Assembly (NCBI RefSeq): GCF_036365525.1
Contig: NC_090399.1
Span: 11,531,558 to 11,595,557, forward strand
DNA: 64,000 nucleotides
Origin: Heterodontus francisci
Lineage: Eukaryota
Direction of reading: 5' to 3'
The notes beneath the pieces are model-generated. The model ran no database searches. It had not been told where the DNA came from and worked only from the letters and a program-made list of their open reading frames with translations. The first letter of the stretch is position 1, and each line of letters opens with the position of its first letter. Position numbers and translations under genes: made by a program. Positions 1 to 64,000 of this stretch are shown one piece after another.

Positions 1-864
1 ATTCGCGATTCCTCAGATACTGAAGCAGTCCGTGTAGAAATGCAGCAAGACCCGGACAATATCCAGGCTTGAACTGATAAGTGGCAAGTAACATTCGCGC
101 CACACAAGTACCAGGCAATGACCATCTCCAATAAGAGAAAATCTAACTATCTCCCCTTGGCATTCAATGGCATTACGATCACTGAATCCTCCACTATCAA
201 CTTCCTGGGGCTTACCATTGACCAGAAACTGAACTGGACCAGCTATATAAATACCGTGGCTACAACAGCAGGTCAGAGGCTAAGATCCTGTGGTGAGTAA
301 CTCACCTCCTGACTTCCCAAAGCCTGTCTACCATCTACAAGGCACAAGTCAGGAGTGTGATGGAATACTCTCCACATGTCTGCATGGGTGCAGCTCCAAC
401 AACACTCAAGAAGCTTGACACCATCCAGGAAGAAGCAGCCCGCTTGATTGGCGCACCATGCACAACATTCACTCCCTGCACCACCGACGCACAGTGGCAA
501 CAGTGTGTACCATCTACAAGATGCACTGCAGTAACGCACCAAGACTCCTTCGACTACATCTTCCAAACCTGTGACCTCTACCAACTAGAAGGACAACAGC
601 AGCAGACGCATGGGAACATCACCACCTGCAAGTTCCCCTCCAAGTCTCACACCATCCTGACTTGGAACTATATCGTCGTTCCTTCACTGTCGCTGGGTCA
701 AAATCCTGGAACTCCCTTCCTAACAGCACAGTGGGTGGACCTACCTCACATGGACTGCAGCAGTTCAAGAAGGCAGCTCACCACCACCTTCCCGAGGGCA
801 GTTAGGGATGGGCATTAATGCTGGCATAGCCAGCGTTGCCCACATCCCATGAATGAATGAAAAA
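1..864 (+). mobile_element. CR1/L2-group non-LTR retrotransposon 3' fragment (family B)
   Basis: Degenerate RT C-terminal coding (LTIDQKLNW..HINTVA) and 3' tail ending cacatcccatgaatgaatgaaaaa; the same family recurs at 37845, 50560 and 62970. Confidence 0.8.
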
Positions 865-984
865 GAACTGACCACTGCATTTCCTGCATAACAACAGTCA
901 CTAAACTTCAAAAGTAATTAATTGACTGCAAAGAATACAATGGCCTAGGAGTGGGTGAAGTGCTGATTCATCGGAATGACACTG

Positions 985-1560
985 GGGCTCAGAGGGTTAA
1001 ATTATGAGGACAGGTTCCATAAACTTTGTTTGTATTCCCTTGAGTTTAGAAGGTTGAGGGGTGAATTGATCGAACTCTTTAAAATGATATAGGGGTTCAG
1101 CAGTATAGATACAGAAAAACTATTTCCTCTGGTGGGGAAATCAAGAACAAGGAAATGTAATCTTAAAATTAATGCCAGGACATGTAGGAGTGAAATCACA
1201 AAGCGCTTCTTCACACAAAGAGTTGTAGAAATCTGAACGACCTCTCCCAAAACACTGTAGTTGCTGAGGTTCAATTGGAACTTTCTGGACTGTGATTGAT
1301 AGATTTGTAATGAATCTGCAGATGCTAGAAATCTGAAATAAAAACGGAAAGCGCTGGAAATACTCAGCAGGTCTGGCAGCATCTGTGGAGAGAGAAACAG
1401 AGTTAACGTTTCAGGCTGGTGAGAACACTCGATAGATTTTTGTTGGGTAAGGCGATTAAGGGAAATGGAACTAAGGTAGGGAAATGGAGTTGAGGTACAG
1501 GGCAGGCATGATTGGATAGAATGGCAGGATGGGCTGAATAGCCTACTCCTGTTCCCTTGG
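985..1560 (+). mobile_element. CR1 LINE 3' fragment interrupted by a Penelope-type terminal fragment (about 1317-1420, - strand)
   Basis: CR1 C-terminal coding (..SLEFRRLRG.LIE..K) and ctactcctgttcc tail; the insert matches the gatgctgcctgacctgctgagtatttccagc motif at 25430 in reverse. Confidence 0.65.
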
Positions 1561-1929
1561 TTTGTGTGACACAACTGACACAGAACAGCTTCTCTGTTTG
1601 CCTAGGGTACAATAAAACTAATCTGATGCACAAAGCAGATTAAGATATCATGAAGCTTTATGCAAATACAGTTATTTCAAATCAGCAAAAATAACTGAAA
1701 ATGATAAACCTCAAAATGTGACCGCAGCATGGTTGTAATATGTACAACTTCCCAAAAGAGGGCAGTAAGGTGTAAAGGAAATGCAGAGCACAAACTCACT
1801 TTTAAATAATCTCCCTGAGGAATTTAACAGGATGTCTCAAACACCTGTTAATATTGATTGTACAGTTACCAGTAAAATTATTTCCCTTATCCAAAATGAT
1901 AAAACATAAAACTTGCAAACAAAGTACTT

Positions 1930-3010
1930 GTGCTCATTTCGAGAGGGGTAGAAGTGAAAAGCAGGGATGTTGTGTTAAACTTGTTGAGACCACATTTGAA
2001 GCACTGTGCACAGTTCTGGTCTCCATATTATAAAACCGAGATAAGCAGGTACTGCAAAAGATGCAAAAACAGATTTACCAGGATGATGTCAGAATTGAGA
2101 GGTTACAACTATCTGAAAAGCCTAAACAGGCTGGACCTCTTTTCTCCAGAAAAGAGAAGATTAAGAGGCGACATAATATGAAGAGAAGACTGAGGGCTGA
2201 ACTGATGGTCTTTAAAATTACGAGAGGGTTTGATAGGGACAGATGTGGAGAAGATGTTTCCACTTGCTGGCAGGGCCAAAACTAGAGGCCATAAATAAAA
2301 GATAGTCACAAATAAACCCAATCGGGAACTCAGGAGAAACTTCACTACCCAGAGAGCGGTGAGAATGTGGAGCTTGCTGCCACACAGAGTGGTTGAGGCA
2401 AATAGCATATATGCATTTCAGGGGAAGCTGGATAAGCACACGAGGGGGAAAGGAATAGAAGGGTATGTTGATAGGGTGAGATGAAGTAGGGTGGGAAGAG
2501 ACTTGTGTGGAGCAGAGACGCCAGCACTGACCTGCTGGGCCGAATGGCCTGTCTCTACATTTTGAACATGCAAAATTGCGTTTTAATGCAGAAGGAGCTA
2601 CCGATTGATGCCTTGCACGATCCTGGATCCCTTCAAGAAAGCCTAACTGCACAGCAAGCCTCCAGACAGGCACTGACTGATGTGCCATTCTCATCACTTA
2701 AAGCAATACGTCTTGAAAAGGGTTTGATATAATGCATAGAGAACGGTTGTTCCCTCTGGTGAGTGGGTCAATAACCGCAGAGGCCATAGATTTAAACATC
2801 ATTGGCAAAAAATCTAGAAGGGAGATGAGGAGAGGTTTCAGCACTCAGAGAGTTGTCGGGATCTGGATTGCTCTACCTGAAAAGGTGGTGGAAGCTGATC
2901 CCATAAATTGGAAAGGGAGGAACTTACAGAATCACAGCTAAAATATTGGGTTGTGGGTCTATGCATGACTCTCCTTCAGAGAGCCAGTGTGGACATGATG
3001 GACTGGACTG
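1930..3010 (+). mobile_element. CR1 LINE 3' fragments
   Basis: Translations RPHLKHCAQFWSPYY, EKRRLRGD and RRGFSTQRVVGIW; ggccgaatggcct tail. Confidence 0.75.
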
Positions 3011-4519
3011 TATATTTAACAGCACAGAAGGAAGCCCTTCGGCCCATCATGTCTGGCTGTCTGAATGAGTTCTCTCCTTACTCCCATTCCCCTATCCTTT
3101 CCACAGGCCCCTTCAAATTTGTGTTCTTCAAATATTGACCTAGTTCCCCTTTTAAATGTGATTCTGTTTTTCTGGTCGGAATTTCCAACTCTCTGCCAAG
3201 AAAAAAAATTCCTTTGTTCTATCAATGATGACCTTACATCTATTTCCCTTAAGTCGCCCACTCACTGACTAGTTTCGTGCTCAGTCACTTTATCCAAAAT
3301 AATGAATACTTCTATCAGACCTTCCATTCAATTAGATCATGGCTGATCTGTATCTTAACTCCTTTTAGCTGCCTTGCTTCCATATTCCTTAACATCCTTA
3401 ACCAACAAAAATCTATCAAGCTCAGTTTTGACATTTTCAATTGACCCCAGCTTCAACACCATCCTGGCGAGGAGAATTCCAGATTTCCACTATGCTTTGT
3501 CGGAGAAAGTGCTTCCTGACTTCACTCCTGAACATCCTAATTCCAATTTAAGATTATGCCCCCTTTATTCTAGATTCCCCCACTAGAGGAAATGATTTCT
3601 CTTTATCTGCTCTTTCAAATCCTTTAATCATCTTAAACACCGCAGTTAGATCATTCCTCAATTTCCAGAGAAAACAAGTCTAAACTGCGTAACTTTGTAA
3701 TTTAACCTTTTTAGCCCCAGTATTATTCTGGTGAATCTGCACTTCACCCACTCCAAACTGAACGCAGTACCCCAGGTAGGTTCTAACCAGAGCTTTATAT
3801 AACTGGAACAAATAACGCGACAGTACTCACCAACTACATCAATGAAGTGTCCAAGTGTTTACATCCACAATGAGGCTTAACACACAATCTCCTAAATCAC
3901 CAGCAAACACACTAGTAACCCGGCAAAATGATAAATAAATAGTTTAGACATATAGATCAATAGACGGATAAAGAAAATGAGGCAGCGGATTAAGATAATT
4001 GACTAGGTTTAATGGCACCTAGGCTGAAATAATGAAAGGAGAATTCACATCTTTCCAGGAGCAGTCGGCAAATATATCATTCAGTGAGAGGTAGTTTACC
4101 CGCACTGCACTATAATACGTCAGAGACACAAATGAGCAAATTTATAACCTTAGAGCCAAGAGGAAACAAAGAATATTGGACAATGCAATAAAATCCTGCT
4201 AAAATGAAATGTCGAGTTTTTGCCACACCGATCCCTTGAAAACTCCATTCAGATGTAAGCTCTGAACAAAACAGCATAAGAGGCCGGGCAAAATGTACAC
4301 AATAGGGCAAACCCATCTGAAACTCAGTAAACACTATTCAGTTGGGGATTGGGGAAATTCTGTACAGTGGCAGTAAATGGGGAAAAATATTTTAATCCAC
4401 GGGAATTCAATACATTGGATTACATCCACTGAAAATCGATGTAATTGGAGGAAATGGGAGCAACTCGGATCGGATTCTGGGAATAGGGATGGATTTGAAT
4501 TTTGTACAGTGACTGGAGA

Positions 4520-5013
4520 TACTTGCCTTAGACGGGGTGCAGCAAAGTCTCACTAGATTGATTCCTGGCTTAGTCCTATAAGGAGAGATTGAGTAGATGG
4601 GGCCTATTTTATCTGGAGTTTAGAAGAATGTGGTGATTTCACTGAACCCTATAAGATTCTGAGAGAGCTTGATAGGTTAGATGCTGAGAGGCTGTTTTCC
4701 CTGGTTGGAGAGTCTAGAACTAAGGAGCATAGTGACAGGATAAGGGGATGGCCATTTAGGACTGGGATGAGGAAAATTTTCTTCACTCAGAGGGTGCGAA
4801 TCTATGGAATTCTGTACCTGAGAGAACAGTGGATGTTCAGTTGTTGAATATATTTAATACGGAGGCTGATAGATTTTTGAACTCTAAGGGAATTAAGGGA
4901 TATGGGGACAGTGCAGGAAGGTGGAGTTGAGGTGGAGGATCAGCCATGATCTGAGTGAATGGCAGAGCAGGCTTGATGGGCCGAATGGACTACACCTGCT
5001 TCTTCTATTCTTG
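4520..5013 (+). mobile_element. CR1 3' fragment at the left edge of the 41-bp satellite
   Basis: CR1 3' end (ttcttcactcagagggt...gggccgaatggactacacctgcttct) with satellite-like units on both sides. Confidence 0.7.
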
Positions 5014-5014
5014 T

Positions 5015-8000
5015 AGGGAAGGAATTGGATCAAATTCTGTTCAATGACTGGGCATAGGGAACGGTTGGCTTGAATTCTATTCAATGACTGGGAATAGGGA
5101 ATGAATTGGATTGAATTTTGTACAATGACTGGAAATAGGGAATGAATTGGACAGAATTCTGTACAATGACTGGGAATAGGGAATGAATTGGATTGAATTC
5201 TGTTCAATGACTGGGAATAGGGAATGAATTGGATTGAATTCTGTTCAATGACTGGGAATAGGGAATGAATTGGATTGAATTCTGTTCAATGACTGGGAAT
5301 AGGGAATGAATTGGATTGAATTCTGTTCAATGACTGGGAATAGGGAATGAATTGGATTGAATTCTGTTCAATGACTGGGAATAGGGAATGAATTGGATTG
5401 AATTCTATTCAATGACTGGGAATAGGGAATGAATTGGATAGAATTCTGTACAATGACTGGAAATAGAGAATGAATTGGATTGAATTCTGTACAATGACTG
5501 GAAATAGAGAATGAATTGGATTGAATTCTGTACAATGACTGGAAATAAAGAATGAATTGGATTGAATTCTATTCAATGACTGGGAATAGGGAATGAATTG
5601 GATTGAATTATATTCAATGACTGGGAATAGGGAATGAATTGGATAGAATTCAGTTCAATGGCTGGAAATAGGGAATGAATTGGATTGAATTCTGTACAAT
5701 GACTGGAAATAGGGAATGAATTGGATTGAATTCTATTCAATGACTGGGAATAGGGAATGAATTGGATAGAATTCTGTACAATGACTGGAAATAGAGAATG
5801 AATTGGATTGAATTCTATTCAATGACTGGGAATAGGGAATGAATTGGATTGAATTATATTCAATGACTGGGAACAGGGAATGAATTGGATAGAATTCAGT
5901 TCAATGGCTGGAAATAGGGAATGAATTGGATTGAATTCTGTACAATGACTGGAAATAGGGAATGAATTGGATTGAATTCTATTCAATGACTGGGAATAGG
6001 GAATGAATTGGATAGAATTCCGTTCAATGACTGGAAATAGGGAATGAATTGGATTGAATTCTATTCAATGACTGGGAATAGGGAATGAATTGGATAGAAT
6101 TCCGTTCAATGACTGGAAATAGGGAATGAATTGGATAGAATTCCGTTCAATGACTGGAAATAGGGAATGAATTGGATTGAATTCTATTCAATGACTGGGA
6201 ATAGGGAATGAATTGGATAGAATTCCGTTCAATGATTGGAAAAAGGGAATGAATTGGATTGAATTCTATTCAATGACTGGAAATAGGGAATGAATTGGAT
6301 AGAATTCAGTTCAATGACTGGAAATAGGGAATGAATTGGATTGAATTCTGGACAATGATTGGAAAAAGGGAATGAATTGGATTGAATTATATTCAATGAC
6401 TGGGAATAGGGAATGAATTGGATTGAATTATATTCAATGACTGGGAATAGGGAATGAATTGGATAGAATTCAGTTCAATGACTGGAAAAAGGGAATGAAT
6501 TGGATTGAATTATATTCAATGACTGGGAATAGGGAATGAATTGGATTGAATTATATTCAATGACTGGGAATAGGGAATGAATTGGATTGAATTATATTCA
6601 ATGACTGGGAATAGGGAATGAATTGGATAGAATTATATTCAATGACTGGGAATAGGGAATGAATTGGATAGAATTCAGTTCAATGACTGGAAATAGGGAA
6701 TGAATTGGATTGAATTATATTCAATGACTGGGAATAGGGAATGAATTGGATTGAATTATATTCAATGACTGGGAATAGGGAATGAATTGGATAGAATTAT
6801 ATTCAATGACTGGGAATAGGGAATGAATTGGATTGAATTATATTCAATGACTGGGAATAGGGAATGAATTGGATTGAATTATATTCAATGACTGGGAATA
6901 GGGAATGAATTGGATTGGATTATATTCAATGACTGGGAATAGGGAATGAATTGGATAGAATTCAGTTCAATGACTGGAAATAGGGAATGAATTGGATTGA
7001 ATTATATTCAATGACTGGGAATAGGGAATGAATTGGATTGAATTATATTCAATGACTGGGAATAGGGAATGAATTGGATTGAATTCAGTTCAATGACTGG
7101 AAATAGGGAATGAATTGGATTGAATTATATTCAATGACTGGGAATAGGGAATGAATTGGATAGAATTCTGTACAATGACTGGGAATAGGGAATGAATTGG
7201 ATTGAATTATATTCAATGACAGGGAATAGGGAATGAATTGGATAGAATTCTGTACAATGACTGGGAATAGGGAATGAATTGGATTGAATTCTGTTCAATG
7301 ACTGGGAATAGGGAATGAATTGGATTGAATTCAGTTTAATGACTGGAAATAGGGAATGAATTGGATTGAATTATATTCAATGACTGGGAATAGGGAATGA
7401 ATTGGATTGAATTCTGTTCAATGACTGAAAATAGGGAATGAATTGGATTGAATTCTGTACAATGACTGGGAATAGGGAATGAATTGGATTGAATTATATT
7501 CAATGACTGGGAATAGGGAATGAATTGGATAGAATTCAGTTCAATGACTGGAAATAGGGAATGAATTGGATTGAATTCTGTTCAATGACTGAAAATAGGG
7601 AATGAATTGGATTGAATTCTGTACAATGACTGGGAATAGGGAATGAATTGGATTGAATTATATTCAATGACTGGGAATAGGGAATGAATTGGATAGAATT
7701 CAGTTCAATGACTGGAAATAGGGAATGAATTGGATTGAATTATATTCAATGACTGGGAATAGGGAATGAATTGGATTGAATTATATTCAATGACTGGGAA
7801 TAGGGAATGAATTGGATAGAATTCAGTTCAATGACTGGAAATAGGGAATGAATTGGATTGAATTATATTCAATGACAGGGAATAGGGAATGAATTGGATA
7901 GAATTCTGTACAATGACTGGGAATAGGGAATGAATTGGATTGAATTCTGTTTAATGACTGGGAATAGGGAATGAATTGGATTGAATTCAGTTTAATGACT

Positions 8001-11000
8001 GGAAATAGGGAATGAATTGGATTGAATTATATTCAATGACTGGGAATAGGGAATGAATTGGATTGAATTATATTCAATGACTGGGAATAGGGAATGAATT
8101 GGATAGAATTCAGTTCAATGACTGGAAATAGGGAATGAATTGGATTGAATTATATTCAATGACTGGGAATAGGGAATGAATTGGTTTGAATTCAGTTCAA
8201 TGACTGGAAATAGGGAATGAATTGGATTGAATTATATTCAATGACTGGGAATAGGGAATGAATTGGATAGAATTCAGTTCAATGACTGGAAATAGGGAAT
8301 GAATTGGATTGAATTATATTCAATGACAGGGAATAGGGAATGAATTGGATAGAATTCTGTACAATGACTGGGAATAGGGAATGAATTGGATTGAATTCTG
8401 TTCAATGACTGGGAATAGGGAATGAATTGGATTGAATTCAGTTTAATGACTGGAAATAGGGAATGAATTGGATTGAATTATATTCAATGACTGGGAATAG
8501 GGAATGAATTAGATAGAATTCAGTTCAATGACTGGAAATAGGGAATGAATTGGATTGAATTCTGTTCAATGACTGAAAATAGGGAATGAATTGGATTGAA
8601 TTCTGTACAATGACTGGGAATAGGGAATGAATTGGATTGAATTATATTCAATGACTGGGAATAGGGAATGAATTGGATAGAATTCAGTTCAATGACTGGA
8701 AATAGGGAATGAATTGGATTGAATTATATTCAATGACTGGGAATAGGGAATGAATTGGATAGAATTCAGTTCAATGACTGGAAATAGGGAATGAATTGGA
8801 TTGAATTCTGTTCAATGACTGGGAATAGGGAATGAATTGGATTGAATTATATTCAATGACTGGGAATAGGGAATGAATTGGATAGAATTCAGTTCAATGA
8901 CTGGAAATAGGGAATGAATTGGATTGAATTCAGTTCAATGACTGGGAATAGGGAATGAATTGGATTGAATTATATTCAATGACTGGGAATAGGGAATGAA
9001 TTGGATAGAATTCAGTTCAATGACTGGAAATAGGGAATGAATTGGATTGAATTCAGTTCAATGACTGGAAATAGGGAATGAATTGGATTGAATTATATTC
9101 AATGACTGGGAATAGGGAATGAATTGGATAGAATTCAGTTCAATGACTGGAAATAGGGAATGAATTGGATTGAATTATATTCAATGACTGGGAATAGGGA
9201 ATGAATTGGATTGAATTCTGTACAATGACTGGGAATAGGGAATGAATTGGATTAAATTCTGTTCAATGACTGGGAATAGGGAATGAATTGGATTGAATTC
9301 AGTTTAATGACTGGAAATAGGGAATGAATTGGATTGAATTCAGTTCAATGGCTGGGAATAGGGAATGAATTGGATTGAATTTTGTACAATGACTGGAAAT
9401 AGGGAATGAATTGGATTGAATTCAGTTCAATGACTGAAAATAGGGAATGAATTGGCTTGAATTCAGTTCAATGGCTGGGAATAGGGAATGAATTGGATTG
9501 AATTTTGTACAATGACTGGAAATAGGGAATGAATTGGATTGAATTCAGTTCAATGACTGGAAATAGGGAATGAATTGGATTGAATTATATTCAATGACTG
9601 GGAATAGGGAATGAATTGGATTGAATTCAGTTCAATGGCTGGGAATAGGGAATGAATTGGATTGAATTTTGTACAATGACTGGAAATAGGGAATGAATTG
9701 GATTGAATTCAGTTCAATGACTGGAAATAGGGAATGAATTGGATTGAATTATATTCAATGACTGGGAATAGGGAATGAATTCGATAGAATTCAGTTCAAT
9801 GACTATAAATAGGGAATGAATTGGATTGAATTATATTCAATGACTGGGAATAGGGAATGAATTGGATAGAATTCTGTACAATGACTGGGAATAGGGAATG
9901 AATTGGATTGAATTCTATTCAATGACTGGGAATAGGGAATGAATTGGATTGCATTTTGTACAATGACTGGAAATAGGGAATGAATTGGATTGAATTTTGT
10001 ACAATGACTGGAAATAGGGAATGAATTGGATTGAATTTTGTACAATGACTGGAAATAGGGAATGAATTGGATTGAATTTTGTACAATGACTGGAAATAGG
10101 GAATGAATTGGATTGAATTTTGTACAATGACTGGAAATAGGGAATGAATTGGATTGAATTCAATTCAATGACTGGAAATAGGGAATGAATTGGATTGCAT
10201 TTTGTACAATGACTGGAAATAGGGAATGAATTGGATTGAATTCTATTCAATGACTGGAAATAGGGAATGAATTGGATTGAATTCTATTCAATGACTGGGA
10301 ATAGGGAATGAATTGGATTACATTTTGTACAATGACTGGAAATAGGGAATGAATTGGATTGAATTCTATTCAATGACTGGAAATAGGGAATGAATTGGAT
10401 TGAATTCTATTCAATGACTGGAAATAGGGAATGAATTGGATTGAATTCAGTTCAATGACTGGAAATAGGGAATGAATTGGATTGAATTCAATTCAATGAC
10501 TGGGAATAGGGAATGAATTGGATTGAATTTTGTACAATGACTGAAAATAGGGAATGAATTGGATTGAATTTTGTACAATGACTGGAAATAGGGAATGAAT
10601 TGGATTGAATTTTGTACAATGACTGGAAATAGGGAATGAATTGGATTGAATTCTATTCAATGACTGGGAATAGGGAATGAATTGGATTGAATTCTGTACA
10701 ATGACTGGAAATAGGGAATGAATTGGATTGAATTCTATTCAATGACTGGAAATAGGGAATGAATTGGATTGAATTCTGTACAATGACTGGAAATAGGGAA
10801 TGAATTGGATTGAATTATATTCAATGACTGGGAATAGGGAATGAATTGGATTGAATTCTGTACAATGACTGGAAATAGGGAATGAATTGGATTGAATTTT
10901 GTACAATGACTGGAAATAGGGAATGAATTGGATTGAATTTTGTACAATGACTGGAAATAGGGAATGAATTGGTTTGAATTCTATTCAATGACTGGGAATA

Positions 11001-14000
11001 GGGAATGAATTGGATTGAATTCTGTACAATGACTGGAAATAGGGAATGAATTGGATTGAATTCTATTCAATGACTGGAAATAGGGAATGAATTGGATTGA
11101 ATTCTGTACAATGACTGGAAATAGGGAATGAATTGGATTGAATTATATTCAATGACTGGGAATAGGGAATGAATTGGATTGAATTCTGTACAATGACTGG
11201 AAATAGGGAATGAATTGGATTGAATTCTATTCAATGACTGGAAATAGGGAATGAATTGGATTGAATTCAGTTCAATGACTGGAAATAGGGAATGAATTGG
11301 ATAGAATTCTGTACAATGACTGGAAATAGGGAATGAATTGGATTGAATTCTATTCAATGACTGGGAATAGGGAATGAATTGGATTGAATTTTGTACAATG
11401 ACTGGAAATAGGGAATGAATTGGATTGAATTCTATTCAATGACTGGGAATAGGGAATGAATTGGATAGAATTCTGTACAATGACTGGAAATAGGGAATGA
11501 ATTGGATAGAATTCAGTTCAATGACTGGAAATAGGGAATGAATTGGATTGAATTATATTCAATGACTGGGAATAGGGAATGAATTGGATTGAATTCTATT
11601 CAATGACTGGGAATAGGGAATGAATTGGATTGAATTTTGTACAATGACTGGAAATAGGGAATGTATTGGATTGAATTCTATTCAATGACTGGGAATAGGG
11701 AATGAATTGGATAGAATTCTGTACAATGACTGGAAATAGGGAATGAATTGGATAGAATTCTGTACAATGACTGGAAATAGGGAATGAATTGGATTGAATT
11801 ATATTCAATGACTGGGAATAGGGAATGAATTGGATAGAATTCTGTACAATGACTGGAAATAGGGAATGAATTGGATAGAATTCTGTACAATGACTGGAAA
11901 TAGGGAATGAATTGGATAGAATTCTGTACAATGACTGGAAATAGGGAATGAATTGGATTGAATTCTATTCAATGACTGGAAATAGGGAATGAATTGGATA
12001 GAATTCTGTACAATGACTGGAAATAGGGAATGAATTGGATTGAATTCTATTCAATGACTGGAAATAGGGAATGAATTGGATAGAATTCTGTACAATGACT
12101 GGAAATAGGGAATGAATTGGATAGAATTCTGTACAATGACTGGAAATAGGGAATGAATTGGATTGAATTCTATTCAATGACTGGAAATAGGGAATGAATT
12201 GGATTGAATTCTATTCAATGACTGGAAATAGGGAATGAATTGGATAGAATTCTGTACAATGACTGGAAATAGGGAATGAATTGGATTGAATTCTATTCAA
12301 TGACTGGAAATAGGGAATGAATTGGATAGAATTCTGTACAATGACTGGAAATAGGGAATGAATTGGATTGAATTCTATTCAATGACTGGAAATAGGGAAT
12401 GAATTGGATAGAATTCTGTACAATGACTGGAAATAGGGAATGAATTGGATTGAATTCTATTCAATGACTGGAAATAGGGAATGAATTGGATTGAATTCTA
12501 TTCAATGACTGGAAATAGGGAATGAATTGGATAGAATTCTGTACAATGACTGGAAATAGGGAATGAATTGGATTGAATTCTATTCAATGACTGGAAATAG
12601 GGAATGAATTGGATAGAATTCTGTACAATGACTGGAAATAGGGAATGAATTGGATTGAATTCAGTTCAATGACTGGAAATAGGGAATGAATTGGATAGAA
12701 TTCTGTACAATAACTGGAAATAGGGAATGAATTGGATTGAATTCTATTCAATGACTGGAAATAGGGAATGAATTGGGTTGAATTCTATTCAATGACTGGA
12801 AATAGGGAATGAATTGGATAGAATTCTGTACAATGACTGGAAATAGGGAATGAATTGGATTGAATTCTATTCAATGACTGGAAATAGGGAATGAATTGGA
12901 TAGAATTCTGTACAATGACTGGAAATAGGGAATGAATTGGATTGAATTCAGTTCAATGACTGGAAATAGGGAATGAATTGGATAGAATTCTGTACAATGA
13001 CTGGAAATAGGGAATGAATTGGATTGAATTCTATTCAATGACTGGAAATAGGGAATGAATTGGATAGAATTCTGTACAATGACTGGAAATAGGGAATGAA
13101 TTGGATTGAATTCTATTCAATGACTGGAAATAGGGAATGAATTGGATAGAATTCTGTACAATGACTGGAAATAGGGAATGAATTGGATTGAATTCAGTTC
13201 AATGACTGGAAATAGGGAATGAATTGGATAGAATTCTGTACAATGACTGGAAATAGGGAATGAATTGGATAGAATTCTGTACAATGACTGGAAATAGGGA
13301 ATGAATTGGATTGAATTCAGTTCAATGACTGGAAATAGGGAATTAATTGGATTGAATTCAGTTCAATGACTGGAAATAGGGAATGAATTGGATAGAATTC
13401 TGTACAATGACTGGAAATAGGGAATGAATTGGATTGAATTCTATTCAATGACTGGGAATAGGGAATGAATTGGATAGAATTCAGTTCAATGACTGGAAAT
13501 AGGGAATGAATTGGATAGAATTCAGTTCAATGACTGTAAATAGGGAATGAATTGGATTGAATTATATTCAATGACTGGGAATAGGGAATGAATTGGATTG
13601 AATTCAGTTCAATGACTGGAAATAGGGAATGAATTGGATTGAATTATATTCAATGACTGGGAATAGGGAATGAATTGGATTGAATTCTATTCAATGACTG
13701 GAAATAGGGAATGAATTGGATAGTATTCAGTTCAATGACTGTAAATAGGGAATGAATTGGATTGAATTATATTCAATGATTGGGAATAGGGAATGAATTG
13801 GATTGAATTCAGTTCAATGACTGGAAATAGGGAATGAATTGGATTGAATTCAGTTCAATGACTGGAAATAGGGAATGAATTGGATTGAATTATATTCCAT
13901 GACTGGGAATAGGGAATGAATTGGATAGAATTCTGTACAATGACTGGGAATAGGGAATGAATTGGATTGAATTCTATTCAATGACTGGAAATAGGGAATG

Positions 14001-14250
14001 AATTGGATTGAATTCAGTTCAATGACTGGAAATAGGGAATGAATTGGATTGAATTCAGTTCAATGACTGGAAATAGGGAATGAATTGGATTGAATTCAGT
14101 TCAATGACTGGAAATAGGGAATGAATTGGATTGAATTCAGTTCAATGACTGGAAATAGGGAATGAATTGGATTGAATTCAGTTCAATGACTGGAAATAGG
14201 GAATGAATTGGATTGAATTCAGTTCAATGACTGGGAATAGGGAATGAATT
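5015..14250. repeat. 41-bp tandem satellite, about 225 copies
   Basis: Unit aatgactgg(g/a)aatagggaatgaattggat(t/a)gaatt(ctgttc/ctattc/ctgtac/atattc/cagttc/ttgtac) repeated without interruption. Confidence 0.98.
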
Positions 14251-14896
14251 TACCCATTGAGTTCTAGCTTGATCAGTTGTGTGGGTCCTTGCAATGTGCT
14301 GATGCATAAATTGTCTCTAACACAGTGACTGGGATGTGATTCCACTTTTCCTCATTCTAACCATGTACTTCTACTACACCTCATCTTAGTAATTCCTTTT
14401 CTTTCTGTTCGCCTTTGCTTTTTTAAAAAAAAAATGCCTAAAATTAGATCTCTGCCCTTTCCTGAAACTACTGCACCCAGTCATCCTCGGGCTCTATAGA
14501 TTGGTAAAAATTTCCTTTTGCAACATTAAATGAATCATCTGTTTCTTATCAATAATTTCATTCACTTTTATTGGAAAATTAATAAAATCAAAAGATAGAT
14601 GGGGTGGGGGGAATACCGCAATATCTTAAAAAGTAAAAATAAGCTTACACATTCACATCTAAGCCCCCTTATTTCCATTTCTCACTCTGTCTCTCTTTGT
14701 CTTTCCTTCTGTCTCTCTCTATCTATCTCAAACTCTGTTGCCGTCTGTCACTCCCTCTGTCTGTTTTCTGAACTCTCTGGCTGTATCTGCCTCTTTCCAT
14801 CTCTCTCTCTATCTCTGTTTCAATCTCTATCATTCACTCTTACTCTCACTCTTTTTCTATGTAATATAGCCTGATTCTTAGGGGCTGGGCTCAGTT

Positions 14897-14925
14897 GGGT
14901 AATCCCCATGAGATGCTTCAAATAC
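14897..14925 (+). promoter_or_regulatory. Gene A core promoter: kB-like GGGTAATCCC, 10 bp, TATA-like TTCAAATA
   Basis: About 100 bp upstream of the ATG, with the same spacing as in genes B and C. Confidence 0.5.
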
Positions 14926-15022
14926 GGAGCAGCTTCAATGTGTGAGCCAAATGCAATTTGAGAGAGAGAGATACACACAGAAAAACCCTTTAAGCGGTAT
15001 CTGCAGCAGCACGGCCGGGACA

Positions 15023-15208
15023 ATGAGCAGTGAGAAGATGTTATCAGACCTTGAGAATGGCAGGGAGATTGTAGTAGAAGAGATAGGGTTTCAAGGTAGA
15101 CGGTTCCTCAAGCTTTTCTGCAGTGTTGCAGTTCTGGCTTTTGTGGCTGTGTCTTCATATGTCTTGTTCTGTCAGATTGGAGCCCCAACTGCAAACCAGA
15201 CTAACCGG
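15023..15208 (+). CDS. tnf: TNF-alpha-like gene A, exon 1 (cytoplasmic tail and TM helix)
   Basis: MSSEKMLSDLE resembles TNF MSTESMIRDVE; hydrophobic LFCSVAVLAFVAVSSYVLFC; 186 nt, phase-0 donor CGG|gtaggt. Confidence 0.9.
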
Positions 15209-15925
15209 GTAGGTGAGATTTACTCCAGACTGCTTTATCGTATTTTTTTTAAATGTAGGTCCTCTTCAATTTTCCTTATCGACAACATGAAGTCTTGTTT
15301 CCTGGGTACTTGTTCTGCATTTGCCTCTTTGAAGGTGGACGTTTGTCTGAATTTCTTGCTAATTTCTCTCTTCTCTGCTTTCCGCCGTCTTTTGCACGGA
15401 TGGACGCCGAAGGTGCGCCAGCTCCGAGGAAATTCGTTCCCGCGGTTAGTCCAGTCCAGTCCCAGTCCAGTCCCGCCCCACGTTTGGCCGGTGATGCACA
15501 CTGCCCCCGGCGAGAACGAATTTCCTCCTCTCTGCGCCTGACTACAGGCGAAAACTCATGTCGCGAATTTCCAGCGTAAAACTGCCCCCAGTTTTAACGT
15601 TTTAAGCCAATTAGTAGGAGGGTGAAAGGTGCTCAGCCTGTAGCTGCTCGATCCACTGAAGGTCCGAGTACTCAGGGTGAACATCTGGACCGTGGGGTTT
15701 GTGAAATTACTGTTAGTGATGTTACCAGAGGAAAGGTTAACTTTGCGTGCAGTATTTCTGTCTGCTATTATAACAAAGGCTTTAAACCCGCCTATTTTAG
15801 AGAGTGCAGTCATTTCCTTAGAACAGTGGATGCGGCAATCGTGGAACCAAATTATGGGATGGAAATTGGGCAGTCTTGTATTGTCTGCCCTTTATGCTCC
15901 TGTTCCATCCCATATTGGGTCGCAT

Positions 15926-16310
15926 TGAAGTCAGTGTGATCCAGTATCGAGCAGTGTGTATAATGGGTAAAGTCAGTGTGATCCAGTATTGAGCAGTGTG
16001 TATAATGGGGAAAGTCAGTGTGTATAATGGGGAAAGTCAGTGTGATCCAGTATTGAGCAGTGTGTATAATGGGGAAAGTCAGTGTGTATAATGGGTAAAG
16101 TCAGTGTGATCCAGTATTGAGCAGTGTGTATAATGGGTAAAGTCAGTGTGATCCAGTATTGAGCAGTGTGTATAATGGGGAAAGTCAGTGTGTATAATGG
16201 GTAAAGTCAGTGTGATCCAGTATTGAGCAGTGTGTATAATGGGGAAAGTCAATGTGTATAATGGGGAAAGTCAGTGTGATCCAATATCGAGCAGTGTGTA
16301 TAATGGGTGT
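15926..16310. repeat. Minisatellite of 42-bp and 22-bp units in gene A intron 1
   Basis: aagtcagtgtgatccagtattgagcagtgtgtataatggg(g/t)a interleaved with aagtcagtgtgtataatgggga. Confidence 0.95.
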
Positions 16311-16449
16311 ACAGTGCTATAGTGCCCGTTTTATGCTGCAGCCCAAGATGGATTCCTACTCCTATGTGTCCATCGGGATCAGCAGTAATTTCTAGGCTTC
16401 ATTGTGAATCTCCTGTTTAATGTCTAACTCTCTCTGTTCTCTTCTGCAG

Positions 16450-16492
16450 AAGGCAGCACTTAGAGGAGCTGAGGATCTGTCTGCTAACAATG
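16450..16492 (+). CDS. tnf: TNF-like gene A, exon 2 (stalk)
   Basis: cttctgcag|AAG...AATG|gtaagt; 43 nt, phase 0 to 1; KAALRGAEDLSANN. Confidence 0.82.
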
Positions 16493-16499
16493 GTAAGTG

Positions 16500-16880
16500 T
16501 TCCCTGTCCTGTCTGTCTATCTCTGCGTGTGTGTGTGTCTCTCTCGCTCTCTCGCTATCCCTGTGTCTCTCTCTCTTTCTGGCTCTATGTCGCTGTTCCT
16601 GTCTTGCTCTCTCTCTTTCTCTCTCTCTCTGTCTCTCTGTCCCTGTCTTACTTGCTTTTTTTCTCTCTGTCTCACTCTCTCTGATCCCTGTCTTTGTGTC
16701 TCTCTCTCTTTGCGGGTCTCACTCTCTCTGTCTGTCTGTGCCTCTCTCTTTCGATGTCTTTCTCTGTCTATGTCTCGCTCATCCTGTCTCTCTCTCTCTT
16801 TGCCTCTTTTTATGTGGGTGTTTATGCCACGTGAGTGTCTGTCTATCTTTTTCTCACTCTCACTCTCACTTTCTCTGTTG
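16500..16880. repeat. CT/TG-rich low-complexity tract (gene A intron 2)
   Basis: Degenerate (CT)n/(TG)n sequence. Confidence 0.9.
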
Positions 16881-16934
16881 GTTTTGTATCGTGTGTTACA
16901 ATGGTAACTGCTAGTCCGGCTTTTCCTTTTCCAG

Positions 16935-17000
16935 GTCTCCCTCATCTCATGCAGCAGGTGGGAAATGACCCGAGGGAGAGAATCGCAGCTCACCTGACAG
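16935..17000 (+). CDS. tnf: TNF-like gene A, exon 3
   Basis: ttttccag|GTCTC...ACAG|gtacca; 66 nt, phase 1 to 1; GLPHLMQQVGNDPRERIAAHLT (THD strand A motif AAHL). Confidence 0.9.
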
Positions 17001-19093
17001 GTACCAGACTATTATTGATGTTAACGGATGTTCGGCAGACTGTCAAAGGAGGATTCATTACTTAGCATAATGATATACACCACAAGCGGCAGAAAATTAG
17101 AAAAATCTGCTAACGTGTCCTTTCAGTTACCACAAAATAATGTTAACCTCAGGTGCTGTTCGTCTTTGACCTCCTGATGTTACTCTTCTGCCCTCTTGTG
17201 GTATCTAGGTCCCTGTGCCTCCCTCCCTGAGTATCTCTCACTGGCATCAGCTGCCCTCCAGTGTCTGCTGCATCAGCCATGCTTAGCAATGAGCTGTGGC
17301 TCTTTAACCATGTTGGGCATCACAGGTTGGGGTATATCTGAGTCTGAAGCACTGTAAACCTGCTCTACTTAACAACAAACCTGTGGAAAAGAGAAAGCTG
17401 AGTGGTGACCCAATAGATACCTTAAAAACAAGTCTTGCATCTTTATACATCTTTCAAACCTTAAAACAACCCGCAGCACTTTACAACCAATGAGGCACTT
17501 TTGAAGTGCAGACACTGTTGTAATGCAATCCAAGATTATTAAAGAGTTTGATGGAGAAAATGTTTCTACTTATGGGGAGACCAAAATTAGGGACCATAAA
17601 TATAAGCTAGTCATCAAATCCAATCTGGAATTCAGGAGAAACTTATTTATCCAGAGAGTGGTGGGAATGTGGAACTCGCTATCACATGGAGTGGTTGAGG
17701 TGAATAATATTGATGCATTTAAGGGAAAGCTCTAAGTACATGAGGCAGAAGGAAATAGAAGGTATTATGTGAGGAGGCTCTTGTGGAGCATGAACTCCAG
17801 TGCGGACCCGTTGGCCGAATGGCCTGTTTCGGTGCTGTAATATTCTACATAAGCATAATGTAAAATAAGCTTAATTGTTGATCAGACCCAGTTAAGGTGA
17901 AACACGTATTTGTGCATCTTATATTGGATGCATTTTTAGCTTCTCCATCTTCTACTTCCTCCCAAGTTTTCTAACCCTTCCACTGTCCAGTAACCATCCC
18001 AGAAAGCTGTCTCTGAAGTAGCTTCGGTCCTACAATATCTCATCCAGGGGCTTCTTTAAGATCCATGGCAAGGAGTTCTGGCAGACTATTTAATGGTAGA
18101 GAGGTCACAGCTGTCCAAACTGACCCTCGCGCATGTGCACTGCCAACTGCAGTGACTAGATAGCCATCAGAAGCAGCACGCTAGGAATTAGCCTTGTACT
18201 GAGATCAGCTAACTGTAGATTGTCTGAACATCACAACCTGCACCATCCTGACTTGGAACTATATTGTTGTACCTTCACTGTCGCTGGGTCAAAATCCTGG
18301 AACTGCCTCTCTAACTGCACTGTGGGTGTACCTACCCCACATGGACTGCAGTGGTTCAAGAAGGCAGCTCACCACCACCTTCTCAAGGGTAGTTAGGGAT
18401 GAGCAATAAATGCTGGTCCAGCCAGTGATGCCGTCATTCCTGGAAAGATTAGAATTGGGTGGTGTGTTAGCTGTTGTTACCCATTGGGCACTTGGCATGG
18501 ATTAGTTGGGCAGAATGGTTTGGTCTTGTGCAGTATGTTCTAAGTAATGCTTAGCTTTAAGAGAAAGAGAGGGATAAAGAAAGGAGCCAAAGCTTGAGAA
18601 AGAGAGGGGAAAGAAACCGAACCTTTGCAATCGCAGTAAAGTGCCACATTTGTCCAGTAGAGGGTGATCCTCTGGCTTTGTGGCACATGATAGCACAGCA
18701 GAGGGCGCTGTCCCCTTCCCAATGGGCAACTCAACTGGACTCAACACAAGAGCAAAATACTGCAGAGGCTGGAAATCTGAAATAAAAACAGAAAATACTG
18801 GAAACGCTCAGCGGGTCTGGCAGCAACTGTGGAGAAAGAAACATATTTAACGAGCTGAAACATTAACTCGGTCTCATTTGATGCTCTTGCTGGCTGACAC
18901 TGGGTGCCTGGGTTCTGGGAGTCTTCCAGCTCCCCAACATGTCAAATCCCATCTCGTCCAAGACCATGTAAACTGCCCTGCACCCTGATCATGGGGTGGG
19001 GGGGCGGGGGGGGGGAAAGGAAAGGATAGATTGACTATCGTATATTTACACTTGTGTTTTCTCCTTGTTTCTCTCTCTCTCGCTCTCTCTCAG

Positions 19094-19509
19094 CCGATCC
19101 CATTAGGGGGAAGCCCAATGAGCTGACTTGGCAAGAGGAGGCTGGCATTGCGTTCTCCTATGGCATTGAGTTCTCCAACAACAGCCTGCTGATCAAGAAG
19201 CCTGGCTTCTACTTCATCTACACCCAGGTGGTTTTTTACTACAGCCGGTGTGAGGAGAACACCGTCTTCCTGAGCCACGACATGCACAAGCTCTCCTTGG
19301 CCTACCCAGAGGAGACCATCCTGCTGAAGGCCACCAAGTCGGTCTGCCACCACGGTCGCCACGATGACCCCTGGTACAAGACCTCCTACCAGGGCGCCAT
19401 CTTTGAATTTGAGGCCGGCGACAGGATCTTCTCGCGGGTCACCGAAAACGTGGTCAAATACCTGGACATGAAAGAAGGCAAGACCTTCTTTGGAATATTT
19501 GCTTTGTGA
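19094..19509 (+). CDS. tnf: TNF-like gene A, exon 4 (TNF homology domain); spliced product 236 aa
   Basis: LTW..GFYFIYTQVVF..C..KSVC..PWY..YQGAIFEF..GDRI..KTFFGIFAL*; 186+43+66+416=711 nt in frame. Confidence 0.95.
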
Positions 19510-22064
19510 GGAATGCTTTTGTTATTGTTGTTTGTGTTGTTGTTGGCCAGCAGTGTGCAATGATTTGTAAAGTTCAGTGGGTTAGGCCTCTAGAAAGCCA
19601 GTTCCGATCCAGCCCAGGCTGGTTAGGGACAGAGACTGTGCTGGCTTTAAGGCTCCCAGGTGGAATGGGTGGGAACAGTTTTAAAGCGTGAACTCGCATA
19701 TAGCCCCTTTCAGAACCTCGGGAAGACCCAATACTTTTGAAGAGTAGTCACGGTTGTGATGTGGGAAACACAAGAGCTAATTTGCGCACAGTAAGATCCC
19801 ACAAACAACAATGTGATAATGATCAGATAACCAGACACCATCAGAGTAGTCATTTTCTGAGCACAGGTTCACAGCAGGAAACCAATCCTGCACTGAAGAG
19901 TTAAGATTGTTCACAGTGGATGTTCTGGTCAGTGCTGTTTTCCCACGCTGCCAGATTTACCACAGCTGAGTTAGTTTGGTTACCAGTTCAGGACATTGAC
20001 CAGAAAATCTGTTCCTGTAATCCCGTCCCTCTGAAACAGGCCTGCACCTTTAAGAATATTTGGTGGCTGGAAAGGGATCGCCTCAAAGCGGTCTTTAAAA
20101 TTACAAAGGGTTTCCATGGGGCAGATGTGGAGAAAATGTTTCCACTTGCAGGCAAGACCAGAACTAGGGGCCTTAAACATAAGATAGTCACTAATAAATC
20201 CGATAGGGAATTCAGGAGAACCTTTTTTACCTAATTAGAATGTGGAACTTGCTACCACATGGAGGTGAACAGCATAGATGCATTTAAGGGGAAGTGTGAT
20301 AAGTACATGAGGGAGAAAGGAATAGAAGGACATGTTGATGTGGTTAGATGAAGAAAGGTGGGAGGAGGCTAGCATGAACCAGTTGGGTTGAATGGCCTGT
20401 TTAATGTTGTACATTCTATGCGACACTGGGAATGTGTTTAGGGTCCTCGGGGTGCACTGCGATGCGGGATTCCTTATGCTAAAGGAGAATAACCCCTGTT
20501 CTGATTACATGATGCAATGGTTGTGCAATAATCATGTTGTGAATAAGCTGACATGTTAAACAGATGTTTGGGAAGCCTGTGCAGTATATATGCGAGTTTC
20601 TCCTCCGCCAGCCCTGATTTAATTTATGACAAATGTTATTTAAACTGATATTCCCCAGCGATACACTAATAACAAAATGCCTAGAGCTACCAGCTGAGAG
20701 GCTTAGCCTGGCTGTCTAACCTGTATATGAACTGCCCGGTATCTCCAGATTATTGGGCACTGTGCCAATCAAACATGTGATCGGCTCTAAGTCTTCTGTT
20801 GGCTGATGGCTCAAGAATATATTTATAACGCGTGTAAATTATTATTTTTATTCACGTGAGCTGGTATCATCTTTTATTTATTGCTAAATGCTGCGTTTCT
20901 TTAAATGCAAATTGAATGTAACCTACCCTTGTCAAAGCACATTGTGGGATTGCCCCTGTTGCACCAGTCAATGTCTGGTTGCTATGCACTGTCTGGGAAA
21001 CTCGAGTCCATCTCATGCCACACGCATATCTGGGAAAACTCTCTTGCACTCCTGGACATGGTACAGGCACAAACGTGTCGTCTGATAGGTGATCGATCCT
21101 TACCTCTTGTGTGTCTCATTGCTTCTTCCCTTTTCTTCAAGCTATCCATGACCATTCTCTATGACCATTACTAATCAGAATATTCCTCTAAGCACAACAC
21201 CCTACATAACCTTCCTCCTCATTTGATTCCTACTGTGTTGAAATCAAGATTTAATTTTCATTCATGGGATGTAGGTGGCACGTCCAGCATTTATTGCCCA
21301 TCCCTACATGCCCTTGAGAAGGTGGAGGTGAGCTGCCTTCTTGACAACTGCTGGACCATTTCAGAGGGCAGTTAAGAGTCAACCACCTTCTCGGGTCTGG
21401 AGTCACATATAGGCTAGACTGGGTAAGATTTCCTTCCCTAAAGGACAGTCAGTGAACCAGATGGGTTTTTTATGACAATGCGGTAGTTTTGTGGTCACCA
21501 TAACTGAGACTAGCTTTTCATTCCTGATTTTATTTCATTAATTGAATTTGAGTTCCCCAGCTGCCGTGGGGAATTTGAACTCCTAACCTCTCTGCTACCA
21601 TACCTATCATTTACCACGCTATCACCTAGTTTGACTCGTTCCTTCCCCAGGACTCAAATTCCTTATCTCACTCAGTCCTTTCTGCTTCCGACAGTCAATA
21701 GGATTCAAGTTTGGTATCACCTCGCCAGCCTCTCTTTACCTTCTGTCTTAATGCTCTCCACCTGTGGAAGTGTCCTACTCGATGGACCTTTGCCCCCACA
21801 CCTGAGCTTCTCAACAATAAGAGCAACAAAAAAAAAATCACATTTCTGCAATGCAGGGATTCTTCCGCTTGGTATTCCTCACGCTCTGGAATGGGGCCCC
21901 AATTGGATAAACCAATTATCTGGGATGTTGAGAATCCAATTGACAACGGGTTTTGTGTTCAGAATATTTTACCTTTTCACCTTATAGCCTGGGAAAAACT
22001 TGAACATTTGCAATCTCGTGTGTGGGCAAGCCGAAGATTAACCATGCTTGTGGCAGGTAAAGAG

Positions 22065-22200
22065 CTGTGTTTTATGTTAAAACATGGCCTGCGTTATGAA
22101 ATAAATCTTGACTGCTGCCTCGATTTAACTTGCGCAGTTGAATTATTTTGGAATGTATTTAATAATAAGGACTTGTATTTATTTATTTTTATTCAATAAA
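22065..22200 (+). promoter_or_regulatory. Gene A 3'UTR end: CDE-like hairpin, AU-rich element, AATAAA
   Basis: TGTTTTA-TGT-TAAAACA at 22068-22084; tatttatttattttt near 22176; AATAAA at 22195-22200. Confidence 0.7.
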
Positions 22201-23899
22201 GTATTTTGCTACAAAATGAAAGCTACTTTCTCTCGTTTATGCTGGTTCAGTTATTCACAGAATAATATCACGAGCCTGTAAGTGAGTGCAGTTTCTCCTG
22301 GCCTTCTGATTGGTTAGTAGTGACCATGGCCACCTCATTGCAGGAGGAGCTTATCGTGCCTGCACCGTGTTAGCTGCTTTCTCAACTCTCAGACTTATAA
22401 TTCATAAGAAATAGGAGCAGACCATTCGAATGCTGGAACCTGCTCCGCCATTCAACAAGATCGTGTCCGAACTCCACCTTCCCACATTATCCCCATATCC
22501 CTTAATTCTCTGAGTGCCCAAGAATCTATTGACGTCTGCTTTGAATATACCCAACAACTGAGCAGCCACTGCAATAGAGAATTCCAAAGATTCACAACCC
22601 TCTGAGTGGAGGATTTTCCCCTCATCTCAGTCCTGAATGGCAACCCCTTATCCTGAGACTGTTTTAGACTCTCCAGCTCGGGGAAATATCCTCTCAGTAA
22701 ACAGTGTGTCAAGCCACCTCACAATCTTCAATTATATCACCTTTCATTCTTCTAAACTGCAGAGAATATCAGCACATTCTACCCAATATCTGTTCTCATT
22801 TCTCTGCCCTGTCCTCTTCCCCTTTAATATTTTTCTCTGTCAACCACTTATTAAGGTTCCTTCTTAAATATTGTGATTGTCTTGCCTTTATGGCCACTCA
22901 TAGGAACAGGAACAGTAGGCCATTCAGCCCATCAAGCCTATTCTGCCACACATTCGATCATGATCAATCTGTACATTAACTCCATTTACTTGCCTTGGTT
23001 CCATAGCCCTCATTTACTCATAATGCAGTCAATGTTCTAATAACTTTTTAAATGAAATACAGTTTCTTACTTTGTTCCCTCTTTGAGCTTGTAGTATTAA
23101 TCCTCCAATTCTGGTCTCTTGTCCATCCTTAAATTTCTTCATTTGACTTTCCTCACTTTCATTGGCAACCGTGCCTTCAGCTGCCAAGGCCCTAAGTTCT
23201 GGAATTCCCTCTCCTTCAAACCGAACCCTTTGTTCAAGTTTTTGGTCACCTATCCTAATATCTCTTTCTGTAGCCCGGTGTCAAATTCTGTCTCACACCA
23301 AAATCAACTTGCATTTATATAGCATCTTTAACTTAGTAAAATGCCCCAAGGTACTTCACAGGAGTGTTATCAAATAAAACCTGACAGCAAGTCACACAAA
23401 GAAAAATGATCAAAGAAGTAGGTTATAATCAACATCTTAATGGGGGAGAGACAGAGGTAGAGCGTCCGAGAGATTTAGGGAGGGAATTCCGGAGCTGAGG
23501 TCATGGCCGCCAATGGTTGAGTGATTAAAGTCATGGATGCACAAGAGGCCAGAATTAGAGGGCACAGAGACCTTGGAGGATTGTAGGGTTGGAGGAGGTT
23601 ACAGTGAGAGGGGGCGAGGCCATGGAGGGATTTGAAAACAAGGAGAAATATTTTAAAAGCAAGGTGTTGCCAGATTGGGAGCAAATGTGGGTCAGCGAAC
23701 ACAAGGGACGATGGCTGAATGGGACTCGTAGTGAATTAGAATACCAGCTGCTTGAGACATTTTACTAATATACCCCTCATTACCAATAATCTCATTAGAT
23801 ATTACCCTTCACATTCCCAAGAGGAACCCAAAAAATGTCCAAACCCCTCGGCACCGACAGCGAGCTGCTTGATTCTGTGCTACAAGGTCGCACTGAGTG

Positions 23900-25650
23900 G
23901 TGGGATAGGGATAAATGATTAAGTTCTATTGTGTTGTCCTCAAGGATCTGTGTTGAGGCCTCAATTATTCACATTATTGACTAAATGGCTTAGACGATGG
24001 CATAGAAAGCCACATATCCAAATTTACCAATGACGTAAGCAGTGTAGATGGAAGCTTAAAATTACAATGGGAAATTGACAGATTAGTGAATGGGTAAAAC
24101 TGTGGCAAATGGATTTCAATGTAGACAAATGTGAGGTCGTCCACTTTGAGCCAAAAAAGGATAGAACAGGGCATTTTCTAAATGGTGAAAATTTAGAAAG
24201 AGTGGAGGTCCAAAGAGAATTCACGGGTCCAGGTACACAGATCATTAAAGTATCACAAACAGGGGCAGAAAATAATCAAAAAGGCTAATGAAATGCTAGC
24301 CTTTATATATAGACAACTGGAATATAGGAGGATCAAAGTTATGCTTCAGCTATACAATGCCCTGGTTAGACCACACCTGGAAAACTATGAGTAGTTCTGG
24401 GCATCACACTTTAGGAAGGATATACTGGCCTTGGAGGGAGCGCAGTGGAGATTTACCAGAATGATACCTGCTCTTAAGTTACAAGGAGGGATTACACAAA
24501 TTAAGGCTGTAAACCCTGGAGTTTAGGAGGTTCAGAGGTGATTTGATTGGAGCTTTCAAAATATTAAGGGGAACTGATAGGGTAGATTGTGAGAAGCTAT
24601 TTCCACTGGTTGAGGAGTCTAGGACTAGGGAGAATAGTCAACTCCTCCATTACCCCCAACAACCCCTTCCCCCTTTCCTAAAGCACCTTTTCATACAAGT
24701 GCAGGAGGTGCAACACCTCCTCCCTTCTCACCATCCGAGCCCCCAAACACTCCTTCCAGGTGAAACAAAGATTTACTTGTACCTCTTTCAATTTGGTATA
24801 CTATATTCTCTGTTCACAATGTGATCTCCTCTAGACTGGGGAGGCTAAACGCAGACTGGGCGACCGCTTGGGGGAACACCTCCATTCAGTCGGCAAGCGT
24901 GACCCCGAGCTTCCTGTCGCTTGTCATTTCAATTCTCCACCCTGCTCCCATTCTGACCTTTCTGTTCTCAGCCTGCTACAGTGTTCCAATGAAGCTCGAG
25001 GAACAGCACCTCACCTTTCGACTGGGCACTTTACCGCCTTCTGGACTCAACATAGAGTTCAACAATTTTAGATCATAACGTTTGCCCCCATTATTTTCTT
25101 TCTCTCATTTTTTGTTGTTTTTTTTTCTCCACTCTTGTTTCTTTCTTAATCCCTTTACTTTGTGATTAGACAGCTGCTATCCTGCCATTTACACAGCATC
25201 CAGTCACATCTTTTGTTTCTTTACTTGTCCCATTACCACTCCCTTTGGCTTTGTACCATGCAACCTTTTGTCATTTAATCTCTCCTGCCCTCTACCCTAT
25301 CACCCCCTTTGTTCTTCATTCCCCCCTCCCCACTTTCACTTGTTCAAAACGTATGATGTTTCTAAATTTTACCAGTTCTGATGAGAGGTCACACAGACCT
25401 GAAATGCTAATTCTGTTTCTCTCTCCGCAGATGCTGCCTGACCTGCTGAGTATTTCCAGCCTTTTCTATTTTTGTTTCAGATTTCCAGCATGCACAGTAT
25501 TTTGCTTTTGTGTTCATAGAGTTTTGTTATCCAGCGGTATTAAGAGAGATGGGGCAAAGGCAGGTATATGGAGTTAGGTCACAGACCAGCCACGATCTCA
25601 TTGAATGGCGGAACAGGCTTGAGGGGCTAAATGTTCCCTTTCTTCTCCTG
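23900..25650 (+). mobile_element. CR1 RT/3' fragment interrupted by a Penelope-like element
   Basis: GPQLFT..I, WQMDFNVDKCEVVHF and LVRPHLE coding; the CR1 tail resumes near 25515. Confidence 0.7.
24650..25512 (+). mobile_element. Penelope-like element fragment (GIY-YIG endonuclease end and terminal region)
   Basis: Degenerate GE.KRRLGDR..EHL..PELPVACHFNSPPCSHSDLSVL..KLEEQHLTFRLGTL.PSGLNIEFNNF. Confidence 0.75.
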
Positions 25651-28071
25651 TTCTTATATTCATGTTCCTAAGTTCATTCTTCCAGAAAATCCTAGAGTCC
25701 CACATTTTTCCTCAGCCCCACATTACATTACCAATCATTTCTAAAATGGTTCCAAAGTGGTAGCTCCGTTGCATCAATCAGGAGTCCATTGCATGGATTT
25801 GAGATGGTTCTTCAGAGCTGTATGTTACTGCGCTACCACCGTGCATGAGGATTCGACCCCTCCCTCCTCCCCCACCCCTCCGCAAGGCAAAAAGAACCAT
25901 TCCTCCAATCACAACCATTGCAGAATATGTACCAGATCATCATTTGATTTGGAAAAAGGATTGAACAAAGTCTTGCATTTATATAGCACCTGTCACAACC
26001 TCGGGAGGTCCCAAAACACTTCACAGCCAATGGAGTACTTTTGTAGTGCAGTTTCTTTTTATGATGTCAATTAAATATTGGCCGTGATTGGCAGAGAGAA
26101 CTTTCCCGATCCTCTTCAAAGTAGTAGTTGTGGGATCTTACACATCCAGCCTCAACAACAAATTGCATTTATCTAGCACCTTTAACATAGTGGCACTTCC
26201 CAAGGCGCTTCACAGGAGCGATTGCCAGACAAATATTTGACACCAAACTACATAAGGAGATAATTAGGGCAGGTGACCAAAAGCTTGGTCAAAGAGACAG
26301 GCTTCAAGGAGCTTTCTTAAAGGAGGGAAGAAAGAGAGAGGGATAGAGGTAGTGAGGGCAGACGGAGCCTCGGTTTAACGTCTCCTCCAAAAGATGACAC
26401 CTCTGACCTGTCAACCACGCTCTATTTAGTGCAATGGAAAAGTTTATTATCCTGTTTATTATCCTACAACTTCCTGGGTGCCTTACATCATCTGATGGAA
26501 AGTGGCAAACATAACTTAGTTTTGCTGCAATTATGTTTTCCCCTGTTAGGTGATTCAATGCAATGGGTTTGCAACACGCAGTGGGCAAAGCAGCAATCTT
26601 GGAAAACATTATTGCGTAATTAACATCACCTCATGATGAATCACACTGTTTCAGTGAGATTTAATGTTGGGGATTATTTCTTGTGTTAACTAAGTAATGA
26701 CTGTGCTTAGTAAAGCCTTTTAATAAGGGGTGGTTACACCATGGGTGTCCAAAGTGTTTGTATCCTCCTTGGGGGGTGGAGGAGGGTGGATAGTTATTAT
26801 AACTTATTCCATCATGTCTGACAGTTTGGAAATATCCTCTGCAGCTCAAAGGTTTGGCACTGTGTGCGAAATTCCTTCCTCTGTTATTTTCAAGGAGGCA
26901 TCAATCCGCTTCAAACAGTTTCCCTTAAAATAACCGAGGGAGGAACTTGATGTGACGGTGTGGAGCAATCACACAGACGGCTGGAGTCTTTTGAGCTTAG
27001 AAGCATTCTTGCATAGAAACAGAGAAAAATAGGAGCAGGAGTAGGCCATTCGGCCCTTCAAGCCTGCACTGCCATTCAGTACGATCATGGCTGATCATCC
27101 AAACTCAGTACCCTGTTCCTGCTTTCTCCCCCTATCCCTGGATCCCTTTAGCCCTAAGAACCATATCTGACTCTTTCTTGAATATATTTAATGATTTGGC
27201 CTCAATTGCTTTCTGCGGTAGAGACAGGAGTGTTCGAAGGATTAGCTGGATTTTTCCCTTTGGTCTGAAATTCCATCATCCCATTGGAAGCAAATGGGGT
27301 AAGGGGGAATGATTTTAACGTTGACCCATGGCTTCAAATGAATGAGATTGGTTGTGCCATCTCCCATGATTGTGACATTAGGTGCTGTATAAATGCAAGT
27401 TGTTGTTATAGCATGGCCCGCCTGGTAATCTATAGCAGATGGCCCAGTCTGATATCATCCGTTTCACACCATTGCAAAGGCCGAGAAAGCCTCTCACCTC
27501 TGAGCAGCCAAGGTTGGGCGATAAGCAAGGCCATACCAGGGTCATCAATGAGCTCAAAATACGTAACCCAATGGCCTGCATTCCTGCTCTTGCCCACTAT
27601 CCTGACATAATTACCCTCACTCTCTTTCAAAGTAAGTCAGTGGACAGGAAAATTAACATTTCTGAGAAATTTGATAAGGAGCCAGATCAAAGCAAGTACT
27701 TTTCCAATATTTATCCCTTAACCAGCATCGTTAAAACAAATGATCTGGTCGCTATTGCACTGCAGCTTGTGGGAGCTTGCTGTGCGCAAATTAGCTGCTG
27801 TGTTTCCTATGTCACGACAGGAACTACATGTCAAAAAGTGCCCAGGTTCAATGGCGAGGACTGAGTTATTGAATGGGTTACCAAAGCACCACCATTGTCT
27901 ATTCAACATTAACACAGCAGGCAGTTGGCACCTTCATCAGAGGACGAGGGAGAACTGGAGGGAACAAACTTTCCATTCATTGTGAAGGAGCTCGAATTTC
28001 ACTCTTGTGTGGGACGTGAACCATGTTTACAAAGTTGCTTCCCATTTCTGCTGTCGTCACACAGACCTCCA

Positions 28072-28100
28072 GGGGTTTCCCAACAGCCAACTTTAAATAG
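28072..28100 (+). promoter_or_regulatory. Gene B core promoter: consensus NF-kB site GGGGTTTCCC, 10 bp, TTTAAATAG
   Basis: Exact GGGRNWYYCC match about 130 bp upstream of the ATG. Confidence 0.7.
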
Positions 28101-28207
28101 AGCTCCCAGTCCCCACACTGCCATATACAAAAGCCCAGGCAGTGTGAGCATTGCAACAACGCCCCGGGCCACACTGACTGTACCTGTTTGGCAAGTAGAC
28201 TGCAAGC

Positions 28208-28384
28208 ATGAATAATGAACGCATGTTGCTAGCTGCTGAGATGGGAGGACAGATTGTTGAGAAGCAGACTGATGTTAAGAACCATCGCCTCTGCCAGGTT
28301 CTCTGTGCGATCACTGCCCTTGGCTTGGTGACCTTTGCTTCATATCTGCTCCTCGGTCAACTCGGAGTTTTATCGTCAAAACAG
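28208..28384 (+). CDS. TNF-like gene B, exon 1 (cytoplasmic tail and TM helix)
   Basis: MNNERMLLAAE..LCAITALGLVTFASYLLLGQLGVLSSKQ|gtgcgt; 177 nt, phase 0. Confidence 0.88.
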
Positions 28385-30039
28385 GTGCGTAGATTTATCT
28401 TACAAAAGAGACCGCTGTCAGTCTTTACCAGCTCCCTTTCTACCTTCCTTTCTCTCTCTTTCTCTCTTTCGATTCTTGTGTGAAAATAAGTTGTCTCTGT
28501 GTTTTAACGAGATGTTAATCACTTCAGACAAGAAGTTTCTTGCTTAATCATATCTCTGGCCCGTATCACTCTGTGTGTTAGTTGATAAGTTAATGAGTGA
28601 TGTATCTCCATATGAATGTCCGTCCAACACTGAAAGATGAATGTGTTCATTCCGTGCTATTTCATGATTAGTATAATTTACCTGCTAAGAGCCATTCACT
28701 CCATTTTTGGGTTAGATCTTGACTTTGGGGATGGTATAAAATGAGTGACAGCAAATCCGCTGCCTGATTTACATAGAAACGTAGAAGCACGGAAAATTTA
28801 CAGCACAGAAGGAGGCCATTCAGCCCATCATGCCTGTACAGGCTCTTTGAAAGAGCTCTCCAATTAATCCCATTTCCCCTGCTTTTTCCCCAGGGCCCTG
28901 CAAAACTTTCCCTGATTTTTATTTCCATTGAAGTAAAACGGGCAACCAATTTGCAATCGCCTGTCTTACTATCCCGCAAGAGTCAAGATCTAAACCCTTT
29001 GAGTCGACATCATAGAAACAATTCTGCAAAGAATTTCCTTCTCTATTGGACACTCCTCAGTGTTCGCTCCTCCCTGGGTTCAGCTCGCCCATTTTGTTTA
29101 ATGTTTCTATAAGTCCAATGTTGTTCCCTTAGAGTTCAGGCGCACCTTTAGCAAGCTGAAGGAGGTTCCATTTCCAGGCCTTTTCCCCTTCCTGTCTGAC
29201 GCGGGCCCTTTAGCTTATTAGCAAAGGGAGGTGCGTGCAGTGGTGTCACCATTAATCTCCTCCCCCGCCAGAGGAAATCAGCAAGTAATCGATGACTGAG
29301 TAGCAAGAGTGTCGCTAAGACTCAATGTGGGTGTATCTTCATTGCCTGTAAAGTGACCTAGCAAGCCAGTCTGAACAACTAGGAATGGGCAGATTCCTGG
29401 AGGTTTTAATCACACGATCTCCCATCTTCAGGCACCCTGCCACACCACCCCCCCACTCCTACCATTGGTTGCCCAACACAACTACCCTGGCGGCACCCTG
29501 TTTTCTCACAGCCAATCGGACAGCAAATAGACCCATGAATATCCGATTGGATGATTCTTGACTATCAGTCAAACAGCCCTTTTAGTTGCCTCTCTGATAT
29601 TTTTAAAACTAGTGCACAAAAGCGCTCAATGCAAATTTAAAGAAAAGCAATTCTTTTTTGCAATGCTCTGGATGATTTTTCCCTTGGTGTTGCTTGTCAC
29701 AGTGTCCTGGAGATTGTTCTTTAACTCCTGAAGGCTCCAGGGGCAATCCTGGAGGGTTGGCAGTGAATGGTGTCCTTGCCAGCTAGGTTCGACATCCTGA
29801 GAATGAGTTCTGTGCCATATGTGTCGTAGCCCCTCACAGATCCCGGGGATCACAGGAGTTTAACAAGCATGAACATTCCCTGGAATGTATGCAACTACTC
29901 ATGCTCCCTCTCCCCTTGTTTCAAAGCAGTTTCCCAGTTTTTCTCCACTCCTACTCTGCACAAGAGGCCAGAGATCTCAGAGGGTTGGAGGGCTGGAGGA
30001 GGTCACTTTCCACTCTCATGAATATTGATGTTATCCAAA

Positions 30040-30480
30040 ACTCCAATGTCTGCATCCTAACTCACATCAACACCCATTCTACCAAGGGCCACCCTGTGTT
30101 GCATTGGCACCTGGTCCGTCTGTGTTTTGAATTTAAAATGATTACCCTCATTTTCAAATCCCTCCCTGACCTTATCGCTCCCTATTTCTACACTCTCCTC
30201 CAGCCCTACGCTCTCTGAAATCGCTGTGCCCCTCCAATTTCTGGCATCCTGCACACCCCCAGTTTCATTAGTCCACCCTTCAGCAACCATGCCTTCAGCT
30301 GCCTGGACCCTAAGCTCTGAAATTCCCTCTCAAACTCTGCTTCCTCCTTTTTAAGGCGCTACTTAAAACAAACCTACCGTTTTTGCTTCTGCTAATATCT
30401 CCTTAATTGGTTCAGGGTCTGATGGCACTCCTATGCAGCGCTTTGGGATGTTTTAGCATGTTAAATGCAAGTTGGTGTTT
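30040..30480 (+). mobile_element. L2-type LINE 3' fragment
   Basis: Degenerate IQNS..ILTHI..HPVLHW..FKMITLIFKSL..APYFYTLLQPY; related to 49270-50100. Confidence 0.6.
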
Positions 30481-30539
30481 TTAGCGATAAGGAGAGGCAA
30501 GGCCATGGAGAGACATGTTGTCCTTGTTTGTTCCCATAG

Positions 30540-30612
30540 AAAACGGCTCTGATCGTAAAGTCTGCCCAGGGTCAGGGTGTAGGAGACCTGCCAGCGGAAC
30601 CTCTTAATGATG
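30540..30612 (+). CDS. TNF-like gene B, exon 2
   Basis: ttcccatag|AAA...GATG|gtgagt; 73 nt, phase 0 to 1; KTALIVKSAQGQGVGDLPAEPLND, similar to gene A exon 2 at both ends. Confidence 0.8.
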
Positions 30613-30725
30613 GTGAGTGTTCTCCCTCTCTCGTTCACTTTCACCTGTTATCAGTTTCGGTACAGGGGTGTTACATTGGTGATTTACCAGATCATCATAC
30701 TGAGAGCCCTGCTTTTCTTTTTCAG

Positions 30726-30788
30726 ACCTGCCTCGTCTAATGAATGTGGTGGGGAAAGCTCCAAAGAAGATTGCAGTCCATCTGACAG
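30726..30788 (+). CDS. TNF-like gene B, exon 3
   Basis: tttttcag|AC...ACAG|gtaggt; 63 nt; DLPRLMNVVGKAPKKIAVHLT. Confidence 0.88.
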
Positions 30789-30919
30789 GTAGGTGACCAT
30801 CTATGTATAAAGGTCTTGAATCTAAGGCTGGTCTGTCATCACTGAAGACATCAGACTCCAGATGCCAGACTTCATTCTTTAAGCCAAGTGAAGAAGGAAG
30901 CCAGTCATTGACCTTTCTG

Positions 30920-31930
30920 CTTGAAGCACTTTACACCTGTACATGTGCAGCATGCTCTGCTGGTACATGTGAACCCGTCTCTGCCTGCACAGGTGAGGAA
31001 CACCACCCTGTACAGGTGAAGTAGTCCCTGCCTATACTAGTACAGTAGTCTCTACCTGCACTGGCAAGGCACTATCTGCCTATACAGGTGAAGCAGTCTC
31101 TGCCTGTACAGGTGAAGCAGCTGCAACATGTGCAGGTGAAGCACTCTGTTCCTGTACATGTGGCTCTGCTTGTACAGGTGAAGCAGCCTCTACCTGTAGT
31201 GATGAAGAACTCTCTACCTGTACAGGTGGAGTACTCTCTGCCTGTACGTAGGAACATAGGACTCAGGAGCAGGAGTAAGCCATTCAGACATTCGATAAGA
31301 TCGTGGATGTTGTGAACAAATTTCTACCTGTGGAAGTCTCCGCCTGTACAGGTGAGGCGATCTCTGCCTGTACAGGTGAACCACTCTCTGTCTATACAGG
31401 TGAAGTAGTCTCTGCCTGTAGAGGTGAAGGCCTTGCTGCCTCTATAGGTGAAGCACTCTCTGCCTGTACATGCAACCCATTTCTACCTGTACAGGTGAGG
31501 CAGTCTCTGCCTGTACAGGTGAAGCACTCTCAACCTGTACATGTGAACCTGTTTCTACCTGTACAAGTAAAGCAGTTTCCACCTATACCAAATAAAGTAG
31601 TGTCCGTTTGTACATGTGAACCTGTTTCTGCTTGTACAGGTGAAGCAGTCTCCATTTGTGCATGTAAAGCTGTCTCTGCATGTACAGCTGAAGTACTCTC
31701 CGCCTGTACAGGTGAACCTATTTCTACCTGTACAGGTGAGACAGTCTCTGCCTGTACAGACAAAGCACACGCAACCTGTACATGTGAACCTGTTTCCACC
31801 TGTACAAGTGAAGCAGTTTCCATTTGTACACGTGAGTATGTTTCTGCCTGTACAGGTGAGGCAGTCTCTGCCTGGCTGGTGAAATTATTCTCTCTGCACA
31901 GGTGAAGTATTCTCATTCCATACAGGCAGA
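30920..31930. repeat. 24-bp minisatellite in gene B intron 3
   Basis: Unit ~tacaggtgaagcagtctctgcctg, roughly 40 diverged copies, with a short retroposon-tail piece near 31250-31310. Confidence 0.93.
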
Positions 31931-32082
31931 GAATGCACTTCTAAACAACCTCTTAAAACACACAGACCTGGTAATTGATAGTGAGTGGGAAGAATGGTCT
32001 GGAGAAAACAAGCATGGTGTGGTCACATTTTTCTATTCTTGTGATGAATTTCATCCCTACATTCTGTTCTTCCTCTCCTCAG

Positions 32083-32492
32083 CCTCTTTAAACACACGAG
32101 GAAAGAAGAAAGTGACCTGGCAGAGAAAGGGAGGCCTCCCTAGTGGTGTGGAGTTCAAGGACAATGGTCTTGTCATCAGGATCCCTGGTCGGTACTTTGT
32201 CTACACCCAGGTGGTCTTCTACAGCAGGGGCTGTCAGAACAAGCCCATCTATCTGAGTCACGAGCTCTACAAGCTCTCGACTTCCATCAGAACCAAGACG
32301 ACTCTGCTCAGCACAATGAAGTCCACCTGCCACTCCGTCCAACACGGAGACCCCTGGTACAAGACCACGTACCAGGGCGCCACTTTTGAGTTTGTGGGGG
32401 GAGATCACATCTTCTCCAGGGTTGGTGGGAATGAAGTGCATTACGTGAACACTGAAGTGGGAAAGAGCTACTTTGGGTTATTTGCTTTGTGA
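32083..32492 (+). CDS. TNF-like gene B, exon 4 (THD); spliced product 240 aa
   Basis: VTW..GRYFVYTQVVF..GC..KSTC..PWY..YQGATFEF..GDHI..KSYFGLFAL*; 177+73+63+410=723 nt. Confidence 0.95.
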
Positions 32493-33882
32493 AGAGAATG
32501 ATAGGGCTTTTCATCCCTCCCCCAACCCAAGCAGACAGCGATGAGGACTAAAGAAAATCTGAATGAATAAAGTCTAAGGGAGTAGGAGACAGGAATTCCT
32601 GGGCCTGGAGAGTGGGGGGAAGGGTGAAGAGGAGAGGGGGATGGAGCAGCAGGGTGGAGTTTGGATAAGCTCCTGGTTCTGCTAAGTTACTCTGAAAGTT
32701 GAGACGGGAGACAAGGCTGACACCTACATGTGGCAGCTCTGAAAGAGAAATTCTTGAACACCCCTTTACCAACTCTGATCAAACTGAACACGAGCGGGAA
32801 CCAAGTATTTGTGACACTATCCTTAGCCCTAGGACCACTGGAAGATTCCTCAGAACATGCTCCTGTGTTTAATAAGGTTATTCCTGAAGAAGGAGGTGCA
32901 AGGGTTGTTCTCCTTGGAGCAGAGAAGGCTAAAAGGTGGTTTGATAGAGTTGTTTAAAGACATGAAGGATTCAGATAGATTAAATGAAGGGAAACTGTTT
33001 GCAATGGCTTGATAACCAGAGCGTACAGATTTAAGGTGATTGGCAAAAGAACCGGAGGTGACCTGAGGAAAAAGTTAGGATATGGAAAGTACTGCCTGAT
33101 AGGAGGGTGGATAGCATTTCAATAGTAACCTTCAAAAGGGCATTGAATAAATATTTCAAAGAGAAAAAAATTGCAGGGGAAAGAGTGGGGAAGTGGGACT
33201 AACTAAGTTGCTCTTCAAAAGAGCTGGCACAGACTCGAGGGGCCGAATGGCCTACCTTCATGCTGTATCATTCAATGATTTCATGGATTAAGGAAATTCC
33301 CAGATCCGCAAATGGAATCTCAGTCTGATATTTAGATTGTTGAACCTGTGTGACCAGATACTGGTCTTTCGACCAGTATGTCTTGTACCGTATAAGGTAA
33401 CTTATATAATATATCTAAGATAATTTTCATGGTGTTATATTTTATTTTTATTTATTCATTGATATTTAATTTTGAATGTAACTTGTACTGATTTGTCACT
33501 GGGGAAGTATTAATTGCTGGTTGGAAATTTCTCACTTCTCAGCTCCTGGAACAGGCCGGGAGCAGATTTTGGGAAATTTCGTGATTCCCTGCCCCTCCCC
33601 CTCCATCTCCCCTTCCCCATTCCATGATTTTCCACCTATTAATGGAAATTTGTGATGCAGAACTTCCCAACATGCTGCAGGAACTGAGGCGAGTGAATGG
33701 TTGCTATGGAAATCTTGTGCTCTCACAACGCGCTGACAGAATTTTAGGAATATATTCTCGGAGTGTAGGCCTCACTGGCATGGTCTGGATTTATTTGATC
33801 TAAGAAGGTAGTGGTGTGCCAAATTCTGCCACAAAATTGTTTTGATACATACTGAAGAACGTAAGAAATAGGAGCAGGAATT

Positions 33883-34236
33883 GGCACAGTGGCGCAGTGG
33901 TTAGCACCGCAGCCTCACAGCTCCAGCGACCCTGGTTCAATTCTGGGTACTGCCTGTGTGGAGTTTGCAAGTTCTCCCTGTGTCTGCATGGGTTTTCTCC
34001 GGGTGCTCCGGTTTCCTCCCACAAGCCAAAAGACTTGCAGGTTGGTAGGTAAATTGGCCATTATAAATTGCCCCTAGTATAGGTAGGTGGTAGGGAAATA
34101 TAGGGACAGGTGGGGATGTGGTAGGAATATGGGATTAGTGTAGGATTAGTATAAATGGGTGGTTGATGGTCGGCACAGACTCGGTGGGCCGAAGGGCCTG
34201 TTTCAGTGCTGTATCTCTAAACTAAACTAAACTAAA
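33883..34236 (+). mobile_element. tRNA-derived V-SINE (HE1-like)
   Basis: A box tggcgcagtgg, B box ggttcaattc, V-domain gggttt..tccgggtgctccggtttcctcccaca, CR1-like tail with (ctaaa)n. Confidence 0.88.
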
Positions 34237-35330
34237 TTCCACCCCTCGAGCCTGCCCTGCCATTCAACAAGATCATGGCTCATTTGATGAAGGGCCACTG
34301 ACCTGAAAGGTTAACTCTGCTTCTCTTTCCACAGACGCTGCCAGAGCTGCTGAGTATTTCCAGCGTTTCTTGTTTTTATTTCAGATTTCCAACATCCGCA
34401 GTATTTTGCGTTTATATCATGGCTCATTTGATCTAACCTTGGCCTCCACTCCACTTTCCTGCATGTTGTCCATAACCCTTGACTCCCTTATAGTTCAAAA
34501 CTACAACACTTGCTCAAGTCAGCCATCTTGTTGTGGGACTGACCAGATAGTGACGGCAGTTTTGCCCCTCGAAAGGGCATTAATTAACCAGCTGGGTTTT
34601 AACAACAACCTGACAGCTTCATGGACACTTTTACTGAGAACAGCTTTTTATATTTCTAGTTTTTTATTTAAACTGAACTCAGATTCTCAAACTGCCAATA
34701 GCGGGGTTTGAACTGAGCACTTGCTGGATTACTAGACACAGTAACATAGCCATTACTTCACTGTACCCCTTTGGGTGCAATTTGCTTCAAACTTCATTTC
34801 CTCGTGGCGTGCTTGTTTTTTTTTTAGCTGTCTGATTAAGGATTCTAGTGTAGAATGATGCTGACTGCGCCCATCAAGAAACGGGTTAACCACCACCACA
34901 GAGTAGTGCAGATAGGAATTGGACACGAATGTGTCAACTTGTACACTAAAAATAGGGTGCAGAGGAATTCACACCTCCAAAAGAGTGTTCCAGCTCGCTG
35001 TGACCCAACTATGTGTCATGTGAAAGCACCAATCTTCTTCTGAACATATCCTCAGAGGACGAAAAAAAATGAAGCAGCTTTTTTAAAATCTATTAGCCGA
35101 TGTCTCGCAAGACATTCCTCGTCGATTGTTCGAGAATATAAAGGCAGGAGTGTCACACCATGAAGCACATTTTGCAGCCTAATTCCTTCCGAGGTACATT
35201 CCGAAATCAGTAATTGTTTCTCTTGCAGCGGCTTGTAAATCCCCAAAGTCCGCGAAAACTGCCAATAAAATGGCTGGCTCTCTTTATTTTGCATCTGTGA
35301 CAAAGCGTGACACTGAAAAAATAGCACCCG

Positions 35331-35478
35331 ATGTGTGAGAAACACATTTTATGCTGCATGTATCATTTTTTTTAAATGTATTTTGAATGTATTTATGCTA
35401 TTTTTATGCTATTTCTGAATATGGAATGCCATGCAGTATTCTGTCTACAGACAAAACCGACTATACACAAGTAATAAA
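35331..35478 (+). promoter_or_regulatory. Probable gene B 3'UTR end and polyA signal
   Basis: ttttgaatgtattta and AATAAAgtatttt (35473) resemble the gene A end (ttttggaatgtattta, AATAAAgtatttt). Confidence 0.55.
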
Positions 35479-35849
35479 GTATTTTTATAACTCAGCTCAT
35501 TCCTCCGATACTCATTCCTCCGTTTCCTGCTCAGTACAAGCCATCAATCCCGCCCTGAATTTTCTTGGAGCTTTTGGGGAATGCAGTGGGGCAGGCTGGA
35601 GGAAGTGGGTAGGAACGTTGAGACAAGACCCAGTGAGGTCAGTTCCCTGCCCCTCCTTTACACTGAAACTTCTGCCCACCTACAAAATGGCAGGCAAGGG
35701 ATGTTCCCTCCTCCAAATGGCGGAACAGGATGTGTGCCCATCCCACTACAAATGGGTGAAGATGGGGCGTTTCCTCTCCAAATGGGCAAGTAGTGGGTGT
35801 GCCCCCTACAAATGGGCAGGATCATTCAATGGCGTGAATGGCATCATTA

Positions 35850-36192
35850 GGGCGGCACAGTGGCGCAGTGGTTAGCACCGCAGCCTCATAGCTCCAGGGA
35901 CCCGGGTTCGATTCTGGGTACTGCCTGTGTGGAGTTTACAAGTTCTCCCTGTGTCTGCGTGGGTTTCCTCCGGGTGCTCCGGTTTCCTCCCACAAGCCAA
36001 AAGACTTGCAGGTTGATAGGTAAATTGGCCATTATAAATTGTCACTAGTATAGGTAGGTGGTAGGGAAATATAGGGACAGGTGGGGATGTTTGGTAGGAA
36101 TATGGGATTAGTGTAGGATTAGTATAAATGGGTGGTTGATGTTCGGCACAGACTCGGTGGGCCGAAGGGCCTGTTTCAGTGCTGTATCTCTA
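35850..36192 (+). mobile_element. HE1-like V-SINE
   Basis: Near-identical to the copy at 33883. Confidence 0.88.
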
Positions 36193-36359
36193 ATCATAAT
36201 CAACAGATTCATTCTTGCAATTACTGCCTTTGCTACGCTTAGTGCAAAGCACACTTGAGTGGCTCAGGAGCCCAGTGTTGATTAAAGGCATCTGATTCTG
36301 CTATTGATTCAAGGATAGGGTTTATCTCCAGATCAACATGGACAGTATGAGGGAAAGAG

Positions 36360-37502
36360 AAACAGTGGGCGTTACTTGGAAATGGGGAGGGCATTTAATT
36401 GGGCGAAATGATGGCGGGTGGGGACCCCACCACCTTCCCACCTCCACCTCAATTAAGGGCGTGATGGGAAGGCCCATGGACAGCCTTCCCGCTTTGCTGC
36501 CAATTGAGGCCCTTAGGGGGCAATTCATGCCCGATTAATGGCCTCTTCCGGCTGCCGTTGGTATTAACCCAGTGGCGGGCAGACCTGTCGCCACACAGGG
36601 AGGACGACATGTAAACCCGTGTGGGGTTACTTGTGATTTCGTGGGTGGTTGTGGGGTGGTGGGTTCTCCCTTGTTCAGAGGCACTCAGTGTCTGATCGAG
36701 GGACCTGGCATTGGAAAGGGAGGCCTGCTGAGAGCCACCCCCACGCCCTTGCTATCGCCCGTCCACCCCCCCCACACCTCTCTCCCTTGCCACCCCCACC
36801 CCATTAAATTCCTCATGCCATCACTTAGCTCTGCCGTAGGTCACTCTGCGATCCTGGGCCTCCAGTGGGTGCCATTCGAGCAGCAGCCCAGTTAATGCCC
36901 AATTAAGGGCCTCTTCCTGCTGCTGCTGGTATTGACCCAGTGGCAGGCAGGCCTGTCACCACACGGGGAGGATGACAGGCAAACCCGTGCAGGGTTGCTT
37001 TTGGACTCCCAGGAGGTGGGGTGGAGGAAGGGGTGGGTCCCTCATTCAAAGGCACTCGGTGCCTGATTGACGATTATGGCATCGGGAAGGGGGAGCCCGC
37101 AGAGAGCCGCCCCCACTGCCGAACTCCCCCCCCACATCCCTTCCCCCATGACCCACACCCCGCAAAACCCTTCCTACCAACACTTATTTCTGGCCTGGGT
37201 CGCTCCGCAATCCTGGGCCTCCGGTGGGTGTCAATCCGGCAGCAACCACTACCTATCCAGTGGCACTGCCAAGCAAAAGAGTTGCCAGCCTCTGATTGGC
37301 CAGCAGCTCTTGGGAGGCAGGTCTTCCCGTCCCCAGGGTCCTAATCCCTGGAAAGGCCCGCCCATGGCCTCTCAAGTGCCTAATTGGCGAATCATACAGG
37401 GGACCTACTCCAAAGGGGGCAACATGGGTCTCTTGTCAGCTTTCCAGCTGGTGACGGAGACACCCCCGCCTTCCCCACCCCTCACCTCCATAAAATTCCC
37501 CT
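36360..37502. repeat. GC-rich interspersed repeat with an internal ~370-bp tandem duplication
   Basis: About 36535-36900 resembles 36900-37260 (ggcctcttcc..tggtatt.acccagtggc.ggcag..ggcactc.gtg.ctgat). Confidence 0.6.
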
Positions 37503-37505
37503 ATT

Positions 37506-37842
37506 AAGAGAGAAACAGTGGGTGAGAAACAGTGAGTGAGAAACAGCGAGTGAGAAACAATGAGAGAGAAACGTGAGAGAAACCGAGTGCAAAACAATGA
37601 AAGAAAAACAGTGAATGAGAAACTGAGAAAAACAAGAGACACAGTGACTAATATTGAGGGAAACAGTGAGTGAGAAACAGTGAGAGCGAAGCAGTGTATG
37701 AGGAACAGTGAGAGAGAAACTGGGAGTGTAAAATAGTGAGGGAGAAACAGGGAGAGGGAAACAGTGAATTTGAAACAGAGAGGGAGAAACAGCAAGTGAG
37801 AAAGAGAGAAACAGTGAGACAGAAACGGTGAGAGGGAAACGG
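37506..37842. repeat. Degenerate GAGAAACAGT tandem repeat
   Basis: Repeated gagaaacagtgagt-like units; resumes near 39145 after a LINE insertion. Confidence 0.85.
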
Positions 37843-39140
37843 TTCCTAGGCCCGACCATCTTTCAGCTGCTTCATCAATGACCTGTCCTCCATCATAAGG
37901 TCAGAAATGTGGCTGTTCGCTGATGATTGCACAATGTTCAGTTCCATGCGCGACTCCTCAGATACTGGAACAGCCCGTGTCCATATGCAGCAAGACCTGG
38001 ACAATATCCAGGCAAGGACTGATAAGTGGTAAATAACATTCACGCCACACAAGTGCCAGGCAATGACCATCTCCAATAAGAGAGAATCTAACCATCTCCC
38101 CTTGACATTGAACAGTATTACCATTGCTGAATCCCCCACTATCAACATCTTGGGGGGTTGCCATTGACCAGAAACTGAACTGGAGTAGCCATATAAATAC
38201 CATGGCTATAAGAGCAGGTCAGAGGTAGGAATCCTGTGACGAGTAACTCACCTCCTGACTCCCCAAAGCCTGTCCACCATCCACAAGGCACAAGTCAGGA
38301 GTGTGATGATATACTCTCCACTTCCCTAGATGGGTGTAGCTCCAACAACACGGGCCGGCACAGTGGTGCAGTGGTTAGCACCACAGCCTCACAGCTCCAG
38401 CGACCCGGGTTCAGTTCTGGGTGCTGGCTGTGCGGAGTTTGCAAGTTCTCCCTGTGACCGCGTGGGTTTCCGCCAGGTGCTCCGGTTTCCTCCCACAGCC
38501 AAAGACTTGCAGGTTGTTAGGTAAATTGGCCATTGTCAATTGCCCCTAGTGTAGGTAGGTGGTGGGGATGTGGTAGAGAATATGGGATTAATGTAGGATT
38601 AGTATAAATGAGTGGTTGTTGGTCGGCACAGACTCAGTGGGCCGAAGGGCCTGTTTCAGTGCTGTATCTCTAAATAAATAAATAAAATAAATGAAAAGAA
38701 ACTCAATACCATCTAGGACAAAGTAGCCCACTTGATTGGCACCCCATCTCCAACATTTACTCCCTCCAACGCACAGTGACAGCAGTGTGTACCATCTACA
38801 AGATGCACTGCAGCAACTCACCAAGCCTCCTTTGACAACACCTTCCAAACCTGCGACCTCTACCACCTAGAAGGACAAGGGCAGCAGATGCAGGGGAACA
38901 TCACCACATGCAAGCTCCCCTCCAAGCCACACACCATCTTGACTTTGAACTATATTGCCGTTCCTTCACTGTCGCTGGGTCAAAATCCTGGAACTCCCTT
39001 CCGAACAGCACTGTGGGTATACCTTTCCCACATGTACTGCAGCGGTTCAAGAAGGCAGCTCACCACCACCTTCTCAAGGGCAATTAGGGATGGGCAATAA
39101 ATGCCGGCCTAGCCAGCAACGCCCACATCCCATGAAAAAA
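37843..39140 (+). mobile_element. 5'-truncated family B LINE interrupted by an HE1-like SINE (38352-38695)
   Basis: LGPTIFSCFINDL..LFADDC coding, family B tail, and a complete SINE inside. Confidence 0.82.
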
Positions 39141-39344
39141 TTTAGAGAGAAACACAGTGAGAGAGATAAAACAGACAAAATGCGTTCAAACTGAGGAGAA
39201 CCCTCCCTGAATCTAGTATCAGTCCATCTCTTAGAGGTTGTAGGGGCTGTAGTGAGCCCATGATTAAATGAAGCAGTGTACAAAATATAATCCTGGGATG
39301 AAATCACCACTGTCCATAATTGTTGTAAAAAATAATTTCCTAGT

Positions 39345-41845
39345 GCTGTTGGGAATGGTTTAAACTAGATTGACAGGGGGATGGGAACCTGAGGGCAGTT
39401 TCAAATAGGACAATTTCAGAGCAGGGTAAGGGAGGCAGAAAATTAGCAAGTGATTCTGAAAGGCAGAAGAAGCAAAGGTTAACAAATGTACAGCACAGGA
39501 ATTTGGCAGTGTTAAAAGGTATTTATTTAAATGCAAGGAGTATAGTAAATAAAGCTGATGAACTGAGGGCACAGATAGACACATGGCAACATGATATCAT
39601 TGCTACAACAGAAAATTGGCTTAAAGAGGGGCAAGAACGGCAACTCAACATCCCTGGATATAAAGTTTTCAGGCAGGATAGAGAGGAAGATAAGAAAGGA
39701 GGGTGCGAAGCATTATTGGTTAAGGAATCAAAAACAGCTGTGATGAAGGATGATATGCTAAATGAATAATCAAATGAGGCCATATGAGTTGAGCTCAGAA
39801 ATAAAAAAGGGGCAGCCACACTACAAGGAGTATACTATAGACCCCCAAATAGTGAGACGGAGGTAGAAGAACAAATATGTAGGCAAATTTCAGAGTGCAA
39901 AAATAATAGGCAATAATAGTTGGGGATTTCAAATATCCCAGTATAAACTGGAATACAAACAGTGTGAAGGGCACAGAGGGGACACCATTCTCGAACTGAA
40001 AAAATATTGGCAGGTAAAATCAACAAAAACCCAAAGATGTTTTATCAGTACATTAAGAGCAAGAGGATAACTAAGGAAAAAGTAGGGTCTGTCAGAGATG
40101 TACAAGGGAACTTACACATGGATGCAGAAGGGTTCTTAATGAGTTTTTTATCTCTGTCTTCACAAAGGGGAGGGATGATGCAGACGTTGTAGTAAAAGAG
40201 GAGTGTGATATATTAGATATGATAAGCATAATGAGAGAGGAAATATTAGAGGGTCTGATATCCTTGAAAGTGGATAAATCACCAGGGCCGGATGCATTGT
40301 ATCCCAGGCTGTTAAAGGAAGCCAGGGAGAAAATGGCAGATGATCCAAGGAGAATTTTCAAATCCTCACTAGATACAGGTGAGGTACCAGAAGATTGGAG
40401 GTCTGCGAACATTGTAACATTGTTTAAAAAGGGTGCGAAGGATAGACCAAATAATTAAAGGCCAGTCAGTCTGACCTCGTTGGTGGGTAAATTATTAAAA
40501 TCAATTCTGAGAGATAGGATAAACTGTCACTCAGAAACGCATGGATTAATCATGGATGGTCAGCATGGATTTGTTAAGGGAAGGTCGAGTCTTCCTAACT
40601 TGATTGAATTTTTTGTGGACGTAACAAGGAGGATTGATGAGGGTAGTACAGTGGATGTGGTCTACATGGATTTTAGTAAGGCATTTGACAATGTCCCATG
40701 TGGATGACTGGTCAGAAAAATAAAAGCCCATGATATACAGGGGAATGTGGCAAGCTGGGTCCAAAATTGGCTCAGTGACAGGAAACAAAGGGTAGTAGCC
40801 GACGGATGTTTTTGCAAATCGAAAGCCATTCCACACCATGCCACGGCATTCCACAGGGCTCAGTGTTGGGTCCCTTTCTGTTTGTGGTATACATTAATGA
40901 TTTGGACTTAAATGCTTATTTGGGAAATTTGCACATGACACAAAAATTGGCCATGTAGTTGATAGTGAAGAGGATAGTCATAGACTCCAGAATGATAACA
41001 ATAGTTTGGTTGAGTGGGTGAAAAGTGGCAAATGGAATTCAATCTGGAGAAATGTGAGGTAATGCATTTGGAAAGGGCAAACAAAGCAAGGAAATACACA
41101 ATAAACGGGAGGATATTGAGAGGGGTCGAAGAAGTGAGAGACCTTAGTGTTCATGTCCACAGGTCCCTGAAGGTGGCAGGACAGGTAGCTAGAGTGGTGA
41201 AGAAGGCATATGGAATGCTTTCCTTTATTGGCTGAGGTATAGAATACAAAAGCAGGGATGTAATGCTGGAACTGTATAAAACACTAGTTAGGCCACAGTT
41301 GGAGTATTGCGTACAATTCTGTCACCACATTACAGGAAGGACATAATTGCCCTGGACAGAGTACAGAGGAGATTTACAAGAATGTTGCCAAGGCTTGAAA
41401 TTTGCAGCTATGAGGAAAGATTAGATTGGGTAGAGTCGTTTTCCTTAGAACCGAGGAGGCTGAGGGGTGACTTAATTGAGGTGTACAAAATTATAAGGGT
41501 CCTAGATAAAGTAGACAGGAAGGACCTGTTTCCCCTAGATCAGAGAGGTCAATTACCAGGGGCACTGATTTAAGGTGAATGGTAGAAGGATTAGAGGGGA
41601 CATGAGGAAAATCATTTTCACCCAGAGGGTGGCTGGAATTCACTGCCCAGATCGGTGGTGGAGGCAGAAACCCTCAACTCATTTAAAAGGTACCTGGACC
41701 TGCACCTGAAGTGCTGTAACCTGCAAGGCTACGGACCAGCTGCTAGAAGTGGAATTAGAATCGGCTGCTAGTTTTTTCCAGTTGGCGCAGACACGATGGG
41801 CTGAATGGCCCCCTTCTGTGCCGTAACCTTTCAATGGTTCTATGG
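39345..41845 (+). mobile_element. Degenerate CR1 LINE ORF2 (APE endonuclease and RT) with stops and an internal deletion
   Basis: YLNARSIVNKADEL..DIIATTENWL; VDKSPGPD; QHGFVKGRS; VDVVYMDFSKAFD; WQMEFNLEKCEVMH. Confidence 0.88.
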
Positions 41846-42104
41846 AAAGCGAACTCAGCAACAATTATAGGTGTTGATTCTCACCTCACCCACTGAAAGT
41901 GCTATAAAAACTGCATTGCACTCGATCCCATCAGTTGACATCATTAAGAATGATCAATAACTAAATGCTTGAAATGACAATTAATTTCACCATCGAATAT
42001 TCACGGGACGCTCAATGCACTCGAGTCTTTAAACCTGAACATCACTTTTAAGACAGTGGTCTGAACATGTCTAACCATGTCTGTTTGATAGGAGCAGCAA
42101 TGAA

Positions 42105-42270
42105 GAGAGGAAGTGGGCATGGTGAACTGAGAGTTACATGGAGTTTGGGGCAGCTCAGACCTCAGAGGTGTTGTTTCCATTCCAGTTAAAACTGAAACTT
42201 ATCACTGTTTCCCTTTTCCTTTGCATCACTTGTATGCATAGGTTCTTCCAGGGCAGCCAGAATATATAGA
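42105..42270 (+). promoter_or_regulatory. Gene C promoter: ETS/PU.1 GAGGAAGTG, IRF-like AAACTGAAACT, degenerate kB site, TATATAGA
   Basis: Motifs at 42107, about 42189, 42241 and 42263; ATG at 42381. Confidence 0.5.
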
Positions 42271-42380
42271 GAACTCCTATCACTGGCAGAGACACAGACA
42301 AGCTCAGAGAGCTGAGAGTGAGAGTCGCTGGGTCAGAAACAAGGCTGCCACTAACAAAGCTCCGACCGACATCTAACACC

Positions 42381-42557
42381 ATGAGTTGTGAGAACAAGTT
42401 GCTGGACCTTGAGACTGGAGGAGTGGTTACGCTCAGGCAGTCAGAGCCGAAGAGAAGCTGTTTCTGGCAGTCTCTCTGTGCAGTGGCTGTGCTGGGTTTG
42501 CTGGCTGTGTCTTCCTACCTGTTACTCTGTCAGCTTGGAGTTTTACCTTCAAACCAG
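42381..42557 (+). CDS. TNF-like gene C, exon 1 (cytoplasmic tail and TM helix)
   Basis: accATG; MSCENKLLDLE..LCAVAVLGLLAVSSYLLLCQLGVLPSNQ|gtgtgt; 177 nt. Confidence 0.9.
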
Positions 42558-42824
42558 GTGTGTGACTGTATCTGGAGTTTGATATTATTCAGCTTTAGCT
42601 AAGTGAGTAGCAACATGGCAGTCTAGTGTCTGATAAACCCTTTACCTGGTGTTGATCTAGAGTCTGAGAATCAGACAGAGTCTGGCTCACTCCAGTGTCT
42701 CTGTGTAAATACAGATAATCTGTCTGCAGATCTGCTTTGCACCTTTGTACAATGGCCGTCTTGTGTTATATGGAAATTTGGGGTGAATTTCACATATTAA
42801 TCTCTTTCCTTCTTGTTGCTGCAG

Positions 42825-42906
42825 GAAGTATCACTGAACTCAAAAACTGCCCGATCACAGGACATGAGGAATCATTCATCTGTGACAACAGTTCCTGCTA
42901 GTAATA
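42825..42906 (+). CDS. TNF-like gene C, exon 2
   Basis: gttgctgcag|GAA...AATA|gtgagt; 82 nt, phase 0 to 1; EVSLNSKTARSQDMRNHSSVTTVPASN. Confidence 0.82.
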
Positions 42907-43259
42907 GTGAGTACTCTCTCAATCAATCTATCTCTCTCTATCAATCTATCTCTCTCTGTTGATCTGTCTCTCTATATTGATCTATCTCTCTATCAATCTA
43001 TTTGTATCAATCTGTCTTTATCTCAGTCTGTCTTCCAAACTATTTGTATCAATCTTTCTTTCTATCAATTGCTCTCTCTCCCTCCCTCTCTCTCATCAAT
43101 CTATCTCTTTCACTCTATTTCTCTCTACATTTTTCTCTGTCAATCTCTCTCTCACTCTCTATTTCTCTCTCTCTTGCTCAAACTCTGCTCTCTCTCTATC
43201 TGTCAGTCAGTTTTAGGTCTGTGTGTGTTCCAATAGTGACTGAGCTTTTCCTTTTCCAG

Positions 43260-43325
43260 GTGTCCCTCATCTCATGAAGCAGGTGGGAAATGACCCGATG
43301 GGGAGAATCGCAGCTCACCTGACAG
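43260..43325 (+). CDS. TNF-like gene C, exon 3
   Basis: ttttccag|GT...ACAG|gtatga; 66 nt; SVPHLMKQVGNDPMGRIAAHLT. Confidence 0.9.
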
Positions 43326-45112
43326 GTATGAGAACTGTTATCTATGTTATCGCTAGAGTGTCCCATGTGGAATTGTCCACAGTCATTGGGCAGGTGCAGT
43401 CGAAGTGTGGGGAGATGTGCTTAAAGAAAGGAATTAATTGGACACTGATGAAGTCTTGCCTTCTTGGTTCCTAAGAAGTTTGACCCAATCAGGATAACAG
43501 GATATTGGTAACATGCATTTTGATTGGCTCCAATTTTCTAGGAACAATGGAGACAATTGAATAGCAGTAAAATATTTTTGATAGGTTTTGAAAAGAATGT
43601 AAACCAATTCGGTAAGTAATTGTTGGTGAAGTGTCTTTTATTGGTTGTGAGGAGACTTGAACCAATCAGCATAAGGGTATGGGAGCAAAGTGTTTTTGGA
43701 GGAAATTGGAGTAAATAGGAGCGTATGAAAATTGATGAACAGGAAGAAATTCACTGGTTTGCCGAGTCTGCCCCATACCCAGTGATAAGACTCATCAAAA
43801 CTGCACACTTCCTACTCCCTCCCTCAGTAATGTAGATCTCCTGGGAGATCTACAAACCCATGGCAGGGGACAAAAGACTCGGGGAAATTCCTCATCGTCC
43901 AGCTCCAGTGATCAAAACCAGTCTGGGAGCTCGCTCAGACCATGTGTTCTCTCTAAAGTCTCTTAGCTTCTCTTATGGTGTGATCTCTGTTGCAGTCAGT
44001 AACCGGTCCCTCCGGAAGACAATACAGAGAGTCAGCACTCACCACACCAGCCGGCAATGCATTCCAAAGGTTCAGTACTCTCTAGGAAAGGGTTTCTGAT
44101 GAAGTGTGTTAGCGGGAATGAATCTAGAAGAATCATTCGACACTCAGGTCTGCTCCAATGTCAAACAGTTTATTTAGTTACGCCAGCGAGGAGCAGGTCA
44201 CTGGGCTGTCCAGATGCCTCTCCACCGAACAAAGGAAAATCCACAACAGATATACAGTTACTCAGCCCATCCCGGCTGGACATAATCCAATCATAACGGT
44301 TATTGATTACATATATTACATTCATTACCAATAAAATTATTAATTATGCATCATGTGGTTGTGGGGATAGCTCATGGTTCGCCCCTGACCATCTCAGCTT
44401 GTTTACCAAACCCCCCCTTATCAACTATCCTTGAGTCTTCACAATGAATCCTTCTACCTCTATCAGGCCTGCATTCCTAGTTGCTTTGTGTAGTCCGCAA
44501 TTAGACAGATCAGCTTTCTTATGCACTGATATGGGGGGCGCTCCTTGGTCAGGCTAATTGCCTGTGCTAAGCAGTACCATTCTCAAGGCTGCAAGCTAAC
44601 TAACTTGTCCCACAATGCCTTGGGTAAATGCCCCATTTTGTAACAATATGTGGCTACACTTTCATCTTATATATATATATATATATATATATGTGTATTT
44701 ATTTAGCTGCATCGGCCACAATTTTTTTCCCTCTAAAAGTGTTTTAGATCAGTTACCAGAGATTTTGAGTATATTTCACCAACTGGCTTTGGGGTACTAC
44801 TGAACTGAGGTCTCGAACTTGCACACAAGAATAAAGGAAGAAATTTCCGAAGCAATTATTTCGGAACTTTGGGAGCATGTCTCCATTACAGTTGCATTCC
44901 CACCCTCCCCCAACTTAGGGTTTATCCAGAAATTTAGATATAAGTGGCAAGTAATCAATGGGCATGTAAGGTGGAGGGAATGGGTTCTTGAAAGCAACAG
45001 AGTTGCTAACAGGAAAATTAAATGCGGACAAGAAGGGTATTATGTGAAGCAATATTGAAGCACAAATCTATTTCATTGTTATGTTGTTCCCTCTCTCTTT
45101 CTCTCTACGCAG

Positions 45113-45519
45113 CAACCAGCAAAGGAAAGAATGTGATTTGGCAGAATGAGGCGGACTCCACCTTTGCCGAGGGTGTGGAGTTCACGGACAACAGTCTCGT
45201 CATCAAAACCCCTGGTCGGTACTTTGTCTACACCCAGGTGGTCTTCTCCAGCAGGGGCTGTCAGAACAAGACTGTCTATCTGAGCCATGAGCTCGCCAAG
45301 CTCTCACCCAGTTATCCAGAGGAAGTCTTGCTACTGAGAGCCACCAAGTCAGCCTGTCATTCCCGCCAACACGGAGAGCCCTGGTACAAGACCTCCTATC
45401 AGGGAGCCATATTTGAGTTTGAGGAGGGAGATCAGATCTACTCCAGGGTTAGTGAGGAGATGGTGGGATATGTAGACACTGCCCAAGGAAAGAGCTTCTT
45501 TGGAATATTTGCTTTGTGA
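45113..45519 (+). CDS. TNF-like gene C, exon 4 (THD); spliced product 243 aa
   Basis: ctacgcag|CA; VIW..GRYFVYTQVVF..GC..KSAC..PWY..KSFFGIFAL*; 177+82+66+407=732 nt. Confidence 0.95.
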
Positions 45520-46974
45520 GGAACCTGAGTTACTTCTAGCGATTGGCCAGTAATGATGACTGATTGAGAATTTCAGATTGAAATACAGTGGAAACTGTTC
45601 AGGACACATTGTCCTATCCTGCACTAATTGGACAAAGAGACTCATTTCTCCTTCATTTTATTTAAACACTTGCAGAGACAGAAACTATCAAATGTGTTGG
45701 TGTTTTAGAATTGGGTAGTGTGGTGGGTTATCACACTGCACTTTCAGCTCTGCCAATCCAGATTGATGCACAATCCAGAGTGTTAGTGATCGGAGGGAGT
45801 CTGTGCCTCTCCTCACTCACTCTCTGCTCCTTTAATCCTGTATTGAGAGCAACTGGTGCAGTCTGAAGAATTATATATCTCTCTGAGGATTCACAAGCTG
45901 TGTTAAACTGCCAGATGGGCTTGAACACATCAGTCAGAATAGGCTGGAGGGGCTGAATGGCCTACAACTGTCCCTATGACTTTCCTGTTCTCCCACATAC
46001 CTGTAACACTGGGAGCAGGTCTAGGTGATTCACTGCTGTGCAGGATTCATCATGTTTGATGAGATGAATTGTGTTTTAAACATATTTAGAGACAGTTGTT
46101 TGATAATCGTGCTCTAAATAAGCTAATTTTCTGATTTAATTTAACTCTATCAGCAACTGGTCCTTTACTTTATTTCATATTTAATTGATATTTAATGTTG
46201 TTTATGTTATTTAAACTGGTACTCCTCAGGGAGAGAGTAATTAGACAATCCCAGAAGCTAACAAGTGGGTTATCAGGTCTGATATTCAGACTGGTTAGCC
46301 TGTGTGACCTGTTATTGGTCCTTGAAGAGTATGGCCTATGCCTTGTTGTCTATTTGTATTATAATATATCTCTCATATCTCCTTGGATCTTCAGTGGCGA
46401 TGCTCATGCAAAGTCTCTGAGCTTTCTGTTGGCTGATGAAGGCCAACCAATCTCCCAGCTGCCAACTGGCTTTCCACCTCTACAATGTGATTGGTCAACT
46501 TTTCACAGGATGTTAACTTGCTAGAACTTGATTGCTTGACACTTAACAAGTAGATTCTACAAACACTGTAAAAACTGGCCAAAATGCATGAAAGTGAATT
46601 ATTTGAAGAAACCAATATTGATTTATTTCTGCTTTATCAGGTTATTATTTGAGTTGAATATGTGCTGCTCTTATTTAATGTTCATTGTTGGGATTTTTTT
46701 CCTGATTGGTTGCCATGGAGAAGTCACGTTCCCATAATGCCCTGCAGTCACCATTGGCCTTTATTCATACTGTGTAACAGACAGTGATCCCAGCAAGAGA
46801 TCTGATTGGTTCTATAGACCAGGAGATTTTCTATCTGGAATGTTCAACTGTTGGATATTAATTGTGGTGCAGTGACCAAAAATCTATGTTTTATATAAAA
46901 ATGTAACATTTTTTAAAGATGGTTTTCAGTGGCATAAATGCTGTAAAGTTTCAGATATTCCAGATTGATTTAAG

Positions 46975-47062
46975 TTATTATTTAAATATATTTATTAATT
47001 GGTGTATTTATAATATTTATTATTTATATTTACTGCTGAGCAGATGGATGGGAATTAATAAA
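46975..47062 (+). promoter_or_regulatory. Gene C AU-rich element cluster and polyA signal
   Basis: Several ATTTA pentamers at 46975-47032; AATAAA at 47057-47062. Confidence 0.7.
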
Positions 47063-47199
47063 ATATTTTAAAAGTATGAATTGTTTCTTTCCGATTACTT
47101 GCACATTGGATTGTGTTTAGAGCTTTTCACGGGGAATGATTCCAGATGAGGGATGAATTTTTGTCAGTTTAAAGCCTGCAATTCAGACACAGGATCATC

Positions 47200-47328
47200 A
47201 GATTGAGATTCTGAGAGAGGCTATCAGGATTGGGCATCTGAAAGAGAGGATCAGAAATTGGGAATCTGAGAGGGAGGATCAGGAATTGGGAATCTGAGAG
47301 GGAGGATGAGGAGATTGGGAATCTGTGT
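47200..47328. repeat. Short ~28-bp tandem repeat
   Basis: tgggaatctgagagggaggatcaggaat-like unit, about 4 copies. Confidence 0.7.
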
Positions 47329-47804
47329 AAAATGACACATCAGCAGATGTATAATTTTACAGGTCATCGGGAGATGTCTCTAGTTTCAGAACTATTTCTA
47401 GGCGATTCCTCCCTGACTCCCTCAATCAATAAAGATAGATCAGGAGATCAATGATTATATCAATGCATGACAAAGCACAAGGCAACTGTAGCTAACAGAC
47501 TCCCAGAATGTCCCTCCCCCCACCTCACACCCAAGAACATTCCATATCCTTTTTTTTCAGAGATTATAACATACCAACCTTGACCACATCCTTTGTTAAC
47601 CATGTTTCCAGTGGGTACAAAACTGTGACAAAGAAGATACATCCGGATACCCAACTGAAGTTTCACTTGTGTATTTTGCAGACAAGCTCTCCAACCCACT
47701 TGTCGCTCTCTGTCTCAAAGATCTTACCCAAAGTTACCACATTCAATCCTGACATAACTTTCTAAACTCCAAATGAATGAAAAAAACTCACTAATTATAG
47801 CAGA

Positions 47805-49137
47805 CATAAGAACATAAGAACTAGGAGCAGGAGTAGGCAATACAGCCCCTCGAACCTGCTCCGCCATTCAAGGTGATCATGGCTGATCTCATCTCGGCCT
47901 CAACTCCACTTTCCTGCCCATTCTCCATAACCCTTCAACCCATTACTAATTAAAAATCTGTCTATCCCCTCCTTAAATTTACTGAAAGTCCCGACATCCA
48001 CCGCACTCTGGGGTAGTGAATTCCACAGACTTACTATCCTTTGAGAGAAGTAATTTCTCCTCATCTCTGTGTTAAATCTGCTACCCCTTATCCTAAAACT
48101 ATGACTTCTCGTTCTAGATTGCCTCAGCAGAGAAAACATCCTCAAATACCTTATGGAAGTCCAGATATACTACATCTACAGGATCCCCATTATCCACTTT
48201 GCTTGTTACAGCTTCGAAGAACTCTAGCAAATTAGTCAATCTCCTTAATCATCTTATATTCCTCAATTAAATCTGCTCTCGTTCTTCTAAACTCCAGAGA
48301 GTAAAGGTCTAAACTTGTCTTCATAAGACAAAGCCCTCATCCCTGGAATCAATCTAGTGAACCTCCTCTGAACTGCCTCCAATGCAACTACATCCCTCCT
48401 CAAGTAAGGGGACCAAAACTGTACGCAATACTCCAGGTGCAGTCTCACTAATGCCTTGTACAGTTGCAGCAACACTTCCCTACTTTTATACTGTATTCCT
48501 TTAGCAATAAATACCAACATTCCATTTGCCTTCCTTGTTACCTGCTGTACCTGCATATTCGTTTTCTGCGATTCATGCACGAGGACACCCAGATCCCTCT
48601 GCACCAAAGCACTCTGAAGTTTCTCTCCACTTAGATAATAGTTTGTCTTTCTATTCTTCCAACCAAAATAGATAACCTCACACTTATCCACGTTAAACTC
48701 CATCTGCCAAATTTTGGCCCATTCTCCTAACCTATCCATATCCATTTGTAAATTTCTTATTTCTTTATTGCAACTTACTATCCCACCTATTTTAGTGACA
48801 TCTGCAAATTTGGCTATAGTACCTTCTATCCCTGCATCCAAGTCATTAATATAGATTGTAAATAGTTGGGGCCCGAGAACCGAACCCTGAGGCACCCCAC
48901 TAGTAACATCTTGCCAACCAGAAAAAGGCCCATTTATCCCAATTCTCTATTTTCTGTTGGTTAGCCAATCCTCTGTCCAAGCTAATAAATTGCCCCTAAC
49001 CCTATGTGATCCTAACTTGTGTATTAACCTTTTGTGCGGCACCTTATCAAATGCCTTCTGGAAGTCCAGATATGCTACATCTGCAAGATCCCCATTATCC
49101 ACTTTACTTGTTACAGCTTCAAAGAACTCTAGCAAAT
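47805..49137 (-). mobile_element. CR1 LINE RT/3' fragment
   Basis: YLDFQKAFDKVPH, PQGSVLGPQLFTIYIND and LEYCVQFWSPY; (tcttatgt) tail. Confidence 0.9.
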
Positions 49138-49269
49138 CTCCAAGATATCTGCGCTCCTCCAACTCTGGCAGCTTTTAGCTGCCTAGGCAGTAAGTTCTGC
49201 AATTCTCTCCCTTAACTTCTCTTCTTCTACCTCTCTCTCTTCCTTTAAGATGCTCCTTAAAAAGCAAAT

Positions 49270-50100
49270 AAATATTGGGAATACCGAAGCCATTGCCACA
49301 AACTCCATTTCCAAAGCCACTGACTCCATCCTTCTCCCTGGACACTGTCTGACACGGAACTAGACCGTCATAACCTTTGTCCGTATTTGATCCCAAGGTG
49401 AGCTTTCAACCAAATATCTACTACATTCCAAAGGCCACCTGTGTAACATTGCCAAACTCCACATTGTCACAGCTCATCTGCTGCTGAAACCCTCATTCAT
49501 ACCTTAGTTATCTCGAGGCTTGGCTATTCCAAAGCTCTCCAAGCCGGCCTTCCACATTCTACCCTCCATAAACTCAAGATGATCCAAAACTCTGCTCCCT
49601 GTGTCCTTATTCGCACCAAGTCCCATTCACCCATCACCCCTGTGCTGGCCGACCCAGATTGGCTCCTAGCCTGGCAACAGCTCGATTTTAAAATTCTCAT
49701 CTATGTTTCCAATCCCTCTGTAACTTAACCTCTCCCTATCTCTGCAATCTCCTCCAATCCGATAACCCTCCGAGATATCTGCACTCCTCTAATTCTGGCC
49801 TCTTCCACATCCCCAATTTCCTTCGCCCCATCATTCATAACCATATCTTCAGCTGCCTAGGTCCCTATCGCCGGAATTCCCTCCCGAAACCTCTCCACCA
49901 CTCTTCTCTCTCCTTTAACATGCCACTTAAAACTGACCTCTTTGACCAAGCTTTTGGTCACCTGTCCTAATTCTTTTTATTATTCATTCATGGGATGTGG
50001 ACTCAGTGTCAAATTTGATTTGATAATCCCTTCTGTGAAGCTCCTTGAGACAATTTACTGTGTTAAAGGGAATATATAAATGCAAGATGTCATTGTTGAT
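49270..50100 (+). mobile_element. L2 LINE 3' fragment
   Basis: IQNSAPCVLIRTKSHSPITPVLAD..WL, typical of the L2 ORF2 C-terminus. Confidence 0.7.
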
Positions 50101-50559
50101 TTGAGACTCAGTATCGGGTGAGGATTTGGGTCGTGTCCTCTTCACCCATCATCTCGCGTAGGACTAAGATCACCATTGGCAGTTCCTTCTAGCCTGACAT
50201 CCCTTAACTCTCTGCTGGAAATATTGTAACCTCACAGCCCCCTGTCATCTCTTCCACTGATAGGATGAGTTCATCACTTGCGAAATCTTGTACAATTGCT
50301 GGCGTCACAGGCGTGAGAGGGCACTGTGCATGTGGGTGATCCATATGTAGCTGTTTGATGAGCTTGTTCACAGTCTGGCAGCTAGCGGTCTTATCATGTA
50401 ACGTAACATGAGATATTATAAGGGGAACTAATTGGGTAGATCAGGCGAAACTATTTCTGCTGTTTGGGTTCTAGGACTAGGTGTCACAGCTGAAAATTAG
50501 AGCCAGGCCTATCAGGAGTGAAATTAGGAAGCATTTCTTCATGCAAAGGGTGCGAAAGA

Positions 50560-52232
50560 TAAGGCTGAAGCATTTGCAACAATCTTCAGCCAGAAGTGTC
50601 GAGTTGATGATCCATCTCGGCCCCCTCCTGAAGTCCCCAGATGCCAGACTTCAGCCAATTCGATTCACTCCGCGTGATATCAAGAAATGACTGAAGGCAC
50701 TGGATACTGCAAAAGCTAGGGCCCTGACAATATTCCGGCAATAGTACTGAAGAACTGTGCTCCAGAACTTGCCGCGCTCCTAGCCAAGCTGTTCCAGTAC
50801 AGCTACAACACTGGCATCTACCCGGCAATGTGGAAAATTGCCCAGGTATATCCTGTACACAAAAGGCAGGACAAGTCCAACCCGGCCAATTACTGTCCCA
50901 TTAGCCTACTCTCAATCATCAGTAAAGTGATGGAAGGTGTCATCAACAGTGCCATCAAGTGGCACTTGCTTAACAATGACCTGCTCAGTGACGCTCAGTT
51001 TGGGTTCCGCCAGGGTCACTCATCTCCTGAACACATTACAGCCTTGGTTCAAACATGGACAAAAGAGCTGAACTCAAGAGGTGAGGTGAGAGTGACTGCC
51101 TTTGACATCAAGACAGCATTTGACCGAGTATGGCATCAAGGAGCCCTAGTAAAACTGAGGTCAATGGGAATCAGGGGTAAAACTCTCCACTGGTTGGAGT
51201 CATACCTAGGACAAAGGAAGATAGTTGTTGTTGTTGGAGGTCAATCATCTGAGCTCCAGGACATCACTGCAGGAGTTCCTCAGGGTAGGGTCCTAGGCCC
51301 AATCATCTTCAGCTGCTTCATCAATGACCTTCCATCAATCATAAGGTCAGAAGTGAAGTTGTTCGCTGATGATTGCACAATGTTCAGCACCATTCATGCC
51401 TCCTCAGATACTGAAGCAGTCCGTGTAGAAATGCAGCAAGACTTGGGGACAATATCCATGCTTGGGCTGAAAAGTGTCAGGCAATGACCATCTCCAACAA
51501 GAGAGAATCTAACTGTCTCCCCATTCAATGGCATTACCATCGCTGAATCCACCACTATCAACATCCTAGGGGCTACCATTGACCAGAAACTGAACTGGAG
51601 TAGCCATATAAATACTGTGGCTACAAGAGCAGGTCAGAGGCTAGGAATCCTGAGGCGAGTAACTACTCACCTCCTGACCTCCCAAAGCCTGTCCACCATC
51701 TACAAGGCACAAGTCAGGAGTGTGATGGAATACTCTCCACTTGACTGGATGGGTGCAGCTCCAACAACACTCAAGAAGCTCAACACCATTTGAACAAAGT
51801 GGCCTGCTTGATTGGCACAGCATCCACAAATATTCACTGTCTCCACCACTGACGCACAGTGGAAGCAGAGTGTACCATCTACAAGATGCACTACAGCAAT
51901 GCACCAAGACTCCTTAGACAGCACCTTCCAAACATGTGACCTCTACCACCTAGAAGGACAAGGGCAGCAAATGCATGGGAACACTGACACCTGCAAGTTC
52001 CCCTCCAAGTCACACACCATCCTGACTTGGAACTATATCACCATTCCTTCACAGTCGCTGGGTCAAAATCCTGGAACTCCCTTCCTAACATCACTGTGGG
52101 TGTACCTACCCCACATGGACTACAGCGGTTCAAGAAGGCAGCTCACCACCACTTTCTCAAGGGCAATTAGGGATGGGCAATAAATGCTGGCCTGGCCAGT
52201 CATGCCCACATCCCATGAATGAATAAAAAAAA
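50560..52232 (+). mobile_element. Family B CR1/L2-group LINE, RT region to polyA tail
   Basis: ORF 50828-51487 with NY.PISLL, QFGFR, FDIKTAFDRVWH, GVPQG.VLGP and LFADD; tail gaatgaataaaaaaaaa. Confidence 0.9.
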
Positions 52233-52750
52233 ATCAGTTTCTCTCTCAGTCTCTTTTGATCAATCTATCTTTATCAATCTATCTCTATTAATCTCTCTAT
52301 CAATCTCTGTCTCTCTCGATCAATCAATCTCTGTCGATCTATTTTTATCAATCTATCTCTATTAATCTCTCTCCCAATTTCTCTCAATCAATCTCTCTCG
52401 ATCAATCTATCTCTATTAATCTCTCTACCAATTTCTCTCGATCAATCTATCTCTATTAATCTCTCTATCAATCTCTATTAATCTCTCTATCAATCTTTCT
52501 CTGTCTTTTTCCCCCTCTCTCTATTAATCTATCTCTCTATCAATCTATCTTTGACTCTCTCTTTCTCTATCTCTTTCTCTCTATTAAACGCTCTCTCTTG
52601 TTCAACCGCTATTTATCCATCTAACTTTATTTCTCTAAGAAGCTTTGATTTTATCTCTATGCAAATGAGTGGGTTTTGACTGAGTTAAAATCTCTCCCTC
52701 TCTCTATCTTCCCATGTCTCTATCTCTTGCTCTCTTCCTGTCTCCCTCTG
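52233..52750. repeat. CT/ATCT-rich tract resembling gene C intron 2
   Basis: atcaatctatctctctat units also occur at 42913-43200. Confidence 0.8.
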
Positions 52751-52814
52751 TTAGTTAGTTTTGGGTATGTCTGTGTTACAATAGTAACTGAGAATCTGCC
52801 TTTTCCTTTTCCAG

Positions 52815-52880
52815 GTCTCCCTCATCTCATGAAACAGGTGGGAAATGACCCAAGGAGAAGAATCGCAGCTCACCTGACAG
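52815..52880 (+). CDS. TNF-like unit D, exon 3 (no exon 1 or 2 found)
   Basis: ttttccag|GT...ACAG|gtacca; 66 nt; xLPHLMKQVGNDPRRRIAAHLT. Confidence 0.75.
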
Positions 52881-54581
52881 GTACCAGAAGGTATTTGATC
52901 CTAGTTGGTTTTCCAGAAGTTATCAATTTAGCTGGCTAATGTGTGCATTTTAGTCAACAGATTATCTAAGTATTTGTACTGAAGTCGATAGGGTGGATAG
53001 TAGGGAGTACAGAACAAGAGGGCTTACTTTAAAATTGGAGCTAGGCCGTTCAGGGGTGCCATCAGGAAGCACTTCTTCACACTAAGGAGGGTAGAACAAA
53101 TCTCAAACTCTGTCCCCCGTGAAAGCTATTAAGGTTGGGGTTCAACTGAAAATTTCAAAACTAAGCTAAGTAGATTTTTCTTGAGGATTATGGAACCATG
53201 GCAGGTCAATGGAGTAAAGATACAGATCAGTCGTGATTTAGTTGAATGGTGGAACAGATTGAGGGGCTGAATAGACTCCTCTTGTTCCTATGAAAATATT
53301 CATCAGCTGAAGGAATAAATGAAAGAGCTATTCTCATAGGTAACATCAACTTTGTCACATTGTGTATTGGAACAGTAACCAAGAGTTGAGTTCCCTATCT
53401 CAGTCTTGTTACTTTGGGGAAGATGGCAAGTTATGGTCCAGCTCCACTGCACTGGGAGGTTCAGGCATGTCAGAGGGACAATCATTTCCGAATTGTAGAG
53501 GTTGGAAATCATTAAATTATGAAGGCTTTTCACAGAGTGAGAGATCCCATGGCATTATTATCCCTCTGGCTACAGGTGTGGTGCCAGAGAACTGCAGGGC
53601 AGCTAACATTGTGCCATTGTTTAAAAAGGGAGAAAGGGCTAGACCATGTAATTACAGGCCAGTCAGCCTAACCTCGGTAGTGGAAACATTATTGGAAAAA
53701 AATCTGGGTGACAAGATAAATCTTCATTTGGAAAGATCCAGATTAATCAAAGACAGTCAGCACAGATTTGTTCAAGGACAGCCGTGTCTGACGAACATGA
53801 TTGAATTTTTTGAGGAGGTTACAAGGAGGGTCGTTGAGGGTAGTGCATTTGATGCAGTCTGTATGGATTTTAGCTAGGCTTTTGACAAGGTCCCACATGG
53901 CAGACTGATCAGGAAAGTAAAAGCTCTTGGGATCCAAGCCAAAGTGGCAAGTTGGATCTAAAATTGGCTCAGAGGCAGGAAGCAAAAGGTAATGGATGAC
54001 AGCAGTTTTTGTGACAGGAAGGCTGTTGCCAGTGGGGTTCCACAGGGCTCGGTACTGCGTCCCTTGCTTTTTGTGGTATTTATCAATGATTTTGACTTGA
54101 ATGTAGGGGGTATGATTCAGAGGTTTTGCGATGATACAAAAATTGGCCACGTGGTTGCTAATGAAGAAGAAAGCTGTAGACCGCAGGAAGAATGGACTAG
54201 TCAGGTGGACAGAACAGTGGCAAAAAGAGTTCAATTCGGAGAAGAATGAGGTAATGCATTTGGGGAGGGTTAACAAGGCAAGGACAGTGGCATAGCCGGT
54301 ATGTTACTGAACTTGTAATCTAGAGGCCTGACTAATGCTCTGAAGACATGTGATCAAATCCAATGTGGCAGCTGGGGGAATTTAAATTCGATTAATTAAT
54401 AAATTTGGTATAAAATGCTAGCTGTTTTAATAATAATCATGAAACTACTGGATTGTAGTTTAAAAACACATCTGATTTACTAATGTCCTTCAGGGAAGGA
54501 AATCTGCTGTCCTTACCTGGTCTGGCCTACATGTGACTCCAGATCCACAGCAATGCATTCGACTTTTAAATGGCCTAGCAA

Positions 54582-56420
54582 GGGGCGGCACAGTGGCGCA
54601 GTGCTTAGCACCGCAACCTCACAGCTCCAGCGACCCGGGTTCAATTCCGGGTACTGCCTGTGTGGAGTTTGCAAGTTCTCCCTGTGTCTGCGTGGGTTTC
54701 CTCAGGGTGCTCTGGTTTCCTCCCACATGCCAAAAGACTTGCAAGTTGATAGGTAAATTGGCCATTATAAATTACCCCTAGGATAGGTAGGTGGTAGGGA
54801 AATATAGGGACAGGTGGGGATGTGGTAGGAATATGGAATTAGTATTCTTTTGGGCCTCCTTATCTCGAGAGACAATGGATACGCGCCTGGAGGTGGTCAG
54901 TGGTTTGTGAAGCAGCGCCTGGAGTGGCTATAAAGGCCAATTCTGGAGTGACAGGCTCTTCCACAGGTGCTGCAGAGAAATTTGTTTGTTGGGGCTGTTG
55001 CACAGTTGGCTCTCCCCTTGCGCCTCTGTCTTTTTTCCTGCCAACTACTAAGTCTCTTCGACTCGCCACAATTTAGCCCTGTCTTTATGGCTGCCCGCCA
55101 GCTCTGGCGAATGCTGGCAACTGACTCCCACGACTTGTGATCAATGTCACACGATTTCATGTCGCGTTTGCAGACGTCTTTATAACGGAGACATGGACGG
55201 CCGGTGGGTCTGATACCAGTGGCGAGCTCGCTGTACAATGTGTCTTTGGGGATCCTCCCATCTTCCATGCGGCTCACATGGCCAAGCCATCTCAAGCGCC
55301 GCTGACTCAGTAGTGTGTATAAGCTGGGGGTGTTGGCCGCTTCAAGGACTTCTGTGTTGGAGATATAGTCCTGCCACCTGATGCCAAGTATTCTCCGAAG
55401 GCAGCGAAGATGGAATGAATTGAGACGTCGCTCTTGGCTGGCATACGTTGTCCAGGCCTCGCTGCCGTAGAGCAAGGTACTGAGGACACAGGCCTGATAC
55501 ACTCGGACTTTTGTGTTCCGTGTCAGTGCGCCATTTTCCCACACTCTCTTGGCCAGTCTGGACATAGCAGAGGAAGCCTTTCCCATGCGCTTGTTGATTT
55601 CTGCATCTAGAGACAGGTTACTGGTGATAGTTGAGCCTAGGTAGGTGAACTCTTGAACCACTTCCAGAGCGTGGTCGCCAATATTGATGGATGGAGCATT
55701 TCTGACATCCTGCCCCATGATGTTCGTTTTCTTGAGGCTGATGGTTAGGCCAAATTCATTGCAGGCAGACGCAAACCTGTCGATGAGACTCTGCAGGCAT
55801 TCTTCAGTGTGAGATGTTAAAGCAGCATCGTCAGCAAAGAGGAGTTCTCTGATGAGGACTTTCCGTACTTTGGACTTCGCTCTTAGACGGGCAAGGTTGA
55901 ACAACCTGCCCCCTGATCTTGTGTGGAGGAAAATTCCTTCTTCAGAGGATTTGAACGCATGTGAAAGCAGCAGGGAGAAGAAAATCCCAAAAAGTGTGGG
56001 TGCGAGAACACAGCCCTGTTTCACACCACTCAGGATAGGAAAGGGCTCTGATGAGGAGCCACCATGTTGAATTGTGCCTTTCATATTGTCATGGAATGAG
56101 GTGATGATACTTAGTAGCTTTGGTGGACATCCGATCTTTTCTAGTAGTCTGAAGAGACCACGTCTGCTGACGAGGTCAAAGGCTTTGGTGAGATCAATGA
56201 AAGCAATGTAGAGGGGCATCTGTTGTTCACGGCATTTCTCCTGTATCTGACGAAGGGAGAACAGCATGTCAATAGTCGATCTCTCTGCACGAAAGCCACA
56301 CTGTGCCTCACAGTGAGGCACAGTGTGGAATTAGTATAGGATTAGTATAAATGGGTGGTTGATGGTCGGCACAGACTCGGTGGGCTGAAGGGCCTGTTTC
56401 AGTGCTGTATCTCCAAAAAA
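54582..56420 (+). mobile_element. HE1-like V-SINE split by an RTE insertion (54582-54845 and 56326-56420)
   Basis: The two halves join into the SINE consensus seen at 33883. Confidence 0.85.
54846..56325 (-). mobile_element. 5'-truncated RTE-clade LINE with an uninterrupted RT reading frame (54897-56321)
   Basis: QCGFR, FIDLTKAFD, GVKQGCVLAPTLF, LLFADD and C-terminal CSTCGRACHSRIGLYSH; 12-bp TSD tggaattagtat. Confidence 0.93.
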
Positions 56421-57803
56421 GAGCCACTCAGTCCAAGGACAATTAGCTTCAGACAATAAATGCTGGCCCTGCGAGCATTGCTCACATCCAAGAATAAAAT
56501 AAAGGAATACATAATAAATGGTAGGATACTGAGAAGTGTAGAGGAACAGAGGGACCTTGGAGTACATGTCCACTGACCCTTGACAGTGGCTGGTCAGGTA
56601 GATAAGGTGGTCGAGAAGGCATGTGGGATACTTGCCATTACTAGCCATGGAATAGAATATAAGAGCTGGGAGGATAGGCTGGAATCATATAAAATACTAG
56701 TTAGGCCACAGCTGGAGTACTGGGTGCAGTTCTGGTCACCACACTAAAGGAAAGGTGAGTTGCACTGGGGAGGGTACAGAGGAGGTTTATGAGGATGTTG
56801 CTTGGACTGGAGAATTTTAGTTATGAGATAAGATTGAATAGGCCAGGGTTGTTTTCTTTGTCACAGAGGAGGCTGAGAAGAGATCTAATTGAAGCGTATA
56901 AAATGATGAGGGGTCTGGATAGAATGGATAGGAAGACCCTATTCCCCTTGGTTTAGCGGTCCATTAACAAGGGCCATAGATTTAGGGGAAGAGATAGGAG
57001 ATTTAAAGGGGATTTGAGGAGGATACTTTCACCAGAGGGTAGTGGGAGGAACTCACGGCCTGAAAGGGTGATAGAGGCAGAAGCCCTCACAGCATTTAAA
57101 AAGTACTTGGATATGCACTTGAAATGCTGTAACCTGCAAGGCTATGGACTAAGAGCTGGACAGTGCGATTAGGCTGGATGGCAACTTGTCAGCCTGCACG
57201 GACACGATGGGCCGAATGGCCTCCTTCCCTGCTGTAAATTCCCATGATTCCATGATTATTTTGAATAAAAGGGGAGATCTCCCTGGTGTGCTGGACTTCT
57301 CAGTATCCTCCCTCAACCAAAATCACTAGAAAACAAATGGTCTGTTCATTATCATATTGCTGTTCCTGGGACCTTGCTCACATTAACTGCTTCATTTCCT
57401 ACATTACAACAGTGGCTGCCCTTCAAACGTGCTTTGTTGGTTGGGAAAACCTTTGGGACATCCTGCGGGAGTGATAGCTTCTGTACAAATATAAGCTCTT
57501 ACTTTTCCTCTGCTGCCTTTAAGGAACCAATGTAAAATGTAGTTGATCCAACTTCACACGGAACAAGACAGTCCATCGTTTAACACAAGTTGTTAGTTTC
57601 ATTCTGAGAGGACCCAAGATAATGCACCTTGCAAATGGAAAACTCTTGCAGCAGGAACCAGAATAATTTTGAAAGTGCCATAAAGGAGAACTTAATGTAA
57701 AATAGATACAAAAAGTGGCAGCACGTCCTTTGACAGGAAGAACATTTGCTCACCATGTAACTTATTCCATTCTTGCATTGTTTCCTGTCTCTTGTCCTTT
57801 CAG

Positions 57804-58216
57804 CCTCGAAAGCCTTGGAAGGAAAGAACATGATTTGGCAGAATGAGGCGGACTCCACCTTTGCCGAGGGTGTGGAGTTCACGGACTACAGTCTCGTCAT
57901 CAAGACCCCTGGTCGGTACTTTGTCTACACCCAGGTGGTCTTCTACAGCAGGGGCTGTCAGAACAAGACTGTCTATCTGAGCCACGAGCTCGCCAAGCTC
58001 TCACCCAGTTATCCAGAGGAAGCCTTGCTACTGAGAGCCATCAAGTCAGCCTGTCATTCCCGCCAACACGGAGAGCCCTGGTACAAGACCTCCTATCAGG
58101 GAGCCATATTTGAGTTTGAGGAGGGAGATCAGATCTACTCCAGGGTTAGTGAGGAAGTGGTGGGATATGTAGACACTGCCCAAGGAAAGAGCTTCTTTGG
58201 AATATTTGTTTTGTGA
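57804..58216 (+). CDS. TNF-like unit D, exon 4 (intact THD, about 97% identical to gene C exon 4)
   Basis: cctttcag|CC; MIW..GRYFVYTQVVF..KSFFGIFVL*; in frame with exon 3. Confidence 0.8.
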
Positions 58217-59269
58217 GGAACCTTCACTTCTAGCGATTGGCCAGTAATGATGACTGGTTGAGAATTTCAGATTGAAATACAATGGAAACAGTTCAGGACA
58301 CATTGTCCTATCCTCCACTAATTGGACAAAGGGATAAATCTCTCTGCCAGTTTAGTCCTGCCTCGTTATTTAAAGGTTATCCATACCAAGAATTGTTGTT
58401 CTGATATTTGTATAAGAAAGCGAATGATATTCCACTGCCCTCTGCCTTAATGCACTATCGGAGGTGCCGAGTTTTGAAGGAGACGTTAAACGGAAGCACC
58501 ATTTTGATGAGGAGCAGGAGAATTCTCCTTGGTGTCCTGGCCATTGTTTGCCCCTCAACCAACAACACTAAAAAAAAAACAGATGATCTGGTTATTCAGC
58601 ACAATGCTGTTAATGGGATCTTGCTGTCTGCAAATTGCCTGCCGAATTTCCCGCTGCAAAGTGACTGCACGTCAAAAAGGTGCATCATTTTGGTTGTTAA
58701 GGGCACTATATAAATGCAAGCCTTTCTTTTAATGGAAGCATAACCGGCTGCAAGTAAATGAGTTAAGGCCTCTGTCGCATTAGACTGGGTAACTGGTTGT
58801 GACAGGAGTGAATGCCCACATCCTCATTTTTCAGGCAGTCATTTCCAGGTTGCACAGGGATTGAACAAGTAAAATGAATTGATCGGTGGTGGTGGGGGGG
58901 GAGGGGGACGGTGAGGTGTGGAGGGGAGGTGGTGCAGTGGGATCCAACACTGTCCATTCACCTTTTCAATCTGGGATTGTTTGAATCTGGCCTAGCCTAA
59001 TGAGACAAATCAATGTCTGCTCTCTGCTGCTTTATGTTACCTGGGCTGTGGGATGATTATCAGACAGGTATTGAGCCTAACATTCAGACTGGTTAGCCTG
59101 TTGACTGTAGAGTCTCACATTACTACATGCTATAACTAGTTTTTTTTTTAACCTGGAATGGTTTTTATGTGTAATTTATTTGTTAGTACGTGTACAGCTA
59201 CTTTCTCCTAGCATCCCATGTAAGTGCTTCTTATGGAATAAGTAAAACTTTAACATATGCCGACTCATC

Positions 59270-59690
59270 GATACTTCCTTGAGTGTAGAAGATTACGGGG
59301 TGATGTATTTGAGGGGTTTAAGATGATTAAAGGATTTGATAGGGTAGATAGAGAGAAACTATTTCCTCTGGTGGGGGAATCCTAAAGAAGGGGGCAGAAC
59401 CTTAAAATTAGAGCCAGGCTGTTCAGGAATGATGTCAGGAAGCACACCTTCACACAGAGGGGAGTGGAAATCTGGAACTGTCCCCCCCCCCTACACCATC
59501 CCAACCCCCCAAAAAAAAGCTGTTGAGGCTGGGGGTCAATTGAAATTTTCAAAATTGAGTTTGATAGATTTTCATTCAGCAAGGGTGGTTGAGCGTTCCA
59601 GAACCAAGTTAAGATACAGATCAGCCATGATGAATCTGAATGGTGGAACAGGCTTGAGGGGCTGAATGGTCTCCTCCTGTTCCTATGTTC
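59270..59690 (+). mobile_element. CR1 3' fragment
   Basis: RRLRGDVFE..K..GFDRVDREKLFPL coding and CR1 tail. Confidence 0.7.
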
Positions 59691-59984
59691 CATATTGAGC
59701 TTGGTGTTTAAATTTCTCCTCCAGAAACAAAGCAGGGGTAAACACAAATTTTCTCCATTTGCTGAACTCCTACGGTTCAGTAACTCCCTCGTTGAATAAA
59801 AATCTATTAATCACAGTTTTGAAAATTTTCAATTTGCCCCCAGCCTCAACAGCATTTTGGGGGAGAGAGTTCCAGATTTCCACTGCCCTTTGTGTAAGGA
59901 GGTCATTATCTTCTCAATGCTGTGGTCAAGCTCCATTGGCCTCAGATTGGGACACCAGCTGCATTGTGGGATGGTTCTTCTCCA

Positions 59985-60341
59985 GAGCGGCACAGTGGCA
60001 CAGTGGTTAACACCGCAGCCTCACAGCTCCAGCGACCCGGGTTCAATTCTGGGTACTGCCTGTGTGGAGTTTGCAAGTTCTCCCTGTGTCTGCGTGGGTT
60101 TCCTCCGGGTGCTCCGGTTTCCTCCCGCATGCCAAAGACTTGCTGGTTGATAGGTTAATTGGCCTTTATAAATTGCCGCTAGTATAGGTAGGTGGTAGGG
60201 AAATATAGAGACAGGTGGGGATGTGGTAGTAATGTGGAATTAGTGTACGATTAGTATAAAATGGGTGGTTGATGGTCGGCACAGACTCGGTGGGCCGAAG
60301 GGCCTGTTTCAGTGCTGTATCTCTAAACTAAACTAAACTAA
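59985..60341 (+). mobile_element. HE1-like V-SINE
   Basis: Full SINE with (ctaaa)n tail. Confidence 0.88.
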
Positions 60342-60599
60342 GCTGTAATAGCCAGTGAGGGGCCTCTATGGAGGAAGGACATTCCACAAACGACAGAGAG
60401 CCCACCATTGCCCAACACACAACATACTAGGTGATTGTCCTTCTAAGTGCCAGCACAGGCCCAATGGGCCAAATGGCCTCATTCTGTGCTGTATCATTAT
60501 ATGATTCGAAGAATGGTTCAGACAAAATGAGTTTTATGTTTGAGGTGTTTCTAATATATTGTTTAACAATCATTGTTTACAGTAGTGAGAGAAAGCTGT

Positions 60600-60710
60600 A
60601 TGTTTTACATTAAAACATGATGTTTATTCGAAGGATGCCAGGAACAAATGTTAGCCTGACGTAGTGAATGTATCTAAACAGGTTTTAAGTATGAATATGC
60701 ATTAAATAAA
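60600..60710 (+). promoter_or_regulatory. Unit D 3'UTR end: CDE-like hairpin and AATAAA
   Basis: ATGTTTTA-CAT-TAAAACAT at 60600-60618; AATAAA at 60705-60710. Confidence 0.6.
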
Positions 60711-61079
60711 TTTCTTAGTGCGTTTTGATGCTGGAACTGTTCTATTTTGTTTGTGCTTGTGCTTTTACTTTTACATACAGTTGCATGTTTTGCTCATGTG
60801 GCTTTCATGGGAGTGCACACCAATCCAAGCAGCCCATTGGTTGCATTCCACGTGCTGATACAACTTCTCAGACACCATGTCCCCAGGCACAAGGATCAAT
60901 GGCTCTCTGGTCCAATCAGCCTGTCATCTGTGGTTGTGATGTCTTGTGCATCGGACACTGCTTAACCATCCAGATTCCTGTAATCTGCTGGAGCAGCTAA
61001 AAAAATGGAAAGAAAATCTGGACAATCCATCTCTGGCCCCTTTAGGCAATTGAAACTCGTGCAGGGGATCACATAGGTT

Positions 61080-62860
61080 GGGACGTTATACTGGAACTGT
61101 ATAAAACACTAGTTAGGTCACAGCTGGAGTACTGCTTGCAGTTCTGGTCACAACGCTATAGCAAAGATGTGATTACATTAGAGAGGGTATGTAGGAGACT
61201 TATGAGGATGTTCCCTGGACTGAAGAATTTTGGTTATGAGATAAGATTGGATAAGCTAGGGTAGTTTTCTTTGGAACAAAGGAGGCTGAGGGAAGACTGC
61301 ATTGAAGTGTGTAAAATGATGAGGGTTCTGGGTAGAGTGGATAGGAAGGCTCTATTCCTCTTGGTTGAGGAGCCCGTAACAAGGAGGCACAGATTTAGGG
61401 GAAGAGGGATTTGAGGGGAATTTATTTTTCACTCAGAGGGTGGTGGAGATCTGGAACTCACTGCCTGAAAGAGTGATAGGGGCAGAAAACCCGCATCACA
61501 TTTAAAAAGCACTTGGATATGCACTTGAGCTGCTGTAAAGCTCATGGTGTAGGGGGAAGCATATTGGCATTGACAGAAGATTGGTTAGCTAACAGGAAAC
61601 AGAAATTTTTCTGGTTGGCAAGATGTAATGAATGATCCACAGGGATCTGTGCTGGGGCCTCAACCTTTTTACAATTTATATAAATGACTTCGATGAAGGG
61701 ACTGAAGGTATGGTTGCTAAATTTGCTGATGACACAAAGGTAGGTAGGAAAGTAACTTGTGGAGAGGACATAAGGAGGATGCAAAGTGATATAGATAGGT
61801 TAAGTGAGTGGGCAAAGACCTGGAAAACGGAGTATAATGTGGGAAAATGTGAAATTGTCCACTTTGGCAGGAAGAATAAAAAAGAAGCATATTATCAAAA
61901 TGGTGAGAGATTGGCGAGCTCTGAGATACAGAGGGATCTGGGTGTCCTAGTGCATGAATCGCAAAAGGTTAGTATGCAGGTACAGCAAGTAATTAGGAAA
62001 GCTAATAGAATGTTATCGTTTATCACGAGGGGAATTGAATACAAAAGTAGGGAGGTTATGCTTCAGCTATACAGGGCATTAATGAGACCACACCTGGAGT
62101 ACTGTGTACAGTACTGGTCTCCTTGTTTAAGGAAGGATGTAAATGCCTTGGAGGCAGCAGAGAAGGTTTACTAGACCACCTCAAGCCACCTGGAATGGGT
62201 GGGTTGTCTTATGAAGAAAGATTGGACAGGCTAGGCTTGTATACGCTGGAATTTAGAAGAGTAAGAGGCGACTTGATTGAAACATATAAGATTCTGAGTG
62301 GTTTTGACAGGGTGGATGTGGAAAGGATGTTTCCCCTTGTGGGAGAATCTGGAACTAGGGGTCACTGTTTAAAAATAAGGGATTGCCCATTTAAGACAGA
62401 GATGAGGAGAAATTTTTTCTCTCAGAGGGTCGTGAGTCTTTGGAATTCTCTTCCTCAAAAGGCGGTGAAAACATAGTCTGAATATTTTTAAGGCAGAGGT
62501 AGATAGATTCTTGAAAAGCAAGGGGGTAAAAGGTTATCGGGGGTAGGTGGAAATGTGGAGCAATCAGTTCAGCCATGATATTATTGAATGGTAGAGCAGG
62601 CTCGAGGGGTCGAGTGACCTACTCCTGTTCCTAATTCATATGTTCATATGTAAACTACAATCTACGGACCTAGAGCTAGCTGGAAAGTGGGATTAGGCTG
62701 AATGTGGTTGACTCTTACATGCTCTAGCAAGGGCAGTTAGGGATGGGCAATAAATGCTGGCCTGGCCTGCGATGCCCACCTCCCATGAATGAATAAAAAA
62801 AAAGGCTGCTTGTCGGCCTGCATGGACATGACGGGCTGAATAGCCTCCTTCTGTGCTGTA
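61080..62860 (+). mobile_element. Nested CR1 fragments
   Basis: ORFs 61632-62174 and 62123-62476 (KFADDTK, RPHLEYCVQYWSP) lie inside another CR1 3' end. Confidence 0.85.
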
Positions 62861-62969
62861 AAATCGTACGACCCTGAGTAATTTCTTCCATCTTGTTGGA
62901 TCTATCCCCCCACCTTTGAAAGCCTCCTTTTTGATGTGACAGCTGTTCCCTTCCCATTATGTCTCCTAA

Positions 62970-64000
62970 TCTTCAGCCAGATGTGCTGAGTTAATGATCC
63001 ATTTCGGCCTCCCCCTGAAGTCCCCAGCATCACAGATGCCAGTCTTCAGCCAATTCGATTCACTCCATGTGATATCAAAAAATGACTGAAGGCACTGGAT
63101 ACTGCAAAGGTTATGGGCAACATTCTGGCAATAGTACTGAAGACCTGTGCTCCAGAACTAGCCATGCCCTTAGCCAAGCTGTTCCAGTACAGCTACAACA
63201 CTGGCATCTACCCAAATTTGTGGAAAATTGCCTAAGTATGTCCTGTACACAAAAGGCAGGACAAGTCCAACCCGGCCAATTACCGCCCCATCAGTCTGCT
63301 CTCAATCATCAATAAAGTGATGGAAAGTGTCATCAACAATGCTATCAAGTGACACCTGTTTAGCAATAACCTGCTCACGGGCACTCAGTTGAGTTCCACC
63401 AGGGCCACTCATCTCTTGAACTCATTACAGCCTTGGTTCAAACATGGACAAAAGAGCTGAACACAAGAGGTGAGGTGAGAGTGACTGCCCCAAACATCAA
63501 GGCAGCATTTGACCGAGTATGGCATCAAGGAGTCCTAGCAAAACTGAAGTCAATGGGAATTAGGGGGAAAATTCTCCACTGGTTGGAATCGTATCGAGTG
63601 CAAAGGAAGATGTTTGTGGTTGTTGGAGGTCAATCATCTCAGTTCCAGGATATCACTGCAGGAGTTGCTCAAGGTAGTGTCCTAGGCTCAACCATCTTCA
63701 GCTGCTTCATCAATGACCTTCCATCAATCATAAGGTCAGAATTGGGGATGTTCGCTGATGATTGCACAATGTTCAGCACCATTCATGATTCCTCAGATAC
63801 TGAAGCAGTCCATGTAGAAATGCAACAAAACCTGGACAATATCCAAGCTTGGGCTGATAAGCGGCAAGAAAATTTCACGCCACACAAGTGCCAGGCAATG
63901 ACCATGTCCAGAATCTAACCATCTCCCCTTGACATTCAATGGCATTACCATCGCTGAATTCCCCCACTATCAACATCCTGGGGATTACCATTGACCAGAA
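62970..64000 (+). mobile_element. Family B LINE RT fragment (runs off the window)
   Basis: AAFDRVWHQG, GVAQGSVLG and MFADDC; closely similar to 50585-51590. Confidence 0.88.

Follow-up and report, generated by a model that had tools for sequence, protein, structure and literature searches.

The horn shark Heterodontus francisci carries nine TNF-type cytokine genes in one tandem row (counted as exon-4 copies in the cluster), five units of which lie on the opposite strand. One of the nine, unit D, is probably (at roughly 65%, judged from its sequence) a recently decapitated and likely young pseudogene of a shark TNF/lymphotoxin-alpha-like tandem paralog, its age being putative. It is without an own exon 1 (type II anchor), exon 2, intron 1 and promoter. 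As in 5′-truncated unprocessed pseudogenes, introns are kept and the 5′ part is gone. The features of unit D and of gene C, its neighbor on the same strand, are listed in Table 1. Positions refer to the window, i.e., the whole stretch of 64,000 nt that was analyzed.

Table 1. Annotated features of gene C and unit D, including the repeats upstream of D.
Feature	Position	Strand	Remark
Gene C exon 1 CDS, cytoplasmic tail and transmembrane anchor	42381..42557	+	matches P0001 / XP_067865046 identically
Gene C exon 2, 82 nt, long stalk, ends in phase 1	42825..42906	+	single copy in genome
Gene C exon 3	43260..43325	+	
Gene C exon 4 CDS, TNF homology domain	45113..45519	+	
Gene C AATAAA, after AU-rich block	47057..47062	+	
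Repeat debris with two substitute 5′ exons of the RefSeq D model (49579-49719, about 50264-50312)	49579..50312	+	no TNF exon-1 homology
Old repeat fragment, ends abruptly at 50551	50419..50551	+	continuation not found beyond LINE
5′-truncated LINE, sense orientation, A tail	50555..52233	+	best other genomic copies 93% identical
D intron 2 remainder, CT tract from 52234 and acceptor	52234..52814	+	
D exon 3, 66 nt, open, AG acceptor / GT donor	52815..52880	+	
D intron 3, 4923 nt, repeat-rich	52881..57803	+	only shared repeats match intron 3 of C and E-I
D exon 4 CDS, open, AG acceptor, TNF domain PF00229	57804..58216	+	
Tract shared by D and C, 96% identical to C 45122-45640	57819..58334	+	ends 118 nt into 3′ UTR
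CDE-type hairpin ATGTTTTA[CAT]TAAAACAT, perfect 8 bp stem, CAU loop	60600..60618	+	common to unit A
AATAAA, candidate polyA signal of D	60705..60710	+	

The four joined exons of gene C encode a stop-free protein of 243 aa that is identical to P0001. Unit D is free of stops, frameshifts and broken splice sites, and its TNF homology domain scores 108.5 bits against PF00229. The preliminary description of a headless but intact unit with open exons 3 and 4, canonical splice sites, a CT tract, a CDE-type hairpin and an AATAAA was confirmed.

Sensitive blastn and tblastn queries made from 11 shark protein heads detected no remnant of exon 1 or 2 in the 224 kb searched (the window and 160 kb downstream), the interval from C to D included. 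Genome-wide, eight exon-1 copies (from 10 candidates) stand against the nine exon-4 copies, and a ninth exon 1 is absent from all 2306 contigs. The window and the next 160 kb also contain no N. The earlier statement that exons 1 and 2 are missing between gene C and D exon 3 holds. An inversion carrying the head of D beyond unit I was rejected, with no remnant in the 224 kb and a best stray exon-1 tblastn match at E 0.12. Promoters were scanned for with strict TATA and kB patterns, which match just two of the eight real promoters. The region 49436-49819 matches dispersed repeats, and RefSeq models D as a 222-aa protein (XP_067865047) whose N-terminus is drawn from repeat debris. Of the LINE, a 1.7-kb 3′ fragment is present, which carries its own AATAAA at 52222 and whose A tail directly adjoins the CT tract of D intron 2. 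This boundary appears to be a deletion junction, and a single deletion that stopped at the LINE tail (52233) likely removed the head.

The exons of D sit within short tracts that are 93-97% identical to neighboring units. Over the exon 3 region (52760-52889), D shares 95% identity with units E-I, with three differences between the exons 3 of D and E and six between those of D and C, and the TNF domain of D is 95% identical to that of C. At the ends of these tracts (52760-52889 and 57819-58334) paralog identity falls sharply, and the introns are unmatched. Exon 4 of D is a mosaic, in which different sites share states with C, with C and G, or with F and I, and the sequence of 57819-58334 points to a gene-conversion tract. 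Since D has its own introns and its own 3′ UTR, it is regarded as an old paralog. A recent inverted copy of E-I was rejected as its origin due to the mismatch of introns and UTR. Units E-I themselves share blocks of 1.6-5.2 kb that are mutually 88-97% identical and represent recent duplications; the open frames of G, H and I were taken from the RefSeq proteins P0024, P0066 and P0063.

The comparison with other sharks was based on protein sequences. Unit D shares the PF00229 domain and the tandem arrangement with the shark TNFSF1/2 (TNF/LT-alpha-like) cluster, and its best matches among solved structures in the PDB are TNF (E 8e-23). For the whale shark, eight TNFSF1/2-like sequences are reported, six of them in tandem (PMC7674686). 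Among the white-shark genes named lymphotoxin alpha-c1 to c4 in RefSeq, it is c2 that the exon 3/4 junction of D resembles: the four best matches to these 31 aa are all c2-type proteins (24/31). On the basis of these 31 residues, D is likely a c2-type paralog. The domain tree, built from 35 of the 72 proteins (the c-type groups and 7 others), groups D with the horn-shark paralogs; 16 of its 32 inner branches are open, so that D is not placed by it. White-shark c2 has its own head, since its exon 1 differs from that of c1 at three residues. In contrast to the white-shark genes, horn-shark D is without exons 1-2 and the c-type domains are homogenized, the paralogs being 93-98% alike in their TNF domains vs. 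80-88% in the white shark. A literature search on this shark locus found no paper, and nothing was found on shark TNF tandem arrays in connection with read-through, pseudogenes or alternative splicing.

In the last 396 nt of exon 4, which the codon table covers, D has six private changes (four non-synonymous and two synonymous), i.e., a private divergence of about 1.5%. Given these changes, the probability of finding no stop is 0.71. Because they are so few, the open frame is expected by chance, and the frame is insufficiently diverged to reveal selection. The private changes N>Y and A>V are located at columns matching TNF Asn46 and Ala156. Two of the four non-synonymous changes fall in columns that are invariant across 63/63 other elasmobranch proteins, compared with 0/10 in C and E-I, an excess that is not significant (Fisher P = 0.066), and at least one such column is broken in 9 of the 72 proteins.

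The 3′ UTR of D occurs as one copy genome-wide, and the position of its AATAAA is not homologous to the signal of C. It contains two ATTTA motifs vs. 13-16 in A, C and E-I. Otherwise the UTR cannot be aligned, yet the hairpin is kept. With 8 bp and a CAU loop, it agrees with the Roquin CDE definition in PMC6294493, which calls for a YRY/YRN triloop on a stem of 6 bp or more. The pattern is found twice in the window (in unit A at 22068 and in D), the expectation from 100 shuffles being 0; it had been derived from these same two sites. The Rfam search over 42000-61500 resulted in 0 matches. Among the points counted against a pseudogene are that D has no disabling lesion and that the perfect 8-bp hairpin is retained.

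Immune gene clusters under birth-and-death and concerted evolution contain unprocessed, 5′-truncated pseudogenes. Unit D resembles these in that introns are kept, promoter and first exons are gone and identity is confined to short tracts; it differs in having no stop or frameshift yet, and its silence is putative. Gene conversion with C and E-I may have rendered the TNF domain of D redundant, and the head would have been lost afterwards at little cost. The frame would still be open due to the short time elapsed and to conversion overwriting damage. Some transcripts running on from C may be spliced to D exons as noise, with no selected role.

An unlikely alternative is that D serves as a 3′ cassette of gene C: after polyA read-through, exon 2 or 3 of C would be spliced to exon 3 or 4 of D, so that the C anchor would carry the D ectodomain and the mRNA a CDE-bearing UTR poor in AREs. 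This would resemble TWE-PRIL (TNFSF12-TNFSF13), in which the cytoplasmic and transmembrane part of one gene is joined to the receptor-binding domain of its neighbor (PMC6862657). C and D are adjacent units on the same strand, 5.7 kb lie between the AATAAA of C and D exon 3, and conjoined transcripts are reported for 8 of 10 tested neighbor pairs less than 10 kb apart (PMC2953495). Each of the three junction types preserves the frame, with products of 245, 245 and 267 aa. The in-frame AGT that had been pointed out at the joint of C exon 2 and D exon 3 is present, and C exons 1-2 with D exons 3-4 read as 245 aa, which would restore the length of c2-type proteins. Exon 2 is nearly identical in white-shark c1 and c2, so that the C head would be a natural stand-in, and the splice sites and hairpin of D are intact. 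However, the phase fit is unspecific, as exon 2 ends in phase 1 in 7/7 complete units checked, inherited via tandem duplication. Joining C exon 2 to D exon 3 requires skipping both C exon 3, located 353 nt downstream, and the terminal exon of C, whereas the common read-through pattern described in PMC6862657 and PMC2953495 skips just the last exon. With a domain 95% identical to that of C the swap adds little, and the D domain carries the two changes at invariant residues. RefSeq contains no C-D isoform: the 90% cluster of C has one member, and none of the 22 matches to D exon 4 is a protein of at least 239 aa with 100% identity. The seven plus-strand AATAAA between the C stop and D exon 3 are a weak counterargument, as D intron 3 has six. 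The parents of TWE-PRIL are complete, have different domains and are joined from exon 6 to exon 2, with transcript and protein demonstrated (PMC6862657), whereas here the downstream unit is headless and the chimera is putative. The proposal of two ectodomains from one promoter received no positive support, the phase being inherited and the frame too little diverged. It is similarly doubtful that a headless paralog was captured by its neighbor, with one promoter and anchor giving either the ARE-rich, unstable mRNA of C or the ARE-poor, CDE-controlled mRNA of D, which would encode a variant ectodomain, switched by polyA read-through.

It is also improbable that the head is missing only from this haplotype or assembly, D being a complete c2-type gene on other chromosomes of the population or in the actual sequence. 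The recent duplications in the cluster (E-I), the position of the junction between an A tail and a low-complexity tract, the small private divergence of D and the presence of a head in c2-type genes of other sharks would be consistent with this. The absence of N in the 224 kb and of a ninth exon 1 on any contig argue against it, as do the single copies of C intron 1 and exon 2 and of the D UTR in the genome. The two changes at invariant sites suggest a period without selection.

The pseudogene reading had been put forward before together with a role of D as a conversion donor, and of the two a decapitated pseudogene fits best, the donor role being putative. That a silent D would be retained as a donor of variants to expressed paralogs is very unlikely. 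The states shared in the exon 4 mosaic would allow it, but they carry no direction, and the private coding alleles of D are found in none of C and E-I. Complete genes are likewise linked by conversion tracts, and a donor role is therefore not needed.

Least probable is translation from the ATG of exon 3 (MKQVG..., 154 aa) into a soluble TNF domain lacking a leader, for which the LINE or the CT tract would have to supply a cryptic promoter. The frame is open from this ATG, at which RefSeq also starts unit F (P0064, 154 aa), but it is a conserved internal Met in all units whose surroundings, with C at -3 and A at +4, are weak for a start, the product would have neither signal peptide nor anchor, and the LINE is a 3′ fragment with its own AATAAA. 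VEGI-174/192, which are N-terminally short forms of TL1A (TNFSF15), are similar in having a TNF domain without the normal anchor; they derive from a complete gene, and VEGI-174, the nearest precedent, is unsecreted and judged a probable genomic-DNA artefact in PMC2954241.

Two RefSeq models are flagged as doubtful, that of D with its repeat-derived N-terminus and that of F, which is cut to 154 aa. If D were used as a cassette by C, a tandem pair would have become a gene with alternative terminal exons, and the TNF family would have a second case resembling TWE-PRIL. The two forms would then differ less in the ligand than in how the mRNA is controlled. As a pseudogene, D would represent a tidy case of birth-and-death among shark cytokines, in which conversion erases the difference of a paralog and the copy then loses its head.

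The plus strand of the window carries four TNF-family units (A to D), and five further close copies (E to I) lie on the minus strand no more than 91 kb past the window end, giving a cluster of nine units. A tandem of TNFSF1/2-like genes is already known in sharks (PMC7674686, in part). The spliced product of gene C, the complete gene upstream of D, matches a Heterodontus francisci RefSeq protein at 100%, and gene C appears to be a long-stalk head carrying an E-type tail; relative to E-I, its exon 4 begins 6 nt further downstream. The RefSeq model of unit F (XP_067865269) has only 154 aa and begins at the exon-3 ATG, in contrast to the genomic 238-aa frame. The UTR of unit B is perhaps short and ARE-free.

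Features of the TNF-type cluster (window positions unless marked as contig)
Feature	Position	Strand	Remark
Satellite	5014-14250		9.2 kb, period ~41 nt; ends ~770 nt upstream of unit A ATG
Unit A	from 15023	+	
Unit A exon 3 and acceptor	16892-17008		90% identity with D
Unit B	from 28208	+	
Degenerate minisatellite	30922-31905		unit B intron 3
Unit B AATAAA	32566-32571		only ~70 nt past stop
Unit C	42381-45519	+	
C 3' end	45079-47152		end of intron 3, exon 4, entire UTR, flank; 89% identity with E
Source of RefSeq D residues 1-64	49579-50312		
5'-truncated LINE	50555-52233		
End of D intron 2	52649-52816		open into exon 3 frame
D tract 1	52760-52889		95% to E-I
Unit D	52815-58216	+	exons 3 and 4
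Young LINE fragment	54845-56310	antisense	D intron 3; 276 nt 99.6% identical to copy ~125 kb downstream
D tract 2	57819-58334		96% to C
D hairpin	60600-60618		common to unit A
D AATAAA	60705		
Units E-I	contig ~11607900-11686100	-	five complete short-stalk TNF-like genes, 238 aa; 15-21 kb spacing, tail to tail with A-D
Unit F	contig 11624680-11626691	-	four exons, frame intact

As claimed in the preliminary description, exons 3 and 4 of unit D are both open with canonical splice sites, C exon 2 joins D exon 3 in frame (C1-2/D3-4 translates to 245 aa), and a hairpin and an AATAAA are present. The best solved-structure matches of the D domain are TNF. D intron 2 finishes with an open stretch of 56 codons that has a hydrophobic run and lacks an ATG; the corresponding stretch has 101 codons with an ATG in E and F and 63 in H and I, and is probably a by-product of CT tracts.

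The absence of D exons 1-2, also noted earlier, was borne out by a tblastn-type search with the heads of 11 shark proteins, in which no remnant was found in 224 kb. Genome-wide, 8 exon-1 matches were obtained among 10 candidates, versus nine exon-4 copies in the cluster, and C intron 1/exon 2 is single copy. The N-terminus of the RefSeq D model (222 aa) begins with a piece matching dispersed repeats. A haplotype or assembly effect as the cause of the missing head is improbable; an assembly gap was sought, and zero N were found in the 224 kb. An old repeat fragment breaks off at 50551, where the 5'-truncated LINE starts, and does not resume behind it, and the D intron-2 CT tract directly adjoins the A tail of the LINE; a single deletion from the tail into intron 2 would account for this and probably removed the head. 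The LINE is likely older than the private coding drift of D (~1.5%), since the 40 best-scored of 7,940 candidate copies are at most 93% identical; this holds for the LINE and gives no age for the deletion.

Judged by its sequence, unit D is an old paralog rather than a fresh copy, because its intron 3 (4,923 nt) and its UTR past 58334 have no match in C or E-I beyond repeats and short motifs. High identity to neighbours is confined to two tracts, whose sharp edges would be expected from gene conversion. Exon 4 of unit A is only 60% identical in protein, and the exon 3 likeness of A and D appears to be conversion between distant paralogs. For the 31 residues of the D exon 3/4 junction, the four best matches (24/31 each) are white-shark c2 (lymphotoxin alpha-c2) and one protein each from basking shark, Heptranchias and Pristiophorus, and orthology of D to the c2 type is moderately supported. 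White-shark c1 is distinguished from c2 by 3 residues of exon 1, and exon 2 is not the same in two long-stalk proteins of catshark; in these sharks, c2-type genes therefore have heads of their own. A tree of 35 domains puts all 7 horn-shark c-type copies in one group and does not place D.

Over the 396 exon-4 nt common to C-I, D has six private changes, found in this unit alone (four non-synonymous, two synonymous). Random change would give 73% non-synonymous, 21% synonymous and 6% stops; the open frame is no evidence of selection, since the probability of no stop among six changes is 0.71. Two of the four non-synonymous changes, N>Y and A>V (aligned with TNF Asn46 and Ala156), sit at columns invariant in 63/63 non-horn-shark proteins, which are related sequences and not independent trials, versus 0/10 private non-synonymous changes in C and E-I (Fisher P = 0.066). 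Across 72 proteins, otherwise invariant columns are broken at none in 63, one in 5, two in 3 (D plus two divergent B-type proteins) and three in 1. This leans towards relaxed selection in D, without proof. Against it counts the D hairpin, which is perfect in an otherwise unalignable UTR and therefore suggests that the D mRNA was under selection over most of its history; this fits either recent loss or continued use. Taken together, D is probably (about 0.65) a decapitated, conversion-homogenised paralog and likely a young pseudogene. The D locus is not mentioned in the portions of PMC11762692 and PMC10751288 retrieved.

A functional read-through cassette, in which C exons 1-2 are spliced to D exons 3-4, is unlikely. 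C3>D3 (267 aa) and C3>D4 (245 aa) are likewise in frame, but the C2-D3 phase fit is inherited, as exon 2 ends in phase 1 in 7/7 complete units checked. Little would be gained from a domain swap, since C and D are 95% identical in this domain (white-shark c1 and c2, 80%), and a C-D protein is absent from the annotation, a weak point given that what is annotated reflects which tissues were sampled. That D serves as a gene-conversion donor is very improbable, and a leaderless domain, whose precedent is weakened by part of PMC2954241, is more doubtful still.

Whatever the function of D, low-level C-to-D read-through is plausible. What would set D apart most is its UTR, which has two ATTTA motifs versus 16 in C and a CAU-loop hairpin of the CDE type (as defined in part of PMC6294493).
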